Translations under genes and position numbers: made by a program
Notes under the pieces: generated by a model
Database searches by the model: none
Told to the model about the DNA's origin: nothing
Seen by the model: only the letters and a program-made list of their open reading frames with translations
Shown: positions 1 to 64,000 of the stretch, one piece after another
How the letters are laid out: the number at the start of each line of letters is the position of its first letter
How positions within the stretch are numbered: the first letter of the stretch is position 1
Source of the DNA: Planctomycetota bacterium
GTDB taxonomy: Bacteria; Planctomycetota; UBA8108; JACQVS01
Reading direction: 5' to 3'
DNA: 64,000 nt
Assembly (NCBI GenBank): GCA_041569895.1
Contig: JBFFXF010000001.1
Span: forward strand, 1,043-65,042

Positions 1-95
1 CGCGAACGCCACGACGTCGGGCGCGGCGTCGAACCGACCGGTGAAGACCTCTCCCGCTCGCCGCAGGAGCGCCGCCTTCGGATCGCCGGCGAGCG
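1..95 (-). CDS. 5' end of an unidentified gene continuing off the left edge (GTG start sharing bases with the lysA stop)
   Basis: Minus-strand frame is open from 95 to the window edge (VTLAGDPKAALLRRAGEVFTGRFDAAPDVVAFA). The GTGA overlap with the lysA stop is the same coupling pattern seen repeatedly in this window. Confidence 0.3.
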
Positions 96-1403
96 TCACA
101 GCTCCTCGGCGCACTCCGTGCGCACGATGTCCTCGACGGTCTCGCGACGGGTGATCAGCAGCGCCCTGCCGCCCTCGATCCACACCTGCGGCGGGCGGCC
201 GATCGAGTTGTAGTTCGAGCTCATCGAGTATCCGTACGCGCCGGCGTCGTGGATCAGCAGCAGGTCCCCGGCCTCGGCGCGCGGCAACGACCGCGGATCG
301 AGGAGCTCATCCGATTCGCGGGTGAAGACATCACCCGACTCGCACAGCGGGCCGGCGACGACCTGTGGCTCGAGCTCGGCGTCGCCGCCGGTCTTGCCGA
401 GCACGTCGATGCGGTGGTACGAGCCGTACATCGCGGGCCGCACGAGATCGCAGAAGCCCGCGTCGACCATGACGAATGTGTGGCCCGGCCCGCGCTCGTT
501 GGTGCGCGTCGTCTTTCGCCCGCGAACGCGTGTCACGAGCCCCGCTCCCGGCGCGACGTAGTGCCGGCCGGGCTCCATCTCGACGCGGATCTCGCGCCCG
601 GCCCGCGCGGACAGCTCGGTCCGCGCCTTGCGGAGCTGCTCGACGCACTCCTCGAGATCGATCCGCGGCGCCCCCGGGCGGTAGGGATAGGGAATGCCAC
701 CACCGAAGTTGACCGCCTCGAGGTCGGGGTATTCCCGGACCCGCTCGCAGAAGAAGTCGGCCAGCCGGGCGATGTTCGTCCGGAACTCCGCGATCTCCGG
801 ACCGGTTCCGATGTGGGCGTGCAGCAGCGTCACCTTGAGGCCGCACTCGGCGATCAGCCGTCGCAGCTCCGGCTCGTCCTCGAACCAGACGCCGTGCTTC
901 GACGCCGGTCCGCCGGTGTCGCACTGCTTCACGTGTCCGTGGCCGAAGCCGGGATTCAGCCGGATGCCGACCGGCCCGGCGAAACCCGACGTGGCGAGCT
1001 CCGGGACCATCTGCGGTGTGCCGATGGTGACCAGGATGCGGTTCTCGACAATGACGCGCAGCGCGTCATCGCGAAAGACGTCCGCGGTGAAGAGTATCTC
1101 GGGAGGATCGAAGCCGCCCTCGAACCCGGCGCGCCGCGCGCGCAGCACCTCGTTGCCGGAGACCGTGTCGAGCCAGACGCCGTGCTCGAGGCAGATGTCC
1201 AGCACGGGCCGCGCCGAGCACGCCTTCATGGCGTAACGGGGCTGCAGGTGCGGCGAGTTCATCAGCGAGCGCACATGCTGGACACGGCGGCGGATCTCGT
1301 CACCGTCGTAGAGGTAAAACGGCGTGCCGACGCGTTCGGCGAGGCGCTCGATCGCGGCCCTGTCGACGCCGGGGGTCGCGCGGGTGTCCATGGCGGAATC
1401 CAT
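96..1403 (-). CDS. lysA: diaminopimelate decarboxylase (PLP-dependent Orn/DAP/Arg decarboxylase fold)
   Basis: Motifs FYLYD, YAMKAC, GGGIPYPY, EPGR and CESGD. Start taken at MDSAMDTR (ATG 1401-1403) rather than the longer ORF start. Confidence 0.85.
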   Translation of the reverse strand: MDSAMDTRATPGVDRAAIERLAERVGTPFYLYDGDEIRRRVQHVRSLMNSPHLQPRYAMKACSARPVLDICLEHGVWLDTVSGNEVLRARRAGFEGGFDPPEILFTADVFRDDALRVIVENRILVTIGTPQMVPELATSGFAGPVGIRLNPGFGHGHVKQCDTGGPASKHGVWFEDEPELRRLIAECGLKVTLLHAHIGTGPEIAEFRTNIARLADFFCERVREYPDLEAVNFGGGIPYPYRPGAPRIDLEECVEQLRKARTELSARAGREIRVEMEPGRHYVAPGAGLVTRVRGRKTTRTNERGPGHTFVMVDAGFCDLVRPAMYGSYHRIDVLGKTGGDAELEPQVVAGPLCESGDVFTRESDELLDPRSLPRAEAGDLLLIHDAGAYGYSMSSNYNSIGRPPQVWIEGGRALLITRRETVEDIVRTECAEEL

Positions 1404-1581
1404 CGTCCTCGTTCGATGCTTCTTCGAGGTGCCTGTTCGTGTCTGGTCGCGAAAGAGCTCGGCGGGTCGCGGGATCGACGGCCGGCGGCCGCGAGATATC
1501 GGAACAATCATTTGAACTTGTCATTGTAACCGCGAGACGTGGCGTTGAGAAACGAGGACTTCGCGGTTATTCTCGCGTTCA

Positions 1582-3252
1582 ATGGCGAAAACCGCGAAGA
1601 GTCGACCGAGCGCGCCTCCGGCGCCGCGCCCTCCGCGAGAGCGGGAGGCGGTGCTCGTCGCCAGCGGCGACCTGCGGCTCTCGGCGAACCAGGTCTGCTG
1701 GCCGGCGCAGAAGGAGATGGAGAAGCGCCTCGGCGATGCGGTCGCGCGCGAGGGCTGGCGGATCCGGCGAGGCCACGCCTACGACTCGGGGCAGCGTCAC
1801 GGCTTCATCGACAGCCAGAAGCGCGGCATGGAGGTCTTCCGCGGCATCCATCCCGACGCGCCCCTCATCGTCGCCGAGGCGGTGTGGCAGTACAGCCACC
1901 ACGTCCTCCACGGGCTCGCGACGCACCGCGGACCGATCCTCACCGTCGCCAACTGGAGCGGGCAGTGGCCGGGGCTCGTCGGCATGCTCAACCTCAACGG
2001 GTCGCTGACCAAGGCCGGCGTCGAGTACTCGTCTCTCTGGAGCGAGCGCTTCACCGATCGGTTCTTCCGCGCGGGTCTGCGCCAGTGGCTGCGCACCGGC
2101 CGGATCGCGCATGACACGTCGCACGTGCGCGACCTCGACCACTTCGTGCTCCCCGAGAAGGACGAGGCGCTCGGCAGGCGGCTCGGCGAGGAGCTCAGGC
2201 GCGACAAGGCGATCATGGGCGTCTTCGACGAGGGCTGCATGGGGATGTTCAACGCCATCATCCCCGACCACCTGCTCAACCCCACCGGCGTCTACAAGGA
2301 ACGACTGAGCCAGTCGGCGCTCTGGGCGGCCATGCGCCGCGTCGAGCCGGACGAGGCGCTCGACGTGCGGCGCTGGCTGGAGCGCAAGGGGATGCGGTTC
2401 CACACCGGCAAGGACCCCGGAACGGAGCTCACCGACGACCAGATCCTGGAACAGTGCCGCATGTACCTCGCCGCCGTTCGCATGGCGCACGAATTCGGTT
2501 GCGCGACGATCGGCATCCAGTACCAGCAGGGGCTCAAGGACGTCTGTCCCGCCTCGGACCTCGTCGAGGGCCTCCTCAACAACGTCGATCGCCCGCCGGT
2601 CCGCCACGCCGGCAAGGGCGAGGTCCTCTATCGCGGCAAGGCGCTGCCGCATTTCAACGAGGTCGACGAGTGCGCGGGCCTCGACGCGCTGGTGACCAAT
2701 CGCGTCTGGACGGCGATGCGCCTCGAACCCGAGACGACGCTGCATGACCTGCGATGGGGCGATCACTACTCGGGCGACGGCGTCGACGACTACGTCTGGG
2801 TGTTCCTGATCTCCGGGGCGGCGCCGCCGCAGCACTTCATCGGCGGCTATCGCGGCGCCTCCAGCGAGCGCCAGCCGCCGATGTACTTCCCGCTCGGCGG
2901 CGGCACGCTGAAGGGGATCTCGAAGCCGGGGGAGATCGTCTGGAGTCGCGTGTTCGTCATGGACGGTCGCCTCCACTGCGACATCGGCCGGGCGCGCGTC
3001 GTCAAGCTTCCGGAAGGGGAGACGCAACGCCGCTGGCGGCTGACGACGCCCCAGTGGCCGATCATGCACGCGGTGCTCCACGGCGTCTCGCGAGATCAGA
3101 TGATGGCCCGCCACCGGTCGAATCACATCCAGGTCGCCTACGCGCCGAGCGCGGAGCGCGCAGACGCAGCGCTGGCGGCGAAGGCGGCGATGCTGCGCGA
3201 GATCGGCGTCGAGGTGCACGTCTGCGGCAACCGGAACGGACTCGTCGAGTGA
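1582..3252 (+). CDS. sugar isomerase-like protein (L-fucose/L-arabinose isomerase superfamily, tentative)
   Basis: 556-aa ORF with good codon periodicity. Family assignment by loose resemblance only. Its TGA shares a base with the next ATG (3252). Confidence 0.5.
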
Positions 3253-4121
3253 TGCCCATGAGATCTTTCCCCTCTGTCGAGTGCTCTGTTTTCGTCATTG
3301 CCGCGCTTGCCGGGTGCGTCACGACGCCCTCGTCGGTTCACGTCGAGCGCGAGGTGATCGGCCGGTCGCTCGAGGGTCGCCCGATCGAGGCCTACATCGT
3401 CCACGGCCCTGGAGCCGATGAGGCGCTCTTCGACGCCGGCAGCGGCGTCGAGACGCTGCTCATCTTCGGGGGCATCCACGGCAACGAGACGCTCACCGTG
3501 CCTCTCGTCCAGCGCCTGCTCGACATCGCGCTCGTCGATCAATGGCTCGCGAGCGGCAAGCGGCTCGTCATCGTGCCCGCCGCGAACCCCGACGGGCTGG
3601 CCCGCGGCGTGCGGCACAACTCGCGTGGCGTCGACCTCAACCGCAACTTTCCGGCGTCGAACTGGAAGCGGCGCGGACGGCGGCACGGCGTGTTGCCCGC
3701 GAGCGAGCCGGAGACACGCGCGCTGATGGGTCTCGTCGAACGGTACCGTCCCGCCCGCGTCCTCTCCGTGCACGCCCCGCTCCACTGCGTCAACTACGAC
3801 GGTCCCGCGCACGGCGTCGCCCGGGCGATGGCGACGGCATCGGGTTACGAGCTCAGGAGCAGCATCGGATATCAGACGCCGGGCTCGTTCGGCAACTGGG
3901 CCGGCGTCGATCGGCGCATACCGGTGGTGACGCTCGAGCTGCGCCGCGATCTGAGGCGCGGCGAGGTCTGGGACGAGCTCGGCAATGCGGTGCTGACCTT
4001 CGTGCGCTATCCCGCCGGGGAGCTGTTCGCGCAGGGCGATCAGCTCTCGGAGAGTCCGAGCCGCTCGAACCGCCACTCCTCGACCGGCACGCGCTCGTCG
4101 AGCGCCAGCTCGCAGGAATAG
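3252..4121 (+). CDS. M14-type zinc carboxypeptidase / gamma-D-Glu-meso-DAP amidase-like protein (MpaA / succinylglutamate desuccinylase-aspartoacylase family), secreted
   Basis: N-terminal lipoprotein-like signal (AALAGC), HGNE zinc-ligand motif (GGIHGNETL), NPDG and RNFP motifs. ATG at 3252-3254. Confidence 0.7.
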   Translation: MPMRSFPSVECSVFVIAALAGCVTTPSSVHVEREVIGRSLEGRPIEAYIVHGPGADEALFDAGSGVETLLIFGGIHGNETLTVPLVQRLLDIALVDQWLASGKRLVIVPAANPDGLARGVRHNSRGVDLNRNFPASNWKRRGRRHGVLPASEPETRALMGLVERYRPARVLSVHAPLHCVNYDGPAHGVARAMATASGYELRSSIGYQTPGSFGNWAGVDRRIPVVTLELRRDLRRGEVWDELGNAVLTFVRYPAGELFAQGDQLSESPSRSNRHSSTGTRSSSASSQE

Positions 4122-5479
4122 CCGTAGCCCGGCGCGTGCAGCGAGCCGCACTCGATGCGTCCATCCTCGATGCGGACGTGCGGCAGGCCGTCGCGCACGG
4201 TGTAGATGTCAGGATGGGTCCGCGCCGCCGAGTCGCGTTCCCGGACGGGCAGGTGGGCGAGACCGCGGAAGTAGTGGTGGCCGTTCCTCTCGGCATGGGT
4301 GACGCCGACGACGGCGAGCGTCGTCAGGTCCTGCTGCAGCGGCACCACCGCCAGATTGGCGAGGTCCTCGCCGGTCTGGAAGTACCTGCGCTCGCCGCAC
4401 TGCTCGTTCAGCCGGTGGGCGTGCCTGCAAAAGCTCAGCGCCTTGAACACGCCCTTGCAGTTCTTGACGGAGCAGCCACGGTAGCCGAGCTCGGTCGCGC
4501 GGGGGAACGCGTTGAGGTCGTCGTCCGATTCGTCGATGATCACCGGGCGCAGTCGCCCGAGCCGCTCGACCGCCGGCCGCACGTCGTCCTCGAGCGCGAG
4601 CTCGCGCGCCAGCGGCTGCTCGATGAACACGATGCTCTCGACGAACCGCGCGCCCGCCTCGGTGCGGCGGAGCCCCTCGATGAGCTCCTCGAGCACGCCG
4701 AGATCGCGGTACTGCTCGTTGCCGTCGAGGGAGATCCACACGCGGTCGGGACAGACGCTGGCCAGCAACTCGGCGATGCGTCCGAGACGCTCGAGGTCGT
4801 GCGCGGAGTCGCCGCTCACCTTGACCTTGAAGTAACGCAGCCCGTACGCGCGCACCGCCGCCTCGAGCGACTGCGGCAGCCCGTCGTCGAGGCGTTCCTC
4901 GTCGGGGATATCGTCGTCACGGATGAAGTCGCCGAGTCCGACGGTGTGACGCGCGGCGATCGACGCGCGCGGGGTGGCGGGCAGCTCGGGACCGCTCTGA
5001 TAGCCGAGCAGCCCCTCGTGGAGCGCCTCGAAGAACGACACGCCGGCGAGCCGGCACGTCGCGTCGATCAACGATCTCTCGACCAGCGAGCTGCCGAACG
5101 ACGCGGTCAGCTTGTTGAGGCCGAGCTCGCCGCACGCCTCGAGAACGCCGGGATAGGCCGCTCTCCAGAGAGAGTACGACGCCGTCGCCGTCCTGCCGCA
5201 CTCGACGTAGACGCGCCGCGCCGCGTTGATCGCCGCGAGCTGATCGTCGACGTTTCGGCGGAAGTCGCGCCCGGGGTCCTTGTCGAACCACCGCGGCGGC
5301 AGGCAGTCGGCCCCGACGCCGCGGGCGACCCGTCCGCCGCGCGCCTCGACGGTCGTCGCGATGTGCACCAGCGGCACGGCCGTCAGACACGCGTTCCCGT
5401 AACGGAAAGGCATCCGCGTCCACGCCTCGCCGATGCGGACGTCGATCTCGCAGATACGTGATACGATGGCGGTATCCAT
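4040..5479 (-). CDS. enolase-superfamily enzyme (mandelate racemase / muconate lactonizing enzyme-like)
   Basis: KVK catalytic motif (FKVKVSG) and metal ligands LDGNE...EQP...IDESD. Start placed at MDTAIVSRICEID (5477-5479); MMVT at 5521 is an alternative. Confidence 0.7.
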   Translation of the reverse strand: MDTAIVSRICEIDVRIGEAWTRMPFRYGNACLTAVPLVHIATTVEARGGRVARGVGADCLPPRWFDKDPGRDFRRNVDDQLAAINAARRVYVECGRTATASYSLWRAAYPGVLEACGELGLNKLTASFGSSLVERSLIDATCRLAGVSFFEALHEGLLGYQSGPELPATPRASIAARHTVGLGDFIRDDDIPDEERLDDGLPQSLEAAVRAYGLRYFKVKVSGDSAHDLERLGRIAELLASVCPDRVWISLDGNEQYRDLGVLEELIEGLRRTEAGARFVESIVFIEQPLARELALEDDVRPAVERLGRLRPVIIDESDDDLNAFPRATELGYRGCSVKNCKGVFKALSFCRHAHRLNEQCGERRYFQTGEDLANLAVVPLQQDLTTLAVVGVTHAERNGHHYFRGLAHLPVRERDSAARTHPDIYTVRDGLPHVRIEDGRIECGSLHAPGYGYSCELALDERVPVEEWRFERLGLSES

Positions 5480-5565
5480 GACGCCGAGAATAATTGACAC
5501 GTCCCCGAGAGTCACCATCATCGTGGCTGCAGAGGAGTGGACTCGTTCCAAAACAAGACGCCGAC

Positions 5566-6570
5566 ATGGCCCGACTCGCAAAGACTTTCCGAATCGCTCG
5601 CTTCGGCGGGCCTGAAGTGCTCGAGCAGACGACCGTCGAGCTTCCGGAGCCGGGTCCCGGCGAGGTCGCCGTCGACGTCGAGTGGATCGGCCTCAACCGC
5701 GCCGAGATCCTCTGGCGCGAGGGGCGCTACCTCGTCCGTCCCGAGCTCCCGGCGCCGATCGGACTGGAGTGCGCCGGAGTGGTCCTCGACACCGGCGATC
5801 CGTCCGTACGCTTCGCTCCGGGCGACCGCGTCGGCGTCGTGCCGGGCACGTTCGATCCCCGCAAGTACGGGACGTATGCCGACACCATCGTCGTCCCGGC
5901 GCGGTCGCTGTTGCCGACGCCGGGCGAGCTCGACGGACCCGCGACGGCGGCCGTGTGGATGGCGTACCTGACGGCGTGGGGAGGGCTCCTCGACGTCGGT
6001 CAGCTCGAGGAGGGCTGGCACGTCGTCATCCCGGCGGCCTCGAGCTCGGTCGGAACCGCGGCGATCCAGCTCTGCCTGCACGAGGAGGCGGTGCCGATCG
6101 CCGTCACCACGAGACCCGAAAAGGCGGCCGCGCTCCGGGAGCTCGGCGTCGAGCACGTGATCGTGTCGTCGTCGGACGACGTCGTCGAGCGCGTCCTCGA
6201 GATCACCGACGGGGCCGGGGCGCGCCTCTTCTTCGATCCGGTCGGCGGCGCGTTGCTCGGCCAGGAGATTCGCTGCGCGGCGCCAGGGGCGAGAATCGTC
6301 GTCTACGGCATGCTCGATCAGACGCCGGCGACGATCGACACCGCGGGCCTGATCGCCCGCGGGGCGCGAATCGAGGGATACTTGCTTCCGAGGACCACCG
6401 GGGATCCGCAGGTCTTCGACGTCGCCGTCGGACAGATCGTCGACGCGATCTCCAACGGCGAGGTGGAGCCCGTCGTCGACCGCGTCTTCCGGTTCGGCGA
6501 GATCGCGGAAGCACATCGCTACATGGAAGCAGGGAGTCAGGTCGGGAAAGTGGTCGTCGGGGTGCACTGA
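5566..6570 (+). CDS. MDR-family NAD(P)H:quinone oxidoreductase / zinc-type alcohol dehydrogenase-like protein
   Basis: PGPGEVAVDVEWIGLN and AASSSVGTAAIQL Rossmann motifs. ATG at 5566. Divergent from the enolase gene across an AT-richer spacer. Confidence 0.8.
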   Translation: MARLAKTFRIARFGGPEVLEQTTVELPEPGPGEVAVDVEWIGLNRAEILWREGRYLVRPELPAPIGLECAGVVLDTGDPSVRFAPGDRVGVVPGTFDPRKYGTYADTIVVPARSLLPTPGELDGPATAAVWMAYLTAWGGLLDVGQLEEGWHVVIPAASSSVGTAAIQLCLHEEAVPIAVTTRPEKAAALRELGVEHVIVSSSDDVVERVLEITDGAGARLFFDPVGGALLGQEIRCAAPGARIVVYGMLDQTPATIDTAGLIARGARIEGYLLPRTTGDPQVFDVAVGQIVDAISNGEVEPVVDRVFRFGEIAEAHRYMEAGSQVGKVVVGVH

Positions 6571-6602
6571 GCCCCGTCGTCCGCGGCCCGGCCACCGGAA
6601 CC

Positions 6603-8633
6603 GTGTTCTGCCAGCGCTGCGGACTCCACTTCTCAGGCGTACGGACCGGCGGGCACTGCCCGAGCTGCGGTGGTGTCACGGGGGCGACCGCGGCGCCGGG
6701 CGAGCAGGAGGGCAGCGTCGCCGTCATCCACGACGATGGCGTGAAGGACGATGGCGTGAAGGACGATGGCGTGAAGGACGCTGGCGTGAAGGACGCTGGC
6801 GTGAAGGACGCTGGCGTGAACGACGCTGGCGTGATCGACGAGACGAAGACCGAGTCGCGAGACGCCGGCTGGCGACGCGGCGACGTCGTCGCGGGCAAGT
6901 ACGAGATCATTCGCAAGATCGGCTCGGGCGGTTTCGGCACGGTCTACAAGGTGCGTCACATCCAGCGCAAGAAGCTCTACGCGCTGAAGACGCCGCATCC
7001 CGACTACGTCCGCGACGAGGCCTTCCGGAAGCGATTCGAGCGCGAGATCGAGGCGATGGAGCGCTTCGTGCACCAGGACATGGTGGTGGTGCGCGATTCG
7101 GGCATCACCGGCGCCGGCGTCCCGTACTACACCATGGACTTCATCGAGGGCGAGAGCCTGCGCGAGGTGATGGACCGCGAGGGGCAGCTCGAGCTGAGGC
7201 GCGCGTTGAACATCACACGGCACGTCCTCGAGGTGCTCGATGCCGCGCACCGCCATCGCATCATCCACCGCGACATCAAGCCGGACAACGTGCTGCTCAC
7301 TCGGCGCGCGGGGAGGGAAGTCGTCAAGGTCCTCGATTTCGGCGTCGCGAAGCTGCTCGACCTCGTCGGCACCGCGACCATCACGGGGGGCATGCGGGTC
7401 GGCACGCCGAGATACATGTCGCCCGAGCAGGTCGCCGGCGAGGAAGTCGACGGGCGCAGCGACGTCTTCGCCGTCGGCATCGTGCTCTACGAGGCGCTCA
7501 CGGGCAGGCATCCGTTCGCCGTCGACCGCGATCCGATCCGCACGACGGCCGCGATCGTCAGCAAGAAGCCGGAGGCGCCCGAGGTCTACCGGACGGACCT
7601 GCCGCGCGGGCTCTCCGACCTCATCATGCGCATGCTCGAGAAGAAGCCGAGACGGCGTCCCCAGACGGTGGCGGAGGTCATCGAGTCGATCCCCCGGGTC
7701 GACAGCAGCGCCTCGCGCTCGGTAGCGCGGGCCGAGAGCCTCCGCTTCGTCGAGAGCGCGCCGCGGCGCAGCGTGTCGTCGCTCGTCCTCTCGCAGGAGA
7801 CGTCCGTCGGGATTCGGCGTGCGTTCCTCTTCTTCAAGCCGTCAGTGACGCTCGGCCGTTCGAACGACCGCTCGCGCGGAATCGACAACGACATCATCCT
7901 GAGACGCCTGCCGTGCCGGTCATCGCGCCGTGACGCCGAGAACTGGAAGCGCAACCTCACCATCAGCCACCGCGTCGCGTCGATCCGCGTCGACCGCTCG
8001 GCCGCCGTCATCGAGCCCTGGCCGGACTCGATGTCGGGAATCGTCGTCAGCGGGCTCCGGAGCCGCGAGCCGGTGCGCATCCAGTCGGACCGGTTTCACG
8101 TCGCGGTCGGCGAGCGCGCGATCGAGCTCGACGGGTACCGCGTGCTTCGCGACTCCTCCCGGAAGCCGGTCGACCTGTCGTTCATACCGCCGCGTGACAC
8201 CGGCGATGAAGCGGACTCGCCGTCGATCGGCTACTCGAATCCGTCGTGCGAGATCAACTGCGTTCGCCTGACGCGCAGCGAGAATCACCCGCTGCATTCG
8301 TACTTCATCGTGGCGCGACGGCTCGCCATCGGCTCCGGCGCGGGCGCCGAGCTGCGTATCGAGGGCGAGGGTGTCGAGGGGCACCACGCATCGCTCATAT
8401 TCGATCGAGGGGAGCTGTTCCTGATCGCGGTGGGCACCGTGCGCGTCGGTCGCGCCGGCGACGGCGTGCGCGAGGCGTCGCGGTCGCGGGCCGGCGCGAG
8501 CCCGACGGTCGACACCGAGACGATCCTCGCGCCGGGAGACGTCTACCCGGTGACGCCCGGCGTGTCCCTCGCGTTCGGCTCCGCGCGCCTGGTGGCCGAG
8601 GACATTGACGAGTGGATGTTCAAGCGAGCATGA
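6603..8633 (+). CDS. Ser/Thr protein kinase with N-terminal C4 zinc ribbon, DxGVK pentapeptide repeats and two C-terminal FHA domains
   Basis: Hanks kinase motifs [23 protein letters not shown] and SPE. CQRCG...CPSCGG zinc ribbon at the N-terminus. Two FHA-like segments in the last 300 aa. Start assigned to GTG 6603, the first start after the upstream stop. Confidence 0.8.
6729..6840 (+). repeat. 15-bp tandem coding repeat (DxGVK x7) inside the kinase gene
   Basis: Direct reading: gacgatggcgtgaag units repeated 7 times with D->A drift. Confidence 0.8.
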
Positions 8634-9229
8634 CCGACGACGAACCACACGACGTGACGCGCATCCTCGGCGAGATCGCCGCCGGCGACTCCTCGGCCGT
8701 CGGGCGCCTCCTTCCCGTGGTCTACGATCGACTTCGCGCGCTCGCCGGGAGCTACTTCCGCGGACAGCCGGCGGCGCACACGCTCCAGCCGACCGCGCTC
8801 GTCCACGAGGCCTATCTGAAGATGGTCAACCAGCGCGACGCCCAGTTTCGCGATCGCGCGCACTTCCTCGCCGTGTGCGCCGTCGCCATGCGCCAGATTC
8901 TCGTCGATCACGCGCGGGAGCGCGCCGCGGCGAGGCGCGGGGGCGGCTGGCGCCGCATCACGCTGTCGGGCGTCGACACGCCGTCGGGCAACACGCGCCA
9001 GATCGACGTCCTCGCCCTCGACGAGGCGCTCAACGACCTCGCGGAGCTCGACGAGCGTCAGGCGCTCGTCGTCGAGTACCGTTTCTTCGGCGGCATGAGC
9101 GTCGCCGAGGTCGCGGCGCGCATCGGCGTCTCGGAGAGGACCGTCGCGGACGACTGGCGCATGGCGAGGGCGTGGCTCCACGCCAGACTCGACGAGGGCC
9201 CGTCTCACGGCGGAAACGGTGACGTCTGA
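8630..9229 (+). CDS. ECF-type RNA polymerase sigma factor (STK-associated ECF subgroup, no cognate anti-sigma nearby)
   Basis: HDVTRILGEIAAGD and ALVHEAYLKM region 2, C-terminal region 4 with SERTVADDWRMARAWL. ATG overlaps the kinase TGA (ATGA) and its TGA overlaps the next ATG. Confidence 0.85.
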   Translation: MTDDEPHDVTRILGEIAAGDSSAVGRLLPVVYDRLRALAGSYFRGQPAAHTLQPTALVHEAYLKMVNQRDAQFRDRAHFLAVCAVAMRQILVDHARERAAARRGGGWRRITLSGVDTPSGNTRQIDVLALDEALNDLAELDERQALVVEYRFFGGMSVAEVAARIGVSERTVADDWRMARAWLHARLDEGPSHGGNGDV

Positions 9230-12200
9230 TGGACCGCCGCGAGCGTCACCAGCAGGTGCGCCGGCTCTTCCTGGAGGTCTGCGACCGTCCGCCGGAAGAA
9301 CGGCGGTCGTACCTCGAGGAGGCGTGCGACGGCGACCGGGAGCTGATCGACGAGGTCGAGCGGCTGATCGAGCACGACTCGCGCTCGCAGGAGCTGGTCG
9401 ACGAGTCGCAGCTCGAGAAGCGCGCCGACTGGCTCGTCGGCCACCTCGGCGAGGGTGAGGGTGACGGCGAGGGTGACGGCGAGGGTGACGCCGGGGGTGA
9501 CACCGAGGGTTTCGAGGAGACGCTTCCGGAGCGCATCGGGCGCTATCGCGTCGTCGGCGTCCTCGGCCGCGGAGGCATGGGCATCGTCTACGAGGCGGAG
9601 CAGGATGAGCCCCGCCGTCAGGTGGCGCTCAAGGTGATCAACCCCGGTCTCGCCTCGGGCCGCGCTCTCGACCGTTTCCGCCACGAGGCCGAGATCCTCG
9701 GCAAGCTCGAGCACGCGGGAATCGCGCGGATCTACGAGGCCGGCACGGACCGGCGCGGCGGCGCGGTGACGCCGTTCTTCGCCATGGAGCGCATCGCCGG
9801 CAAGCCGATCCTGCAGTTCGCCACCGAGCGTGATCTTTCCGTGCGCGAGCGTGTCGAGCTGATCGCCAGGACGTGTGACGCGCTCGACTACGCGCACTCG
9901 AGGGGCATCGTCCACCGCGACCTGAAGCCCGGGAACATCCTGGTCGACGAGACGTCGTCCGTGCCGCAGCCGAAGATCCTCGACTTCGGCATCGCGCGAA
10001 TCATCGACGTGGACGCCCAGACGGTGACGATGCAGACCGGAACCGGTCAGCTGATCGGCACCGTTCCGTACATGAGCCCCGAGCAGGCCGCCGCGACCGG
10101 TCAGGTCGACGCGCGGAGCGACGTCTACTCGCTCGGCGTCGTGCTCTACGAGCTGCTCGCCGGACGGCTTCCGCTCGACCCCCGCGGCAAGGCGATCCAC
10201 GAGGCGGTTCGCGTGGTCCAGAAGATCGACCCGCCGTCGCTCGGGTCGATCGACACCCGGCTGCGCGGTGACCTCGAGACCATCGTCGCCAAGGCGCTCG
10301 CCAAGGAGCCGCCACGGCGCTACGCGTCCGCCGCCGACCTCGGGGCCGACCTGCGCCGCTACCTCGACGACCAGCCGATCCTGGCGCGTCCGCCGACGAC
10401 CTTCTATCAGCTGTGGAAGTTCGCGCGGCGCAACAAGCCGCTCGTCGCCGGTGTCGTGGTGGCGTTCGTCGCCATGCTCGCGGCGACGATCGTCTCGCTG
10501 CGCCAGGCGAGCATCGCGCTGGATCGAGAGCGCATCGCGCTCCTGCACGCGTACCGCGCCAGCCTCGCCGCCGCGGCGACCGCCGTGCGCGATCGCGACC
10601 CGCTCGCTCACCAGGAAGAGCTCGAGTCGTCGGCGGAGCGGCTGCGCAACTGGGAGTGGCAGTACTGGAAGAGCCGCATCGACAGGAGCTCCGCGGTCAT
10701 CGAGACGGGCGAGCGGATCGTCAATGCGACCTTCTCCGGCGCCGGTGACCGTGTCGTCCTCGTGCGGGGCGACGGCGTCATCGAGACCTGGCGCCCGGAT
10801 CTCTGCACACGGTCGGCCTCGGTTCCGACCGACGCGCGGGTCGTCCACGAGGCCGCCTTCGACCGCGACGTGACGCGCATCGCGTGTGTCACCGGCGCGG
10901 CGCGGGACGAGATCGGGCTCTGGGACGTCTCCTCCGGCGAGCGTCGCGGCGCGATCCGACTCTCCGCGAGCTGTCACAGCCTGCGCTTCTCTCGCGATGC
11001 GCGCTGGATCGTCGGCGCCGGCATCGAACGCGTCGCGTGGATCTGGGACGGCTCGAGCGCCGAGCCGTTGACGGTCGCCAGAAAGGAGCTCGGCAGGGTC
11101 TCGATTCCACGGCCGATCGCGTTCGTGCAGTCGGCCGGCGACGTGGTCATCGGGGGAAGAAGCGGCCTTCTCCACCAGCTCGATCTGCCCACGGGGGAGA
11201 CTGTGAGGCGCGTCAACCTCGACACGCCGGACATCCTGTGCATGGCCTTTTCCTCCGACGACGGCGTGTTCGTCTTCGGCGAGGCGAGCAACAAGGCGTA
11301 CATCTGCGACGCGGTGAACGAATCGGTGAACTGGATCCTCAGGGGGCACAGGGCGCCGATCCGGGCGCTGGCTCTCAGTCGCGACGACGCGCTCCTCGTC
11401 ACGGCCGCCGACAGGACCGTGCGGCTCTGGGACGTCGCCACGGGCGGATCTCTCGCGACCTTCACCGGTCACACGGACGAGCTCTCCGGTGTCGTCATCT
11501 CTCCGGGCGGAGAGAGGATTCTCTCCCGCGCGCTCGACGGCACCGTGCGCGTCTGGGAACCACGGAGCGAGATCGACGTGACGCTCGGGCTCATCGAGGG
11601 CTCGCATCCTCGCGCCGCGCGCCTCACGCCCGACGGACGGCTGCTGCTGGTCGCCGTGTTTCATCGACGCGTCGAGCTCTGGGACCCGCGCACCGCCGAG
11701 CAGATCGTCGCGCACGAGAGCACGCTGTCGCCGAGGCTCACGGACCTCGTGGTCTCGCCGCGCGATGGGAGGCACGTCGCGTTCGCGTCGAGCGCCGGCG
11801 AGATCGAGCTCCGCGAGGTGCTGTCGTGGCGGCGAGTCGCCGCGGCGCGCCATCCGAGCAGGCGCGAGATCGAGCTTGCCTTCAGTCCCTCGGGAGAACA
11901 ACTTGCCTCGACCTCGGCGGACGGTTCGGTGTCGGTCTGGTCGGTCCCCGGCCTCGAGGAGATCGCGTCACGGACGCCGGGCAAGTCGACGCCCTCCGCG
12001 GGGCTCGCTTTCGGTCCCCGGGGGCGAATCGCCACCGGCGTCGGCGCGGACGTCTGGCTCTCCGACGCCGGGACGCTCGACACACGGGTGCTCGCGGTCG
12101 GTTCCGCTGCCGTGACCTGCGTGGCCTGGGACCGCGCCGGCGAGCGGCTCGCGGTGGGGGATGCGGATGGGGCCGTGCACATCCGGCGGCGCGACGGCCG

Positions 12201-12630
12201 GCTCCTCGGCACCCTCCGCGGCCACTCCGAGGCCGTCACGCGTGTCACCTTCTCACCCGACGGGAGCCGCGTCGCCTCCGGAGCCGAGGACACGACGGTC
12301 AGGGTGTGGGACTCGACCGCGTTTCACGAGGTGACGAGGCTGAGCGAGCAGGGGGCGAGGATCCACGACCTCGAGTTCGATTCGCGGGGCACCATGCTCG
12401 TGAGCGCGTCGAACGACGGGTCGATCCGGTTCTTCGACATCGAGCCCGACTGGAAGCGACTGGTGCGACACCGGCGCATCGCCGCGAGAGCCGACGACGC
12501 GCGAAAGGCGGTGGACGCCGTCCTCGAGACCACGGACGACCACGCGCTCGCCCTCGAGCGACTCCGCGCCGAGATCGACGGCGACGACGTTCTGCTCGAT
12601 GCGGCGATCCGGGAGTTGATCCGGCGGTGA
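9229..12630 (+). CDS. Ser/Thr protein kinase with one TM helix and C-terminal extracytoplasmic WD40 beta-propeller
   Basis: GRGGMGIVYEA, HRDLKPGNIL, DFGIAR and SPEQ motifs. TM helix LVAGVVVAFVAMLAATIVSL. At least 7 WD40-like blades (e.g. RLWDV, RVWD). In-frame 12-bp GEGD repeat at 9450-9512. Confidence 0.9.
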   Translation: MDRRERHQQVRRLFLEVCDRPPEERRSYLEEACDGDRELIDEVERLIEHDSRSQELVDESQLEKRADWLVGHLGEGEGDGEGDGEGDAGGDTEGFEETLPERIGRYRVVGVLGRGGMGIVYEAEQDEPRRQVALKVINPGLASGRALDRFRHEAEILGKLEHAGIARIYEAGTDRRGGAVTPFFAMERIAGKPILQFATERDLSVRERVELIARTCDALDYAHSRGIVHRDLKPGNILVDETSSVPQPKILDFGIARIIDVDAQTVTMQTGTGQLIGTVPYMSPEQAAATGQVDARSDVYSLGVVLYELLAGRLPLDPRGKAIHEAVRVVQKIDPPSLGSIDTRLRGDLETIVAKALAKEPPRRYASAADLGADLRRYLDDQPILARPPTTFYQLWKFARRNKPLVAGVVVAFVAMLAATIVSLRQASIALDRERIALLHAYRASLAAAATAVRDRDPLAHQEELESSAERLRNWEWQYWKSRIDRSSAVIETGERIVNATFSGAGDRVVLVRGDGVIETWRPDLCTRSASVPTDARVVHEAAFDRDVTRIACVTGAARDEIGLWDVSSGERRGAIRLSASCHSLRFSRDARWIVGAGIERVAWIWDGSSAEPLTVARKELGRVSIPRPIAFVQSAGDVVIGGRSGLLHQLDLPTGETVRRVNLDTPDILCMAFSSDDGVFVFGEASNKAYICDAVNESVNWILRGHRAPIRALALSRDDALLVTAADRTVRLWDVATGGSLATFTGHTDELSGVVISPGGERILSRALDGTVRVWEPRSEIDVTLGLIEGSHPRAARLTPDGRLLLVAVFHRRVELWDPRTAEQIVAHESTLSPRLTDLVVSPRDGRHVAFASSAGEIELREVLSWRRVAAARHPSRREIELAFSPSGEQLASTSADGSVSVWSVPGLEEIASRTPGKSTPSAGLAFGPRGRIATGVGADVWLSDAGTLDTRVLAVGSAAVTCVAWDRAGERLAVGDADGAVHIRRRDGRLLGTLRGHSEAVTRVTFSPDGSRVASGAEDTTVRVWDSTAFHEVTRLSEQGARIHDLEFDSRGTMLVSASNDGSIRFFDIEPDWKRLVRHRRIAARADDARKAVDAVLETTDDHALALERLRAEIDGDDVLLDAAIRELIRR

Positions 12631-12644
12631 GCCGAGGGAGCGAG

Positions 12645-13060
12645 ACCCGTGCCCGAAAGGCTGCTCGAATAGCGGAGGTTTGCTGTCAGACGATTCATAA
12701 GGAAGGCAGGAAACTCAGGAAGGCAGGAAACGGAAGGATTGATGGGGTCGAGCTTCGTGAGCCTCACTCGCTCCTCGAACGGAGTCGAGAGGTCGGGTCA
12801 TTTGCTGATTCCACTGCGAACACAAAGAAACTCCTCTGTGCGTCTCTGTGCTCTCACGCGGTGCTGCGCTCGCGCAGCGCCGCTGTGGTTCAAATCGTAA
12901 CCGACCCTCGCTTCTCGATGATGTCTTCGAGATCGACAGAGCTCACAAGGCACGACCAGACTCGTTTCCTGCCTTCCTCTTCTTCCTGCCTTCCTTATAA
13001 ACGCGTCGCAGAGTCTCGCGGGCGGAGTCGAGCACCCTTTTCGGGCACGGGCCGGGACCG
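12645..13060. repeat. nested inverted-repeat (MITE-like or structured) element in the STK / tex convergent spacer
   Basis: Outer inverted repeat cccgtgcccgaaagg (12651-12666) vs ccttttcgggcacggg (13038-13055). Inner inverted repeat (ggaaggcaggaaa)x2 (12700-12735) vs tttcctgccttcc x2 (12962-12996). Internal palindrome gcggtgctgcgctcgcgcagcgccgc. First ~85 bp recur at 42770-42860. Confidence 0.6.
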
Positions 13061-13072
13061 GGGACGGAGGGT

Positions 13073-15559
13073 TTACCAGCGGCGCTTGAACTTGTCGAGC
13101 AGGTCGTGGAGGTCCTTCTCCGTGACCGGGCCGCTGTCGCGGCGGTCCTCGCGTGGCTTGCGGGGCGGACGGGATCGGCGCAGCTCGTCCCGCGTGCCGC
13201 GTTGCCCGCGCTCGCCGCCGTTCTGTCGCCGCTTTCCCTGCGCCTGGCCTCGCTTCTTGCGGCGCCCGCGCTCGTGTCGGGGCTTCGGCTGGAGCGCCTT
13301 CATCGAGAGCGTGATGCGCTCGCGCTCGCGGTCGACCTCGACGACCTTGACCTTGACCACCTGGCCGACGTGGATCACCTCGCGCGGGTCCTGCACCCAT
13401 CGGTGCGAGAGCTCCGAGAGGTGCACGAGACCGTCTCGCTTGACGCCGATGTCGACGAACGCGCCGAAGTTGGTGACGTTCGACACGCGTCCCTCGAGGA
13501 CCATCTCGGGCTGGACGTCCTCGATCGACTGCACGTCGTCGCGCCACTTCGGCGTCGCGAACTTTGGTCGCGGGTCGCGGCCGGGGCGCTCGAGCTCGGC
13601 GCGGATGTCGCGAAGGGTGAACTCTCCGATGCCCTGCTCGACGTCGACGAACTTGCTGAAGTCGACGCGCGAGACGAGCTCCGGCTCGCCGATCAGCTTG
13701 CCGATGTCGACTCCGAGCTCCCCCGCCATCGCCTCGACGAGCTCGTAGCGCTCCGGGTGGATCGCGGTGCCGTCGAGCGATGGCTGGTCGCCGCGGATGC
13801 GCAGGAAGCCCGCGGACTGCTCGAACGTTCGCGGACCGAAACCGCTCACCCCGAGCAGGTCCTGGCGAGAGCCGAAGCGGCCGTGCTCGTCACGGAAGGC
13901 GACGACGCTCCGGGCGAGGCGCTCGGAGAGACCCGACACGCGTCGCAGGAGCGCCACGGACGCGGTGTTCAGCTCGACACCGACACTGTTGACGACGGAC
14001 TCGACGGCGAAGTCCAGCTCGCTCGCGAGCTGCTTCTGGTTGACGTCGTGCTGGTACTGTCCGACACCGAGCGACTTCGGCGTGATCTTCACCAGCTCGG
14101 CGAGCGGGTCCTGCAGCCGGCGCGCGATCGAGACCGCCCCGCGATGCGCGACGTCCAGCTCCGGCAGCTCCTCCCGCGCGAGCGGCGACGCGGAGTACAC
14201 CGAGGCGCCGGTCTCCGGAACGATGGTGACGATCACCCCGGACAGCGCCTCGCCGCCGTGGTCGCGGATCGCCGCGCGGGCGAATGTCTCGGTCTCGCGG
14301 CTGCCGGTGCCGTTGCCGACGGCGATCGCGCTGACCTGGTGCTTGCGAGTGAGCTCGACGATGGTCGCCGCGGCCTCCTCCGGTCTCGCCTCCGGCGGCG
14401 TCGGAAAGATCGTCGACGTCGCCAGGACCTTGCCAGTGCCGTCGACCACCGCGATCTTGCACCCCGTGCGATATCCCGGGTCGATGCCCATGACGTGAAG
14501 CTGGCCGAGCGGTGGCTGCAGCAGAAGCGCCTCGAGGTTGGCGCGGAAGACGCGGATCGCCTCGCCCTCGGCCTGCTCGCGCGCGGAGGCGCGGATCTCG
14601 TTGGTGATCGAGGGGCGTAGCAGCCTGCGGTACCCGTCGCGCGTCGCGTCGGCGACCTCCTTGCCGCACGGCGAATCGATCGATACGCCCCAGCTGCGGA
14701 CGAGGCGGTCGATCTCGCGCTCGTCGTCGATCTCGAGTGTCACCAGAAGGACTCCCGCGCGCTCTCCCCGGAAGATGGCGAGCCGCCGGTGCGACGGCGC
14801 GCGGGCGAGCGGCTCCCGGTGATCGAAGTAGTCGCGATAGACGGAGCCCTTTTCCTCCTTGCCGGTGACCACCTTGACGGCCAGCCGGGCCTCGGCGGCC
14901 ATGACGCCGCGCAGGTGCGCGCGATGCCCGGCGTCGTCGGCGACACGCTCCGCGAGGATGTCACGCGCGCCTGCGATCGCGTCCGCCGCGGTGGCGACGC
15001 CCTTCTCGGCGTCGACGAACTCGGCGGCGAGCTCCTCCGGCGTGATCGTCTCACCCGCGCGCGCCAGGAGGGCGTCCGCGAGCGGCTCCAGCCCTTTCTC
15101 ACGCGCGTCGCGCGCCCGGGATTTCTTCTTCCTGCGGTAGGGCTGGTAGAGATCCTCGAGCGCCTGCTTCGTGGTCGCCGCGTGGATGGCACGCTCGAGC
15201 TCCTCGGTGAGCTGGCCCTGGTCCGAGATGCTCGCGAGGATCACGTCGCGTCTGGCGGCCAGCTCGAGGAAGTACGCCCTGCGCTTGTAGATGGTCTCGA
15301 GCTGCTCGTCGAGCAGGCCGCCGGTCGCCTCCTTGCGGTAGCGGGCGACGAAGGGGACGGTGCATTCGTCCGCGAACAGCGCGTCCGCCGCCTGCACCTG
15401 CTGCTTTCGCAGACCGAGCTCGCCGGCGATGGCGCCGACGAACCGGTCCTCGAGACGCGGCGCCTCGAGACGCGGTGCATCAAGACGCGATGCATCAGGA
15501 CGCGAAGCATCAGGACGCGAAGCATCGGGACGCGATGCGGTCTCCGTCTCAGTCGACAT
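13073..15559 (-). CDS. tex: transcription accessory protein Tex (YqgF/RNase H-like, HhH and S1 domains)
   Basis: VPFVARYRKE N-terminus, YqgF region (HVMGIDPGYRTGCKIAVVD), S1 domain (EGRVSNVTNFGAFVDIG), basic C-terminal tail. Confidence 0.9.
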   Translation of the reverse strand: MSTETETASRPDASRPDASRPDASRLDAPRLEAPRLEDRFVGAIAGELGLRKQQVQAADALFADECTVPFVARYRKEATGGLLDEQLETIYKRRAYFLELAARRDVILASISDQGQLTEELERAIHAATTKQALEDLYQPYRRKKKSRARDAREKGLEPLADALLARAGETITPEELAAEFVDAEKGVATAADAIAGARDILAERVADDAGHRAHLRGVMAAEARLAVKVVTGKEEKGSVYRDYFDHREPLARAPSHRRLAIFRGERAGVLLVTLEIDDEREIDRLVRSWGVSIDSPCGKEVADATRDGYRRLLRPSITNEIRASAREQAEGEAIRVFRANLEALLLQPPLGQLHVMGIDPGYRTGCKIAVVDGTGKVLATSTIFPTPPEARPEEAAATIVELTRKHQVSAIAVGNGTGSRETETFARAAIRDHGGEALSGVIVTIVPETGASVYSASPLAREELPELDVAHRGAVSIARRLQDPLAELVKITPKSLGVGQYQHDVNQKQLASELDFAVESVVNSVGVELNTASVALLRRVSGLSERLARSVVAFRDEHGRFGSRQDLLGVSGFGPRTFEQSAGFLRIRGDQPSLDGTAIHPERYELVEAMAGELGVDIGKLIGEPELVSRVDFSKFVDVEQGIGEFTLRDIRAELERPGRDPRPKFATPKWRDDVQSIEDVQPEMVLEGRVSNVTNFGAFVDIGVKRDGLVHLSELSHRWVQDPREVIHVGQVVKVKVVEVDRERERITLSMKALQPKPRHERGRRKKRGQAQGKRRQNGGERGQRGTRDELRRSRPPRKPREDRRDSGPVTEKDLHDLLDKFKRRW
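15448..15538 (-). repeat. 15-bp tandem coding repeat (ASRPD/APRLE pentapeptides) at the tex N-terminus
   Basis: Direct reading of cgcgatgcatcaggacg-type units. Encodes SRPDASRPDASRPDASRLDAPRLEAPRLE. Confidence 0.75.
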
Positions 15560-15717
15560 CGAAACGGCGATTCAAGCGGCGCTTCGACCGCGGTTCATGC
15601 GGGTTCGCCTGCCTCACGTCAAGGGCCGAACCACGAAACGCCCTGCACCGGGGCGATCGGTCATCCTGCCAAGATTCTTGTAAAGGTCAAGGTCCGAAAT
15701 AAGATGGACCAGCGTCC

Positions 15718-16140
15718 ATGATCTCCCACATCGTCACCCTTGCACTCATCAATATCGCGCGAGCGATCGCCGGCTTCGCGCTCGGCGTGCTGCTCCTCTA
15801 CTCGAGCGACGCGTCGGGCTATGACGGCGAGCGCGCGAAGCGGATCGTCGAGGGTGACCTGACCGCGTTCCTGGTCATCGGCTGCGTCGTGATCGCGGTG
15901 TCCTGTCTCCGCCTCGTCCAGGGCGGGGCGTCCGTGCTCGACGTCTTTCGATCGCGACGCGCGCGCGGCGGGCGCCCGCCTCGATCGCAGCTCTCGCGGC
16001 GCCTCGGACTCGGACTGTCGATCCTCGACCTGGTCAACATCGTGCTCTTCCCGCTCTCGACCGCGTGCGGCGTCTACGGACTGATCGTCTGCCGCCACCC
16101 GGATACCATCGACTTCTACGAGGGGAGATTCTCTGCATGA
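15718..16140 (+). CDS. small hypothetical membrane protein (140 aa, 3-4 predicted TM helices)
   Basis: Hydrophobic segments. Stop TGA overlaps the ATG of the downstream gene (ATGA at 16137-16140), which suggests translational coupling. Confidence 0.45.
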   Translation: MISHIVTLALINIARAIAGFALGVLLLYSSDASGYDGERAKRIVEGDLTAFLVIGCVVIAVSCLRLVQGGASVLDVFRSRRARGGRPPRSQLSRRLGLGLSILDLVNIVLFPLSTACGVYGLIVCRHPDTIDFYEGRFSA

Positions 16141-17225
16141 AATCCCGATCGACGCCCGGCGGGACGCGTCCGCGGGCGGCGAGGACCATCGTCGCCGCCT
16201 CGGCGCTCGGTCTCGCCGTCGCCCTCGGCGTGTCGTGCGCCATGCTGACGTCCCTGGCCACCGGCCAGGAGAAGGACGAGCCGCCGCTCCGCTGGTTCAA
16301 GGGCAACACCCACACCCACACCTTGAACTCCGACGGCGACAGCCCACCTGGCGAGGTCGCCCACTGGTATCGGGATCACCGGTACGACTTCCTCATGCTC
16401 TCCGACCACAACTACTACACGGTGATCGACGAGCTCCAGCGCGAGCTCGACCGCGAGCACGAGCGCCTGGACAAGCACAGGCTGCTGCTGATCCCCGGCG
16501 AGGAGGTGACCGATCAGTTTGTCGAGGGCAAGCGCGGGTACGCGCTCCACGTCAACGGTATCGACACGAGCCGGGTCGTCGGCGCCCAGGGCGGTGATTC
16601 GGTCGTCGGCGTGTTGCAGCGCTGCATCGACGCGATCCACGCCGCGGGCGGTCTCCCGCACGTCAACCACCCGAACTTCCGCTGGTCCCTCACCGCGGAC
16701 GACATCTACTCTCTCGAGCGGCTGCAGCACTTCGAGATCTACAACGGTCACCCGCTCGTCCACAACCTCGGAGGCGGCGACCGGCCCAGCCTCGAGGAGA
16801 TGTGGGACGCGATCCTCTCACGCGGCCGCCAGATCTTCGGCGTCGCCGTCGACGACGCGCACGAGTTCCAGCGATTCGGTCCCGAGCGCTCGAACCCCGG
16901 CCGCGGCTGGGTGGTCGTCCGCGCTCGCCGCCTCGACCGCAAGACCATCGTCGGCGCGCTGAAGCGCGGCGACTTCTACTGCTCGACGGGCGTCGAGCTC
17001 GAGACGGTCGACGTCGACGCCGGCACCCTGAGCCTGCGCATCCGACGCGCGAACGACTCGCTCTACCGCACCGAGTTCATCGGCCGGAACGGCCGCGTCC
17101 TCGCCGTCGACACGACCCTCGAGCCGTCCTACACGCTCCGGGAGGGCGACCTCTACGTCCGGGCGCGGGTGCGCTCGAGCGGTGGGGGGATGGCGTGGAC
17201 GCAGGCGGTGTTCGCGGGGAGTTGA
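16137..17225 (+). CDS. secreted PHP-domain metal-dependent phosphoesterase
   Basis: Signal peptide with lipobox-like GVSC. PHP signature GNTHTHTLNSDGD (HxHTxxSDG). Additional His/Asp ligands (LSDHN, HVNHPN). Confidence 0.7.
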   Translation: MKSRSTPGGTRPRAARTIVAASALGLAVALGVSCAMLTSLATGQEKDEPPLRWFKGNTHTHTLNSDGDSPPGEVAHWYRDHRYDFLMLSDHNYYTVIDELQRELDREHERLDKHRLLLIPGEEVTDQFVEGKRGYALHVNGIDTSRVVGAQGGDSVVGVLQRCIDAIHAAGGLPHVNHPNFRWSLTADDIYSLERLQHFEIYNGHPLVHNLGGGDRPSLEEMWDAILSRGRQIFGVAVDDAHEFQRFGPERSNPGRGWVVVRARRLDRKTIVGALKRGDFYCSTGVELETVDVDAGTLSLRIRRANDSLYRTEFIGRNGRVLAVDTTLEPSYTLREGDLYVRARVRSSGGGMAWTQAVFAGS

Positions 17226-17500
17226 GCCCGCGGATACGGTTGGCGAGACGGAGGACGGAGACGGAGCACAGAGACCAGAGGACAGAGACCAGAACCCGCG
17301 GGTCGGAATCGGTCATCGGAATCGGAATCGGCGTCGGCATCGGACATCGGACATCGGAGTCGGTTCTCTGATATCGGCCTCGGTCATCGGCCTCGAACTC
17401 CCCCTACCCGGCCCGGACGTCGGCCACCACAGCGACTCCGAGAGTCTTCGGGCACGGGCACGGGCACGGGCACGGGCACGGGGACGGGGACGGTACGCCC
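17226..17500. repeat. composite intergenic hexamer-repeat element: GA-rich module, (GGAATC/GGACAT)n and (GGGCAC)n arrays
   Basis: Direct reading. Fills the convergent spacer between the PHP gene and the Kazal gene. Confidence 0.75.
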
Positions 17501-19384
17501 CTACGGACACTCCCCCTCCCCCGCGATGCTGACGCCCTGTGAGGCCGCGACGCAGGCGTTCGAGTAGGTGCGGCCGTCGCACCCGCAGACCGGATCGAAG
17601 ACGGCCGGGCAGATGCCCGGGCGTTCCCGGCACGTGCCGCGCGCGTCGCACTGGCCGGGCTCCTTGGCGCAGACCTGATCGGCGTTGCAGTCGCGATTGT
17701 CGGCGCAGCCGCCCGGCTCGTCGCACGGGCCCCTCGACGCGACGCTGGCGCCTGCCGCGAACGCCAGACAGGCGTTCGAGTAGGTCCTGCCGTCGCAGCC
17801 GCAGACCGGATCGAGGATGCGCGGACACGCGAGCGGTCGGGGCTCGCACGCGCCGGCGACGTCGCACTCGCCGTCGGGACGCCGGCAGAGGAACCCCTCG
17901 CCGCACTCGGCGTTTGCACGGCACTTCCGTGGCGCTTCACATTCGCCCTCGTGGAGGATGCTGACGCCGGCCGAGGCCGCGTTGCACGCGTTGCCGTACG
18001 TCCTGCCGTCACAGCCGCAGACCGGGTCGAAGAGCGCGATGCAGATCTCCGGTCGGGGCGCGCAGTCGCCCGGAGCGCCGCACCGTCCGGGCGGCCGCGA
18101 GCAGAAGGAGCCCGCGCCGCACTCCTCGTTCGTCGTGCAGCCGTCGACCGGCTCGCACTCGCCGCGGCTCGCCACGTTGACGCCGGCCGCGGCGGCCTCG
18201 CACGCGTTGCCGTAGGTCTCGCCGTCGCATCCGCAGACGGGATCGAAGACGTCGGGACACGCCACCGGAATTTCCGAGCAGGCTCCCGGGCCGGCGCAGT
18301 CTCCGGGCTCGCGTTGACAGTACCGGCCGCGAGGGCAGTCGATGTTCGTCTTGCACTCGACGTCGGCGCACTGCCCGCCGTGCAGGACGTTGACACCGAC
18401 CGAGGCCGCCTCGCACTCGTTTCCGTACGTCCTGCCGTCGCACCCGCACACCGGGTCGAAGATCTCGGGACAGCCGAGGGGACGCACGGCGCACTCCCCG
18501 GCCGCGTCGCATTCGCCCGGCGCCCTCTTGCAGTACTGGGCGCGATCGCACTCGCCGTTGTCGACGCATCGTTCGGTCGGCTCGCACGGCCCGGGCCGGA
18601 GGACGCTGACGCCGGCGCGCGCCGCCTCGCAGCGGTTGCCGTAGGTCACGCCGTCGCAGCCGCAGACCGGATCGAAGATCAGCGGACATATGCCCGGCAC
18701 TGCCTGGCAGATCCCCTCGCCGTCGCAGTCGCCGTCGGACCGCGCGCACCAGAGGCCCTTGGCGCATTCCGCGTTCGACGCGCACGCTTCCTGGCCGCAC
18801 TCGCCCTCGCTGGCCACGTTGACGCCGGCCGCGGCAGCCTCGCACGCGTTGCCGTACGTCTTTCCGTCGCAGCCGCAGACCGGATCGAAGATGCGCGGAC
18901 ACGCCTGCGGTCGCTCGCGGCAGGAGCCGACGCCCTCGCAGTCGCCGGTCGCCTTCGCGCAGAAGAAGCCCTCGGGACAGCAGTCGTTCGTGTCGCAGCC
19001 CTCGTCGCACCGTGGGTAGCTGACGCAATCGAGCCGGTCGGGGGTCGGGTCCGGACCGCAGCGATCGGGTCCGGGCGCGGGAGGCGGCGGTCCGCCTCCG
19101 AAGAGGAAGGTGAAGATATAGATCGGGTCGCTGAGGTCGAGCCCGCCGGTGTCGTTGGAGTCGGCGGCGTCGCGGCACGTCGGCTCCTTGCCGCCGAGGA
19201 AGAGGAATCCGAGGATCATCACGCCGTCGGAGAGATCGAGAACGGCGTCGACGTTGGCGTCACCTCGGCGGAAGCCGCAGTCGGCCGCGACCCGCGGCGG
19301 GACCACGGCGCAAATCAGAACGGCGACGACCGCGGTGACCGCGACCACGCGCGGGACCGGGAAAGAGCGACGGCTTTTGGACAT
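17501..19384 (-). CDS. secreted multi-Kazal serine protease inhibitor-like protein (7 Kazal domains) with N-terminal dockerin-like EF-hand pair
   Basis: Signal peptide ([28 protein letters not shown]). Dockerin-like [24 protein letters not shown] and [24 protein letters not shown]. Seven repeats of [27 protein letters not shown]. ATG at 19382-19384. Confidence 0.8.
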
Positions 19385-19745
19385 GGCGGTAGCGTCCTCC
19401 CTCGCACCGGTGTACGGCGCCCTGAACGCGCCGAGTGCACGCGCAGCGCGCGCCCGGCAGCGTTCTCGGCCTGCGGCAAACAGGACCCACCCAGAAGGAC
19501 CTTGAAGAGCGAGTATACCAGAACGTAGCATGACGTGAACGGATTTCGTCCAAGGCCGCCGTTTCGGGCCCGGTCGGTCCGCACGGATCGACGCGCACGG
19601 CAAGGCTCGGGCCACGTTCGGAAAAAAGAGTGGCACGTTCGAGTGGCCGGAGCCGATAGACGTGCTGATGCGGGGGCCCGCTCCCCCGATTCGGAGCATC
19701 GGTTCTCGGAATTCATCAGGACAGAGACGCTCGGGAATTCGAACC

Positions 19746-21173
19746 ATGGCAGCGCATAGATCAAAGAAGGCGGCTCCGATTCGCTTTCTCTTCGAGAACT
19801 CCCTCTTTCTCATCGTCGGCGCCGTCGCCGGGCTTGTCTGGGCGAACTACGATCCGGAGAGCTACGACGCGTTCAAGCACCTCGAGATCTGGCCGTTCGA
19901 GGAGACCGTCGAACAGGTCGGCGGAGGCGCCGTCGAGGATGGCGGCGAGGTCGCGGCGGTCCCGGGGGAGCCGGTCGCGGTCGATGCGGGTGTCGCCGCC
20001 GAGGGCGCGGTCGCCGCGGCTGCGGGAGCCGTGGGCGGTCAGGGAACGCAGAAACACGACCACAACACGCTCCTCTTCCTGATCAACGACATCCTGATGG
20101 CGCTCTTCTTCGCCATCGCCGCCAAGGAGGTCTGGGAGGCCTTGCTTCCCGGCGGGGCGCTGTCGAGCCGGCGAAAGGCCGCGACACCGCTGATGGCGAC
20201 GCTCGGCGGCATGGTCGGTCCGGCGGGGCTCTTCCTGCTGGGCGTCTGGATCTTCAAAGCGCCCGAGCTGTCTCGCGGGTGGGCGATCCCCTGCGCCACG
20301 GACATCGCATTCAGCTACATGATCGCGCGGCTGATCTTCGGCGCCGGCCACCCGGCGATCGCCTTCCTCCTCCTGCTCGCCATCGCCGACGACGCCGCGG
20401 GTCTGATGATCCTCGCCGCCTTCTACCCGCAAGCCGAGCCGGCTCCGATGTGGCTGCTGGTGACGGTCGGGGCGGTGGTCCTCGGCTTCGTGCTCCGCAA
20501 GTTCCGCCTGCAGAGCTTCTGGTGGTACCTGCTGATCCCCGGCGTCCTCAGCTGGTACTCCATGCTCAAGGCGGGGCTTCACCCGGCGCTCGGGCTGGTG
20601 CCGATCATCCCGACGATGCCCCACGCGCACACCGACCTGGGCGTGTTCGCGCGCGAGGAGCTCAACCGCGACGACACGCTGAACGCCTTCGAGCACTGGT
20701 GGAAGAACCCGGTGGAGCTCATCCTCGGGCTCTTCGGTCTGGTCAACGCGGGCGTCGTCTTCTCGAACGTCGGGCTGGCGACGTGGCTCGTGCTCGTCGG
20801 TCTCCTGGTCGGCAAGCCCCTCGGCGTCGCCGTCTTCACGTGGATCGGCCAGAAGATGTTCCGCCTGGAGATACCCAACGGCATGGGCTACCGCGAGGTG
20901 ATCACCATCGGCATGATCGCCGGTATCGGGTTCACCGTCGCGCTCTTCGTGGCGACAGCGGCATTCCCGCCGGGCACCGCGCTCGACGCGGCGAAGATGG
21001 GCGCCCTGGCGAGCTTCTTCGCAGCCGTGCTCGCGTACGTCTTCGCGCGCGCCGTCGGCATCCGGCGGACGCAGTCGCAGTCGTCGCGCACGGCGCCGCC
21101 ACCGCCGCAGGCCAGCGAGCCGATGGACGACACCGGCGAGCCGCAGAACGCGGAAGAGGAAGTCACCGCGTGA
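19746..21173 (+). CDS. nhaA: Na+/H+ antiporter NhaA
   Basis: NhaA TM2-like [28 protein letters not shown] and [22 protein letters not shown] motifs. Carries an unusual Gly/Ala-rich insertion of about 60 aa near the N-terminus. Confidence 0.85.
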
Positions 21174-21210
21174 TCGGCGTGTGACGTCGCCACCGCGCCG
21201 CGCTCCGACT

Positions 21211-21786
21211 TTACGACCTGAAGTAGTCCGGCTCGTTCCCCGGCCGCCATTTGATGTTGCAGCCGATGCTGTTCTTCTGCTCGGCCGGCGGCTCCTTCTT
21301 CGACAGCAACGCCTCGACCGCCGCCGTCAGGTCGGCTCCGGTCGGCGCGGCTCCGTCCGGGCGTGACTCGTCGTAGCGCCCCCGGTAGAAGAGACGGTGG
21401 TCGGCGTCGAAGAGGAAGAAGTCGGGCGTGCACGCCGCCCGGTACGCCTTCGCGACCTCCTGGCTCTCGTCGTAGAGGTAGGGGAACGTGTAGCCGATCT
21501 CCGCCACCTCGAGCGTCATCATCTCGGGACTGTCGTCCGGATGCGTCTCGACGTCGTTGGACGAGATCCCCACCACGGCGACGCCCTTCTCCTGGTAAGT
21601 CTCGCACGTCTTCGCGAGGTGCTCGCGGATGTGCTTGACGAACGGGCAGTGGTTGCAGATGAACATGACGAGGAGCGGTTTGCCCTCGAAGTCCGTCCTG
21701 GTGACCGTCTCGAGGTCGGTGTCGGGCAGGGAGAAATCCGGCGCGCGAGTGCCGAGCTCGACCATCGTCGATGGCGTCAGTACCAT
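21211..21786 (-). CDS. thioredoxin-fold thiol:disulfide oxidoreductase (redoxin / AhpC-TSA-like)
   Basis: CNHCPFV CxxC motif in a thioredoxin-like context, about 190 aa. Confidence 0.7.
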   Translation of the reverse strand: MVLTPSTMVELGTRAPDFSLPDTDLETVTRTDFEGKPLLVMFICNHCPFVKHIREHLAKTCETYQEKGVAVVGISSNDVETHPDDSPEMMTLEVAEIGYTFPYLYDESQEVAKAYRAACTPDFFLFDADHRLFYRGRYDESRPDGAAPTGADLTAAVEALLSKKEPPAEQKNSIGCNIKWRPGNEPDYFRS

Positions 21787-21853
21787 GTCACTCTCCTTCG
21801 GTGTGTTGTCGACCCGGACCTGCTAAACATAGATAGGCGAATAGAGCAGGTCG

Positions 21854-23071
21854 TCACCTCCGTGTCGCCCACCGCACGGCGTTGGCGAGCACGCGCCGGT
21901 GCGGCTCCTCGGAGGCGTAGTAATCCCAGCCGCAGTAGACCACCGCGCCCTCTCCGAGCCTCGACAGGCCGACGACGATGCCGCCGTCCTGCGCGGTGGC
22001 GAGCGCCGTCATGCGCGCGGCCGACTGGACGCGGATGGGGAAAGTCGCGTTGGCGTACGGAATCGTCGACGGGACGCCGCGGACGATGGCGTGCTTCTTG
22101 ACGACGGTGGCCGTGGACGAGTTCGACGACCCCGAGCAGGACAGCAGCCGGCTCGCCGACAGGAACTGCAGGTTCGCCGTGCCGCCGCACGAGATCACCA
22201 CGCCACCCTCCCGGACGAAGCGCACGAGGTCGCGAGAGCACTCGGTTGCGAGGACCGACAGTTGCTCGTTGCTGCTCTCGAACTCCGGCAGCAGCACCGC
22301 GCCGCAGCGCTTCAGCCGCCGGCGAAAATCGGGCGCCGACGTGCTCTCGAACTCGTCGAGCCGCGCTCGCGTGCCGCGGAGGATCTCGGACACGTTCGCG
22401 TACTCGCCGGACACGTCGGTCCACGTCTTGATGACGAGGAGCCGGTCGGAGCCGCCTCGCCCCGGTCCCGTGCCGATGGTGATGCGCTCGACGTCGCGTC
22501 GCGCCAGGCGAAGCGCGCCATAGGACGACCTCATGCCGACGGAGTCGAGCTCCACCTCGCCGGTGATGGTGAATCGTCTCGCCACCACGGTGTCGTGCGT
22601 GGTGCGCGCCTCCGGCTCGAGCTCGATGATGGTCTCGATGAGGTCTCCGAGCGCCTGCCGGAGCTCATCGGCGTCCTTGCCGTCGATCGCGTTCGCGGCC
22701 GCCTCGCGGAGAACGTCGAGGGCGAGGCTGCCCGCGTCGACGATCGCCTGCCGGCAGCGCTGGCGGGCCTCCGGCTCCTCGGCGTTCCGGAGCGCCTCGA
22801 TCTCGTCCTCGATCGCCGCACGCTCCTCCTCGGAGAGTCGCGCCGCGAGCTCGATGCTGCGGACCTCGGCGATCGGCACCGTGAGGACCCCGTACTTCGT
22901 TGCGACGCGCACGGCGTCGACGTCGATGAAGCCGACGATGACGTCGCCATGCCACGTCAGCACCCGGACCGGCTCGGGCTCCTTCGCGGCCGTGGCATCA
23001 CCGGCCCCATCCGGAGCGGAGGGGATGACGGCGGGGAGGACGACGAGGAGAAGAGAGCAGAGGCTGTTCAT
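21854..23071 (-). CDS. hypothetical secreted protein
   Basis: Start placed at MNSLCSLLLVVLPAVIPSAP signal peptide. No confident family assignment by eye. Confidence 0.5.
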   Translation of the reverse strand: MNSLCSLLLVVLPAVIPSAPDGAGDATAAKEPEPVRVLTWHGDVIVGFIDVDAVRVATKYGVLTVPIAEVRSIELAARLSEEERAAIEDEIEALRNAEEPEARQRCRQAIVDAGSLALDVLREAAANAIDGKDADELRQALGDLIETIIELEPEARTTHDTVVARRFTITGEVELDSVGMRSSYGALRLARRDVERITIGTGPGRGGSDRLLVIKTWTDVSGEYANVSEILRGTRARLDEFESTSAPDFRRRLKRCGAVLLPEFESSNEQLSVLATECSRDLVRFVREGGVVISCGGTANLQFLSASRLLSCSGSSNSSTATVVKKHAIVRGVPSTIPYANATFPIRVQSAARMTALATAQDGGIVVGLSRLGEGAVVYCGWDYYASEEPHRRVLANAVRWATRR

Positions 23072-23211
23072 GACGATCGGGGCCGGGCCGCTCCGGAGGC
23101 GGGGGACAGGTGGCAGTATCCCTCGAGTGTTGTCGCTCGAGTTTCCCCCGGACGCCGCCGGGGACGACAGCCGGCCATCAGTTGCCAGCATAGGGCACCC
23201 CGGGAGGGCGG

Positions 23212-24261
23212 TCAAACTCCGATTTGCGCCCCGGCGCCTGGCGGGGACAGTCGCGCGGCGATCTCGTCCGCGGTTGCCGTCCCGGTGGTGCCGAGCTTGT
23301 GGATGACGACCGCCGCCGCCGCCACCGCGATGCGCAGGGCCTGTTCGAGCGTCGCTCCGCTGGCGAGCATGGCGGTCAGATGCGCAGTGACGGCGTCCCC
23401 GGCTCCGACGATGTCGATCTCGCCGCGCACCGGCTCGGCGAGCACGTGATGGGCGGCGCCCCCGGGCGTCGCGCCGACGATACCATCGGCTGCCAGCGTG
23501 ACCACGCCGGGACGGCCGATGCGTCGCACGACGCCCGCGAGGCGCTCCGCCACGCGCTCGATCGCGGGATCGTCGCCGAGTCCCTGCCAGGCCGTGAACT
23601 CGGCGCGGTTCATCTTGAATCCGACCGGCGGGAAGTGCGCCAGGCCGCGACGGCTGTCGGCGATCATGAACACGTCGGGCCGCTGCGCGGCGACCTCGTC
23701 GACCGTGGCGAGCACGCCGTCCGTGAAGACACCGGTGCCCGCGACGTCGACCTGCTCGAGGAAGATCAGCGCGTCCACCTCGCCGGCCCCGAGCGATCGC
23801 AGCGACTCGCAGAGCCGCTCGGTGACCCCGGGCGGCGTCGGCGACCAGTTCTTGATGTCGATGCGCTCGAGCTCGCGCGGCGGGCGACCCGCCTCCATCA
23901 CGAGCGGCTTGGTGTACGTGAACGTCCGGCGCTCCCCGGTCCTGAAAAAATGGTCGAGCCGCACGCCCGGAAGCGCCTCGAGCGCGCGGACCAGCTCCCA
24001 GCCCTCGCCGTCCTCGCCGGCGAAGCCGACCGGCAGCAGCGTGCCGACACCGAGCGCGGCGAGGTTGGTGAGAATGGTGCCGGCGCCGCCGGGCTGGCAG
24101 CGAACCGAGACCACGTTGCGGACCGGCAGGCCGGTCTCGAGAGAGTCCTCTCGGCGATCCGGGTCGATCTCGAAGTAGCGGTCGAGGCAGTAGTCGCCGG
24201 CGACGGCCACGCGCAGCCCGCCGAGGCGGGAAGCGAGCTGACGGTACGTTTCAGGGTTCAT
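23212..24261 (-). CDS. PfkB-family carbohydrate kinase (RfaE/HldE domain I-like heptose-7-phosphate kinase candidate)
   Basis: GGAGTILTNLAALG and DIVGAGDAVTAHL (DxxGAGD) motifs. Divergent from gmhA. Confidence 0.7.
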   Translation of the reverse strand: MNPETYRQLASRLGGLRVAVAGDYCLDRYFEIDPDRREDSLETGLPVRNVVSVRCQPGGAGTILTNLAALGVGTLLPVGFAGEDGEGWELVRALEALPGVRLDHFFRTGERRTFTYTKPLVMEAGRPPRELERIDIKNWSPTPPGVTERLCESLRSLGAGEVDALIFLEQVDVAGTGVFTDGVLATVDEVAAQRPDVFMIADSRRGLAHFPPVGFKMNRAEFTAWQGLGDDPAIERVAERLAGVVRRIGRPGVVTLAADGIVGATPGGAAHHVLAEPVRGEIDIVGAGDAVTAHLTAMLASGATLEQALRIAVAAAAVVIHKLGTTGTATADEIAARLSPPGAGAQIGV

Positions 24262-24400
24262 GAAGCGCTCCAGGAGCCGTGTTCGGGCGGCATTCGCCGC
24301 CCCGCCCTGTTATAGTTCGCTCCGTCGCCGGGATCGACCCCCCGCTCGGAGATCTCCGGGCGAGATGCCGGCCGCACGCTCGGCTGCACGGAGAGACGTC

Positions 24401-25048
24401 ATGGCCAGAAAAGCCACGAAGAGAGAGACGAAGGGAGCCGCGTCGCGCTTCGACGCAGATTCCGCGGGCCGCTGGGTCGAGGACTACATCGACGCCCACA
24501 AGCGAGCGCTCGACTCGATCCCCAGGCAGCAAGTCACGGCGCTCCTGGAGGAGCTGCAGGCCGCCCTCCGCGAGGACCGCGGCATCTTCGTGTTCGGCAA
24601 CGGCGGCAGCGCCGCCAACGCCTCGCACTTCATCACCGATCTCGGCAAGGGCGCGTCGGACGTGACCGAGCCCGCCGGCGCGGGCCGCTTCCGCTGCCTG
24701 TCGCTCAACGACAACGTCAGCTGGATGACCGCGATCGGCAACGACTACGCCTACCAGGACATCTTTCGCCGCCAGCTCGAGAACTTCGCCCGCCCCGGCG
24801 ACATCGCCATGACGCTGAGCGTCAGCGGCAGCTCCCCGAACGTCGTCGAGGCGATCACGTGGGCCCGCGAGCACGGCCTCAGGACCATCGCGCTCGTCGG
24901 CGGCAAGAAGGGAAAGCTCGCCGAGGTTGCCGAGGAGGTGATCGTCATCGACGACCGCCACTACGGCCGCGTCGAGGATGTCCAGATGACGATCTGCCAC
25001 ATGCTCTGCTACGCGTTCATGGAAGGAGCGGTGCCGCCGCCGGCGTGA
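24401..25048 (+). CDS. gmhA: phosphoheptose isomerase (SIS domain)
   Basis: GNGGSAANASHFITDL and SVSGSS motifs, about 215 aa. Confidence 0.85.
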   Translation: MARKATKRETKGAASRFDADSAGRWVEDYIDAHKRALDSIPRQQVTALLEELQAALREDRGIFVFGNGGSAANASHFITDLGKGASDVTEPAGAGRFRCLSLNDNVSWMTAIGNDYAYQDIFRRQLENFARPGDIAMTLSVSGSSPNVVEAITWAREHGLRTIALVGGKKGKLAEVAEEVIVIDDRHYGRVEDVQMTICHMLCYAFMEGAVPPPA

Positions 25049-25412
25049 GCCGGTCCCGCACCCGTCCCCGTTCCCGTCCCCGTCCCCGTTCCCGTCCCCG
25101 TTCCCGTCCCCGTTCCCGGTCCCGGTCCCGGTCCCGGTCCCGTGCCCGTGCCCGTGCCCGTGCCCGTGCCCGTGCCCGAACTCGTGCTCGTCGGCGTACA
25201 CCCGATGAGACTCGGAGTTCTCACTCTCGCGGGGAGCAAGGAACGGGAACGCAGCTGACGCAGATTGAGAAAGCCGCGATCGGCGGGAATCGGTCTCGGA
25301 TCTCTGTCCTCCGACGTCGGACATCGGACATCGGACTCGGGCTCGGAGTCGGAATCGGAGTCGGAGTCGCGTCTTCGAGGACGAGGACGAGGACGAGAGC
25401 AGGGTCCGGGGC
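25049..25412. repeat. composite intergenic hexamer-repeat element: (CCCGTN)n array, conserved core in reverse orientation, (CGGANN)n array and (GAGGAC)n
   Basis: Direct reading. Convergent spacer between gmhA and the M28 peptidase gene. Contains gacgcagattgag, the reverse complement of CTCAATCTGCGTC. Confidence 0.75.
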
Positions 25413-27017
25413 CTAAAAGCGCTGCAGGCGCCGGAAGCGGGGTCGTTCCGCCGCGTTCGCGACCATCCACGTCGTGTCCGCCACCGCGTGGACGATGCGC
25501 TGCATCATGTCGAGCGTCAGTTTCTCGACGTCGTCGCCCGGCTGGTGGTAGTCTCCCTCGTCGTCGGAGTGGAAGACGAGGACGGGGATCTCCCGCGCGA
25601 AGAAGGGGAAGTGGTCGCTTCTCGCGTTGACACGCGAGCCGGCGAAGTTTGGCTCGGCGATTCCAGCGCGCTCCAGGGCGAGGCGCGCCGATCGGTCGAG
25701 GACGTGGCAGTAGAACCCACCCATCGCCAGGACGGTGTTCCTGGTCGAGCGCCCGACCATGTCCATGTTGATCATCGCCACCGTCTGGTCGAGCGGCACC
25801 AGCGGGTGCTCGACGTAGTAGCGTGATCCGAGGAGGCCCTTCTCCTCCGCGTTGAACGCGATGAAGAGCACGCTCCGGCGCGGACGTACCGGCTGGTGAA
25901 CGAACGCGCCGGCGATCTCGAGGAGCGCCGCGGTGCCGCTCGCGTTGTCGTTGGCGCCGTTCATCACCTCGCCGCCGCGGATGCCCTCGTGGTCGAGGTG
26001 CGCCCCGATGACCACCCACTCGTCGCGCACCGCCGGGTCGGCGCCGCGCAGCGCCGCCGCGACGTTCCAGGTCGGCAGCGTCTCGCGCCGGCGATCGAGC
26101 CCGAGCGTCACCTGCACGCCGGTGGCGCGTGAGCGCGGCTGGCGGGACGCATCGATCTCGCGCTGGAGGGCCTCGAGGTCGATCGCTCGCGAGACCTGCT
26201 CGACGAGCCGCTTGCCGGCGAAGACGAAGGGGATGCCCGGGCCGCCGTCGTCATCGGGCCGATCGCCGTCGCCGTTCGCCCCGCCGGCGAGCCCGGAGAT
26301 CGCCCGCCCGCCGCTCGAGCCGAAGTGGCGCTGCCCGCCGCAGTGGATCGGATCGTTGACCAGCACGAGGCCGGCGGCGCCGTGTCGGATGGCGTTCTCG
26401 AGCTTGGTGTCGAAGCGAGCGTGCCGGGTGTGGGTCCTCCCCTCGAACCACGACTCGCGTTCCCGCTCGCGCGGCTCGTGACGCAGGACGAGGACGACCT
26501 TGCCCTTGATGTCGATGCCGTCGTAGTCGTCGTAGTCGTGCTCGGGGGCCGTGATGCCGTAGCCGCAGAAGACGAGCTCCGACGTTGCGCGCCCGCCGCC
26601 GCTCCACGGAAAGATCGCGAAGTCCGGTCCCGGTCGGAGAGGCTGGCCGTCGACCTCGAGGCTGACGTTCTCGAACGCGGTCGCCGCGAGCCGGAACGGT
26701 TGAAAGAAGCGGCGGGGACCGGTGGCGCCGTCCGGCGTCGACCCGACCGGCTCGAGTCCGAGTTGCTCGAAGTGCGACGCGATGTAGAGCGTCGCGAGCT
26801 CGTTCCCGCGCGAGGCCGAGTCGCGCCCCTCGAGCTGATCGCTGGCGAGGAAGCGGACGTGCGCGAGCAGGCGCCGCTGTGTGATGCGAGCGGGATCGAG
26901 AACGGCTGCCGCGTCCGCCACCGCAAGCGGCGACGGGCTCCCGGCGAACGCCAGTGGCTGGAGCAGCGCGACGGCGATCGGAATGACCGTCACCGCCAGC
27001 GCGCGCCGCGTCAGCAC
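25413..27017 (-). CDS. M28-family aminopeptidase with PA domain, secreted
   Basis: GANDNASG, FNAEEKGLLGS and DHFPF motifs. GTG start at 27015-27017 gives signal peptide LTRRALAVTVIPIAVALLQPLAFAG and sits 1 nt after the upstream stop. Confidence 0.75.
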   Translation of the reverse strand: MLTRRALAVTVIPIAVALLQPLAFAGSPSPLAVADAAAVLDPARITQRRLLAHVRFLASDQLEGRDSASRGNELATLYIASHFEQLGLEPVGSTPDGATGPRRFFQPFRLAATAFENVSLEVDGQPLRPGPDFAIFPWSGGGRATSELVFCGYGITAPEHDYDDYDGIDIKGKVVLVLRHEPRERERESWFEGRTHTRHARFDTKLENAIRHGAAGLVLVNDPIHCGGQRHFGSSGGRAISGLAGGANGDGDRPDDDGGPGIPFVFAGKRLVEQVSRAIDLEALQREIDASRQPRSRATGVQVTLGLDRRRETLPTWNVAAALRGADPAVRDEWVVIGAHLDHEGIRGGEVMNGANDNASGTAALLEIAGAFVHQPVRPRRSVLFIAFNAEEKGLLGSRYYVEHPLVPLDQTVAMINMDMVGRSTRNTVLAMGGFYCHVLDRSARLALERAGIAEPNFAGSRVNARSDHFPFFAREIPVLVFHSDDEGDYHQPGDDVEKLTLDMMQRIVHAVADTTWMVANAAERPRFRRLQRF

Positions 27018-27018
27018 G

Positions 27019-28602
27019 TCAACACTCCGGGAGCCCGTCCGGCGTCGGATCGAGACCGGCTTCCGGGAACGGCTCCGGCATCGGCGGTCCACCCTGGAAG
27101 AGGAAGTTCAGGATGTAGACGCCGTCGGAGAGGTCCGTGTTGCCGTCGTCGTTGGCATCGAGGGAGTCGCGGCACGGAGACGCGGCCGGCTGGCCGAGGA
27201 ACAGGTCGTTGAAGACGGAGACGCCGTCGGAGAGGTCGACGTTGCCGCTGTTGTTGGTGTCGCCGCGAATGAAAGGCGTCCCCGCGGGGTAGCAGAAACC
27301 CCTGTCGTCGAAGTCACAGCCCGCGTCGGTGCACACCTCGACGCGCACGCAACCCCCCGCGTCACACTCGGGGGCGGTCACGAGGAGCTGTGACCCCCCG
27401 CCGCCGAGCTCCGCGGGCACGACGACACCGCACACGCGGACGACGAGGTTCGGGGCGTCGGTGAAGTTGCGGCCGATGATGAAGAACGTCGATCCGGCCT
27501 CACCCTCGTTGTTGACGAAGGAGTCGATGACCGGGACGCCCGGCGGCTCGGGATAGGTGAAGCCGTCGGGATCCGTCACGCAGCCGAAATCGTTGCAGAC
27601 CTCGACCCCGGCGGGGCCCGGACCGCAGTCGGGCGCGGTCACCTGGATCGTCTGCGGGTTCGGCACGTTGAAGGTCGCCTCGGCGCCGAAGACCCGGACG
27701 GTGGTCCCCGGCTTGTCGAAGTTCTCGCCGACGACGATGAACACCGTTCCCGGCGGGCCGCTGTTGTTGATGTACTGGTCCTCGAAGATCACCGGCGCGT
27801 TCGACGGGTACTCGAACCCCTCGGGCTCGACGGTGCAGCCGAAGTCGTTGCAGACCTCGATGCGCGCCTTGCCAGGAGTGCACTCTGGAGCCGTCACCTG
27901 GAGGTTCTCGTCATCGATCACGATGAACTCCGCCGGCTTGTTGCAGACCGAGACGCGCAATCCCGGCTGTTCGAAGTTCTCGCCGACGATGAAGAAGATC
28001 GTTCCCGGATCGCCGCGGTTCTGGGCGAAGTCGGTCAGCTTCGGCCGCGGATCGATGATGGTGAGGTCTCCATCCTCGAGATTCGGGGGCGGCGAGAAGG
28101 AGTTCCCGTCGGAGTCGGTCATGACGTTCGTCCGCACGGGGCTGACGTTCGTCCGGTTGACGAGGTTGAGCACGGTCTCCGTGGCAGTCGAGGAACGCAC
28201 GTCGATGACGAGTCGCAGGAGCTCGAGATCGGATCCCGGCTCGAGGTGCCGATCCGCGGTCGCCTGCGACGTGCTGAAGACGACGCCCCAGACCACGCGG
28301 CCGGCGCTGTCGTCGATGGTCCCGTCGGCCCATTCGGGGGACAGGCCGGCGACGGCGTCGCCGAGCTGGACCTCCTTGATCCGGATCTTCGTGCGCTCGT
28401 ACTCGATGGAGATCGAGAATCCGTAGAGGTCCTCGTCGACATCCGCGCGGATCGAGATGACCTGGTTCGCCGCGTTGATCGGCAGCCTCGCGTCCTCGAT
28501 GGAGAAGCGATTCACCGCCTGGAGGTCCGTTCCCGTGGTCAGGATGACGACAAGGAGAAGCACGCCGAGGAGCGCGCCCGTGTGCGACTGTCGAAAGCTC
28601 AT
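27019..28602 (-). CDS. secreted protein with four IPT/TIG-like repeats and C-terminal dockerin-like EF-hand pair
   Basis: Signal peptide. Repeated ~90-aa units (GTIFFIVGENF...VTAPECxPG...VEVCNDFGC). C-terminal GDTNNSGNVDLSDGVSVFNDLFLG and DANDDGNTDLSDGVYILNFLFQGG. Confidence 0.7.
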   Translation of the reverse strand: MSFRQSHTGALLGVLLLVVILTTGTDLQAVNRFSIEDARLPINAANQVISIRADVDEDLYGFSISIEYERTKIRIKEVQLGDAVAGLSPEWADGTIDDSAGRVVWGVVFSTSQATADRHLEPGSDLELLRLVIDVRSSTATETVLNLVNRTNVSPVRTNVMTDSDGNSFSPPPNLEDGDLTIIDPRPKLTDFAQNRGDPGTIFFIVGENFEQPGLRVSVCNKPAEFIVIDDENLQVTAPECTPGKARIEVCNDFGCTVEPEGFEYPSNAPVIFEDQYINNSGPPGTVFIVVGENFDKPGTTVRVFGAEATFNVPNPQTIQVTAPDCGPGPAGVEVCNDFGCVTDPDGFTYPEPPGVPVIDSFVNNEGEAGSTFFIIGRNFTDAPNLVVRVCGVVVPAELGGGGSQLLVTAPECDAGGCVRVEVCTDAGCDFDDRGFCYPAGTPFIRGDTNNSGNVDLSDGVSVFNDLFLGQPAASPCRDSLDANDDGNTDLSDGVYILNFLFQGGPPMPEPFPEAGLDPTPDGLPEC

Positions 28603-28744
28603 ATTTGACTCTGCAGTCCTGTTTTCCACGCTGGAAGAGGATCCCGGACGGCTCTGGCCGACCAGCCACGTCGAGCGCCCGGGTACCGTGAGCCGGGACC
28701 CACCCCACCCCAATCCGCAGATTATCTCACAGCTCGCGGGCGGC

Positions 28745-28835
28745 TTGCAGAAATTTCTCGGGCGCCTTCGGCGGGGACGGGGACGGGCACGGGCACGGGT
28801 ACGGGAACGGGTACGGGAACGATTACGGGAGTCAC
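28745..28835. repeat. hexamer array (GGGGAC/GGGCAC/GGGTAC/GGGAAC)n
   Basis: Direct reading. Between the M29 aminopeptidase stop and the IPT-protein start. Confidence 0.7.
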
Positions 28836-28851
28836 GACCGCGTCCGTGTGT

Positions 28852-29973
28852 TCAGCTCTCGCCCAGGCGGTCCGGATTGAGGCCGGCGAGGTCGTCGGTG
28901 ACGAAGATCCCGTCCCTGCGGATCGGCTCGCCGTCGAAACGGATCTCGCCGCCGCCGTACTCGGGTCGCTGGATCGTCACCAGGTCCCAGTGGATCTCGG
29001 AGCGGTTGCCGTTGTCGGCCTCCTCGTACGCCTGGCCGGGAGTGAAGTGGAACGAGCCGGCGATCTTCTCGTCGAAGAGGATGTCGAGCATCGGCGTCAG
29101 GATGCGCGGGTTGAATGCGATCGAGAACTCGCCGACGTACCGCGCTCCCTCGTCCGAGTCGAGGATCTCCTCGATGCGCTTCTGGGGCCTCGCCGAGACG
29201 TTGACGACGCGGCCGCGCTCGAACTCGAGGACGATGTTCTCGAAGACGACCCCGTGGTACGGGCTCGGGGTGTTCACCGAGAGCTTCCCCTCGACCGAAT
29301 CGCGCACCGGCGCGGTGAACACCTCGCCGTCCGGGATGTTCTGGGTTCCGGCGCAGCCGATCGCCGGGATGCCCTCGATCGAGAAACGGAGATCGGTGCC
29401 GGGACCGATGATGTGCACTTCGCGCGTCTTCTCCATGCGCTCCACCAGCGGCTCCATCGCCCGCGCCATGGCGACGTAGTCGAGCGTCGACACGTCGAAG
29501 AAGAAGTCCTCGAACGCCTCCGTCGATTGCCGCGCGAGCTGCGCCATCGAGGGGTTCGGCCAGCGCAGCACGACCCATTTCGTCTTCGGCACGCGGATCT
29601 CGCTGTGCACTCTCTTCCAGAGCGTGCGCTGGAAGATCGCCAGACGTTCCTGGGGGATGTCGGAGTGCTCCGAGATGTTGCTCGAGCCGCGGACGCCGAT
29701 GTAGGCCTGCACGTTCTCCATCTGGAGCTTCTCGACCTCGGCCCAGAGCTCCATCTGCTCCGCGCTCGCGTTCAGGTAGAGCTCGCGAAGAACACGGTTG
29801 TGCTTCGTCATGCAGAGGGGCACGCCGCCGGCCTCGACGACCGCGCGGATGAGAACGACGAGGAACTCCTCCGGGATGTCGTAGGCCTCGATGAGCACCT
29901 TCTCGTCGGGGTTGATCTTGGTCGAGTGGCCGACCAGAATGTCGGCGAGTTTCCTGTAGCGTGGATCGAACAC
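28852..29973 (-). CDS. M29-family aminopeptidase (AmpS/PepS-like)
   Basis: About 370 aa with typical M29 length and conserved acidic/His positions. GTG start chosen at VFDPRYRKLADILV; a longer ATG start at 30084 is possible. Confidence 0.65.
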   Translation of the reverse strand: MFDPRYRKLADILVGHSTKINPDEKVLIEAYDIPEEFLVVLIRAVVEAGGVPLCMTKHNRVLRELYLNASAEQMELWAEVEKLQMENVQAYIGVRGSSNISEHSDIPQERLAIFQRTLWKRVHSEIRVPKTKWVVLRWPNPSMAQLARQSTEAFEDFFFDVSTLDYVAMARAMEPLVERMEKTREVHIIGPGTDLRFSIEGIPAIGCAGTQNIPDGEVFTAPVRDSVEGKLSVNTPSPYHGVVFENIVLEFERGRVVNVSARPQKRIEEILDSDEGARYVGEFSIAFNPRILTPMLDILFDEKIAGSFHFTPGQAYEEADNGNRSEIHWDLVTIQRPEYGGGEIRFDGEPIRRDGIFVTDDLAGLNPDRLGES

Positions 29974-30115
29974 AGACCGTCTCCCTTCGCTGATCGAGGC
30001 CTCAGTCCGGCCGTCTCGGTCGTCGAGATCGTTGGTCGCGGGTTCCGGAGAATGTACCCGGAACGGTTCACGACCTGAATCCAAAACCTGATTCCCGGCT
30101 CCCGGGTCGCGCGTC

Positions 30116-31510
30116 GTGGCCAGTCACTCAGAGCACTCGGAGAAACCAGCGACGTCCGCGGGAGCAGGGCGACTCCAGCGCATCGTCGGCCGCCTGCGCT
30201 GTCTCGCCGGCCACCGGCGGGTGCCGCCCTACCTGTTCACGATCGTCATCGTGGCGCTCTCGCTCGCGCTGGTGCACTCCGCGTTCCGCAAGGGCGGGCT
30301 CTGGGACGCGGACCGCGCCAACGATTTTCGCGCGTACCATCAGGCGGCGCGCGCCGCGCTCGGGCGCGACCTCGCGTCGGCCTACAGCGCGCCCGAGAAG
30401 CCGTACCAGTACCCGCCGACCCTCGCGTCGATCGTCGTTCCGCTCGGCCTGCTGCCCGCGCGCGCGGCGCTCGTTCTCTGGGTGCTCGGCAGCCTCGCGC
30501 TCCTGCTCTGGTCGTTTCGCGTGCTCGAGCGGGTGCTCTGTCCGCCCGTCCGCGGCGTCGACAAGTTCCTCGGCTTCCTGATGGTCTTCCGCATGATCGA
30601 GAGCGACTTCGCCAACACCAACGCGAACACGCTCGTGCTCGGGCTCATCATCTGGGGCTTCTCGCTCGAGCGGCGCGGGCGCTCCGGTTTCGCCGGCGTG
30701 GTGATCGCCCTGGCGACGTGCATCAAGGTCTTTCCGGCTCTGCTGGCGCCGTGGATGCTCTACCGCGCTCGCTGGCGGATGACCGGGGGGTTCCTCGCCG
30801 GGCTGGTGGTGTGGGGCGCCCTGGTCCCGGGCACGGTGCTCGGGCCGGCGGATTTCTCGCGGAGCTTCGCGTCCTGGTATCGCGGCGTGGTCGCGCCGAT
30901 GAGCCCCGCGGCCGTCGAGTACGGCGATGAGGCGCCGGGCGGCTACCTGCCCGGGCAGTCGCTCCGCGTGCTGCTGCACCGGGTTGCGCGCCCCATCGAC
31001 GCCACGGCGCACGACGACGAGGAGGTGCCGCTCAACGTCATGACGCTCTCGAAGAGCGCGGTCGACATGGTCTGGGTGGGGCTCGCCGTCGTCTTGCTTG
31101 GCGGGTTGATGGTCTTCTTTCGCCGCCGCAGCTCGAGCCCGATCTGGGGCGGGGGCGAGATCGCGGTCGCGCTGACGCTCACGGTGCTCCTGTCGCCCCT
31201 CGCCAGAAAGGCCCACTTCGTCGTGCTGCTGCCCGCCGCGACCTACGCTTTCATGCTGGCTCGCATCTCCACCGGAGCGCGCCGGACGGTGTCCCGGACG
31301 CTCTGGTGGGCGGCGCTCGGCGTCATCCTGCTGACGTCGCCCTCGATCATCGGCGACCGGTGGTCGGCGATCGCGCTCGGCCTCTGCCCGCTCTCCGTCG
31401 CCGGGCTGATGCTCGTGGCCGTCCACGTCATCGAGGGGTCGCGACCGGAGCTCGATGAGTCGCGGGATGAAGATCGACCGCCGGAGCTTCGAGCCGCGGA
31501 CGGCGATTGA
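30116..31510 (+). CDS. DUF2029 / GT87-like integral membrane glycosyltransferase
   Basis: About 10 TM helices. N-terminal DFRAYHQAARAAL motif typical of the alpha-1,2-mannosyltransferase-like family. Confidence 0.6.
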   Translation: MASHSEHSEKPATSAGAGRLQRIVGRLRCLAGHRRVPPYLFTIVIVALSLALVHSAFRKGGLWDADRANDFRAYHQAARAALGRDLASAYSAPEKPYQYPPTLASIVVPLGLLPARAALVLWVLGSLALLLWSFRVLERVLCPPVRGVDKFLGFLMVFRMIESDFANTNANTLVLGLIIWGFSLERRGRSGFAGVVIALATCIKVFPALLAPWMLYRARWRMTGGFLAGLVVWGALVPGTVLGPADFSRSFASWYRGVVAPMSPAAVEYGDEAPGGYLPGQSLRVLLHRVARPIDATAHDDEEVPLNVMTLSKSAVDMVWVGLAVVLLGGLMVFFRRRSSSPIWGGGEIAVALTLTVLLSPLARKAHFVVLLPAATYAFMLARISTGARRTVSRTLWWAALGVILLTSPSIIGDRWSAIALGLCPLSVAGLMLVAVHVIEGSRPELDESRDEDRPPELRAADGD

Positions 31511-31602
31511 GCGTTTTTTTGAAACGGAAACGAGTACAATGGGCGCCCGGCGGTGACGGCCCGTCGCCGCCGTGTGTCGATCCAGCAGAAGGAGGAATCG
31601 CC

Positions 31603-32394
31603 ATGCTCTCGAGAAGAACCGTCCTCGTCACGCTCGCGTTCGGACTGTTCGCCCTGGTTGTCACGGTGGGATCCGCCGTCACGCAGGACAAACCGGCGAA
31701 GATCAAGACGCTCGTCGTCACCGGCTTCGACGTCGGCTCGCACAGGTGGCGCGAGACGACCGAGCTGACGCGCAAGACGCTCGAGGAGTCGGGACGCTTC
31801 GATGTCAAGGTCTGCGAGGACATCGGCATCTTCGAGTCGTCCGGACTCGACGCCTACGACGTCATCGTGCTCAACTACGGCTTCTGGGCGGCGCCCGAGC
31901 CGAGCGCCGAGGGCAAGGCCGGACTGCTGAAGTTCGTCAAGGGCGGCAAGGGGCTCGTGGCGCTCCACTTCGCGTGCAGCTCCTTTCAGGATTGGGACGA
32001 GTACGCCAACCTGCTCGGCCGCGTCTGGAAGAAGGGCATCGGCGGTCACGGTCCGAAGGGTGACTTCACCGTGAAGATCGTCAACGAGGATCACCCGATC
32101 ACACGCGGGCTCGAGAGCTTCACCACCGACGACGAGCTCTACGCCAAGCTCAGCGGCGAAGCCGAGATCCAGATCCTGGCGTCGGCGTACTCCGAGTGGA
32201 GCAAGAAGGTCGAGCCGATCGTCTTCGTCAAGCCCTACGGCAAGGGCCGCGTCTTCCACAACGTCCTCGGCCACGGCCTGCAGCCGCGCCAGCACGAGTC
32301 CTTCAAGGAGCTCCTCCGCCGTGGCACCGAATGGGCAGCGACGGGCAAGGTGACGACCGGCAAGGCAACGAGAACGGCCCGCTCGGCGGATTGA
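31603..32394 (+). CDS. ThuA-like (trehalose-utilisation / class-I glutamine amidotransferase-like) secreted protein
   Basis: GGAGGA Shine-Dalgarno 7 nt upstream. Signal peptide. ThuA-like VIVLNYGFW...LVALHFACSSF...FHNVLGH. Confidence 0.7.
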   Translation: MLSRRTVLVTLAFGLFALVVTVGSAVTQDKPAKIKTLVVTGFDVGSHRWRETTELTRKTLEESGRFDVKVCEDIGIFESSGLDAYDVIVLNYGFWAAPEPSAEGKAGLLKFVKGGKGLVALHFACSSFQDWDEYANLLGRVWKKGIGGHGPKGDFTVKIVNEDHPITRGLESFTTDDELYAKLSGEAEIQILASAYSEWSKKVEPIVFVKPYGKGRVFHNVLGHGLQPRQHESFKELLRRGTEWAATGKVTTGKATRTARSAD

Positions 32395-32447
32395 CGCGGG
32401 GAATCGGGTCCGGGGACCGGGCGGGAGCCCTTCCCCGGGCCTCGAAG

Positions 32448-32774
32448 TCAGCGCGTGAGCTTCCAGAGCACGGCCTGGACGTGGTCGATCCGCTGCTGTG
32501 CCTCCCTGACCTGCCGCTCGGCGATATACCCCCACGCCATGGCGACACGCAGAGCCGTCCGCACCTCCTCGGCGCTCCCCGAGGCGACGCGCCAGAGGTG
32601 AAGCCGATCCCCACCCGCGCGCCGGTTCCCCTCGCCGAGATTGAGCGCAACGGACGACGCCGCATCCCGAATCTGCGTCGCCAGCCGCGAATCGCGACGA
32701 CGAATCGACATCACCAACGGACGCAACGAACGAACAGCAGCCAGAGCGATCTCGAGAGCCTCGAAGGGTTTCAT
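32448..32774 (-). CDS. four-helix-bundle protein (TIGR02436 family, the type often found in 23S rRNA intervening sequences)
   Basis: About 108 aa, MKPFEALEIALAA...QIRDAASSVALNLGEG. Confidence 0.55.
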   Translation of the reverse strand: MKPFEALEIALAAVRSLRPLVMSIRRRDSRLATQIRDAASSVALNLGEGNRRAGGDRLHLWRVASGSAEEVRTALRVAMAWGYIAERQVREAQQRIDHVQAVLWKLTR

Positions 32775-32984
32775 GAGAACCTCCGATCGAGTGAGAGAAA
32801 GGAATCCGTGGCCGCCGGCCCAAAGCGGCGGCGCTTTCCCCCCGCACAACCGGAGCGCAGGCCGTGTCAAGGACGACGAAGTCGCCGAGCAAAGCGAGGG
32901 AATCCTTGATATGGCCGAGCACCGGTTACAATCGACCGGTCGACGCCGCCGCCCCCCGCCGATCTGAACGCCTCCGCATCGACT

Positions 32985-33060
32985 CTGCCCTCTGCCCTCT
33001 GATCTCTGATCTCTGATCTCTGATTTCTGGTCTCTGATCTCTGATCTCTGTCTCCGTCCC
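32985..33060. repeat. heptamer tandem repeat (CTCTGAT)n with (CCCTCTG) lead-in
   Basis: Direct reading: ctctgatctctgatctctgatctctgatttctggtctctgatctctgatctctg. Confidence 0.75.
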
Positions 33061-33066
33061 CCCCCC

Positions 33067-34026
33067 TCACCTCACCGACCGATACGACACCGACCCGTTC
33101 CGTGACTGGATACGGATCGACCCCCCGCCGCCGTTCAGTCTGGCGTGCAGGCGTCTCTTGTCGCTCTCGATGAGCTCCGCGCTGGTGCCGTGAAAGTCGG
33201 TCGACAGGCTGCCGTTCGAGGTCTCCATCTCGAGGACGGCGCGGACGGTCGCGGGGAGGTCGACGCTGATCTTTCCGTTCGAGGTCGCGATGTCGATCTC
33301 CGGCGTCTCCGGCAACGCGACCGCGACCAGCTCGATCGGGCCGTTGCTCGAGCGCAGGTGCGCGTTTCCCTTGACGCCGTGCGCCACGATCTTGCCGTTC
33401 GAGGTCACTGCCTTGACTTTCTCCCGGCCGCCGCCGTCGATGCGGATGGCGCCGTTCGACGTGCGCAGGTCGAGGTCGCCAGTGACCGCCTTTACCTCGA
33501 TCTTGCCGTTCGAGGAACGCGCGTTCACCGACCCGTCGATTGACGCGACGTTCACCGCGCCGTTGCTCGACTCGATTGTGACGCTGCCGCGCGTGCCCTC
33601 GGCCGTGACCCGGCCGTTGCTCGTCCGGGCACCCAGATCGATCTCCGGCGGCAGCACGATCTCGAAATCGACTCCGGGAGATCGCCGACGGAGCGCTTCG
33701 GGGATCACCGCGGCGATCCGCAGGGTGTCACCGTCCTCCACGCGCTCGACCGTGACGTCGATCTTCTCCGCGTGCTCTCGGGCGTCATCGTCGGATACTC
33801 CGCGCGCGAACTTGGCCCCGCGGATGCTCGCCTGCTCGACGCCGTCGCGGCACGCCACGGTGATGGCGCCGTTGCGCGTCTCGACCTCCACTCGGGTGAG
33901 GCCGCCGACGTCCGCCGACAACTCGAACGGGATCCTGGCCCTCGACGGGTACGCCTCGCAGCCGACGGCGACGATGGCGACGATGGCGACGATGACGACG
34001 AATGGGACGAAGAGCTCGACTCTCAT
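33067..34026 (-). CDS. DUF4097-like beta-helical lipoprotein (SNGxI repeat adhesin-like)
   Basis: Lipobox VAVGC. About 10 repeats of TSNGxI. Confidence 0.6.
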   Translation of the reverse strand: MRVELFVPFVVIVAIVAIVAVGCEAYPSRARIPFELSADVGGLTRVEVETRNGAITVACRDGVEQASIRGAKFARGVSDDDAREHAEKIDVTVERVEDGDTLRIAAVIPEALRRRSPGVDFEIVLPPEIDLGARTSNGRVTAEGTRGSVTIESSNGAVNVASIDGSVNARSSNGKIEVKAVTGDLDLRTSNGAIRIDGGGREKVKAVTSNGKIVAHGVKGNAHLRSSNGPIELVAVALPETPEIDIATSNGKISVDLPATVRAVLEMETSNGSLSTDFHGTSAELIESDKRRLHARLNGGGGSIRIQSRNGSVSYRSVR

Positions 34027-34071
34027 GGCGATCCCTCCTCTCGGTCGAGAGAAATCGTGCCGTGACGCGGC

Positions 34072-35223
34072 TCAGGTTCGCAGGCGCGGATCCATCGCGT
34101 CGCGAAGCGCCTGGCCGACCAGATTGAACGACGTCACCGTGATGAAGATCGCGAGCCCCGGAGCCCACGCCAGGTAGAAGAGTCCCTCGCCGACGAACTC
34201 GCGGCCCTGCGCGACGATCTCGCCCCACGACGCCGTCGGCGGGACGACGCCGAAACCGAGGAACGACAGGGCGTTCTCCGTCAGCACCGCCGCCGCGACA
34301 CCGAACGTCGCGGTGACGAAAACCGGCTGGATGGCGTTCGGCAGGATGTGGCGAAACATCACGCGTCGCGGCGGCGCCCCGAGCGCGCGAGAGGCGTCGC
34401 AGTACTCGAGCGTCTTCACGCGCAGCACCTCGCCCCGCATCAGCCGGAAGATGGCCGTCCACCTGGTCAGCCCGATGACCAGCATGATGGTATAGATCGA
34501 CTTCGGCAAAAAAGCGATCATCGTGATGATCAGAAAGAAGGTCGGGAAGCACATCACGACCTCGGTGATGCGCGAGAGCACGGTGTCGATCCAGCCGCCG
34601 GCGTAGCCGGCGATCAGCCCCAGCACGACACCGATGATGACGTAAATCGACACCGCCACGACGCCGACCGAGAGCGAGACGATGGTCCCGTGGATCAGTC
34701 GCGCGAGGACGTCACGGCCCTGTCCGTCGGTGCCGAGGAGGTGCGTCTCGACCTGGTCGGGCGCCGGGCCCCAGCGGGTGGTCTCGAGCGGCCGGAGCTT
34801 GAACGCGTTGATCTCCCTGTAGCCGGAGAAGATCGGCGGCGCGATGTACCAGTCGCCGCGCGACGGGTCCCAGTCGGTCGCGATGGTCTCCTTCCAGCTC
34901 TTGCGGCCGAGCTCGGGATAGAAGTCGGAAAACGGGTTGCCGTCGCCGATTCGCAGTCGCCTCAGCCAGTCGACGACGACGCCGGGGAGCGGGAAGGAGT
35001 CGAGGTACGTCGGGAACGCCGGGAAGCAGAGCGAGCCCTGGTATCGCGCGACGATCGGGACATCGTTCGCGAGCAGAGGCGCGAGGAGGGCGACGACCAC
35101 CAGCACGGAGAGCACCGCGAGTCCCAGGACTCCCAGGCGGCTCTTCATGAACTGCCGCCGGACGATGGTCCAGGAGCTCCTGGCGCGCGGGAGCGGATCG
35201 GCTCGGACTGCAGGTCGCATCAT
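34072..35223 (-). CDS. ABC transporter permease, DppC/OppC-like
   Basis: N-terminal periplasmic extension, BPD transporter EAA-like motif region, 6 TM helices. ATGA overlap with the upstream permease. Confidence 0.85.
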   Translation of the reverse strand: MMRPAVRADPLPRARSSWTIVRRQFMKSRLGVLGLAVLSVLVVVALLAPLLANDVPIVARYQGSLCFPAFPTYLDSFPLPGVVVDWLRRLRIGDGNPFSDFYPELGRKSWKETIATDWDPSRGDWYIAPPIFSGYREINAFKLRPLETTRWGPAPDQVETHLLGTDGQGRDVLARLIHGTIVSLSVGVVAVSIYVIIGVVLGLIAGYAGGWIDTVLSRITEVVMCFPTFFLIITMIAFLPKSIYTIMLVIGLTRWTAIFRLMRGEVLRVKTLEYCDASRALGAPPRRVMFRHILPNAIQPVFVTATFGVAAAVLTENALSFLGFGVVPPTASWGEIVAQGREFVGEGLFYLAWAPGLAIFITVTSFNLVGQALRDAMDPRLRT

Positions 35224-37112
35224 TTCAGCTCGATCCTCGGGTCGACGATGCAGTAGAGCAGGTCGGAGATCAGGATGCCGATCATCGTCAGCACCGCGAC
35301 GAGCGTCGTGATCCCCATGATCACCGGATAGTCGCGCTGGAGGACGGCCTCGAAGCCGAGCGATCCCATGCCGGGAAGCGAGTAGATGCGCTCGATGATC
35401 ACCGAGCCGCCGATCACCGTCGGCAGCAGGTTCCCGAACACGGTGACGACCGGCAGCAGCCCGTTGCGCAGCGCGTGCACGCCGACGACGCGGCGCTCGG
35501 GCAGCCCCTTGGCGCGGGCCGTGCGCACGGCGTCCTGCGAGAGCGCCTCGAGCATGCTGGAGCGAACCAGCCGCGACAGGAACGCGAAGCTCGCGTACGT
35601 CAGCGCGGTCAGGGGCAGCACCAGGTGCAGCAGGTGATCCCAGACGTAGCTCAGGAACGGCAGGTCGCCGGCGTTGTCGGAGTGGAGGTTGACGAACGGC
35701 AGGATGCCGCCGGTCGGCCCCGCCGGACTTCCCAGCAGAATGATCAACATCGTCGCGACCCAGAAGCTCGGCATGCTGTAGAGCAGGAAGAGGACGAGTG
35801 TCGTCGCCTGATCGGACATCGAGTTCCGCCGGGCGGCGGAGAAGACGCCGAGCGGGATCGAGAGCAGATAGGTGATCAGGATCGAGACCAGGTTGAGCTC
35901 CAGGGTCACCGGCATCGCCTCGACGATCTTGTCCCAGACGGGACGGTCGTCCTTGAAGGAGAGGCCGAAATCGAGCCGGACAAGGCGCGAGAGCCAGTCG
36001 ACGTACGCCGGCACGAGCGGGACGTCGTCGACGTCGAGCGCGGCGGAGACGACACGCCCACCGTCACCGACCGCGACGGCGCGGACGACTCCCGAGTGGC
36101 CGGCGAGCGTGGCGCGCAGTCGACCCGCGGCGACATCCCAGAGCCGCACCGAGGCATCACGGCCGCCGGAGACGAGCAGATCTCCATCGCCGAGAGCGAC
36201 CGATTCGACGACCGCCGTGTGGCCGTCGAGGCGCGCCGTCACGGCGCGCCGGGCGGTGTCGATGAGCGCCACCGCGTTGTCGCCGAGACCCGCGGCGATC
36301 CGGCTGCCATCGGCGGCGACGTCGATCGCGTGGACCGGCGCACCGCAGTCGACCGGCGCGCCGACCTCCCTCCGTGTCGCGGCGTCCCAGAAACGCACCG
36401 TCCGGTCTCGCGAGGCCGACACGAGCACGCCGCCGGACAGCGACTCGACTCCGGTGACCTCGCCGATGTGCGCCTCGATCACATCCACGAGCTCGCCGGT
36501 GCGCGCGTTCCAGACCCGGACGGTCGCATCGCGTGAGCCGGTGATCAGGAGGTCGTCGTCCGCGAACGCGGCGCACCGGACGAGCAGGCCGTGCCCGGCG
36601 CACGTGGCCACCGGGCGGCCGGTCTCGACGTCCCACACGCGAGCGGTGCGGTCGTCGGAGCACGACGCGATGAGCGTCCCGTCGGGCGAGAAGGCCACGG
36701 CGTTGATCGCCGCTCCGTGGGCCTCGATGGTCCGCGGAGCGCGTCCCGGCTCGATCGGTCGCAGCACGATGCGTCCGTCGGCGGTGCCCGCGGCGACGAT
36801 CGTGCCTCCCGGCGACGTCGCCAGCGCGAGGACCGCGTCAGTCTCCGTCGTCGTGCCGACTCGCCTGCCGCTCCCGGAGTCCCACGATCGGATGGTCGCG
36901 GTCTCCTCGAGCAGGCCGAGCCGGATCTTCGAGCGCACGATCTGACGCTCGCGGTCGGAGAAATCACCGCCGCCCTCGAAGCCGCCGCTCGCCGCGATCG
37001 AGAACGCCACGGGGTCACCGGGCGCGAGGCGGATGATGAGAAACGTCACCATGGTGATCCCGAGGAGTGTCGGGATCATCAGCAGCAATCGTCGTGTGAT
37101 GTACTGGATCAC
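35220..37112 (-). CDS. ABC transporter permease, DppB/OppB-like, with a seven-blade WD40 beta-propeller of about 290 aa inserted in the first periplasmic loop
   Basis: N-terminal MIQYITRRLLLMIPTLLGITMVTFLIIRLAPGDPV and C-terminal ...DLLYCIVDPRIELK are canonical DppB ends in one continuous 630-aa frame. Residues ~95-385 contain WD repeats (SDDRTARVWDV, RDATVRVWNA, RDRTVRFWDA, RDASVRLWDV). Confidence 0.85.
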   Translation of the reverse strand: MIQYITRRLLLMIPTLLGITMVTFLIIRLAPGDPVAFSIAASGGFEGGGDFSDRERQIVRSKIRLGLLEETATIRSWDSGSGRRVGTTTETDAVLALATSPGGTIVAAGTADGRIVLRPIEPGRAPRTIEAHGAAINAVAFSPDGTLIASCSDDRTARVWDVETGRPVATCAGHGLLVRCAAFADDDLLITGSRDATVRVWNARTGELVDVIEAHIGEVTGVESLSGGVLVSASRDRTVRFWDAATRREVGAPVDCGAPVHAIDVAADGSRIAAGLGDNAVALIDTARRAVTARLDGHTAVVESVALGDGDLLVSGGRDASVRLWDVAAGRLRATLAGHSGVVRAVAVGDGGRVVSAALDVDDVPLVPAYVDWLSRLVRLDFGLSFKDDRPVWDKIVEAMPVTLELNLVSILITYLLSIPLGVFSAARRNSMSDQATTLVLFLLYSMPSFWVATMLIILLGSPAGPTGGILPFVNLHSDNAGDLPFLSYVWDHLLHLVLPLTALTYASFAFLSRLVRSSMLEALSQDAVRTARAKGLPERRVVGVHALRNGLLPVVTVFGNLLPTVIGGSVIIERIYSLPGMGSLGFEAVLQRDYPVIMGITTLVAVLTMIGILISDLLYCIVDPRIELK

Positions 37113-37161
37113 GATCGAGGCGGAGCTCGCCAGGCATCCGCGGGCGCGGCCGCGGCGACGG

Positions 37162-39183
37162 TCAGCTGTCGTCGTCCTTCGCGTCGTCCTTCAGCCAGAT
37201 GGTCGTCGGCCTCAAGCCGGTCTTGCCGATCCGGACGCCGCCGAACTTCTTGTTGATCAGCGCGCCGACTCTCCCGTGCGTGAGGAGAAGCATCGGCACG
37301 TCCTCGTGGAAATGACGGTTGAAGCGGTGAAACATCTCGGCGCGCTTTTCATCGTCGAACTCGCGACGCATCGCCTCGAGGAGCCGGTCGACCTCCTCGT
37401 TCTTCCAGCCGGCATGATTTCCGGCCCGCTCGATGCCCTGCGACGAGTGGAAGTTGTCGTAGGGGTCCATCCACGGGTCTTCCGGAGAGAGGAGCAGGCA
37501 GATGGCGTCGAACTCGCGATTGAAGAGCGCCTCGGTGAACTGCGACCACTCGGATTTGTCGATCGTGCAGTCGACGCCGACCGACTTGCACGCGTCGTTG
37601 ACCAGCACGCCGATGGTGTCGTACCAGGTCCTGCCGGCGGGAACGGTGAGCTCGAAGCGCAGCGGGACGCCGCCACGGTCGCGCACGCCGTCGCCGTCGC
37701 TGTCCTTCCATCCCGCCTCGTCGAGGAGGCGAGCCGCGAGCTGCGGATCGAAGCGACGCGGCTCGATGTCGTGCGAGTACTCGCGGTAGATCGGCTTCGT
37801 GGGGCAGGTCGCGATCTGGCCGCGCCCGCGTTCCATGTCCTTCCAGATGCGCTCGCGGTCGACGAGGTGGGCGATGGCGCGGCGGACCCGGACGTCGTCG
37901 AAGGGCGGGCGTCGGCAGTTGAACGTGATGTGCGAGAAACCGATGCGCGTGTGGTCGTACTCGTACCGGTCCGCGATCCCGGTGATCGTCGGATCGTTCT
38001 CGAGCTGGTCCTCCCACATCGAATGCTCGACGGAGACGACGTGAATCAGCCCCTTCCGGAACGCCTCGATCATCGATACGCGGTCCCGCACCCAGCGCCA
38101 CCGCAGCCGCTCGAGACGGTAGTGGTCGGGGTTCAGCGCGCGCAGCCACGCCCGGCCGTTCGCGAACAGCGTGACGTGCTGCGAGACCACCCGTGACTGG
38201 CCCTCGACCCACGTGTAGGGGCCCGTTCCCGGCGGCATCTCCTGCCCGAGGAGGTTGAAGACCTCCGCGAAACCGGGCTCGAGCGGCGTGACGCTGAAAC
38301 GCTCGATCCCCCGCTCTCGCGCCACGGCGGGGATCTTCCGCTCGTAGTACTCCTGCGGGAAGATCCGCAGCGCGTACCCGAACTGCTTGAGCGCCTTCCA
38401 GTACTTTCGCCGCATGCGCACCTCGACGGTGAGGGGATCGATCTTGCGCACGCTCGCCACGTCGTTGAAGGACGACTTGCGGCTCTCCGACTTGACGTCG
38501 GGATCGGCGACGAGGTTGTAGCTGAAGATGACGTCGTCGGCGTCGAAGGGAGACCCATCGGAAAAGGTCACGCCGCGGCGCAGGTGGAACCGGTAGGTGA
38601 GGCCATCGTCGCCGGTCTCCCATGCCACGGCGAGCTCCGGCCAGAGCTCCTGCGGGTTGTCGGGATTGACCGTGAAGAGCCGCTCGTGCACCTGCTCGTC
38701 GATCACCGACGCCATGCCGTCGTTGGTGAGGTAGTAGTTGTAGAGGCCGGGCTCGGCCATCCATCCGAAGATGAATGTCCCGCGCCGCGGCGGGATGAAG
38801 GCGGGTTGCCGTGCGGTGGTGCGGCCCGGAATCTCGGCGCCCGGAGGCGGCTCGATGGTGAAGCCGGGCGTCGCCTCGAGCGGTCGCCCGATGGCGTCCT
38901 TGCCGTCACCGAACCGTGCGGCGCCGGTCGAATCGGACCCGGCCCCCGTACCCGGCGCGGCGTCGATCCGCACCGGCCCGCCGGAGCCACGCACCTCGAG
39001 GACGATCCGATCGAGCCCCTCGACGCGCACCGACCGCGCCTGCACCTCCTCGATCTCGCGCCGCAGCTCGATGATCTTCTCCTGCTGGTGATCGAGAGAA
39101 CGCAGGATCATCCAGAGCGTGACGAGGATCAGACCGAGGAGAAAGACGATGATCACTCGTCCTGTGGTCCAGCCTTCGTTCAC
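37162..39183 (-). CDS. ABC transporter substrate-binding protein, family 5 (DppA/OppA-like), membrane-anchored with coiled-coil linker
   Basis: SBP_bac_5-type sequence. N-terminal TM anchor (RVIIVFLLGLILVTLWMIL) followed by a charged linker. GTG start at 39181-39183; the longer ORF start lies inside a hexamer repeat. Confidence 0.75.
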   Translation of the reverse strand: MNEGWTTGRVIIVFLLGLILVTLWMILRSLDHQQEKIIELRREIEEVQARSVRVEGLDRIVLEVRGSGGPVRIDAAPGTGAGSDSTGAARFGDGKDAIGRPLEATPGFTIEPPPGAEIPGRTTARQPAFIPPRRGTFIFGWMAEPGLYNYYLTNDGMASVIDEQVHERLFTVNPDNPQELWPELAVAWETGDDGLTYRFHLRRGVTFSDGSPFDADDVIFSYNLVADPDVKSESRKSSFNDVASVRKIDPLTVEVRMRRKYWKALKQFGYALRIFPQEYYERKIPAVARERGIERFSVTPLEPGFAEVFNLLGQEMPPGTGPYTWVEGQSRVVSQHVTLFANGRAWLRALNPDHYRLERLRWRWVRDRVSMIEAFRKGLIHVVSVEHSMWEDQLENDPTITGIADRYEYDHTRIGFSHITFNCRRPPFDDVRVRRAIAHLVDRERIWKDMERGRGQIATCPTKPIYREYSHDIEPRRFDPQLAARLLDEAGWKDSDGDGVRDRGGVPLRFELTVPAGRTWYDTIGVLVNDACKSVGVDCTIDKSEWSQFTEALFNREFDAICLLLSPEDPWMDPYDNFHSSQGIERAGNHAGWKNEEVDRLLEAMRREFDDEKRAEMFHRFNRHFHEDVPMLLLTHGRVGALINKKFGGVRIGKTGLRPTTIWLKDDAKDDDS

Positions 39184-39480
39184 ATCACGTCTCCGTTCTT
39201 CTTCCGGGCCCGGTTCTCGTCCTCGTCCTCGTCCTCGTCCTCGAAAACCCCTCGTCACCGCGTTGGATGTCCGATACCGAGACCGCTTTCGACCCTGACT
39301 CTGACTCCGACGCCGACCCCGATACCGACTCCGATACCGCTTCCGACCCCGATTCCGATACCGGCGCCGACACCGACCCCGACTCCGACACCGACACCGA
39401 TTCCGACTCCGATACCGATATCCTCGCGTGTGCTCTGCTCTGTCCGGTCACTTTCCGCGTGCTCTTCGTTTCCGCCCCCC
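39184..39480. repeat. composite intergenic hexamer-repeat element: (TCCTCG)n then (CCGAYN)n x~25
   Basis: Direct reading. Divergent spacer between the SBP gene and the FHA-M64 gene. Confidence 0.75.
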
Positions 39481-39583
39481 GCTTCCCGATCCCACCCTCT
39501 GGCCGTCGAGTGTATCATAGACCCTCTTGTTTCGACTCTCCCGCGTGAAGAGAGGCCGGCGCACCCATCACGGAGTTCCTCGC

Positions 39584-42500
39584 ATGAGAATCGTTCTCGA
39601 GGAGAACGCCGCCCGGCGCGTGTTCGAGTTCGAGGAGGGTCGCGAGCTGGTCCTCGGCCGCGCCCCGGACTGCGATATCCCGCTCGCGACGCTGCGCGCG
39701 TCGCGTCACCATGCCCGGATCGTCCTCGAGGACGGCCGGCACTGGCTGGTCGACGAGGGCTCGTCGAACGGGACTCTGGTCAACGGCGCGCGGGTGGACC
39801 GGCGCGCGCTCTCATCGGGGGACGTCATCGCCATCGGCGAGGCGCTGCTCCGCTTCGAGACCCACCGCCGGACCGGACTGGCGTTTCCCGGCGTCTACGC
39901 CGCGTTCCTCGCGCTGCTCTGGGCGGTGCTGGTGGTCTCGCTGGTCGTGCTGGCCGTGCGCCAGCTCACCGACGAGGGGGAGCGGCTGGCGGTGCGACGG
40001 GCGGGGTCGGTCTCCGGCATGGAGTCGGCCGGGGATCGCGGGAGCGCCGCGGATTCGGGTGCGGGTGCCGTACCCGTTCCCGTACCCGCTCCCGTACCCG
40101 TACCCGTACCCGTACCCGTTCCCGTACCCGTTCCCGACACCGACATCGAAACCGACACCGAAACCGACACCGATACCGATACCGATACCGATACCAAGAC
40201 CGACAGCGATTCCCGGGTGGCCGATGTGCTTCGTCCCATCATTGCCGGGGAGCGTGGCTGGGAGGGTGTCGATGCGCTCGTCGCGCTGCGCTCCGGGTCG
40301 CCGGATGCCGAGGACATGCCGTTTCTCGATCGGCTCGTGCCGGTGCTGCGCGGGCTTCGCGAGGGCGCGTGGCGTCGTCTCGACGAGCAGGCGGCGACCG
40401 CGATCGCGGCGCTCGTCGAGCGCGGCGAGGCGCGTTCCGCGGCGGCGACGGCGCGCTTCCTGGCGGTGGTCGCGCCGGGGGAGGACGCTCGTTCGCGCTG
40501 GGAGTCGGCGGCGCGATCGATCGAGGACAGCGTGGACCTCGAGTCGGACGGCGAGACGCAGCCTGTCGTGCCGCGCGAGGATCGGCGGCCCGACGACGAG
40601 CCGCTCTCATCGCCCGAGGCGCTCGCGCTCAAGGATCGCATCGCCGAGGCGATCGAGCAGTGTCGTTTCGATGAGCTCTCCTCGATCTACCACGCCCTGC
40701 TCGCCCTCGGGCCGTCGCCCGGCGAGCGCCTCCGCCTGCTCGAGGGATTGCTCGCGGCGTACGCGATGGAGGTGATGTTCGGCGAGTTCGTCGCGCGTGC
40801 GGCGACCGACCCGCCCGCGGTGAGCCCGTACGCGGGCTACGAGGGGCGCGTCCTCGAGGTGTCGCGCGATGCCGTCCGCTTCGAGCTCGACATCGAGGGG
40901 CGCGAGGGCGCGTACCGTGACAGCACGACGTGGCGCCGGATCACCTGGCCGAAGAAGCTCGAGCTCTTCAGCAGCGTCCCCCTGAGCCCGCGCGGCCTCG
41001 TCGGCGTCGCGCTCTACGCCTTTCACCACGGACACGAGGAGGGCGCGCACGCGGCGCTGATCCGCCTTCGCAAGCGCAAGGATGGCGCGACGCTCGCGGA
41101 CAGCGTCCTCGCGAGCCGGCTCGGCGTGCCGGTGCCGCCTGGCGGGTTCGTCGAGTATCGCGGCCGTCTCGTCACGCCGGAGTATCGCGCCGCCGAGATC
41201 GCCCGCCGCGAGCGCCTCGAGGAGGAGGAGCGCGCCGCGCGAGCGGAGCTCGAGCAGCTCAAGAAGGAGGCGGGGCTCGCCGCGTACGTGCAGGTCGCCC
41301 GCCGCTATCGCGAACGCGGGCTCTTCGAGCTCGCCCAGCACATCCTCGAGGTCCTCGCGCGACGCTTCTCGAACACCGAGGCCGGCGCGGAAGCGAGGCG
41401 GCTCGCCGATGATCCCGTCCTCGTCGTCAGGCCGATCGCCGCTTCCGGTCCGTCGAGCAACCGACTCGACATCTGCCTCCTCGGCGAGGGTTACACGCTC
41501 GACGACGAGGCGCAGGACGCGTTCCTCGCGCGCGCCCGCTCGGCGGCGTCGCTGCTCTTCAGGGAGGAGCCGTACCGCGAGTACGCCTCGTACTTCAGCC
41601 TGCACGCCGTGCAGGTCGCCTCGGCAGAGCACGGTCTCGATCGCGAGCCCGGCGGAGTGGCTCGCGACACCGCTCTCGGCGGCCGAGTCGAGTGGGACCG
41701 CTTCACCGTGGACGAGTCGCTGGTGCGCGCGATCCTCGCACGACTCGGCGATCGCGGCCGCGACGGACAGGCGGTGGTGATCGGGAACGCCCACGCCGGC
41801 GTGGCGACCGCGAGCCCCGGCATCGCGTGCATCTCGAAGATCGCGGTCGCCTCGCTCGGGCACGAGCTCGGCCACTCGCTCGGCAGCCTGCGCGACGAGT
41901 ACGACTTCGAGCCCGGCACCGATCCCGAGCGCCACGTCGACAACCGCCGCGAGCCCGACGTCCCGACCGCCGCGCTGCCGCCGAACATCATGCGCGGCTC
42001 GGACCGCGACGACGTGCTCGAGAAGGCCATCTGGCGGCCGTGGATCGAGGCGGGCGAGTCGCGGTGGTGGAACGGCGCCGGGGTCTCCGCCTTCCAGGGC
42101 GGCAACCGCAGGCGCTTCAACTACTGGCGCCCGCAGGCGACATGCAAGATGCGCACGTCGAGCGCGGAGTTCTGCGTCGTTTGCATGGAAGCGATGGTGA
42201 AGAGCATCTACCGCCACGTGCGCCCGATCGATCGCGTCGAGCCGTCGAGCGAGGAGGTCACCATCGACGAGGGCGGCTCGACGAGCGTGCGCGTCTGGAC
42301 CCTGAAGCCGCGCTCGCGATTCCTCGAGACGACCTGGCGCCTGGTCGAGCTCCAGGCGGAGCCGAACGCGACCGGAACCACCTCGGTCGCCGGCGACACA
42401 CGACCGGTCCCGCTCGCCAGGACCGGCCGCCGCATCGACCCGTCAGGCGCGCCGATCGAAATCGCCATCCTCCGGGACCTGGCGCCCGGACGCTACCGGC

Positions 42501-42601
42501 TTCAGGTCACCGTGCGAGACACGACGCCGTGGGTGCTCGACGACGGTGAGGGGCTGCTGTCGGAGGTGCGGGACTGGACGGTGGTGGTGCGGGGGCGGTG
42601 A
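39584..42601 (+). CDS. FHA-domain transmembrane protein with extracytoplasmic peptidase M64 (IgA-peptidase-like HExxH...DEY) domain
   Basis: N-terminal FHA (GRAPDCDIPL...SRHHARI...SSNGTLVNG). TM helix AFLALLWAVLVVSLVVLAV. C-terminal HELGHSLGSLRDEYD zinc-metallopeptidase motif. Confidence 0.8.
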   Translation: MRIVLEENAARRVFEFEEGRELVLGRAPDCDIPLATLRASRHHARIVLEDGRHWLVDEGSSNGTLVNGARVDRRALSSGDVIAIGEALLRFETHRRTGLAFPGVYAAFLALLWAVLVVSLVVLAVRQLTDEGERLAVRRAGSVSGMESAGDRGSAADSGAGAVPVPVPAPVPVPVPVPVPVPVPDTDIETDTETDTDTDTDTDTKTDSDSRVADVLRPIIAGERGWEGVDALVALRSGSPDAEDMPFLDRLVPVLRGLREGAWRRLDEQAATAIAALVERGEARSAAATARFLAVVAPGEDARSRWESAARSIEDSVDLESDGETQPVVPREDRRPDDEPLSSPEALALKDRIAEAIEQCRFDELSSIYHALLALGPSPGERLRLLEGLLAAYAMEVMFGEFVARAATDPPAVSPYAGYEGRVLEVSRDAVRFELDIEGREGAYRDSTTWRRITWPKKLELFSSVPLSPRGLVGVALYAFHHGHEEGAHAALIRLRKRKDGATLADSVLASRLGVPVPPGGFVEYRGRLVTPEYRAAEIARRERLEEEERAARAELEQLKKEAGLAAYVQVARRYRERGLFELAQHILEVLARRFSNTEAGAEARRLADDPVLVVRPIAASGPSSNRLDICLLGEGYTLDDEAQDAFLARARSAASLLFREEPYREYASYFSLHAVQVASAEHGLDREPGGVARDTALGGRVEWDRFTVDESLVRAILARLGDRGRDGQAVVIGNAHAGVATASPGIACISKIAVASLGHELGHSLGSLRDEYDFEPGTDPERHVDNRREPDVPTAALPPNIMRGSDRDDVLEKAIWRPWIEAGESRWWNGAGVSAFQGGNRRRFNYWRPQATCKMRTSSAEFCVVCMEAMVKSIYRHVRPIDRVEPSSEEVTIDEGGSTSVRVWTLKPRSRFLETTWRLVELQAEPNATGTTSVAGDTRPVPLARTGRRIDPSGAPIEIAILRDLAPGRYRLQVTVRDTTPWVLDDGEGLLSEVRDWTVVVRGR
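40070..40210 (+). repeat. in-frame hexamer arrays (CCCGTN)n + (ACCGAY)n encoding (PV)n and (TD)n inside the FHA-M64 gene
   Basis: Same two hexamer families as the intergenic elements; here the frame is maintained. Confidence 0.8.
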
Positions 42602-42649
42602 GGGGGGGCTCGTTCGCGAGATTCGACAACGAGCCTCGAATCGTCGTCG

Positions 42650-42860
42650 TCCTCGAAAGCCTTGGATGGCGGAGTCCGATGTCCGATTCCGCGATCCGAG
42701 TCCGATTCCGATGACCGATTCCGAGGTCCGACTCCGACGTCGACGTTGTAAGGAATGCGTTCCCGTACCCGAAAAGCCGGCGACTCACGCGAGGCTCACG
42801 AGGCTCGACCCACTCATGACTTCCGTTTCCTGCTTTCCCTGAGTTTCCTGCCTTCCTCAT
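42650..42860. repeat. (TCCGAN)n hexamer array plus second copy (about 85% identical, reverse orientation) of the first ~85 bp of the 12645-13060 element
   Basis: Direct alignment of the reverse complement of 42770-42860 with 12690-12780 (ggaaggcaggaaactcag...gggtcgagcytcgtgagcctc). Confidence 0.65.
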
Positions 42861-42917
42861 GGGTCGTTTGCAGGGTTTCGCCCGGGAAGTCGAGCAGCGT
42901 TCGGGACGGAAGAAGGC

Positions 42918-43904
42918 TCAGTTGCGCTCCGCCCGCAGCTCGTCCACGCGGCCCTCGAGGAAGCGGGTCAGGGCTCGTTCCATCTCGCGGGCGTTCTGGA
43001 AGCGCTGGCGCGGGTCCTTCGCCAGCGCTTTCGCGAGGACGCTCGTGAAGGTGCGTGGCACGTCCGGTCGGAGCTGGTGGGGCGGCTGGAACTCCTCCAC
43101 CTCGATGGCACGCAGCAGCTCGTGCAGGTCGTCGCGCACGACGGGGTAGTGGCCGGTGACGAGGTGGTAGAGGGCGACTCCGAGCGTGTAGATGTCGGTG
43201 CGCTCGTCAACGCCGTCGCCACGGACCTGCTCGGGGGCCATGAAGAGAGGCGAGCCGGCGATGCGGCCGGCGTCGTCGCTCGTCTCGCCGTGATGCTCTC
43301 GCGACAGGCCGAGACCGAAGTCGGCGAGCACGATCCGTCCGTTCTCCTCGCGGAGGAGATTGGCGGTCTTCAGGTCGCGGTGCACCAGTCCCGCCTCGTG
43401 CACGGCACGAAGGGCCCGGCAGACCGAGATGCCGATACGCGCGACCTCGCGCGCCGGCAACGGACCGTGCCTGGCGAGCGACGACTCGAGCGAGTCGCCG
43501 CGTACGTACTCGGTGACGAGCACGAGCTGGTCGTCCTCGAGCTCGAGGACGCCGAAGATGGTCAACACGTTCGGGTGGCGCACGCGCGCGAGCGCGCGGG
43601 CCTCACGGAGAAAGCTCTCGCGCGCGGACCGACTGAAGCGCAGGTGCGGCAGCGGAATCTTCAGCGCGACGTCGCGACCGAGCAGCTCATCGCGGGCGCG
43701 GTACACCTCTCCGAACGCGCCCTCTCCGATCTTCGACTCGATGGTGAAGCCAGGGATTTCGGGGAGCTGTTCGAGCGCCGCGGCGTCGTCGGGCATCGCG
43801 CGGAAGCGATCCTCGCGCCCCGGATCGAGGTCCAGGGTCTCCGCGAGGTCGTCGAGCGCGATCGACGCTGCGCGTTCTCGTGAGTCACTCGGTGTGGCGG
43901 ACAT
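42918..43904 (-). CDS. Ser/Thr protein kinase (kinase domain only, about 328 aa)
   Basis: GEGAFGEVYRA, ALK, HRDLKTANLL, DFGLG and APEQ motifs. ATG at 43902-43904. Confidence 0.8.
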   Translation of the reverse strand: MSATPSDSRERAASIALDDLAETLDLDPGREDRFRAMPDDAAALEQLPEIPGFTIESKIGEGAFGEVYRARDELLGRDVALKIPLPHLRFSRSARESFLREARALARVRHPNVLTIFGVLELEDDQLVLVTEYVRGDSLESSLARHGPLPAREVARIGISVCRALRAVHEAGLVHRDLKTANLLREENGRIVLADFGLGLSREHHGETSDDAGRIAGSPLFMAPEQVRGDGVDERTDIYTLGVALYHLVTGHYPVVRDDLHELLRAIEVEEFQPPHQLRPDVPRTFTSVLAKALAKDPRQRFQNAREMERALTRFLEGRVDELRAERN

Positions 43905-44164
43905 TCTGTTTTTCCAAACCCGCCGTCGTCGGTCGGGTTTCTCCTGTCCTGTCTCCCCTTGATGTCTCTCTCGCGTCGTTTTTTTTTCTCGCTCGCTCGT
44001 GATGAGAGACGTCGGAGAGCCCCATCCTTTCACAGGAAACCGCCGATTTTTCGCGGAAGGCCGGGGACGGACCACGTAAGTCCTTTGTCCAGGCCAGCCG
44101 GGGCGAAACCGGGAGACGCCGCTCGTTACAACGCCGTGACGGAAACGCGACGGTCGGCGGCGTC

Positions 44165-45319
44165 TCAGCCGACCGGGAAGCCGGTGTGGTGGGACATCCA
44201 GGCGGCGAGCCGCCGGATTCGGGTGGCGCTCCGGTCGCGGAAGAGAGTCTCGCGCCGGCCGCGCGTATCGTGGACCTGGAGCAGGTGGAGGATGCGCGGT
44301 GCGCGTCCCCGCGCGAAACGCGACGCGCGGTGCAGGACGATTCGCCCGTCCTCGAAGGTGCGTCGTATGCGCGTGCCGGGCGAGGAGACGAGCACCTCGA
44401 GCCGCCCCGGTGTCAGCCGATATCGCGTGCGGCTGAAGCACGAGACGACGAGCACGCCCGCGAGCACGAGGCCGACGAGGATCGACGGTGACAGGAAGAC
44501 CCACGTGCTCCAGTTCGCGGCGTCGAGGAGCGGCTGTCCGTCCGCGATGGGGTCCGGCGCGGCGCCGTGTCCGATGACCGCCACGAGGATGAGCCCGGCG
44601 AGCGCCGCGTTCCAGGCGAAGGTGACCGCGAGGAGCGAGAGGTTGCGTCGCAGGCGACCGAGCGGATCGAGCTCGACCGTCAGACCGTCGAGGTCGAAGA
44701 GCGCGACGAAGCCGCGTGGCGTCTCGTTGGCCGATGGACGGATCGACGCGTCCGCCTCATCGACGTGCGGCAACGCCTGGCGACCGAGCGCCCGCGAAAG
44801 GAGCTTGCGGAGCTTCGCGCGACCGGCTCGCGACGCCGCCGAGCCGATCGCCAGGGCGCCGCTGCCGAGCTGGATCCACAGCCGCTGTCGAGTCAGCGTC
44901 ACGCCGCGGATGGCGCGAGGTTCGATGACGCGCGAGCGGGCGAAGAACGCGACGCTCCGCCGGATCACCCAGCGGTCGCGCCGCACGTCGATGGTCTCGA
45001 CGAGGAACGCCCATCGCAGGAAGGAGATCAGCGCGACGACTCCACACGCGCTCCACACGAAGAGGAGCACCGTCGCGCAGGCGATCGCCGTGGCGCGCCA
45101 GTCCGCGCCGAGGCGCGACGCGCGCAGCAGCAGCTCGACGCCGGAGCACGACACGAGCACCCACAGCAGGGCGACGACGCTGACCGACGCGGCTGTCTCG
45201 ACGGTGGGCAACGGACGCGGCCCGATCGTCACCGTCACGCCGGATCCGTCACGCCGGACCCGCAGGGCGCCCCGCACCGCCCCGTTTCTCCCTGCCTTGC
45301 TTCGCGGAGCGTGACTCAT
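44165..45319 (-). CDS. hypothetical integral membrane protein
   Basis: Multiple hydrophobic helices. No family recognised. Confidence 0.5.
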   Translation of the reverse strand: MSHAPRSKAGRNGAVRGALRVRRDGSGVTVTIGPRPLPTVETAASVSVVALLWVLVSCSGVELLLRASRLGADWRATAIACATVLLFVWSACGVVALISFLRWAFLVETIDVRRDRWVIRRSVAFFARSRVIEPRAIRGVTLTRQRLWIQLGSGALAIGSAASRAGRAKLRKLLSRALGRQALPHVDEADASIRPSANETPRGFVALFDLDGLTVELDPLGRLRRNLSLLAVTFAWNAALAGLILVAVIGHGAAPDPIADGQPLLDAANWSTWVFLSPSILVGLVLAGVLVVSCFSRTRYRLTPGRLEVLVSSPGTRIRRTFEDGRIVLHRASRFARGRAPRILHLLQVHDTRGRRETLFRDRSATRIRRLAAWMSHHTGFPVG

Positions 45320-45356
45320 GCTTCGCGGCCAATCTTTGGTGGGGTGACGCGGCGAG

Positions 45357-46379
45357 TCAACGAAATTCGCCGCCCGCATCGCCGCTCGCGTCCCCCTTCA
45401 TACCGCCCCGCAGGTGCTGCAACGCGCGGGTGAAGTCATCGGGAAGGGGACACGTGAAGTGGCGCGGCTCGTCCCAGTGGGGCGGCAGGGTGTATCGATG
45501 CGCGTGGAGCGTCAGCCGTTCGATGCCGCGCACGGACGTCGGCGCGCGCGCCATCGGACCGACGCGGTACAGGGGATCGACGGCAAGGGGGTGACCGATC
45601 GCCCACGCGTGGACGCGGATCTGATGCGTGCGGCCCGTGAGCGGCAGCGCCCGAACCAGCGTCGCTCTCTCGAAACGCTCGACCACCTCGAAGACGGTGA
45701 CCGCATCCCGAGCCGTCTTGCCCGGCTTGCCGCCCGTCGCCGGCTCCGCGCGCATGCGGCCCTTGCGACCGGGACCGATCGGGCAGTCGATGGTCACGCG
45801 AGCCGGCTCGACGACGCCCTCGACGATCGCGAGGTACTCCTTCTCGATGCGCCGGTGCTCGAAGTCATCGCCGAGTCGGCGCTCCACCTCCGGCGTCAGC
45901 GCGACGATCACCAGTCCGCTCGTCAACCGGTCGATGCGGTGGACGATTCGCGGGCGCACGAAGCGCTCGGGGGGCTTGTCGCGCCGTGCCGCGAGCTCCC
46001 TCCGGATGACCAGCTCCAGACAGCTCGCGATCGCCCGGTCCCGATCGGGCACCACCGGCACGCCCGCGGGCTTGCCGAGCACGACGAGACGTGCGTCCTC
46101 GTGGAGGATGTCGATCTCCCCGGACGCGTCGTCGTTCTCGCTGCCGGCCTCGATCAGCATCGACGGCGTGTCCTCGATCGGTCGCCGGAGCACGAGCGCG
46201 TCGAGGTCGCCGACACGCTCGTCACCCGACAGCGCCCGCTCGCCGCTCCGCACGTCGCCGCGCTCGAGCACCTGCGCGATGGTGCGGCGAGACCGATCGG
46301 GCCAGAGGAGGGCGAGGTAGTCGATGAGGGGGAGGTCGTTGAAGGCGCGGTGGATGGGTACTGATAAGTCGGCGCGCAC
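45357..46379 (-). CDS. RluA-family 23S rRNA pseudouridine synthase
   Basis: VHRIDRLTSGLV catalytic Asp motif, S4-like N-terminus. GTG start at 46377-46379, placed just downstream of a hexamer array that the longer ORF reads through. Confidence 0.75.
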   Translation of the reverse strand: MRADLSVPIHRAFNDLPLIDYLALLWPDRSRRTIAQVLERGDVRSGERALSGDERVGDLDALVLRRPIEDTPSMLIEAGSENDDASGEIDILHEDARLVVLGKPAGVPVVPDRDRAIASCLELVIRRELAARRDKPPERFVRPRIVHRIDRLTSGLVIVALTPEVERRLGDDFEHRRIEKEYLAIVEGVVEPARVTIDCPIGPGRKGRMRAEPATGGKPGKTARDAVTVFEVVERFERATLVRALPLTGRTHQIRVHAWAIGHPLAVDPLYRVGPMARAPTSVRGIERLTLHAHRYTLPPHWDEPRHFTCPLPDDFTRALQHLRGGMKGDASGDAGGEFR

Positions 46380-46384
46380 AGGGT

Positions 46385-46670
46385 CAACTCCCCTGCTCGG
46401 ACCCCTTCCCGGACCCGGCCCCGGGCCCGGTCCCGTGCCCGAGAGCTTTTGGGATCGAGTACTTGGTCGACGTCGGGGCCGGGCTGTCCGGCGTTCAAGG
46501 CCGAGGCCGACGTCCCATCTGATTCCGATGACCGATTCCGATGTCCGACTCCGACTCCGATTCCGATTCCGATTCCGATGACCGAGACCGATGACCGAGA
46601 TCAGAGGCAGAGAACAGAGACCGAGTCCGATCTTCAATCTGCGTAATCGGTGAAATCTGCGTTCCCTTCT
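46385..46670. repeat. composite intergenic hexamer-repeat element: (CCCGGN)n, (CCGATN)n, GAGATCAGAGGCAGAGAACAGAGACC module and TTCAATCTGCGTAATCGGTGAAATCTGCGTTCCC core
   Basis: Direct reading. Confidence 0.8.
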
Positions 46671-46676
46671 CCCGAG

Positions 46677-47333
46677 CTATCCCACCAAACTCCGCATCGC
46701 ACCCGCATCGAGCTCTTCCAGTGACTCGACGATGCGATGCGCGCCGCTCAGGTCGGCGGCGGGGCGGGTCGAGGTCACGGCGATCACCCGGCAGCCGGCG
46801 CGGATGCCCGCCTCGACGCCCTGCGGGGCGTCCTCGATGACGATGCACCGCGCCGGAGGCAGCTCGAGCTTTCGCGAGGCGATGAGGAAGACCTCCGGAT
46901 CGGGCTTGCCGTGCGTCACCTCGTCGCCCGTCGACAGCGCCGTGAAGTGGTCCGAGACGCCGAGGATGCCGAGGACCAGGCGGACGTTCGCGGCGGGCCC
47001 GGAGGATCCGACGGCGAGTCGAGTCCCGGCGCGTGACAGCGACTCGATGAGCGCGACGGCGCCCGGCAGGGGCTCGAGCAACGACGCCGCCTCCTCGCGA
47101 TAGATCGCCTCCTTCTCCGATGACAGCTCCGCGACGCGTTCCGGCGGGAGGTCATCGCCGAGCCAGATCGGGATGATCTGATTGTTGTGCATCCCGAAGG
47201 TGCGATCGAAGAGCTCGCGAGGGCACGGGGTCCCGATGCGCTCGCCGAGACGGCTCCAGGCGACGAAGTGTGCCTCGGTCGAGTCCACGAGCACACCGTC
47301 CATGTCGAAGATGACACCGGTCGAGTCGGGCAT
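46677..47333 (-). CDS. HAD-superfamily hydrolase (beta-phosphoglucomutase-like subfamily IA)
   Basis: FDMDGVLVDS motif I, GSSG motif II, K...EDAPQG motifs III/IV. Confidence 0.8.
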   Translation of the reverse strand: MPDSTGVIFDMDGVLVDSTEAHFVAWSRLGERIGTPCPRELFDRTFGMHNNQIIPIWLGDDLPPERVAELSSEKEAIYREEAASLLEPLPGAVALIESLSRAGTRLAVGSSGPAANVRLVLGILGVSDHFTALSTGDEVTHGKPDPEVFLIASRKLELPPARCIVIEDAPQGVEAGIRAGCRVIAVTSTRPAADLSGAHRIVESLEELDAGAMRSLVG

Positions 47334-47534
47334 GGTGAGGCCGTGGTACTCGACAGCATGTGGGATTTCAAGGTCACTGTCCCGGCGCCAAGTACGCGGA
47401 CATGGTTCTTACCCGTACCCTTCCCGTTCCCGAAACTTCGGACTCGGGAACTCACGTCTCTTCCCCATCCAGCGTTTGGCCGAGGCTGATGAGCAGCTTG
47501 GTCCGAAGTTCCGACGCCGCACGGCATCGGGGTC

Positions 47535-50500
47535 TTACCTCGCGAGCCAGAACTCCGGCCAGTCGAACAGAGGCGGCGTGAGCTGGTGGCAGGAGTAGCA
47601 CTTGGTCTTTCCCGAATGGATCCTGTGCACCTGGAACGGAGACCCGCCGGCGAAGGGCCTGTTGTCATGGCAGAGCAAGCAGGCCAGGGAGGGCTCGGTG
47701 ATGGGCGGGTGCTGGCCCACGGGTCTCGGGTCATCTCCCTCGTGACAGTTGTGACACCACTGCCACTGTCCATTCACGTGCTTCTCGTGCACCATCCGCG
47801 GAGAGGCTGACTCCCCACCCTCGTGGCACAGGAAACATTCGTTGAAGCTCCTGCGGTCAACGAGTGCCCGGACCGGATCGTCGAGACCCGGCATGGGGTC
47901 TCGATCCTCCTGCAGATTCGCGGCCATGTGGCACGCCCCGCAGTCCAGTCTCTCGTCGACGTGCTTCTCGTGGAGTCGCTCGAATCTCCGGTCGAACTCC
48001 CATGGGTCCCTGTCGTTGTGACAGACATCGCAGACCACGGCCGCGCCACCCACAAGGGGACCGAAGGCGACATCGACCGCAGGGCGCTCGCCGTTGTGGC
48101 ACTCGAGACAGCTGAGACCTTTCGACGCGTGTTTCTTGTGAATCGTCCTGATGGAATCATTGCGCGGCCGTTCATGGCAGATGGTACAGACGAGACGCGA
48201 CCCCGAACCGATCTGCGTCCCGGCGTCGGGGATGAACCCGTGGCACACGGCGCAGTCCGCCTTGTCGGCGTGCTTTCGATGGATCTCCCGCGCGTTGGCC
48301 GTGCTCCTCTGTTCGCCGTGGCAGACGACGCACCGGTGGCCCCGTGTGGGTGTCTCCAGGTTTCCGGTCTCGGGGACTCCCGGATTGTGGCAGTGCCAGC
48401 ACTCGCCGTTGAAGGTGCCGAGGGGGCCCAGGATCGTCGAGCGCACATCGACGGGGTGGCATCGGACGCAGTCGGAGCCGTGGATGCCGAGGAGGTCCGG
48501 CTGCTGCGTCTCCGGGTTCAGATGGCAATTGCTGCAGTCGGTCGTCGCCTGGGGGTGGTTCTCCAGAACGACGACATCGACGGTACCGTTGATGTGAAGC
48601 GAGGGGTCGACGAAGTTGAAGACGCCGTCGACGACCATGCCGTGGCAGGTGTCGCACTGCGAGGACGGTGGATGCGGCGCGTCGGGTGGGAGACCGTGGC
48701 AGGTGCCGCACGCTGCCTGGGTGCCGTCGACGATGGTCCAGATCGGCTCGGTGTTCTGGCCACCGGGGATGAGGGTGGGGCCGTGACAGTAGACGCCGGA
48801 ACACGACTCGGCAGCGCGATCGAAGACGGGCAGGGCGCCGTCGGCGGAGGCCAGGGCGCTCCAGGTGAGCTCCGCCGGCGCCGCGTCGATGTGGCCCGGG
48901 TCGGCTGCCTCCGCCGGCACGCGGTGACAGTCGCGGCAGAGGATCTCGCGGTGCCACGCGCTCGTCCCGAGGTGCGACTGGTGCGCGCCGACGGTCACCA
49001 GCGAGACGTCGGTGGCACCGAAGGTGTCGACCGGCGGCGCCGGGTTGACGGGACTGCCGTGACAGTTGCCGCAAACGATGGAGAAGTCGGACGATCCGAT
49101 CAGACCGAGCTCAACCGTCCCCGCATCGGGGTCGTTGCTCGAGATCTCGATGCAGCCGGCGTCGACACCGGCGTCGAGAGGCGTGTACGTGACCGTCAGG
49201 GCCGCGCTGCCTCCAGGCGCGATGATGGTCGAGGTGGGCGGGTCCCAGGTGAATTCGCCGGTGGTTCCCGCGCAGCGAACGAGACTCGAGATCACGAGAT
49301 CCGACTGGCCCATGTTGAGCACCCGCGTGGTCAGGCGCTTCCTGGTGAGGCGGAATACGCTCCCGAAGTCCAGAGAAGTCGGATCGAGGACGATGTCCGC
49401 ACCCCCGGAGACCGCGGCTCCAACCAGGCCGAGTTGGATGGCGGATGTGTCGGGATCGTCGCTGAGGATCTCGAGGCAGCCGGCATCCGTGCCGCGCTCC
49501 GTTGGCGCGTAAGTCACGGTGAGCGTCTCGCTCCCCCCCGGAAGGATGGTCACGGGGTCCAGCGGCGTCCACGTGAACTCCGCACTGGTGCCGGCGCACG
49601 GGACGATCCCCGAGATGGTGAGAGACGTCGTGCCGAGGTTCCACACTCGCGCGGACCGGCTCGCGGCGCCTGCCAGGGAGACGGTGCCGAAGTCGAGCCA
49701 CGACGGGTCGAGAACGATGTCCGGCTGCCGGGCGCCCCCGTTTCCCGCGAGGTCGAGCACCGTGGGCGCGGCCGGGTCGTTGCTGGCAATCTCCAGACAG
49801 CCCGCGTCCCGGCCGGAGTCGACCGGCGAGTACGTCACGATGAGCGTCTCACTCCCGCCCGACGGGATCGTCACCGAGCCCTGGGGCTCCCAGGTGAACT
49901 CTGCGGTCGTGCCCGCGCACCGCACGACATCCGAGACGGAGAGAGGCCCCCTCCCGAGGTTCCATACTCGGACGGTCCGTCTCTGCGTGTCGCCGGAGGA
50001 GACCGTGCCAAAGTCCAGAGCCGGCGGCTCGAGGACGATTCTCGGTTCCGCCGCGGTCGTTCCCGTGCCCCTGAGCGTCAGGCTCACCGTGCGGCTGTCC
50101 GGATCGCTGCTGACGATCTCGAGGCAACCGAGGTCCGTGACCTCCGCTTGCGGTTTATAGCGCACGGTCAGTATTTCGCGATCGCCCGGGGGGATGGAGA
50201 GCAACGGGCTCGGCGTCCAGCTGAAACTCCTGCTGCTTCCCGTGCAGAAGCCGATGTTCCAGATCGTCAGCTCCTGCGTGCCCGTATTCCACAGCTCGGT
50301 GGTTCGCGCGCGCGTGGTCCCGAGCCCGACGCTCCCGAACTCGAGAGCGAGTGGATTCACGACGATGTTCGGCTCGGCTGCCGTGGTGCTGCTCGCCACG
50401 ATCGCGAGCCTGACCACGGGCTCGTCGGGATCGTCGCTCGCCACCTCGAGGCAGCCGAGATCGTGGCCGAGATCGGATGGAGCATAGGTGACCGCGAGGA

Positions 50501-51389
50501 CATGACTCTGAGCCGGCCGGACGGTGAACGTCGCCGGCGTCCAGGTGAACTCGCCACCCGTTCCCCCGCAGCGAGTGATGAGCCTCACCGTGAGATCGGC
50601 GGTGCCGAGGTTCTCCACCCGTGTCGTCAGCCTGAGACTGTCTCCCTGTCCAACGAAGCCGAAGTCCAGAAGAGACGGCGACAGGTTGATATCCGGCTCA
50701 GCCACGAAGCAGTCAGCGTCGTCCCTTTCGTACTGCAGGTCGCCGTCGTTGTCGAGGCCTCTCGAATCTGCGTCGTTCAGCGAGTCCTCGTTGGCACAGG
50801 CATCGGCCGCCTCCCCCGCCAGGGCGACGTCGGACCGGGCGTAGTAGGGGGGATTGACGTTCTCCGGCAAGATCGCCTGCTGGGGGACATCGGCGTGACA
50901 GTCCTGGCAGACCGTGATTCCGTTCCGGAGATGGAGCTTGCGGAGGCCATACCCGCTCGCCTTCGGCTTCCCGAGCGTGGGCAGCCCGCGATAGTCTGAC
51001 TCGACGGTCTCACCGTAATCGCGACCGTGGCAACCCATGCACCCGAGTCCTCCTTGCTTGCTCCACATGACGAGCGGGTTTTCGAAGCTCGCTCCCGTAT
51101 GACACAGCAGGCAGTTGAACGTCAGCGGGTCGACGCCTTCCGCGTGCAGGGCATGAAGCCGGCTGTGGCGACCGCCGACGAAACCCGGGTGGCACGTCGC
51201 GCAGTAACCGCCACCGTTGAGGGTCGGGTCATGGTAGCTCTCGTACGCCAGCGTCTCGAGACAGGCGAGGATGCCGGCGAGGAGGATCGCAATTGCCCCG
51301 GCGATCCGGGCGGCTGGTGATGGCTGGCCTTGTCGGCCGTCGAGAGCACTGCGGCTCCCCGGATTTGGGCCGGATGCGAAGATGCGCAT
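47535..51389 (-). CDS. secreted multihaem c-type cytochrome (about 22 CxxCH motifs) with about 7 DUF1573/Ig-like beta-sandwich repeats
   Basis: 4 CxxCH motifs in the N-terminal part, a run of LDFGxVxxG...NxGxxxL repeats, then about 17 CxxCH plus one CX4CH. Signal peptide. Start placed at MRIFASG; the ORF extends to 51443. Confidence 0.85.
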   Translation of the reverse strand: MRIFASGPNPGSRSALDGRQGQPSPAARIAGAIAILLAGILACLETLAYESYHDPTLNGGGYCATCHPGFVGGRHSRLHALHAEGVDPLTFNCLLCHTGASFENPLVMWSKQGGLGCMGCHGRDYGETVESDYRGLPTLGKPKASGYGLRKLHLRNGITVCQDCHADVPQQAILPENVNPPYYARSDVALAGEAADACANEDSLNDADSRGLDNDGDLQYERDDADCFVAEPDINLSPSLLDFGFVGQGDSLRLTTRVENLGTADLTVRLITRCGGTGGEFTWTPATFTVRPAQSHVLAVTYAPSDLGHDLGCLEVASDDPDEPVVRLAIVASSTTAAEPNIVVNPLALEFGSVGLGTTRARTTELWNTGTQELTIWNIGFCTGSSRSFSWTPSPLLSIPPGDREILTVRYKPQAEVTDLGCLEIVSSDPDSRTVSLTLRGTGTTAAEPRIVLEPPALDFGTVSSGDTQRRTVRVWNLGRGPLSVSDVVRCAGTTAEFTWEPQGSVTIPSGGSETLIVTYSPVDSGRDAGCLEIASNDPAAPTVLDLAGNGGARQPDIVLDPSWLDFGTVSLAGAASRSARVWNLGTTSLTISGIVPCAGTSAEFTWTPLDPVTILPGGSETLTVTYAPTERGTDAGCLEILSDDPDTSAIQLGLVGAAVSGGADIVLDPTSLDFGSVFRLTRKRLTTRVLNMGQSDLVISSLVRCAGTTGEFTWDPPTSTIIAPGGSAALTVTYTPLDAGVDAGCIEISSNDPDAGTVELGLIGSSDFSIVCGNCHGSPVNPAPPVDTFGATDVSLVTVGAHQSHLGTSAWHREILCRDCHRVPAEAADPGHIDAAPAELTWSALASADGALPVFDRAAESCSGVYCHGPTLIPGGQNTEPIWTIVDGTQAACGTCHGLPPDAPHPPSSQCDTCHGMVVDGVFNFVDPSLHINGTVDVVVLENHPQATTDCSNCHLNPETQQPDLLGIHGSDCVRCHPVDVRSTILGPLGTFNGECWHCHNPGVPETGNLETPTRGHRCVVCHGEQRSTANAREIHRKHADKADCAVCHGFIPDAGTQIGSGSRLVCTICHERPRNDSIRTIHKKHASKGLSCLECHNGERPAVDVAFGPLVGGAAVVCDVCHNDRDPWEFDRRFERLHEKHVDERLDCGACHMAANLQEDRDPMPGLDDPVRALVDRRSFNECFLCHEGGESASPRMVHEKHVNGQWQWCHNCHEGDDPRPVGQHPPITEPSLACLLCHDNRPFAGGSPFQVHRIHSGKTKCYSCHQLTPPLFDWPEFWLAR

Positions 51390-51833
51390 CGGTGACTGCC
51401 TCCGCCTCGGGACCTTCACTGGAACGTCGAACGTCGGGGACAAGGCTGAGCGGTCCTCCGGCCTGACATAGCCGGTCCTCGCAATCTGCGTGCCAGCAGC
51501 AAAGCCCGAAGCGATTGCGCGCCCCGAAGGCCGCGGCTTCCCGATCGTCTTCCTGTCGTCCTGTCACGATGGCAGTGTTCCGGGTAATTCCCCACTCTGC
51601 GTGAGTTTTACACCATGCGTCTGCGATCTCGGTCATTGGAACTCTCGCGGCTCGAGGTCTCGGCCAATACGCCGGCGGAACCACCCGCTGTCGTCAAACC
51701 GACCGGGTCCCGCGAGCGTGCTCCCGGCTCGATCCGTCCAATCCCGAACGCCAAAAGCGGAAGCGTTGTTGCGGCCGAAGAAGGAACGTCGAGGACACGA
51801 GAGGTGGAATCCGCTCCGGGGCGAGATCTGAAG

Positions 51834-52112
51834 ATGAATATGTCGCGACTCGAGAAGATCTGTTTCAACGTGTGCACCGTTTCGATCCTCGTGGGATCCG
51901 TCCTGTCGCTGCCGATGATCTGGGGCGGCGTCAGCGACGACGGATGGCTCTGGAAGTCGTGGCTCACGGCCGTGGTCTTCTTCACCGCGTCCGGCCTCAT
52001 TCTCAGCATAAGCCGCGCGATTACCGGCCGGCCCGAGAAACGAGACGCGGGCGCCGATCACGACTCGCGCGTCGTTTCCGGAAGCTCCGCCCCGACAGAC
52101 GCGGCGTCGTAG
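51834..52112 (+). CDS. small hypothetical membrane protein (92 aa)
   Basis: Two hydrophobic helices, lower local GC. Weak call. Confidence 0.3.
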   Translation: MNMSRLEKICFNVCTVSILVGSVLSLPMIWGGVSDDGWLWKSWLTAVVFFTASGLILSISRAITGRPEKRDAGADHDSRVVSGSSAPTDAAS

Positions 52113-52249
52113 AGTGGCGAGATCCGGCGCGAGACGGCAAGCGCGCGCGCCGAGACGCTGGCGTGATCGATCGGATCGGTATTGACCCCGCGGTCGGCCT
52201 GTGTTTCGATCGACGACTCCGAATCGGCTTCACCACCTCGAGTCGCACC

Positions 52250-54169
52250 GTGCACGTCGTCACTCACCGTCGATCTCACGTCGCGCTTCACGTGCTGCTT
52301 CTCTGCGTCGCGCCGGTGGTGACGACCGCGCACGAGCACGCGCCGCGCGTCGTCTCGCCGCACAACGCGGACACGTACAGCATCAAGACCTTTGCGCGCT
52401 TTCACCGCTGGCGCGATCTGGAGGGCGACGCCAAGGTCTACGAGATCTACAAGTACCTGGTCGACCGCCGCACGGGGGTCTACCCGCTCGGCGTGCCGGC
52501 GCGCGAGGACGACGAGGCGCTCTACGACCTCCACGCGGTCCGAGATCCTGTCAAGCTGCTCAACGTCCACACCATCGGCCACTGCGGGACGCTCGGACCG
52601 ATGATGGCCGGCCTGCTGCGTGACGCGGGAGTCGGGCCGACGCGCTCCGTCTTCATGCCCGGCTTCAACCACGTCGTCGCGGAGGTCTCCACCGGTGGCC
52701 GCTGGCACTACGTCGACCTCGATCTGCGCGGCGTGTTCCGTCGCGCCGACGGCACCCTCGCCTCGATGGAGGAGGCGGCGACGGATCCGTCGCTCTGGGA
52801 GGCGCCGAATTCGCCGCTCTTCTTCCCGCTCGACTCCCTGGAGAACGTCCGCCGCGCCTACGCGAAGGAGCGCGTCGAGCATCGCTACGGCGCGAGCACT
52901 GGCGGGCATGCGATGGACTTCGTCCTGCGGCAGGGCGAGATCCTGACTCGCTGGTGGGGGCCGCAGGGCGGTCGCTGGCACCACCATCCGTCCTACCACC
53001 GCCGCCCGTTCCCGCGCTCCATTATCGAGCGAGATCCTCCGGGGCCGAAATGCAAGCACGCGAGCTTCTCGATGCACACGCACGGCAATGGGCGGTTCGT
53101 CTACTCCCCCGATCTGCGGCGAGGATCGAGCGACTTCGACGACGGCGTTCACCACGCGAGGAACGTCGCGCTGACCGACAGTGGGCTCGGACTCGAGAGG
53201 TCCGGTGAGGGATACGCCGTCTTCGAGGTACGTACGCCGTACATCATCGTCCCGAGAGTGGGCGAGCTCGAGACGACCGACGATGACCGCGAGGCCTCGG
53301 TCGTGTCCATCGACGCCTCCGGCGCTTCGCTCGAGCTCTCGACCGACAATGGCCTCTCCTGGATCCCCGTCGAGCGGCGTCCGACCGCTGGTCCGATCGA
53401 CCTGACTCCCATGGTGAGCGGCTCCTACGGCTATCTCCTCAAGATCATCCTCGCGGGAGAGCCCGGCGAGGCGGTCGTCCGTTCTCTCTCGATCACGACG
53501 TGGGTGCAGCTGCACCCCGCGTCGCTGCCGTCGCTTCGCAGGGGACGGAATCGCATGACGTACACGACGGGTGATCACCACGGTCTCGATTCGCACGTGC
53601 TCGAGATCCGACCGCACGGGTACGACCGTGAGGACGTCCTCAAGCACCTGAGCACGCCGGCGACGGACTTCGATCCGGAACGCGCCACCAGCCGGCTGCG
53701 GGGGCCGTTCGTCGTTCGCGTCCCGGCGCCCCCCGGGCTGCGCGTCGCGTGGTTCTCCGCGGGCGGGAGCTTTCGCGCCGGCGGAGCGGAGACCCGCAAC
53801 TCGATGGCCTACGCGGTCGGGGAGAAGGGGGAGTTCACGACGTTCTACACCGCCGATCTCCCGTCCTACCACCGCTACTGGCACTACAACGACGACGTCG
53901 AGGTGCTGCTCGAGGAGCCCGCGCCGACCGTCTTCATCCGCTACGTCGGCGATCCGGCCGTCAACAACGTACGCGTCTACGCGCACTGCGTCCGCGACGG
54001 CGGCTGTCGATCGTCACCGGTGGTCATCACGCACGCGTGGACGGAGGACGGCGTGCGGAAGACGCACACCGCCAGGCTCGATGGTCCGGGCTCCTACGAC
54101 GTGGTGGTCGAGGGCGAGCCGACCGACGACTTCATCGAGCTCTCGGTCCCGAGCGACCGAGCTCACTGA
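52250..54169 (+). CDS. secreted transglutaminase-like cysteine protease-superfamily protein
   Basis: Cys-His-Asp core IGHCGTLGPMMAGLLRDAGVGPTRSV...FNHVVAEV...WHYVDLD. GTG start at 52250 after a signal-like segment. Confidence 0.55.
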   Translation: MHVVTHRRSHVALHVLLLCVAPVVTTAHEHAPRVVSPHNADTYSIKTFARFHRWRDLEGDAKVYEIYKYLVDRRTGVYPLGVPAREDDEALYDLHAVRDPVKLLNVHTIGHCGTLGPMMAGLLRDAGVGPTRSVFMPGFNHVVAEVSTGGRWHYVDLDLRGVFRRADGTLASMEEAATDPSLWEAPNSPLFFPLDSLENVRRAYAKERVEHRYGASTGGHAMDFVLRQGEILTRWWGPQGGRWHHHPSYHRRPFPRSIIERDPPGPKCKHASFSMHTHGNGRFVYSPDLRRGSSDFDDGVHHARNVALTDSGLGLERSGEGYAVFEVRTPYIIVPRVGELETTDDDREASVVSIDASGASLELSTDNGLSWIPVERRPTAGPIDLTPMVSGSYGYLLKIILAGEPGEAVVRSLSITTWVQLHPASLPSLRRGRNRMTYTTGDHHGLDSHVLEIRPHGYDREDVLKHLSTPATDFDPERATSRLRGPFVVRVPAPPGLRVAWFSAGGSFRAGGAETRNSMAYAVGEKGEFTTFYTADLPSYHRYWHYNDDVEVLLEEPAPTVFIRYVGDPAVNNVRVYAHCVRDGGCRSSPVVITHAWTEDGVRKTHTARLDGPGSYDVVVEGEPTDDFIELSVPSDRAH

Positions 54170-55059
54170 CGCTCGAAGCTGACGCGGCAGGGCAGGCCGG
54201 GGACGAGGGGAGTCGTCTCGGGATTCGGGACCTCGAGGAGCACGCGGAACATGCCGGTGTCGACATCGACGAACGGGTCGACCCGCTTGACGCTCGACCG
54301 CGCCTCGAAGGGCTCCGGCAAGACCTCGAGGCGGATGGTCGCCGGGTGCCCGGGCTTCACACGGCCGAACATCGCCACCGGGAGAGCGACCACCGCGCGC
54401 AGCGGATGGACGCGGGCGATCTGCAGGATCCGTGAGCGGTTGTGCCGCGTGACCAGCTCTCCGGGAGAGAGAAAGCGGCGCACGACGACGCCGTCGATCG
54501 GGCTCGTGATGGTGCGCCGATTGAGCGCCGCCTTCGCCCTGTCGAGCTCGAGCTTCGCCAGCCGCGCGTTCTCCCTCGCCTCCTCGACCAGGACCTCCGC
54601 GAGGGCCTTCTCGGTGCGGCTCCTCTCGAGCTCCTCGTGGGAGATCAGTCCCTCGGCGTTGAGCTTCTCGTCGTTCGCGAGCTTCGCCGTGTCGAACGCC
54701 AGTCGCGCCTCGCGTCGCCGCAGCGTGGCCGTGCTCTCCGCTCGCGCCTCCGCGAGCCGCAGGCTGGCGCGATCGACTTCCGAGTGCAGCCGCGCGACGA
54801 CCTGTCCTTCATGGACGACGTCGCCGGGCTCGACCTCGACCGTCTCGAGCACGCCGCCGATGTCGGAGCCGATGTTGAGGGTCCGGGAGGCCTCGAGGAT
54901 GCCGACGAACTCGTTCGGCCCGGCCTGCTCTCCGCGGCTGTAGGCGTGACCCGACAGCGGTGGAAACAGGTCGTCGTCCTGTCCCTGGACGATGCCCGCC
55001 GACAGCGCCAGGAGCGCCCAGGTCAGTCTGATTCTCGTGATCCGCCTTATCGGACTCAC
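54163..55059 (-). CDS. HlyD-family periplasmic adaptor (membrane fusion protein), orphan
   Basis: Signal peptide, biotinyl-lipoyl-like VEVEPGDVVHEGQVVARL, coiled coil, beta-barrel C-terminus. The long upstream extension of the ORF is antisense to the histidine kinase gene and was discarded. Confidence 0.6.
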   Translation of the reverse strand: MSPIRRITRIRLTWALLALSAGIVQGQDDDLFPPLSGHAYSRGEQAGPNEFVGILEASRTLNIGSDIGGVLETVEVEPGDVVHEGQVVARLHSEVDRASLRLAEARAESTATLRRREARLAFDTAKLANDEKLNAEGLISHEELERSRTEKALAEVLVEEARENARLAKLELDRAKAALNRRTITSPIDGVVVRRFLSPGELVTRHNRSRILQIARVHPLRAVVALPVAMFGRVKPGHPATIRLEVLPEPFEARSSVKRVDPFVDVDTGMFRVLLEVPNPETTPLVPGLPCRVSFERQ

Positions 55060-55263
55060 CGCTCCGCCTCCTCCGATCGCTTTCGATGGAATGTCCCCAT
55101 TCTCATATCGTGCGTGCTCGCCCGCGCGCTTGAGACCATCGTGGACGCACCGCGCCGGGTGGAGCTTCAGGCGGTGGCTCTTCCGGCCGAACACATCGAG
55201 TACACCTTCTGGTTTTCTCCTGTGTGACTTCCCCGTGAAGGAAGCTCCGGGCAGCCGCCACCG

Positions 55264-57066
55264 ATGAGACGATTCTCTCCCGCGTTTCGACTCGCCTTCG
55301 GCCTCACCATGCTGAGCATCAGCCTGCTCCTCGCGGGCGACCTGCTCGGCGTCTTTCCCAGGTACTACGACCACCTGATCGGCTATCGGAAGAAGTTCTG
55401 CGAGTCCCTCGCGCTTCACTTCTCGCTCGCCGCCGAGCGGCGCGACGTCGGCTCGGTGCGACGCTTGCTCGAGGCGGTCGTCGAGCGCAACCCGGATGTC
55501 ATCGGGGCGACGATCGTGCGCTCGGACGGCCTCGTGGTGGCGCGCGCCGGCACGGTTCCAGAGTCGCTCCGGGCCGTGGATCCCGAGGGCGAGCCGAAGT
55601 CGAGCTCCGGCAAGGTGCGCGTTCCGATATACTACGGGCCGGCGCCGTGGGGCGCGGTGGACGTCCTCTTCGACGCGCCGTTCGGGACCGGCGTCCTCGG
55701 GCTGTGGCTCGGTCCGTTCGCGCGTCTCGCAGGCTTCCTGGCCCTGACCAGCTTCGGGGCCTACTTCCTCTTCCTGCGCAGGTCCCTGCGTCACCTCGAC
55801 CCCATGGCGGTGGTGCCGGCGCGTGTCCGGAGCACGCTGGACATCCTCGCAGAGGGCGTGATCCTGGTCGACCACACGGGCGTCATCGTGCTCGCCAACT
55901 CGAGCTTCGCCGAGATCGTCGGTGAGCCCGCGGAGGGACTGGTCGGGAGGGACGCTGGCGATTTCGACTGGGTGGCGAGCGCGGCGAGCCAGAAGAACGG
56001 ATTCCCCTGGCAGCAGGCGATATCCCACGGCAGCGTGCTGATCCGCGTCCCGCTCAAGCTCAGGGCGGGGAAGGGCACGCGCTCGCTGGCGGTGAACGCG
56101 TGTCCGATCCTCGGCGAGAGGGACAGGGTCCAGGGCGCGGTGGCCACGTTCGAGGACATGACGCGTGTCGAGCGGACGAACGACCAGTTGAGCCGCACCG
56201 TCACGCTCCTGAAGAAGTCACGCGATGAGGTCGACCGGAAGAACCGCGATCTCGAGGCGACCAACCGCCACATCGAGGCCAAGGTCGAAGAGCGCACGGC
56301 GGAGCTGCAGAGAAGCAAGGAGGAGGCCGAGGCGGCGAGCCGCGCGAAGTCGATCTTCCTCGCGAACATCTCGCACGAGCTGCGCACGCCGATGCACGCA
56401 GTGCTGAGCTTCTCGCAGTTCGGCATGCGCAAGATCGACAGCGCCGAAAAGGACAAGCTGCTCGGCTACTTCGAGAAGATCAACGACAGCGGAAAGAACT
56501 TGTTGACGCTTCTCGACGACCTCCTCGACCTCTCGAAGCTCCACGCCGGCAAGATGACCTACGACATGCAGGAAGCGGACATCATGGGCGTCGTCGATTC
56601 GGTGGTCTCGGAGCTGCAGCAGATGGCGGCCGCCAAGGCGATTCATGTCGACGTCGTCGAGCCGGACCTCGAGACCAGGCTCATCATCGATGAGTTCCGG
56701 ATCGCGCAGGTCGTCCGGAACGTCCTGGCGAACGCGATCAAGTTCTCGCGCGAGAAGGGCGTCATCATGATCTCCTTCGGCAGCGGCACGATCGAGATCG
56801 GCTCGCGCACGATCGACAGTCTGGAAGTCTCGGTCGCGGACGAGGGCATCGGGATCCCGCCGGAGGAGCTCGAGCAGATCTTCGAGCCCTTCACCCAGAG
56901 CGCGCGGACGGAGACCGGAGCGGGCGGCACCGGCCTCGGCCTGCCGATCTGTCGAGAGATCCTCAAGGCGCATCACGGCTGGATTCGCGCCCGCAACCGC
57001 GCCGAGAGGGGCGCGGTGGTGACGTTCGCCCTCCCGCTGGTCCCGATGCACGACCTCGCCCGCTGA
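55264..57066 (+). CDS. sensor histidine kinase (membrane sensor, PAS, HisKA, HATPase_c)
   Basis: H-box FLANISHELRTPMHAV, N-box VRNVLANAIKFS, G-boxes DEGIGIP and GGTGLGL. Confidence 0.85.
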   Translation: MRRFSPAFRLAFGLTMLSISLLLAGDLLGVFPRYYDHLIGYRKKFCESLALHFSLAAERRDVGSVRRLLEAVVERNPDVIGATIVRSDGLVVARAGTVPESLRAVDPEGEPKSSSGKVRVPIYYGPAPWGAVDVLFDAPFGTGVLGLWLGPFARLAGFLALTSFGAYFLFLRRSLRHLDPMAVVPARVRSTLDILAEGVILVDHTGVIVLANSSFAEIVGEPAEGLVGRDAGDFDWVASAASQKNGFPWQQAISHGSVLIRVPLKLRAGKGTRSLAVNACPILGERDRVQGAVATFEDMTRVERTNDQLSRTVTLLKKSRDEVDRKNRDLEATNRHIEAKVEERTAELQRSKEEAEAASRAKSIFLANISHELRTPMHAVLSFSQFGMRKIDSAEKDKLLGYFEKINDSGKNLLTLLDDLLDLSKLHAGKMTYDMQEADIMGVVDSVVSELQQMAAAKAIHVDVVEPDLETRLIIDEFRIAQVVRNVLANAIKFSREKGVIMISFGSGTIEIGSRTIDSLEVSVADEGIGIPPEELEQIFEPFTQSARTETGAGGTGLGLPICREILKAHHGWIRARNRAERGAVVTFALPLVPMHDLAR

Positions 57067-57095
57067 GGTCCGGGGGCCCGCCGGCTCCCGTCGTT

Positions 57096-57911
57096 TCACC
57101 CCTCCGACGTTCGTAATGTATTGAGAAACGCCTCGATCTTCTCGGCGTACTCGGGATCGACCCAGATCGGGTCGTTGTGGTCGGCGCCGCGCACGACGAG
57201 CCACTCCTTCGGCTCCGGCGCGGCCTCGAACAGCGCGCGGCCGAGGCGCATCGGGATGATGGTGTCGCGCTCGCCGTGGATCATCAGCAGCGGGCAACGG
57301 AGGCGCTCGATCCGCGCGCGACACTCGAAACGGTCCCACATCATGAGACGGACGGGGAGAAACGGATAGGCGCTGGCGGCGATGTCGACCGCGGACGTGA
57401 AGCCCGACTGCAGGATCAGTCCGGCGGGCGGGTGGCGCACTGCGAGCTCGACGGCGACGCCGCATCCGAGCGACTCGCCGAGGTAGACGAGTGCTCCGGG
57501 CGCCCGCGCCGCGAGCCACGCGACGGTCGCATCGGCGTCGCGGAAGAGCCCGCGCTCGGTGGGGGCGCCGCCGCTGCCGCCGTAGCCGCGGTAGTCGAGG
57601 CAGAAGACGCCGAACCCGAGATCGTGGAGTTGCACCATCCACGGCAGTCGGTTGCCGCGGTGCCCGGCGTTGCCGTGAAAGATGACGATCGTCGGCGGCC
57701 GCGCCCCGGGCCAGTGCCACGCGGCGAGTCGCACACCGTCGGCGGTGACGAGCTCGACCTCCTCGAGGCCGCGGAACCGCTCGCCGGCGGGAAGCGGTAC
57801 CGGTGAACGGTCGGGGAAGTACTGGAGTTGCCGCTGGAGGAAGAAGGCAAACGCGGTCAGGGCGCCGTAGATCAGAACCGCCCCCAGGAGGAGGCGCAAG
57901 AGAAGGTCCAT
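57096..57911 (-). CDS. alpha/beta-fold hydrolase
   Basis: HGNAG oxyanion motif, GESLG nucleophile elbow, catalytic His near the C-terminus. N-terminal TM helix. Confidence 0.75.
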   Translation of the reverse strand: MDLLLRLLLGAVLIYGALTAFAFFLQRQLQYFPDRSPVPLPAGERFRGLEEVELVTADGVRLAAWHWPGARPPTIVIFHGNAGHRGNRLPWMVQLHDLGFGVFCLDYRGYGGSGGAPTERGLFRDADATVAWLAARAPGALVYLGESLGCGVAVELAVRHPPAGLILQSGFTSAVDIAASAYPFLPVRLMMWDRFECRARIERLRCPLLMIHGERDTIIPMRLGRALFEAAPEPKEWLVVRGADHNDPIWVDPEYAEKIEAFLNTLRTSEG

Positions 57912-58156
57912 CGAGGGATACCTGGAGAGCTCACGCGTCGGTGTCGGGGCCTGTTCCGAGGTCCTCGCCGGTCGAGTGGCGCATGTGGTACTCGAGCGTG
58001 CCGGCGATTTCAAGGCCGACCGCACCGCTCCACGCCGCTTGTCTTGCGTCCGCCGGTGCCGGTAGAATCGGCTCGCTGTCGGACGACCGACGGTAAATAA
58101 AGAACCTCAGGGGCTCGGAAAGAGAGCCAGGGAACCCGAAAGACGCGGGAGGCGAC

Positions 58157-59458
58157 ATGAATCACCCTGCACCGGACCGCACGACGACGCGACGCGACTT
58201 CCTGCAGCGGGGCCTGGCGGCGGGCGCCCTGGTCGCCGCCCCGGCTCTCCTTCGCGGTGGACCGCCTCCCTCGGAGCGGGTGCGGGTCGGGCACATCGGG
58301 CTCGGCGGACGCGGCAGCTCGCTCCTGGCGCAGTCCCTGAAGACCTCCGACGTCGATGTCCTCGCGGTGTGCGATGTCGATCGGAGCCACCTCGACCGCG
58401 CCGTCGCCAGCGTCGGCAAGGGCGCGGCGGCGACCACCGACTACCGGAGGGTGCTCGATCGCGGCGACATCGACGCGGTGATCGTCGCCACCCCCGACCA
58501 CTGGCACGCCCTCGTCACGATCCAGGCGTGCGCCGCCGGCAAGGACGTCTACGTCGAGAAGCCCCTCTGCACCTTCGTGGCGGAGGGACGCCAGATGGTC
58601 GACGTTGCGCGCAAGCACGGTCGCATGGTGCAGGTCGGCATCAACCATCGCTCCGCGGAGTACATTCGCGAGATCGTCGAGATCATCCGCTCCGGCCGCA
58701 TCGGCAAGGTCTCCGAGGTGAAGACCTGGATGTGGGAGAATCGGTTCAAGAAGCGGACCGCGCCCTCGGCGCCTCCGGCGCACCTCGATTACGATCGCTG
58801 GCTCGGCCCGGCTCCGCGCGTGCCGTACCACCCCGACCGCGTCCACTTCAACTTCCGCTGGTGTCTCGACTACGCCGGCGGCTACATGACCGACTGGGGC
58901 GTCCACATGATGAACGTCGTGACGTTCGCGATGGACGTCGATCACAAGGGGCCGAAATCCGTCCGGGCGACCGGCCGTCCCTACGACGACAACCTCTACG
59001 ACTTCCCGCGCACCATGGAGGCGCGCTGGGAGTTCGAGGACCCCGGCTTCACGCTGACGTGGACGCAACCGGCGACCGGTGGCGACGTCCTCCCGGGAGA
59101 GCGCTACGGCATGACGTTCTACGGCGAGGCGGGGCAGCTGCGGACGAAGTTCGGCGGGCACGCCTTCTGGGTCGACGGCAAGGAGGCGCCGCTGCCCGAG
59201 CCGGCGCGCACCGTCGACGTGCCGCGCAGTCCGGGGCACTTCCGCGACTGGCTCGACTCGATCCGGTCACGAGAGCTGCCGATCGCCGACGTCGAGATCG
59301 GCCACCGCACGACCGCGCTCTGCGTCCTCGGAAACATCGCGCTCTTCACCGGTCGTCCCCTCGAGTGGGACTGGAAGCGCGAGCGTTTCATCGACGACCG
59401 TCACGCCGACGCGATGCTGGGTCGCGACGACCGCGAGCCGTACCGGCGCCCCTCGTGA
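58157..59458 (+). CDS. Gfo/Idh/MocA-family NAD(P)-dependent oxidoreductase, Tat-secreted
   Basis: Twin-arginine signal TRRDFLQRGLAAGA. Rossmann VGHIGLGGRG and EKP motifs. Confidence 0.85.
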   Translation: MNHPAPDRTTTRRDFLQRGLAAGALVAAPALLRGGPPPSERVRVGHIGLGGRGSSLLAQSLKTSDVDVLAVCDVDRSHLDRAVASVGKGAAATTDYRRVLDRGDIDAVIVATPDHWHALVTIQACAAGKDVYVEKPLCTFVAEGRQMVDVARKHGRMVQVGINHRSAEYIREIVEIIRSGRIGKVSEVKTWMWENRFKKRTAPSAPPAHLDYDRWLGPAPRVPYHPDRVHFNFRWCLDYAGGYMTDWGVHMMNVVTFAMDVDHKGPKSVRATGRPYDDNLYDFPRTMEARWEFEDPGFTLTWTQPATGGDVLPGERYGMTFYGEAGQLRTKFGGHAFWVDGKEAPLPEPARTVDVPRSPGHFRDWLDSIRSRELPIADVEIGHRTTALCVLGNIALFTGRPLEWDWKRERFIDDRHADAMLGRDDREPYRRPS

Positions 59459-60792
59459 TCCGCCAGGCGGCGAGCGTCGTCCTCTGGCGCGACCGCGGCG
59501 CTCTCGAGGTGTTTCTCGTCGAGCGCGCCCGGCGTCTGGCCTTCTTCGGCGGCTACCACGCATTCCCCGGCGGCGCCATCGAGCCGGGTGATGTCGACCT
59601 GCAAGCGTGCGCCGTGCGCGAGGTACGCGAGGAGACCGGCGTGCGACTCGATCCCGCCGCGCTGCGACCGATCACGCGTCTGGTCACGCCGTGCTTCTCG
59701 CGAGTGCGCTTCGACACGCGCTTCTTCCTCGCGAGGACCGACCGCGAGCCACGAGTCACCGGCGGCGAGCTCGCCGCGGGAGCGTGGCGAAGACCCGCCG
59801 ACGTGATGGCCGCCTGGCGTCGCGGCGACCTGTTGCTCGCGCCGCCGGCGATCGCCGTCCTGCGCGAGCTCGAGCGCGCCGGGGACGACCTCGACACGGC
59901 GGTCGACGCGCTCTCGGCGCTGCCGCCCGAGTACGAGGGCTCGGGTCTGGCGATCCCCTGGACCGCGGGCTACGAGCTCCTCCCGCTGCGCTGCGAGCCG
60001 CTGCCGCCCGAGCTGCCGATGAGCACGATGCTCGTCGGCTGGAACCGCTTCATCGTCATCGACCCTGGAACGCAGGGAGCCGCCGAGCGCGAGCACCTCA
60101 TCGAGGCGGTGGGCCGCCGCATCGACTCGGACGACCGTCTCGAGGCCATCGTCCTGACCCATCACCACGTCGACCATGTCGCCGCGCTCGACCCGCTCCT
60201 CGAGCGGTTCCCCGCGCCGGTCTGGGCCCACCGGATCACCGGCGAGCTGCTCTCTCTCGCGCTCGATCGCGAGCTCGACGACGGCGACCGCATCGAGCTC
60301 GGCGACGACCCGGCTGGCGAGCCGGGATGGGAGCTCGAGTGCGTCTTCACGCCGGGACACGCCGCCGGTCACCCGGCGCTGCACGACCCGAGACATCGCG
60401 CGCTCGTCGCCGGTGACCTCGTCTCGACCGCCGTGAGCATGTACGTCGGCTCGCCGGGCGGGCATCTCGGCACCTACTTCGAGTCGCTCGAACGCATCCG
60501 CGCGCTCGACGCGGCGATCCTCTATCCGTCACACGGCATGCCGACGATCAGCGCCCGCCAGCTGATCGATCGCACCATCAAACATCGCAAGGCGCGCCTC
60601 GACGAGATCGAGCGCCTGGTCGCGGAGCGGGGGGAGATCGACGTCCCGACCGTGGCGGCGACGGTGTACCAGGACGTCCCGCCGCGGTTCGAGGACTTTT
60701 ACCATCGGGCCGCGAGAGCGTCGCTCGAGTATCTGGTCGAGACGGGGAGGGTCGTCGCAGCAGGTGCCGACCGCTTCAGGCCGACAGACTGA
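59455..60792 (+). CDS. Nudix hydrolase fused to MBL-fold metallo-hydrolase
   Basis: Nudix box GGAIEPGDVDLQACAVREVREETG. THHHVDHV beta-lactamase-fold motif plus downstream His/Asp. GTG start overlapping the upstream TGA (GTGA). Confidence 0.7.
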   Translation: MIRQAASVVLWRDRGALEVFLVERARRLAFFGGYHAFPGGAIEPGDVDLQACAVREVREETGVRLDPAALRPITRLVTPCFSRVRFDTRFFLARTDREPRVTGGELAAGAWRRPADVMAAWRRGDLLLAPPAIAVLRELERAGDDLDTAVDALSALPPEYEGSGLAIPWTAGYELLPLRCEPLPPELPMSTMLVGWNRFIVIDPGTQGAAEREHLIEAVGRRIDSDDRLEAIVLTHHHVDHVAALDPLLERFPAPVWAHRITGELLSLALDRELDDGDRIELGDDPAGEPGWELECVFTPGHAAGHPALHDPRHRALVAGDLVSTAVSMYVGSPGGHLGTYFESLERIRALDAAILYPSHGMPTISARQLIDRTIKHRKARLDEIERLVAERGEIDVPTVAATVYQDVPPRFEDFYHRAARASLEYLVETGRVVAAGADRFRPTD

Positions 60793-60829
60793 CCGCGGTT
60801 CCCTGGGCTGTCCTCGGTGTGCTCGTGCC

Positions 60830-61230
60830 ATCGTTTCAAAAACGTACCCGTACCCGTACCCGTTCCCGTTCCCGTTCCCGTCCCCGTGCCCGCGCCCGTC
60901 CCCGTGCCCGCGCCCGTGCCCGTGCCCGTTCCCGTCCTCGAGGGCTCTGGTATCGGAGTCCGATGACCGACTCCGATACCGATGGCCGATACCGATACCG
61001 ATTCCGAGGACAGAGATCAGAGTCCGTTGATGGAGACCGCGCTCGAGACAGACGCGCTGACCGCTTCTTGCTTCAATCTGCGTAATCTGCGTTCCCGTCC
61101 CCGTCGGACTTCGGCCGCGCCTTCGAGACCGAGGATGAGACCGAGGACGAGGACGAGGACGAGGACGAAAGAAAACGGAGCGAGCTGGCAAATGCCGGCT
61201 CGCTCCGTGGTCTCGCAACGATCGCCCTTA
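60830..61230. repeat. composite intergenic hexamer-repeat element: (CCCGTN)n, (CCGATN)n, GAGGACAGAGATCAGAG module, TTCAATCTGCGTAATCTGCGTTCCC core, (GAGGAC)n
   Basis: Direct reading. Convergent spacer between the Nudix-MBL gene and the large secreted protein gene. Confidence 0.8.
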
Positions 61231-61238
61231 CCCGACGA

Positions 61239-63251
61239 TCAACGACACGCGCGAGGCTGATCGCACCCGATCGTGCTGTCGGATTCGAGAGTCCCCGCGC
61301 TGCAGCCCGGGTAGGGGGCGACCGGCTGCGGGCCGCCGAGGAAGAGGAAGTTGAGGAGGTAGCTCGCGTCGGAGACGTCGACCGCGCCGTCGCCGTTCGG
61401 GTTGGCGGCGGCCTTGCAGGACGGCTCGCCGCCGCCGAGGAAGAGCCAGTTGAGCAGGAAGCTGGCGTCCGAGATATCGGTGCCACCGTCGCCGTTGGTG
61501 TCGCCGCGAGTGAAGGTGCCGCCGGCCCGGACGACGATCGGCGAGCCGCCGATGTCCTCGAAGCCGCCGAGCGTGAACTGCGCCTCGTCCTCGTCGTCGA
61601 GGAAGTTCAGGTCGACGAGCTTGACCAGGTCGCTGGTGAGCGACTTGGTGATCTGCACCGCGGCGAACTCGCCGGCCAGGCCCGCTGCGTCGGCCACCAT
61701 GCCCTCGAGTTTGAGCGCGAACACCTTGCCCTCGATGGCGGGGTCGAGCACCAGGTCGGTGTCGTTCGTGAAGACGTTCTCCGCGAGCGAGTAGATCGGC
61801 TCGACGGCGAGCTCGCCGCCGGGGTGGACCACCTTGAGGTCGACGCCACAGGGGATGGTCTTCGACAGCACTTCGTGGAACTTGCCGGACCCCGGGAAGG
61901 TCTCGACCGTCGTCGGCTGGCTGAAGTTGAGCTCGACGACGAGCCGCGGCTCGAAGGAGATCTCCTTGCGGATGCCGAAGAAGTTGGCGCTGTCGACGTC
62001 GAGGACGTTGCCCTCGACGGACAGGAGCGGCCCGACGACCGGGAAGTTGCCGAGCTTCGCCTCGATGCCGAGCGGCGTCGCCCACGCGGCGGCGGTGAGG
62101 ACGTCGAGGTCGAGGTCGAAGCGTCCGAAATCGGCGTCCTGGATGCCGTTCTCGAGCCGCCCCCAGTTGAACAGCGGGCGCTCGCCGGCGGAGACGAAGT
62201 TGGTGATCCTCTGGCCGTCGAACGAGCCGTTGATGCCGAGCCCGTCGAAGCCCGGCGCCACCGGCGTGTCGAGCTCGGGGAAGTAGAGGCCGACGTCGAG
62301 GAGCGGCAAGCCGACGCCGATCGCGCCGCCCTCGACGATCGGGATCGAGTAGCTGTACTCGACGCCCTCGTCGATGACGATGAAGTCCTCGCCGAGGAGC
62401 CGCAGCCGCAGCCCGTCGGTGCCGATCCGGGCCCCGATCAGCTCCTGGTGGTCCTCGCCGTCCGTGTCCTGGTTGAAGATCCGGAGGCGCTCCTCGACCT
62501 GCGAGCCGTCATCGAAGTTCGGATACGCGGCGCGCATCTCGAGCTTCGCGGCGGCGTCGAGGAAGGTGTCGATGAAGGCGTCGACGTAGGGGAACTCGGA
62601 CTCGAGACGCACGTCACCGGCGATCTCGGATGTCCGCAGCGTGAAGACCTCACCGGGCTGGACGTCCCCCTCGAGCACCTCGAGGATCGCCTCGGTGGGG
62701 TACTCGACGTTGACCGTGCCCTCGTCGACGGTGACGCCGCCTCCGACACCCCAGAGAATATGGAAGTCCCAGGCGACCTCGGCGCCGACGTCGAAGGGTC
62801 GCGTGATGGCACCGGCGGGCCGGGCACCGATGCCGTTGATGCGCTTGATCGTGACGCCGAGGATCGACAGCGTCACGCCGTTGATGCACTGGCTGCGCGT
62901 CGGGGAGATGCATCGCCTGCCGATGGGAAAGCCGAAGTCATGGCAGTACTCGGCGCTGTCGCAACGTCGGACGGCCTCTTCCCAGATCTGCACCGCCCTG
63001 CTGTTGTCGAGCTCGACGTCGATGTGGCGGATCTGGCCCTTCGAGCCGATCTCTCCCTCGTCGAGGACGACGGCGCGGAAGGGCTTCGTCCTCTCGCCGC
63101 CCCGCGGGCCCCAGAGGCTCTGGCCGGAGGTGGCGAAGAAGAGCGGCTGGCGCACCGAGATCGTCTCGGCGCGGGTGACGGCCGGAAGGACGAGCGCGAG
63201 CACGAGCGCCGCGCTCGCGACGGCGGCGGACTCCCTGGTGCGGCGGTTCAT
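61239..63251 (-). CDS. large secreted protein with C-terminal dockerin-like EF-hand pair
   Basis: Signal peptide (MNRRTRESAAVASAALVLALVLPAVTRA). C-terminal GDTNGDGGTDISDASFLLNWLFLGG and NPNGDGAVDVSDASYLLNFLFLGG followed by a Cys-rich tail. ATG at 63249-63251. Confidence 0.7.
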   Translation of the reverse strand: MNRRTRESAAVASAALVLALVLPAVTRAETISVRQPLFFATSGQSLWGPRGGERTKPFRAVVLDEGEIGSKGQIRHIDVELDNSRAVQIWEEAVRRCDSAEYCHDFGFPIGRRCISPTRSQCINGVTLSILGVTIKRINGIGARPAGAITRPFDVGAEVAWDFHILWGVGGGVTVDEGTVNVEYPTEAILEVLEGDVQPGEVFTLRTSEIAGDVRLESEFPYVDAFIDTFLDAAAKLEMRAAYPNFDDGSQVEERLRIFNQDTDGEDHQELIGARIGTDGLRLRLLGEDFIVIDEGVEYSYSIPIVEGGAIGVGLPLLDVGLYFPELDTPVAPGFDGLGINGSFDGQRITNFVSAGERPLFNWGRLENGIQDADFGRFDLDLDVLTAAAWATPLGIEAKLGNFPVVGPLLSVEGNVLDVDSANFFGIRKEISFEPRLVVELNFSQPTTVETFPGSGKFHEVLSKTIPCGVDLKVVHPGGELAVEPIYSLAENVFTNDTDLVLDPAIEGKVFALKLEGMVADAAGLAGEFAAVQITKSLTSDLVKLVDLNFLDDEDEAQFTLGGFEDIGGSPIVVRAGGTFTRGDTNGDGGTDISDASFLLNWLFLGGGEPSCKAAANPNGDGAVDVSDASYLLNFLFLGGPQPVAPYPGCSAGTLESDSTIGCDQPRACR

Positions 63252-63379
63252 GGGACTCTCCTGGATAGAGGTGGTTGCTCCGTCGAGCCCGGCGACGATC
63301 GCCTGCTGCTCTATCCAGGGACACGAGATCCGCGCACGAGGGCTGCAGAGAAAAAGCGCCGCGGCGGGCGATTCCTCTC

Positions 63380-64000
63380 TCAGCGTCCGCCGGCGGTCGC
63401 GGGAGCGGGCTTCCCGGGCGTGCCTTCCCGCGGCTTCCGCTGTTTTTCTCGCGGTCCCAGGCCGGTCTCCCGCGCCCACGCGTGCCACGCCGTCGAGAGG
63501 TTGTGGACCACCGCCGGATGGGTGTCGGCGATGTCGGCGGTCTCGGTGCGGTCGACCTCGAGGTCGTGCAGCTCCCACCGCTTGACGAGCTTGTCCCAGA
63601 CCAGCTTCCAGCGCCCCTCGCGCACGGCGCGGTTGCCGGTGAACTCCCAGAAGAGCATGTCGTGGCCACGCCGGGCGCCGCCGCGGAGGATCGGAAGCAG
63701 ACTGCGTCCCTCGCACGGCAGCACGTCGCGTCCGTCGAATGACGCCGGATACTCGACGCCGGCGAGCTCGCACAGCGTCGGCATGACGTCGATGATGTGG
63801 CCGATCTCGTCGGTGATCCGTCCGGCGGGGACGCGGCCCGGCCAGCGCGCGATCATCGGCGTGTTGATGCCGCCCTCGTGCATCCACGACTTGTACCGCC
63901 GGAACGGCGCGTTCTGGGCCCAGCCCCAGGCGGGGCCCACGGCGACGTAATCGTCGACCGGTCCCGGCCTGCGCTTCGACGGATCGCGTCCCCCGGGCTC
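63380..64000 (-). CDS. sulfatase (arylsulfatase-family), C-terminal part; gene continues beyond the right edge
   Basis: KSWMHEGGINTPMIARWPG (KxxxxEGGxRxP motif) and conserved sulfatase C-terminal segment. Frame is open to the window end. Confidence 0.7.
   Translation of the reverse strand, partial: EPGGRDPSKRRPGPVDDYVAVGPAWGWAQNAPFRRYKSWMHEGGINTPMIARWPGRVPAGRITDEIGHIIDVMPTLCELAGVEYPASFDGRDVLPCEGRSLLPILRGGARRGHDMLFWEFTGNRAVREGRWKLVWDKLVKRWELHDLEVDRTETADIADTHPAVVHNLSTAWHAWARETGLGPREKQRKPREGTPGKPAPATAGGR

What the first reader, a model, noticed from the sequence alone, without database searches (positions are those of the whole stretch)
35220..37112. DppB-type ABC permease carrying a seven-blade WD40 beta-propeller inserted in its first periplasmic loop
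One uninterrupted 630-aa frame begins with a canonical DppB/OppB N-terminus (TM1 plus the PGDP loop) and ends with a canonical DppB C-terminus (...DLLYCIVDPRIELK). E. coli DppB is about 339 aa. The extra ~290 aa (about nt 35960-36830) form clear WD40 repeats with the (S/T/R)xDxTxRxWD signature. From the established DppB topology the insert is predicted to be periplasmic, which is unusual for WD40. The same operon has a membrane-tethered SBP with a coiled-coil linker and no ATPase genes. The neighbouring region also encodes an STK whose WD40 propeller is extracytoplasmic. I am not aware of a described ABC importer with this architecture. It suggests a sensing, scaffolding or protein-capturing role rather than plain peptide uptake.
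Basis: partly seen in the sequence, partly recalled or inferred. Interest (0 to 1): 0.8.

Follow-up and report, generated by a model that had tools for sequence, protein, structure and literature searches.

The report
Peptide permease carrying periplasmic WD40 propeller
A membrane subunit of a Dpp/Opp-type peptide ABC importer carries a complete seven-bladed WD40 propeller on its periplasmic side, next to where the binding protein docks; the architecture is real, conserved, rare and apparently undescribed, and its function is only inferred.

Summary
Nt 35220-37112 (-) is one 630-aa ORF. It has a DppB-type TM1 and scoop motif (aa 1-66), a seven-bladed WD40 propeller (aa 68-362, nt 36027-36911), and the rest of a DppB-type permease (aa 363-630).

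With the propeller removed in silico, the protein aligns end to end with E. coli DppB (E 1e-55). The insert sits between scoop helix alpha2 and alpha3, beside the element that plugs into the binding protein's cleft. Hydropathy, the K/R-rich EAA loop and solved DppB structures place the propeller in the periplasm.

About 44 full-length homologues (38-56% identity) form one clade. All come from MAGs or metagenomes; the named ones are Planctomycetota, Myxococcota, Oligoflexia and 'Alphaproteobacteria'. All eight loci examined are SBP-B(WD40)-C with no adjacent ATPase; seven SBPs have an N-terminal membrane anchor and one is truncated.

The coupling helix RTARAKGL is invariant, so this is still an ATPase-driven importer with NBDs encoded elsewhere. 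The propeller surface is not conserved.

Best reading: a periplasmic docking platform for the tethered binding protein, analogous to MalF-P2. This is inferred, not shown. No paper describing it was found. It is a new variant of a known kind.

The parts
37162..39258 (-). Cluster-C (SBP_bac_5) substrate-binding protein, 698 aa. It has an Arg-rich cytoplasmic N-terminus, a TM anchor at aa 34-52, a conserved juxtamembrane heptad-patterned helix (LDHQQEKIIELRREIEEV), and a ~100-aa linker before the binding domain (aa ~206-690).
   Evidence: Pfam SBP_bac_5 E 3e-67. One hydropathy peak at aa 34-52. The same N-terminal layout occurs in the SBPs of 7 of 8 WD40-permease loci. The nearest solved relative is AppA, 1xoc.
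35220..37112 (-). B-type ABC importer permease with an inserted WD40 propeller, 630 aa, GTG start.
37011..37112 (-). aa 1-34: N-in TM1 (aa ~9-29) and the PGDP motif.
   Evidence: Aligns with E. coli DppB residues 1-34. Hydropathy peak at aa 9-27. AF2 helix at aa 2-29.
36912..37010 (-). aa 35-67: retained periplasmic scoop motif. It comprises helix alpha1 (aa 34-40), a Gly-rich flexible loop, helix alpha2 (aa 48-64) and the invariant K62/L65/G66 'LGL' motif.
   Evidence: Aligned with DppB residues 35-57. AF2 helices, with pLDDT below 50 in the loop at aa 33-48. Invariant columns. The role of the scoop motif in E. coli DppB is described in PMC12136057.
36027..36911 (-). aa 68-362: seven-bladed WD40 beta-propeller. 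Blade 7 is split 2+2: strands c,d come from the N-side (aa 72-90) and strands a,b from the C-side (aa 343-358). Strands b7 and c7 extend as a two-stranded stalk to the membrane domain.
35223..36026 (-). aa 363-630: helix alpha3 and TM2-TM6 of the permease core (BPD_transp_1). The stop codon is at 35220-35222.
35502..35525 (-). aa 530-537, RTARAKGL: the EAA/coupling helix that contacts the ATPase in DppB. R530, T531, A532, R533, K535, G536 and L537 are invariant and A534 is in >=90% of 43 family members.
   Evidence: invariant columns. The K/R-rich loop at aa 513-554. The 'RTA' coupling helix of DppB is described in PMC12136057.
34072..35223 (-). C-type permease, 383 aa (OppC_N + BPD_transp_1), with an extended ~120-aa periplasmic loop 1. 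Its ATG overlaps the B stop codon (ATGA), implying translational coupling.
33067..34026 (-). DUF4097 'toastrack' protein with an N-terminal hydrophobic segment, 45 nt downstream on the same strand. It may be co-transcribed, but it is not conserved next to the cassette in other lineages.
   Evidence: Pfam. Present in L001 but absent from L002, L003, L004 and L085-L088.

Best explanation
What is shown or well supported:
- The gene encodes the B-type membrane subunit of a PepT-family (Dpp/Opp-like) type I ABC importer.
- A complete seven-bladed WD40 propeller has been inserted into the periplasmic TM1-TM2 loop, exactly at the C-terminal end of the scoop motif.
- It is made together with a C-type permease (translationally coupled) and a membrane-anchored cluster-C binding protein.
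- It still couples to DppD/F-type ATPases, which must be encoded elsewhere in the genome.
- The insertion happened once and defines a small clade of uncultured bacteria.

What is inferred:
- The propeller hangs on a short two-stranded stalk that leaves from the b-c turn of blade 7, so its canonical 'top' interaction face points back toward the membrane and the docking site.
- It therefore lies beside the docked binding protein.
- I think it most likely acts as a docking and retention platform. It would hold or orient the tethered binding protein, or its conserved juxtamembrane stalk, at the translocator. This raises the local concentration and makes docking specific, as the MalF-P2 domain does for MalE.
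- Peptides released from the binding protein then pass the scoop and the B/C channel in the usual ATP-driven way.
For: Identity and contiguity:
- One ORF with both domain families.
- 43 full-length homologues at 38-56% identity and an exact copy in an NCBI assembly.

Insertion point:
- The propeller-deleted sequence aligns 1-339 with E. coli DppB 1-336 in one stretch. The gap falls between 'LGL' and 'DKP'.
- In E. coli DppB, residues 32-62 form the alpha1-loop-alpha2 scoop motif that inserts into the DppA cleft (PMC12136057).

Topology:
- Six hydropathy peaks; the EAA loop has 8 K/R, and the N-terminal RR precedes TM1.
- There is no extra hydrophobic segment flanking the insert.
- Solved DppB/OppB structures share the same core.

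Fold:
- AF2 mean pLDDT 88, with block means of 88-97 (mostly 93-97) in the propeller.

Still a transporter:
- RTARAKGL and most TMD columns are invariant.
- TMD conservation is 0.74, against 0.49 for the propeller.

Conserved cassette:
- 8 of 8 loci are SBP-B(WD40)-C with no ATPase within +-10 kb.

Single origin:
- All 44 WD40 permeases are monophyletic on a tree built from the TMD core alone.

Link to the SBP:
- In every WD40 locus with an intact SBP 5' end, the SBP has a TM anchor plus a conserved juxtamembrane helix.
- A second, separate clade with 140-260-aa helical loop-1 inserts also has TM + coiled-coil SBPs.
- The sampled relatives whose SBPs carry a lipobox include all the short-loop permeases and also several with ~130-170-aa helical inserts.

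Orientation:
- The propeller's chain ends lie at a b-c turn. This is a top-face element by the standard definition (PMC3419727).

Precedent:
- MalF-P2, a folded periplasmic TMD insert, binds MalE with Kd 7-22 uM throughout the transport cycle (PMC6906923).
Against: - No direct evidence exists for any propeller-SBP contact. No complex model could be computed here.
- The propeller surface is poorly conserved. Top and bottom loops are equally conserved (0.50 vs 0.48). The predicted top-face hotspot positions are variable (0.21-0.72). Only framework residues are invariant. A conserved docking interface would be expected to leave some trace, unless it co-evolves with the SBP.
- A TM-anchored SBP is already held at the membrane, so an extra retention device is not obviously needed.
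- The correlation between large loop-1 domains and TM-anchored SBPs rests on two clades and an unbootstrapped NJ tree. It is also not clean: several lipoprotein-SBP relatives have 130-170-aa inserts.
- The inferred orientation of the propeller comes from strand topology, not from coordinates.
Confidence: 0.45

Rival explanations
1. Substrate or protease capture platform. The propeller binds unfolded polypeptides, or recruits periplasmic or exported peptidases. Proteolysis then happens at the mouth of the importer, and the products are handed directly to the binding protein.
For: - WD40 top faces typically bind peptides (PMC3419727; WDR5-peptide complexes are among the closest folds).
- Peptidase genes lie within 10 kb in 6 of 8 loci, often several per locus: M64, M29 and M28 in the window; M29, M28 and C39 in L003; S41, C2 and M1 in L002; S41, M1 and S8 in L088; M14 adjacent and divergent in L085; an alpha-2-macroglobulin in L086.
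- The SBP's closest solved relative binds oligopeptides.
Against: - No single peptidase family is conserved next to the cassette.
- L004 and L087 have no peptidase nearby.
- The loci are phylogenetically non-independent pairs.
- The top-face hotspots are not conserved.
- The chain topology suggests the top face points toward the membrane rather than out into the periplasm.
Confidence: 0.2
2. Passive structural role. The propeller is a bulky spacer or steric gate. It might exclude non-cognate soluble binding proteins, shape the docking site for a dimeric coiled-coil-tethered SBP, or anchor the transporter to peptidoglycan or outer-membrane components in a wide periplasm. It would need no specific ligand.
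For: - The fold is maintained in all 44 members, but the surface evolves freely.
- The same loop in related permeases tolerates unrelated helical inserts of 100-260 aa with no Pfam match. Bulk at this position therefore recurs regardless of fold.
Against: - A 295-aa propeller kept intact with high fold confidence over 38-56% sequence divergence is an expensive way to obtain bulk.
- No peptidoglycan- or OM-binding motif was detected.
Confidence: 0.12
3. Sensor or 'trigger transporter'. The cassette has lost transport as its main role. It instead reports periplasmic ligand or protein status through the propeller to a signalling partner, for example the Ser/Thr kinases common in these genomes.
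For: - No ATPase genes are adjacent in any of the 8 loci.
- STK genes sit just upstream of the cassette in L004 and L087.
- The window encodes a receptor STK with extracytoplasmic WD40s.
Against: - The NBD-coupling helix is invariant, and the translocation core is the most conserved part of the protein.
- Lack of adjacent ATPases is shared by most of the closest non-WD40 relatives sampled (L006-L013; a few, such as L028, do have downstream ATPases), so it is not specific to the propeller.
- The window's STK is 25 kb away, and its WD40 is only ~29% identical to the insert.
Confidence: 0.08
4. Artefact or misplacement. The fusion could be an assembly or frameshift artefact joining two genes, or the WD40 could actually be cytoplasmic.
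For: The data are MAG-derived. Canonical WD40 domains are mostly cytoplasmic in characterised systems.
Against: - 44 independent full-length sequences from NCBI, JGI, ENA and Logan assemblies share the same junctions.
- The N-terminal 66 aa and C-terminal 268 aa are two halves of one DppB, and each is non-functional alone.
- A cytoplasmic insert would invert TM2-TM6 and put the EAA loop outside, which contradicts its 8 K/R and its invariance.
Confidence: 0.02

Closest known systems
E. coli DppBCDF-DppA and OppBCDF, and M. tuberculosis Dpp/Opp (PepT family type I ABC importers; PDB 8z1v, 8z21, 8j5q, 8wd9)
   Same: The same permease core: TM1 + PGDP, scoop motif alpha1-loop-alpha2, alpha3, five further TMs and the RTARAKGL coupling helix. 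The partner is a C-type permease, and the binding protein is cluster-C.
   Different: - A 295-aa WD40 propeller sits between alpha2 and alpha3.
- The scoop loop is Gly-rich and longer, and lacks the E41/R42 pair.
- The SBP is TM-anchored, although the host is a diderm.
- The ATPase genes are not in the operon.
- Every NCBIfam equivalog model scores below its cutoff, so the substrate cannot be transferred by homology.
MalF P2 loop of the maltose importer MalFGK2-E
   Same: A folded periplasmic domain inserted in a TMD loop of a type I importer. It projects ~3 nm and binds the SBP throughout the cycle (PMC6906923). This is the best functional analogy.
   Different: MalF-P2 is an Ig-like fold of ~185 aa between TM3 and TM4 of a sugar importer. 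It is unrelated in sequence and position, and in that system the scoop loop is on the other subunit (MalG P3).
SBD-TMD fusions (GlnPQ, OpuA; MalE-MalF fusion of Bdellovibrio)
   Same: An extracytoplasmic globular domain is covalently attached to an importer TMD (the Bdellovibrio case is cited in PMC6906923; GlnPQ and OpuA are from my own knowledge).
   Different: In those systems the fused domain is the substrate-binding domain itself. Here the SBP is a separate TM-anchored protein, and the fused domain is a protein-interaction propeller.
Type VII ABC systems (MacB, LolCDE, FtsEX)
   Same: A large periplasmic domain lies between TM1 and TM2 of the membrane subunit (from my own knowledge).
   Different: Those have an FtsX-type four-helix TMD and Porter/Sabre folds, and they act by mechanotransmission rather than import. 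No homology was seen here: Pfam finds BPD_transp_1 only.
Receptor-type Ser/Thr kinases with extracytoplasmic WD40 propellers (e.g. window 9229-12630; T. curvata PkwA WD40, PDB 5yzv)
   Same: These are the closest WD40 sequences and folds: 30-41% identity to ~1000-aa planctomycete WD40 and STK-WD40 proteins, and 5yzv is the top Foldseek hit. The window's own STK places its WD40s outside the membrane.
   Different: Their membrane anchor is a single TM helix with a kinase output, and propeller closure is canonical. The window's STK is not a recent donor of the insert (29% identity).
Sister B-type permeases with non-WD40 loop-1 inserts (e.g. L026 593 aa, L032 569 aa, P0102 540 aa, L010 462 aa)
   Same: They belong to the same permease clade, share the insertion site after the scoop motif, and mostly lack adjacent ATPases. 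One sub-clade also has TM + coiled-coil SBPs.
   Different: Their inserts appear helical from sequence (not modelled), are 100-260 aa long, and match no Pfam family. They too are uncharacterised.

Membership tests
PepT-family (Dpp/Opp/Nik) B-type ABC importer permease | BPD_transp_1 (MetI-like) transmembrane domain scoring above the Pfam gathering score | tested here: met
   120.7 bits against a cutoff of 26.4, over aa 419-628.
PepT-family (Dpp/Opp/Nik) B-type ABC importer permease | EAA/coupling-helix motif in the cytoplasmic loop between TM4 and TM5 | tested here: met
   RTARAKGL at aa 530-537 is invariant or near-invariant (A534 >=90%) in 43 sequences. It aligns with the DppB coupling helix.
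PepT-family (Dpp/Opp/Nik) B-type ABC importer permease | Six TM helices, N-in, with TM1-PGDP at the N-terminus and a periplasmic scoop motif before alpha3 | tested here: met
   Hydropathy and charge distribution, AF2 helices, and end-to-end alignment with E. coli DppB after removing the insert. This is prediction only; no experimental topology exists.
PepT-family (Dpp/Opp/Nik) B-type ABC importer permease | Operon partners: a C-type permease and a cluster-C SBP | tested here: met
   OppC_N + BPD_transp_1 downstream, overlapping by 4 nt, and SBP_bac_5 upstream. The arrangement is conserved in 8 of 8 loci.
PepT-family (Dpp/Opp/Nik) B-type ABC importer permease | Cognate DppD/DppF-type ATPases encoded with the permeases | tested here: not met
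   None in the 64-kb window or within +-10 kb in 7 other loci. Whether orphan NBD genes exist elsewhere in the genomes could not be tested.
PepT-family (Dpp/Opp/Nik) B-type ABC importer permease | Equivalog-level match to a named transporter (DppB, OppB, NikB, YejB, GsiC, SapB) | tested here: not met
   All NCBIfam hits are far below their curated cutoffs. The best is 246 bits against 350.
PepT-family (Dpp/Opp/Nik) B-type ABC importer permease | ATP- and SBP-dependent peptide transport | not testable with these tools
   Needs reconstitution or genetics.
WD40-repeat seven-bladed beta-propeller | WD40 repeats scoring above the Pfam gathering score | tested here: met
   PF00400 scores 141 bits against 27, in 4 stretches. 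PF25173 scores 175.6 bits against 154.
WD40-repeat seven-bladed beta-propeller | Seven four-stranded antiparallel blades closing into a ring | tested here: met
WD40-repeat seven-bladed beta-propeller | GH / WD dipeptides and the Asp-His-Ser/Thr-Trp framework | tested here: inconclusive
   The framework is clear in blades 2, 3, 4 and 6 (..RVWD..RVWN..RFWD..RLWD; H215, H298, D236, D319, W242 and W325 are >=90% conserved). It is degenerate in blades 1, 5 and 7.
WD40-repeat seven-bladed beta-propeller | Canonical 1+3 'velcro' closure (first strand d plus last strands a-b-c) | tested here: not met
   Blade 7 is closed 2+2: strands c,d from aa 72-90 and strands a,b from aa 343-358. The chain therefore enters and leaves at a b-c turn (definition in PMC3419727). 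This is based on the model only.
MalF-P2-type SBP-docking domain (functional analogy only) | Folded periplasmic domain inserted in a TMD loop of a type I importer | tested here: met
MalF-P2-type SBP-docking domain (functional analogy only) | Ig-like fold between TM3 and TM4 | tested here: not met
   The insert is a WD40 propeller between TM1 and TM2. The comparison is with the description in PMC6906923.
MalF-P2-type SBP-docking domain (functional analogy only) | Direct binding of the cognate SBP | not testable with these tools
   No multimer prediction or experiment was available.
Type VII ABC (MacB/FtsX/LolC) | FtsX-type four-helix TMD with a Porter/Sabre periplasmic domain | tested here: not met
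   Pfam finds only BPD_transp_1 and WD40 families.

The most novel reading that the evidence does not exclude
The propeller would make this a new functional class of type I ABC importer that works on proteins in the periplasm. Because it is attached directly to the mobile scoop motif, SBP docking and the ATP cycle would move the propeller. The propeller in turn would hold unfolded polypeptides or a partner peptidase. Extracellular or periplasmic proteolysis and peptide uptake would then be physically coupled in one machine, a 'degradation-uptake metabolon' in protein-scavenging Planctomycetota, Myxococcota and Bdellovibrionota.
Probability: 0.12. Interest if true: 0.85.

Novelty: new variant of a known kind. 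Interest (0 to 1): 0.6.

Why it matters
Type I ABC importers are textbook machines, and their periplasmic face is normally just short loops plus a scoop. The MalF-P2 domain has been described as a unique extended periplasmic domain of the maltose transporter (PMC6906923).

This finding has four consequences:
- A full protein-interaction propeller is grafted exactly at the scoop motif, the site that contacts the binding protein's ligand pocket.
- The TM1-TM2 loop of this permease clade is a hotspot for acquiring large domains: WD40 here, and unknown helical domains in relatives.
- Canonical WD40 propellers are exported and used in the periplasm of several phyla.
- It gives a defined, testable case of how accessory domains tune SBP-translocator coupling when the SBP is membrane-tethered.

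If the propeller recruits proteases or polypeptides, it would link protein degradation to uptake in environmentally abundant but uncultured predators and scavengers.

Tried and rejected
- Exhaustive representative search with the whole protein. It was swamped by giant multi-WD40 proteins. Only 4 family members were among the best 150, so it cannot be used to size the family.
- Genome-collection scan with the family alignment. It yielded only one further WD40 member (L005), but it usefully exposed relatives with other loop-1 inserts.
- Profile search with the 43-sequence alignment. It found no additional full-length members. The family is about 44 clusters at 90% identity, all from MAGs or metagenomes, and no cultured isolate was found.
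- Search for a conserved surface patch or conserved top-face hotspots on the propeller. Negative: only framework residues are conserved.
- The window's own STK-WD40 as donor of the insert. Rejected, because identity is only generic at ~29%.
- Pfam scan of the alternative loop-1 inserts in sister permeases. No domain was recognised.
- Promoter and terminator scan of 32800-39700. Nothing above shuffled expectation, so it is uninformative for operon limits.
- The AFDB Foldseek library was unavailable, so I could not ask whether UniProt/AFDB holds full-length structural matches.
- A chimeric or multimer structure prediction of B+SBP was considered and not attempted.
- Coiled-coil propensity of the SBP stalk was judged only from heptad spacing (8 of 12 a/d positions hydrophobic). 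It was not scored with a dedicated predictor.

Full report
**1. The observation**

The minus strand between 35220 and 37112 carries one open frame of 630 codons starting with GTG. Its third-position GC of 0.91 matches the other real genes of this 69% GC window.

Pfam finds two kinds of domain in it:
- WD40/beta-propeller families over residues ~71-360 (E 1e-51; PF00400 141 bits against a cutoff of 27).
- BPD_transp_1 over residues 419-628 (E 8e-35).

NCBIfam models for B-type peptide/nickel permeases (DppB, NikB, OppB, YejB and others) match in two pieces: the N-terminus and residues 363-629. All score well below their curated cutoffs.

The GTG start is the right one. MIQYITRRLLLMIPTLLGITMVTF.. 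matches both the family consensus and E. coli DppB. The shorter 619-aa call in the public assembly would remove part of TM1's cytoplasmic flank.

The propeller is aa 68-362, which is nt 36027-36911.

**2. The fusion is real**

An identical protein is present in NCBI assembly GCA_041609175.1 with the same neighbours. A search of 5.8 billion clustered proteins returned 43 further full-length homologues:
- Lengths are 619-673 aa (one further hit, P0013, is a 503-aa fragment).
- Identity is 38-56% with 98-100% coverage.
- Each has both WD40 and BPD_transp_1.
- They come from NCBI, JGI, ENA and Logan assemblies.

Named examples are MAGs of Planctomycetota, Myxococcota, Oligoflexia and 'Alphaproteobacteria'. 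They are annotated only as 'ABC transporter permease subunit'. A profile search with their alignment found no more. The family is therefore small (about 44 clusters at 90% identity) and known only from uncultured organisms.

**3. Where exactly the propeller sits**

I removed residues 71-359 in silico. The remaining 341 residues align in one uninterrupted stretch with E. coli DppB (8z1v_A; 1-339 against 1-336, E 1e-55). The only gap is at the deletion point, between the conserved 'LGL' and E. coli's 'DKP'.

The cryo-EM study of DppABCDF (PMC12136057) shows what this region does:
- DppB residues 32-62, between TM1 and helix alpha3, form a periplasmic scoop motif (alpha1-loop-alpha2).
- The motif is disordered without DppA.
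- When DppA docks, the motif inserts into the cleft between the two DppA lobes and contacts its peptide-binding residues.
- Deleting the motif impairs growth on dipeptide and cuts ATPase activity to about a quarter.

The window protein keeps this motif. AF2 predicts helices at 34-40 and 48-64, separated by a Gly-rich loop with pLDDT below 50. K62, L65 and G66 are invariant. The propeller follows immediately. It is thus grafted at the alpha2/alpha3 junction, next to the binding-protein docking site.

**4. Topology**

Hydropathy gives six TM segments: 9-27, ~400-426, 440-458, 494-512, 555-573 and 597-615. No additional hydrophobic segment flanks the insert.

The charge distribution fits the standard orientation:
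- The N-terminus carries RR.
- The loop 513-554 that contains the EAA/coupling helix has 8 K/R.
- The loop 459-493 has none.

This is the N-in/C-in topology seen in the solved DppB and OppB structures. Loop 1 (aa 28-395), with the propeller, must therefore be periplasmic. A cytoplasmic propeller would invert TM2-TM6 and put the invariant coupling helix outside the cell. This is a strong inference, not an experiment.

Exported WD40 propellers are not unique to this gene in the genome. The Ser/Thr kinase at 9229-12630 has its kinase domain at aa 106-365, a single TM helix at ~404-424, and two propellers after the TM.

**5. The fold**

AlphaFold2 with the 43-sequence alignment gives mean pLDDT 88 and pTM 0.73. 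Ten-residue block means across the propeller are 88-97, mostly 93-97.
- Foldseek's best PDB matches are the prokaryotic PkwA WD40 (5yzv, 35-39% identity, TM 0.83-0.86), a designed 7-blade propeller (TM 0.90) and WDR5.

Seven repeats are visible in the sequence, four of them ending in WD or WN.

One unusual feature is how blade 7 closes. It takes strands c and d from the N-terminal side (aa 72-90, '..TATIRSWD..') and strands a and b from the C-terminal side (aa 343-358). Strands b7 and c7 continue as long paired strands (68-78 and 353-363) toward the membrane domain. Canonical WD40s close 1+3, and the b-c loops lie on the 'top' face, which is the usual interaction face (PMC3419727). By this topology, the propeller's top face at blade 7 is the side connected to the permease. 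This is inferred from the strand order, because I had no coordinates.

**6. Gene context**

In the window the order on the minus strand is:
- SBP (37162-39258).
- B(WD40) (35220-37112).
- C-type permease (34072-35223). Its ATG overlaps the B stop codon as ATGA.
- DUF4097 (33067-34026).

I examined seven further loci of family members: L002, L003, L004, L085, L086, L087 and L088. All have SBP_bac_5 - B(WD40) - C. The DUF4097 gene is not conserved next to the cassette.

No ABC ATPase is present in the 64-kb window. Pfam was run on the main GC3-supported ORFs. A Walker A + LSGGQ scan found none in the window or within +-10 kb of the other seven loci. The same scan finds the two expected ATPases downstream of classical dpp/opp operons retrieved in the same session, such as Brevibacillus L038, L046 and L047.

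The absence of ATPases is shared by most of the closest non-WD40 relatives sampled (L006-L013), although a few (L014, L026, L028, L032) have an ATPase-like ORF nearby. It is therefore a trait of this part of the clade and not of the propeller.

The coupling helix RTARAKGL is invariant or near-invariant in all 43 sequences, and the TMD is the most conserved part of the protein (0.74 against 0.49 mean top-residue frequency). I conclude that the system still works with NBDs, which are encoded elsewhere.

**7. The binding protein**

The SBP is a cluster-C protein. Its closest solved relative is the oligopeptide-binding AppA of B. subtilis.

It is not a soluble periplasmic protein or a lipoprotein. 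In order, it has:
- a short, Arg-rich N-terminus;
- one TM helix (aa 34-52);
- a conserved juxtamembrane helix (LDHQQEKIIELRREIEEV), with 8 of 12 a/d positions hydrophobic in the best heptad register;
- a 60-120-aa low-complexity linker;
- a conserved pre-domain segment.

This layout recurs in seven of the eight loci; the eighth SBP is 5'-truncated.

The relatives show a pattern:
- All sampled relatives with short loop 1, and several with ~130-170-aa helical inserts (L009, L017, L021, L022), have lipobox SBPs.
- A separate clade whose B permeases carry 140-260-aa helical loop-1 inserts (L023, L024, L032, L036) also has TM + coiled-coil-like SBPs.

Very large loop-1 domains and TM/coiled-coil-tethered SBPs therefore go together in at least two lineages. 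This is the main, and still indirect, reason to link the propeller functionally to the SBP.

**8. Evolution**

I built a neighbour-joining tree from the C-terminal 268 residues only, with no propeller sequence in it. All 44 WD40 permeases fall in one clade. That clade is nested among relatives whose total length varies from 329 to 593 aa because of different loop-1 inserts. Those other inserts match no Pfam family.

The propeller was thus acquired once, at a site that is an insertion hotspot in this clade. The tree has no bootstrap support values.

The nearest WD40 sequences outside the family are ~1000-aa planctomycete WD40 and kinase-WD40 proteins at 30-41% identity. The window's own STK is not a recent donor (29% identity).

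**9. What the propeller does**

Nothing here shows a function directly.

Points in favour of a docking or retention platform for the tethered SBP:
- Its position next to the scoop motif.
- The membrane-facing orientation implied by the chain topology.
- The association with tethered SBPs.
- The precedent of MalF-P2. This folded periplasmic insert binds MalE with micromolar affinity throughout the cycle (PMC6906923).

Points against:
- The propeller surface is not conserved. Top loops score 0.50 and bottom loops 0.48. The predicted hotspot positions at the start of each strand a score 0.21-0.72. Only framework residues (GH, D, W) are invariant.

Two rivals fit that lack of conservation about as well: a structural or steric role, and a lineage-specific partner.

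The protease or polypeptide-capture idea draws some support from peptidase genes within 10 kb in six of eight loci: M64, M29, M28, M14, S41, M1, S8, C2 and C39. However, no single family is conserved, two loci have none, and the loci are not independent.

I therefore put about 0.95 on the structural identity and periplasmic location, 0.45 on the docking-platform mechanism, 0.2 on capture or recruitment, 0.12 on a passive structural role and 0.08 on a sensor role.

**10. Comparison with what is known, and novelty**

The protein is a member of the PepT-family B-type permeases by every sequence criterion tested. It is not an equivalog of any named transporter. It differs from all solved or described members by the propeller.

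The insert is a bona fide seven-bladed WD40, but with a non-canonical 2+2 closure.

Functionally the nearest analogue is MalF-P2, which differs in fold, position and family. SBD-TMD fusions and type VII ABC systems share only the general idea of a periplasmic domain on an ABC membrane subunit.

Full-text searches found no description of such a protein. I searched WD40 + ABC transporter permease + periplasmic; WD40 + oligopeptide + permease + Planctomycetes; and prokaryotic WD40 architectures. The library does not cover all journals.

I rate the finding as a new variant of a known kind. It would be interesting to ABC-transporter specialists because of where the domain is inserted. The score is limited by the absence of any functional evidence and by the rarity of the family.

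Noticed in passing
window 17501-19813 (-): A 770-aa protein with six Kazal-type serine-protease-inhibitor domains (Kazal_1 E 1e-47). To my knowledge such domains are uncommon in bacteria.
   Followed up: no
window 39527-42601 (+): A 1024-aa protein transcribed divergently from the SBP gene. It has a cytoplasmic FHA domain (aa 42-104), a TM helix (~aa 125-145), a PV/TD low-complexity spacer and an extracytoplasmic Peptidase_M64 domain. It looks like a phospho-signal-linked exported peptidase placed next to the importer.
   Followed up: partly
window 9229-12630 (+): A receptor-type Ser/Thr kinase: kinase domain at aa 106-365, a single TM helix at ~404-424, then roughly 700 aa with two WD40 propellers outside the membrane. 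Its WD40 is only ~29% identical to the permease insert.
   Followed up: yes
window 34072-35223 (-); L086 9669-11177: The C-type partner permease also has an unusually long (~120 aa) and conserved periplasmic loop 1 (ANDxPI..Y.G.L.FPA..TY.D..). The L086 orthologue is 502 aa, with a further ~120-aa insert in the same loop.
   Followed up: partly
L026 797-2578, L032 5204-6913, L010 10001-11389, L017/L022 10001-11473, P0102, P0074: Sister B-type permeases carry 100-260-aa, apparently helical inserts at the same loop-1 site, with no Pfam match. Loop 1 after the scoop motif is an insertion hotspot across Bacteroidota, Myxococcota, Lentisphaeria, Sumerlaeota and others. These inserts appear uncharacterised.
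   Followed up: partly
L023 6494-8428, L024 5455-7440, L032 3238-5154, L036 3802-5838: SBPs paired with the long helical-insert permeases also have an N-terminal TM anchor followed by a coiled-coil-like helix. SBPs of all sampled short-loop relatives, and of some relatives with mid-sized helical inserts (L009, L017, L021, L022), have lipoboxes.
   Followed up: partly
window 47535-51443 (-): A 1302-aa protein combining ASH/HYDIN-type Ig-like repeats with multihaem cytochrome c7/c3 motifs.
   Followed up: no
window 25413-30084 (-) and L003 14773-20519: A block of GT87 glycosyltransferase, M29 aminopeptidase, TIG-domain protein and M28 peptidase is syntenic with the cassette in the window and in the closest metagenomic relative (L003). 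It is a possible peptide-scavenging neighbourhood.
   Followed up: partly
window 33067-34026 (-): A DUF4097 'toastrack' protein with an N-terminal hydrophobic segment lies 45 nt downstream of the C permease on the same strand. It is present only in the window and its identical assembly copy, and not in other family loci.
   Followed up: partly

Follow-up and report, generated by a model that had tools for sequence, protein, structure and literature searches.

Can a domain that reads phosphothreonine (pThr) inside a bacterial cell direct a zinc peptidase beyond the cytoplasmic membrane? The question is raised by one gene in a 64-kb stretch of Planctomycetota DNA (the window, here meaning the whole stretch analysed). 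Its product was originally predicted to combine a cytoplasmic FHA domain, a single transmembrane (TM) helix and a large extracytoplasmic region ending in an M64 metallopeptidase. The coordinates proposed for the gene, 39584..42601 on the + strand, were borne out by the open reading frame (ORF) and its translation into 1,005 amino acids. The ATG start codon is at 39584, with GGAG ~11 nt 5' of it, and the stop codon at 42599-42601. A TTG at 39527 was rejected as an upstream start; the ATG is preferred because homologues align from it and GGAG precedes it. GC3 is 0.89, a value usual for real genes of the window, whose GC content is ~69%, and full-length homologues are 39-51% identical to the protein, which is a real, conserved Planctomycetota protein. 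A promoter and terminator scan of 39200-44300 gave no match; such a scan is uninformative for Planctomycetota.

The cytoplasmic FHA domain comprises amino acids 1-92 (39584..39859, + strand). Pfam FHA (PF00498) matches amino acids 23-85 (E=6.4e-18; 65.4 bits against a cut-off of 20.7), and the domain has the 11-stranded β-sandwich fold of the class, so that profile and fold agree with the assignment. The pThr-contacting residues R26, S40, R41, H43 and N62 are all present (GR, SRxH and NG motifs), are kept in 30-35 of the 37 FHA-bearing relatives, and align with those of Rv1747 and GarA; Rv1747 is also the best PDB sequence match of the domain (9e-13). The conserved residues point to a canonical pThr-binding type, and the domain would be expected to bind pThr.

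The M64 zinc metallopeptidase catalytic domain spans amino acids 612-880 (41417..42223, + strand). Pfam Peptidase_M64 (PF09471; MEROPS M64) matches amino acids 618-797 and a second stretch (E=2.2e-26; 93.2 bits against a gathering score of 26), the M64 catalytic fold is present, and 48 of 48 aligned relatives match the same family. The FHA and M64 assignments, for which a profile search had been proposed as the check, are thus both far over their curated cut-offs. The catalytic zinc motif quoted in the original prediction, HELGHSLGSLRDEYD, translates exactly from 41861..41905 (+ strand) and contains H760, E761, H764 and D771, followed by the predicted second-zinc ligand E772. The HEXXHXXXGXXD signature here reads HELGHSLGSLRD, in which the Gly position is occupied by S768 (G in 33 of 48 relatives) and G767 stands just before it. 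In this signature two His and one Asp are zinc ligands and the Glu is the general base; we assigned ligand roles after H539, H543, D550 and E551 of ThomasA (PMC12402451). H760, E761, H764, D771, E772 and Y773 are invariant in all 48 relatives. A Cys cluster (C854-x9-C864-x2-C867; 42143..42184, + strand, from the translation) is predicted to form a structural zinc site with E772. It is kept in 43-46 of the 48 relatives and aligns with CRMRTN..FCPVC of BF3526; in ThomasA, C606, C616 and C619 bind a second Zn together with E551, at an identical C-x9-C-x2-C spacing (PMC12402451). Judged by its conserved residues, the domain is catalytically intact, and because these residues are strictly conserved it appears to be an enzyme rather than a degenerate sensor.

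The predicted single TM helix (LAFPGVYAAFLALLWAVLVVSLVVLAV, amino acids 99-125; 39878..39958, + strand) lies within an AF2 helix (102-140). Only one segment of the protein passes the Kyte-Doolittle threshold of 1.6 (amino acids 107-125, score 2.96), and every FHA-bearing homologue has one hydrophobic segment at the equivalent position. Two family signals place the M64 part outside the cytoplasm, as had been claimed: K+R is 4.25 on the N side of the TM helix versus 1.94 on the C side (N>C in 28 of 36 members), and a signal peptide or anchor directly precedes the M64 part in 93 of 158 close M64 relatives. The protein in the window alone reverses the positive-inside count (K/R 2 on the N side, 4 on the C side); the case for its topology is thus made by the rest of the family and by the absence of a signal peptide ahead of the folded 92-amino-acid FHA domain. 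By these computations we predict a bitopic, N-in/C-out membrane protein with an exported catalytic domain. The peptidase had been described as displayed on the outside; it is indeed placed outside the cytoplasm, but it would face the periplasm rather than the cell surface, because it is tethered to the cytoplasmic membrane of a diderm Planctomycetota cell. The tether itself (amino acids 134-206; 39983..40201, + strand) is a disordered, low-complexity periplasmic segment (AF2 pLDDT <50) with runs of the dipeptides (PV)n and (TD)n, whose codons form in-frame hexanucleotide microsatellites at 40068-40136 (CCGTAC x11.5) and 40134-40209 (CCGACA x12.7).

Between tether and peptidase lies an α-helical TPR-like region with a small three-stranded β insert and no Pfam family (amino acids 207-611; 40202..41416, + strand). 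A fold search with the helical region returned only generic TPR matches, too unspecific to assign it a function; as a scaffold, it probably binds substrate or a partner. The resemblance to BepA, a periplasmic M48 metalloprotease with TPR from Escherichia coli, is of this generic TPR kind and covers ~75 residues; BepA belongs to M48 and not M64, has the reverse domain order and lacks both membrane anchor and FHA domain. Contrary to the prediction, the protein does not end in M64: a conserved β-sandwich (Ig-like) domain of ~120 amino acids follows (AF2 strands 882-1003; 42227..42592, + strand). It carries the conserved motif D979-x-T981-x-W983-V984 and is shared with secreted M64 relatives of ~450 amino acids, whose matches reach the end of the query.

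BF3526 of Bacteroides fragilis (PDB 4DF9 and 9QDI) and a BACOVA homologue (3P1V) are M64 relatives at only ~22% identity. BF3526 has ~400 amino acids and is labelled 'Lipoprotein' in PDB 9QDI; by comparison, the protein in the window adds the FHA domain, TM anchor and C-terminal β-sandwich, and before M64 it has the ~400-amino-acid TPR-like region and no Pfam match to Peptidase_M64_N (PF16217) at E<=0.1. The founding M64 member, the IgA protease ThomasA/IgAse of Thomasclavelia ramosa (PDB 9QA6 and 9QDH), is a Gram-positive surface protein that is secreted, is probably anchored by sortase and has DUF6273 as its N-terminal domain; it cleaves IgA and, unlike the protein in the window, has no cytoplasmic part. 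IgA as a substrate makes no sense in environmental Planctomycetota.

Homologue searches with the full length (single sequence; profile A1) were dominated by matches to low-complexity and FHA words and yielded only one true relative; a query of amino acids 231-1005 and an exhaustive representative search were effective. The FHA–TM–M64 architecture is conserved within the family, and three relatives (P0038, P0056 and P0063) carry other cytoplasmic modules in place of FHA. Every relative comes from an uncultured MAG, so that tests will have to be heterologous. Literature on M64, the FHA domain and peptidases contained no characterised FHA–M64 fusion, in agreement with the original prediction, and nothing relevant was found on FHA, metalloproteases and Planctomycetes; a 2025 survey of the M64 family mentions neither FHA nor TM (PMC12402451).

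Genomic context was compared by all-against-all ORF clustering over 45 non-redundant homologous loci, the window included. Across these loci the FHA–M64 family had no conserved link to a kinase, a phosphatase or any other partner gene, and PP2C had no match among the neighbouring genes that were Pfam-scanned or annotated on the contigs looked up. For that reason the phospho-signal is deduced purely from the FHA residues. The recurrent neighbours (NAD-binding oxidoreductase, ParA/MinD-like ATPase, FolB/HPPK, ROK, PLD and rpmH) were rejected as functional partners: they are housekeeping genes common to closely related marine lineages and so reflect synteny instead of a functional link. None of them occurs in the 64-kb window.

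Taken together, these features suggest that kinase signalling positions or controls an extracytoplasmic protease, and we lean towards inside-out control by docking as the best explanation. The M64 ectodomain, with its TPR-like scaffold and β-sandwich, would hang in the periplasm from a flexible tether of ~70 residues, while the FHA domain would sit on the cytoplasmic side, ~6-12 residues off the membrane. A Ser/Thr kinase would phosphorylate a partner close to the membrane, either itself or a substrate; the FHA domain would bind the partner's pThr; and binding would fix, cluster or stabilize the protein at particular membrane sites. Docking may so set the place and time at which the peptidase on its tether encounters periplasmic substrates. 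A disordered tether of this length makes allosteric coupling across the membrane unlikely, and as modelled it favours control by localization or clustering over allostery or inward reporting. A phosphorylation-controlled protease, one of the two readings first put forward, is an inference.

The closest functional analogy is Rv1747, an ABC exporter of Mycobacterium tuberculosis that has FHA domains in the cytoplasm and is regulated by PknF. In this membrane protein, FHA/pThr interactions positively regulate an activity directed towards the extracytoplasm (PMC3138270). Rv1747 is polytopic, works as a transporter, carries two FHA domains and shares an operon with its kinase, whereas the protein in the window has a single FHA domain and a single TM helix, its output is a protease, and linkage to a kinase is not conserved. 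For the actinobacterial cell-envelope regulators FhaA (Rv0020c) and FipA/FhaB (Rv0019c), the match scores 56 bits, far under the equivalog cut-off of 125, and neither protein has an extracytoplasmic enzyme.

An alternative that concerns the substrate is that of a nutritional peptidase, which would trim periplasmic peptides for uptake by an Opp/Dpp-like ABC system while the FHA domain only modulated its abundance. Such a system is encoded head-to-head with the FHA–M64 gene (SBP_bac_5, 37162-39258; WD40-permease, 35220-37112; both divergent to it), and BF3526, the closest solved relative, acts on N-termini once proteins have been pre-digested and does not attack intact IgA (PMC12402451). However, this peptide-type binding protein and permease adjoin none of the other 44 homologous loci, and a long TPR-like scaffold with a signalling domain would be unusual in a bulk nutritional peptidase; we regard this role as unlikely.

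The FHA domain could instead be a phospho-independent scaffold or oligomerization module, as in T3SS YscD/EscD or T7SS EssC, building a ring or cluster without kinase input. Pfam Yop-YscD_cpl (PF16697) does match, at 45.1 bits against a cut-off of 33.2, over a stretch that overlaps the FHA match. The gross layout of an N-terminal cytoplasmic FHA domain, one TM helix and a large periplasmic part is also shared with YscD/EscD and with GltG of Myxococcus gliding (NCBIfam GltG local match to the FHA–TM protein, 7e-10), and the lack of conserved kinase linkage would suit such a role. In contrast to YscD/EscD and GltG, the protein in the window keeps its pThr-binding residues, and its periplasmic part, TPR-like plus M64, is an enzyme and holds none of the ring-building domains of the YscD/EscD type (PF16697). 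Nor are there T3SS genes among the neighbours or secretion or motility genes nearby. A purely structural FHA domain is, in our assessment, quite improbable.

If docking depends on a kinase, the neighbouring one had seemed the obvious candidate partner, phosphorylating itself or the FHA–M64 protein to create the site that FHA binds, the two genes forming a functional pair. This soluble, kinase-domain-only Ser/Thr kinase of 328 amino acids (42918..43904, − strand; Pkinase E=2.2e-49 over amino acids 54-303; membership of the system not established) lies downstream and, as described, is convergent, although the spacing is 316 bp and not 317 bp. Its start is supported by GC3 (0.88 in the CDS versus 0.56 upstream); a longer ORF from a GTG at 44504 was rejected on the same values and on an Arg/Pro-rich upstream translation. 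The catalytic core is intact (GEGAFG, VALK, HRDLK, DFG, APE), and, being soluble, with no hydrophobic segment, the kinase could reach a membrane-proximal FHA domain. Profiling of the family for adjacent kinases, which had been suggested as a check, found one in 3 of the 45 loci, of differing kinds and orientations: a convergent 328-amino-acid kinase in the window, a divergent 331-amino-acid kinase at locus L012 and a co-directional 1336-amino-acid kinase–TPR protein at L003. The three are not orthologous; the window kinase is 32% identical to that of L012, no closer than to the two other kinases of the same window, which lie at about 6900-7700 and at 9229-12630. The presence of three kinases within 64 kb makes it plausible that the two genes are neighbours by chance. 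Of the close relatives that were examined (44-49% identity: L009, L010, L011, L012, L013, L014 and L039), L012 alone has an adjacent kinase. Three adjacent genes among five kinases in 543 kb of flanks hint weakly at enrichment, but all five lie in high-GC, kinase-rich lineages; we rejected this statistic as evidence because ~1.2 adjacent kinases would be expected there by our own estimate, an excess that is not significant. Kinases can make up as much as 8% of Planctomycetota proteomes (PMC11032199). The two genes of the window, being convergent, are not co-transcribed, and the operon-type FHA/kinase linkage of PknF–Rv1747, PknB–FhaA/FhaB or PpkA–Fha1 is lacking. The neighbour is thus probably not a dedicated partner, and a functional pair is quite improbable.

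The second of the readings first put forward was inward reporting. In such a scheme a periplasmic ligand would be sensed or processed by the TPR-like/M64 ectodomain and this relayed inward to alter FHA binding. It fits a bitopic, receptor-like layout and the ability of TPR-like regions to bind ligands and proteins but is very improbable, since a single TM helix and a ~70-residue disordered tether cannot plausibly pass on a conformational change, the strictly conserved catalytic residues indicate an enzyme, and related ectodomains function without any cytoplasmic part.

What is known of Ser/Thr kinase signalling in bacteria mostly concerns cytoplasmic targets, transporters and the complexes of cell-wall synthesis. 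Were control by docking confirmed, a conserved protein would physically couple a pThr reader to a periplasmic zinc protease, and Ser/Thr kinase signalling would extend to proteolysis beyond the cytoplasm. Planctomycetota are known for very large sets of kinases and for an unusual biology of the cell envelope. More speculatively, and on balance unlikely as a whole, the FHA–TM–TPR–M64 family could be a Planctomycetota-specific inside-out signalling device. Ser/Thr phosphorylation in the cytoplasm would bring a periplasmic protease to defined membrane sites, or cluster it there, to cut particular envelope proteins, for instance in FtsZ-independent division or budding or in envelope remodelling; P0038, P0056 and P0063 would then represent alternative inputs to the same output. 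If so, a direct connection between Hanks-kinase signalling and extracytoplasmic proteolysis would be seen for the first time. To our knowledge, the characterised M64 members are gut-bacterial enzymes only; the family is widened here by an environmental, membrane-anchored branch with a new TPR-like accessory region.

The FHA-M64 gene runs from an ATG at 39584, preceded by GGAG, to a stop codon at 42601 on the forward strand and encodes 1005 residues. The coordinates of the original prediction are borne out, and GC at third codon positions (0.89) is what real genes in the window (about 69% GC) usually show. The domain content proposed there was recovered by Pfam searches, which placed an FHA domain at residues 23-85 (E=6.4e-18) and a Peptidase_M64 domain at residues 618-797 and in one further stretch (E=2.2e-26); each match clears its curated cut-off by a wide margin. 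The expected zinc motif, HELGHSLGSLRDEYD, is encoded at 41861-41905 (+), and the hydrophobic segment at residues 99-125 (Kyte-Doolittle 2.96) is the sole candidate transmembrane (TM) helix, in agreement with the single helix predicted. A scan for promoters and terminators around this gene and the neighbouring kinase gene found nothing.

AlphaFold2 was run with 11 family sequences (mean pLDDT 77.7) and again on the middle region (pLDDT 86.8). The modelled protein begins with an FHA beta-sandwich (residues 1-92), followed by a linker of about 6-12 residues and a long helix (residues 102-140) containing the TM segment. A disordered tether (residues 134-206), including (PV)n and (TD)n runs, leads to the helical TPR-like region, for which a fold search returned non-specific matches only. 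The M64 catalytic domain (residues 612-880) is followed by a C-terminal beta-sandwich (residues 882-1003), missed by the original prediction, which was right about the M64 domain but wrong in placing it at the end of the protein. The two dipeptide runs are encoded by adjoining in-frame hexanucleotide microsatellites, CCGTAC x11.5 (40068-40136) for (PV)n and CCGACA x12.7 (40134-40209) for (TD)n, and slippage at these repeats may make tether length variable. The counterparts in homologues are non-repetitive Pro/Ala-rich linkers. The FHA-to-TM linker is by far the shortest in the window protein (40-150 residues in most homologues), and a ~45-residue helical segment present in all full-length homologues is missing from it (columns ~510-595 of the family alignment; consensus ...LERxLxxLxxxGxxxxALRAL...RFxG...LLPRYxDA).

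The hallmark of the M64 family is HEXXHXXXGXXD; in ThomasA, the Thomasclavelia ramosa IgA protease, the catalytic zinc is bound by two His and one Asp (H539, H543, D550), and E551, directly after D550, coordinates a second zinc together with C606, C616 and C619, as defined in a 2025 structural study of M64 enzymes (PMC12402451). The equivalents in the window protein are H760, E761, H764 and D771 for the catalytic residues and E772, C854, C864 and C867 for the second zinc, and the C-x9-C-x2-C spacing is identical. All 48 aligned sequences have H760, E761, H764, D771, E772 and Y773, and 43-46 of them retain the three cysteines; the sole deviation from the motif is S768, which is Gly in 33 of the 48 relatives. 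The M64 domain therefore looks like an active enzyme rather than a degenerate binding module, as judged from these conserved residues.

A 92-residue folded domain without a signal peptide before a single TM helix implies an N-in, C-out topology. Across 36 family members, the 15 residues preceding the helix contain on average 4.25 K+R and 0.4 D+E, compared with 1.94 and 1.9 in the 15 residues following it, and K+R is higher on the N-terminal side in 28 of them. The window protein is an exception (2 K+R versus 4), so that the positive-inside argument is a comparative one. Independent support came from sorting the 158 closest M64 representatives by N-terminus: in 93, the M64 part is immediately preceded by a hydrophobic N-terminus resembling a signal peptide or anchor, 33 have the FHA-TM N-terminus and 3 another long cytoplasmic N-terminus preceding a TM; the others, mostly fragments, have no hydrophobic N-terminus (18) or no HExxH motif (11). 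The M64-bearing ectodomain is thus predicted to be an exported module. Being tethered to the cytoplasmic membrane, it would face the periplasm of a diderm planctomycete; the extracytoplasmic location originally proposed therefore stands, whereas display on the cell surface does not.

An exhaustive HMMER search with residues 231-1005 against 1.84 billion representatives yielded 65 proteins below 1e-30, and the full FHA-TM-M64 architecture was found in 33 representative clusters (50% identity) among the closest relatives examined. With one genome scanned per species, 42 loci were recovered, of which about 33 cover the whole protein length; almost all are from Planctomycetota metagenome-assembled genomes (marine, groundwater and sludge samples) and none is from a cultured organism. 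The closest match is 49% identical. Homologues are already public under the automatic names 'M64 family metallopeptidase' and 'FHA domain-containing protein', but their architecture has yet to be described: a literature search on M64 and FHA found no paper combining the two, consistent with the earlier statement that no characterized fusion of this kind was known, and a survey of M64 peptidases notes three Planctomycetota clusters with nothing on FHA or membrane anchoring (PMC12402451). The window protein differs from characterized M64 enzymes in these two features and in its TPR-like N-terminal accessory region, which has no PF16217 match. Three relatives (P0038, P0056 and P0063) share the TM, TPR-like, M64 and beta-sandwich ectodomain, with a 290-400-residue non-FHA cytoplasmic N-terminus in place of FHA. 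This region contains about five LGxxLVxxGxLxxxQ-like helical repeats in P0063 and a CxxCG...C..C element in P0038 and P0056; no Pfam family was reported for any of the three, and their sequences suggest exchangeable cytoplasmic input modules. Besides M64 and FHA/YscD, Pfam detected CARDB, NPCBM_assoc, Kre9_KNH, NAR2 and TPR_19 in one member each of 48 aligned relatives.

The window looks planctomycetal, with many kinases, DUF1573/ASH repeats and a PF07638-type ECF sigma factor (8612-9229, +) immediately followed by a 1133-residue Ser/Thr kinase with two WD40 propeller regions (9229-12630, +). A further kinase domain lies upstream of the sigma-factor gene (about 6900-7700, within 5682-8633, +), giving, with the kinase next to the FHA-M64 gene, three Hanks kinases in 64 kb. 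Elsewhere, a 770-residue protein (17501-19813, −) contains at least six Kazal-type serine-protease-inhibitor domains (Kazal_1, E=1.4e-47). In a 1342-residue protein (47535-51563, −), multihaem cytochrome c7/c3 and Geobacter CxxxxCH motifs occur together with ASH/HYDIN-type Ig repeats and DUF1573; the protein possibly serves extracellular electron transfer or is located at the surface. Two ORFs with coding-type GC3 (51605-54169, +, 854 residues; 61239-63998, −, at least 919 residues) had no Pfam match at E<=1e-4.

Divergent from the FHA-M64 gene lies a gene for a 698-residue SBP_bac_5 peptide-type binding protein with an N-terminal anchor (37162-39258), and directly downstream of it one for a 630-residue WD40-permease fusion (35220-37112, −). 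This fusion is unusual: a WD40 beta-propeller (residues 73-360) is inserted between TM1 (residues 9-27) and TM2 (residues 396-414) of an OppB/DppB-type ABC permease (BPD_transp_1, residues 419-628), which places the propeller in a periplasmic loop. BF3526, a Bacteroides fragilis M64 peptidase, trims the N-termini of pre-digested proteins (PMC12402451), so by analogy the window peptidase could possibly process peptides; the TPR-like scaffold points to proteins as substrates or binding partners. A nutritional peptidase feeding this Opp-like system would concern the substrate and be compatible with our main model, but it is unlikely, as the Opp-like neighbourhood is unique to the window. None of the window neighbours adjoins a homologue at any of the other 44 non-redundant loci, and the genes seen repeatedly at those loci have housekeeping roles and are common to closely related lineages.

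The neighbouring kinase (42918-43904, −) is, as first described, convergent with the FHA-M64 gene and essentially a bare kinase domain (328 residues, soluble); its start is supported by GC3 (0.88 in the CDS versus 0.56 upstream). Within the 316-bp intergenic region, about 10 copies of a TCCGAT-like unit form a degenerate hexamer/13-mer tandem repeat (42672-42741). On the same strand, 260 bp upstream of the kinase, is a gene for a 404-residue protein (44165-45379, −) that has no Pfam match and whose four predicted TMs form two similar halves; farther on lie genes for an RluA-type pseudouridine synthase and a HAD hydrolase. An iterated profile search of all loci (543 kb of flanks) found five kinases, all in high-GC, kinase-rich lineages. 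Three adjoin the FHA-M64 gene (in the window and at loci L003 and L012), against about 1.2 estimated to do so by chance in such lineages, and these three are unlike one another in size, domain content and orientation; the kinase next to the window gene shares 32% identity with the L012 kinase and just as much with the other two kinases in the window. In Planctomycetota, kinases can make up as much as 8% of the proteome (PMC11032199). Adjacency thus provides little evidence, and the kinase originally singled out as the obvious partner is no more a candidate than the genome's other kinases; that it is a dedicated partner is quite improbable, its adjacency not being conserved. Conserved kinase linkage, which defines operon-type kinase/FHA modules, is likewise absent from this family.

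The FHA domain contains the phospho-threonine-contacting residues (Arg of GR, Ser/Arg/His of SRxH and Asn of NG), conserved in 30-35 of 37 family members, and its best PDB sequence matches are phospho-threonine binders: the Rv1747 FHA domain (9e-13), GarA and OdhI. Every sequence and fold feature assessed agreed with membership of M64 and of phospho-threonine-type FHA domains. A phospho-independent scaffold, as in YscD, is quite doubtful given these residues and the fold ranking, and the gene context of YscD-type proteins is absent around the window protein.

In one conserved polypeptide, a canonical FHA domain is thus joined by a single TM helix to an exported M64 peptidase with intact catalytic residues and a TPR-like accessory region. 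We infer that the FHA domain would bind a partner close to the membrane through a phospho-threonine on it. Conformational changes could not plausibly pass in either direction across some 70 disordered residues of periplasmic tether, and the likeliest effect of docking would therefore be positional: it may recruit, cluster or retain the protease at those places that kinases have marked, or might alternatively control protease stability. Inward reporting of protease activity, raised in the original prediction, is highly improbable given this tether and the intact active site. That the same ectodomain occurs in relatives with other cytoplasmic modules, or with none, fits an exchangeable cytoplasmic input and an unvarying output in the periplasm. 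The closest parallel is the membrane transporter Rv1747, whose FHA domains mediate positive regulation by PknF (PMC3138270). FHA-regulated membrane machines are already known, and the FHA-M64 architecture lends itself to a straightforward, testable hypothesis in which kinases direct proteolysis in the periplasm.
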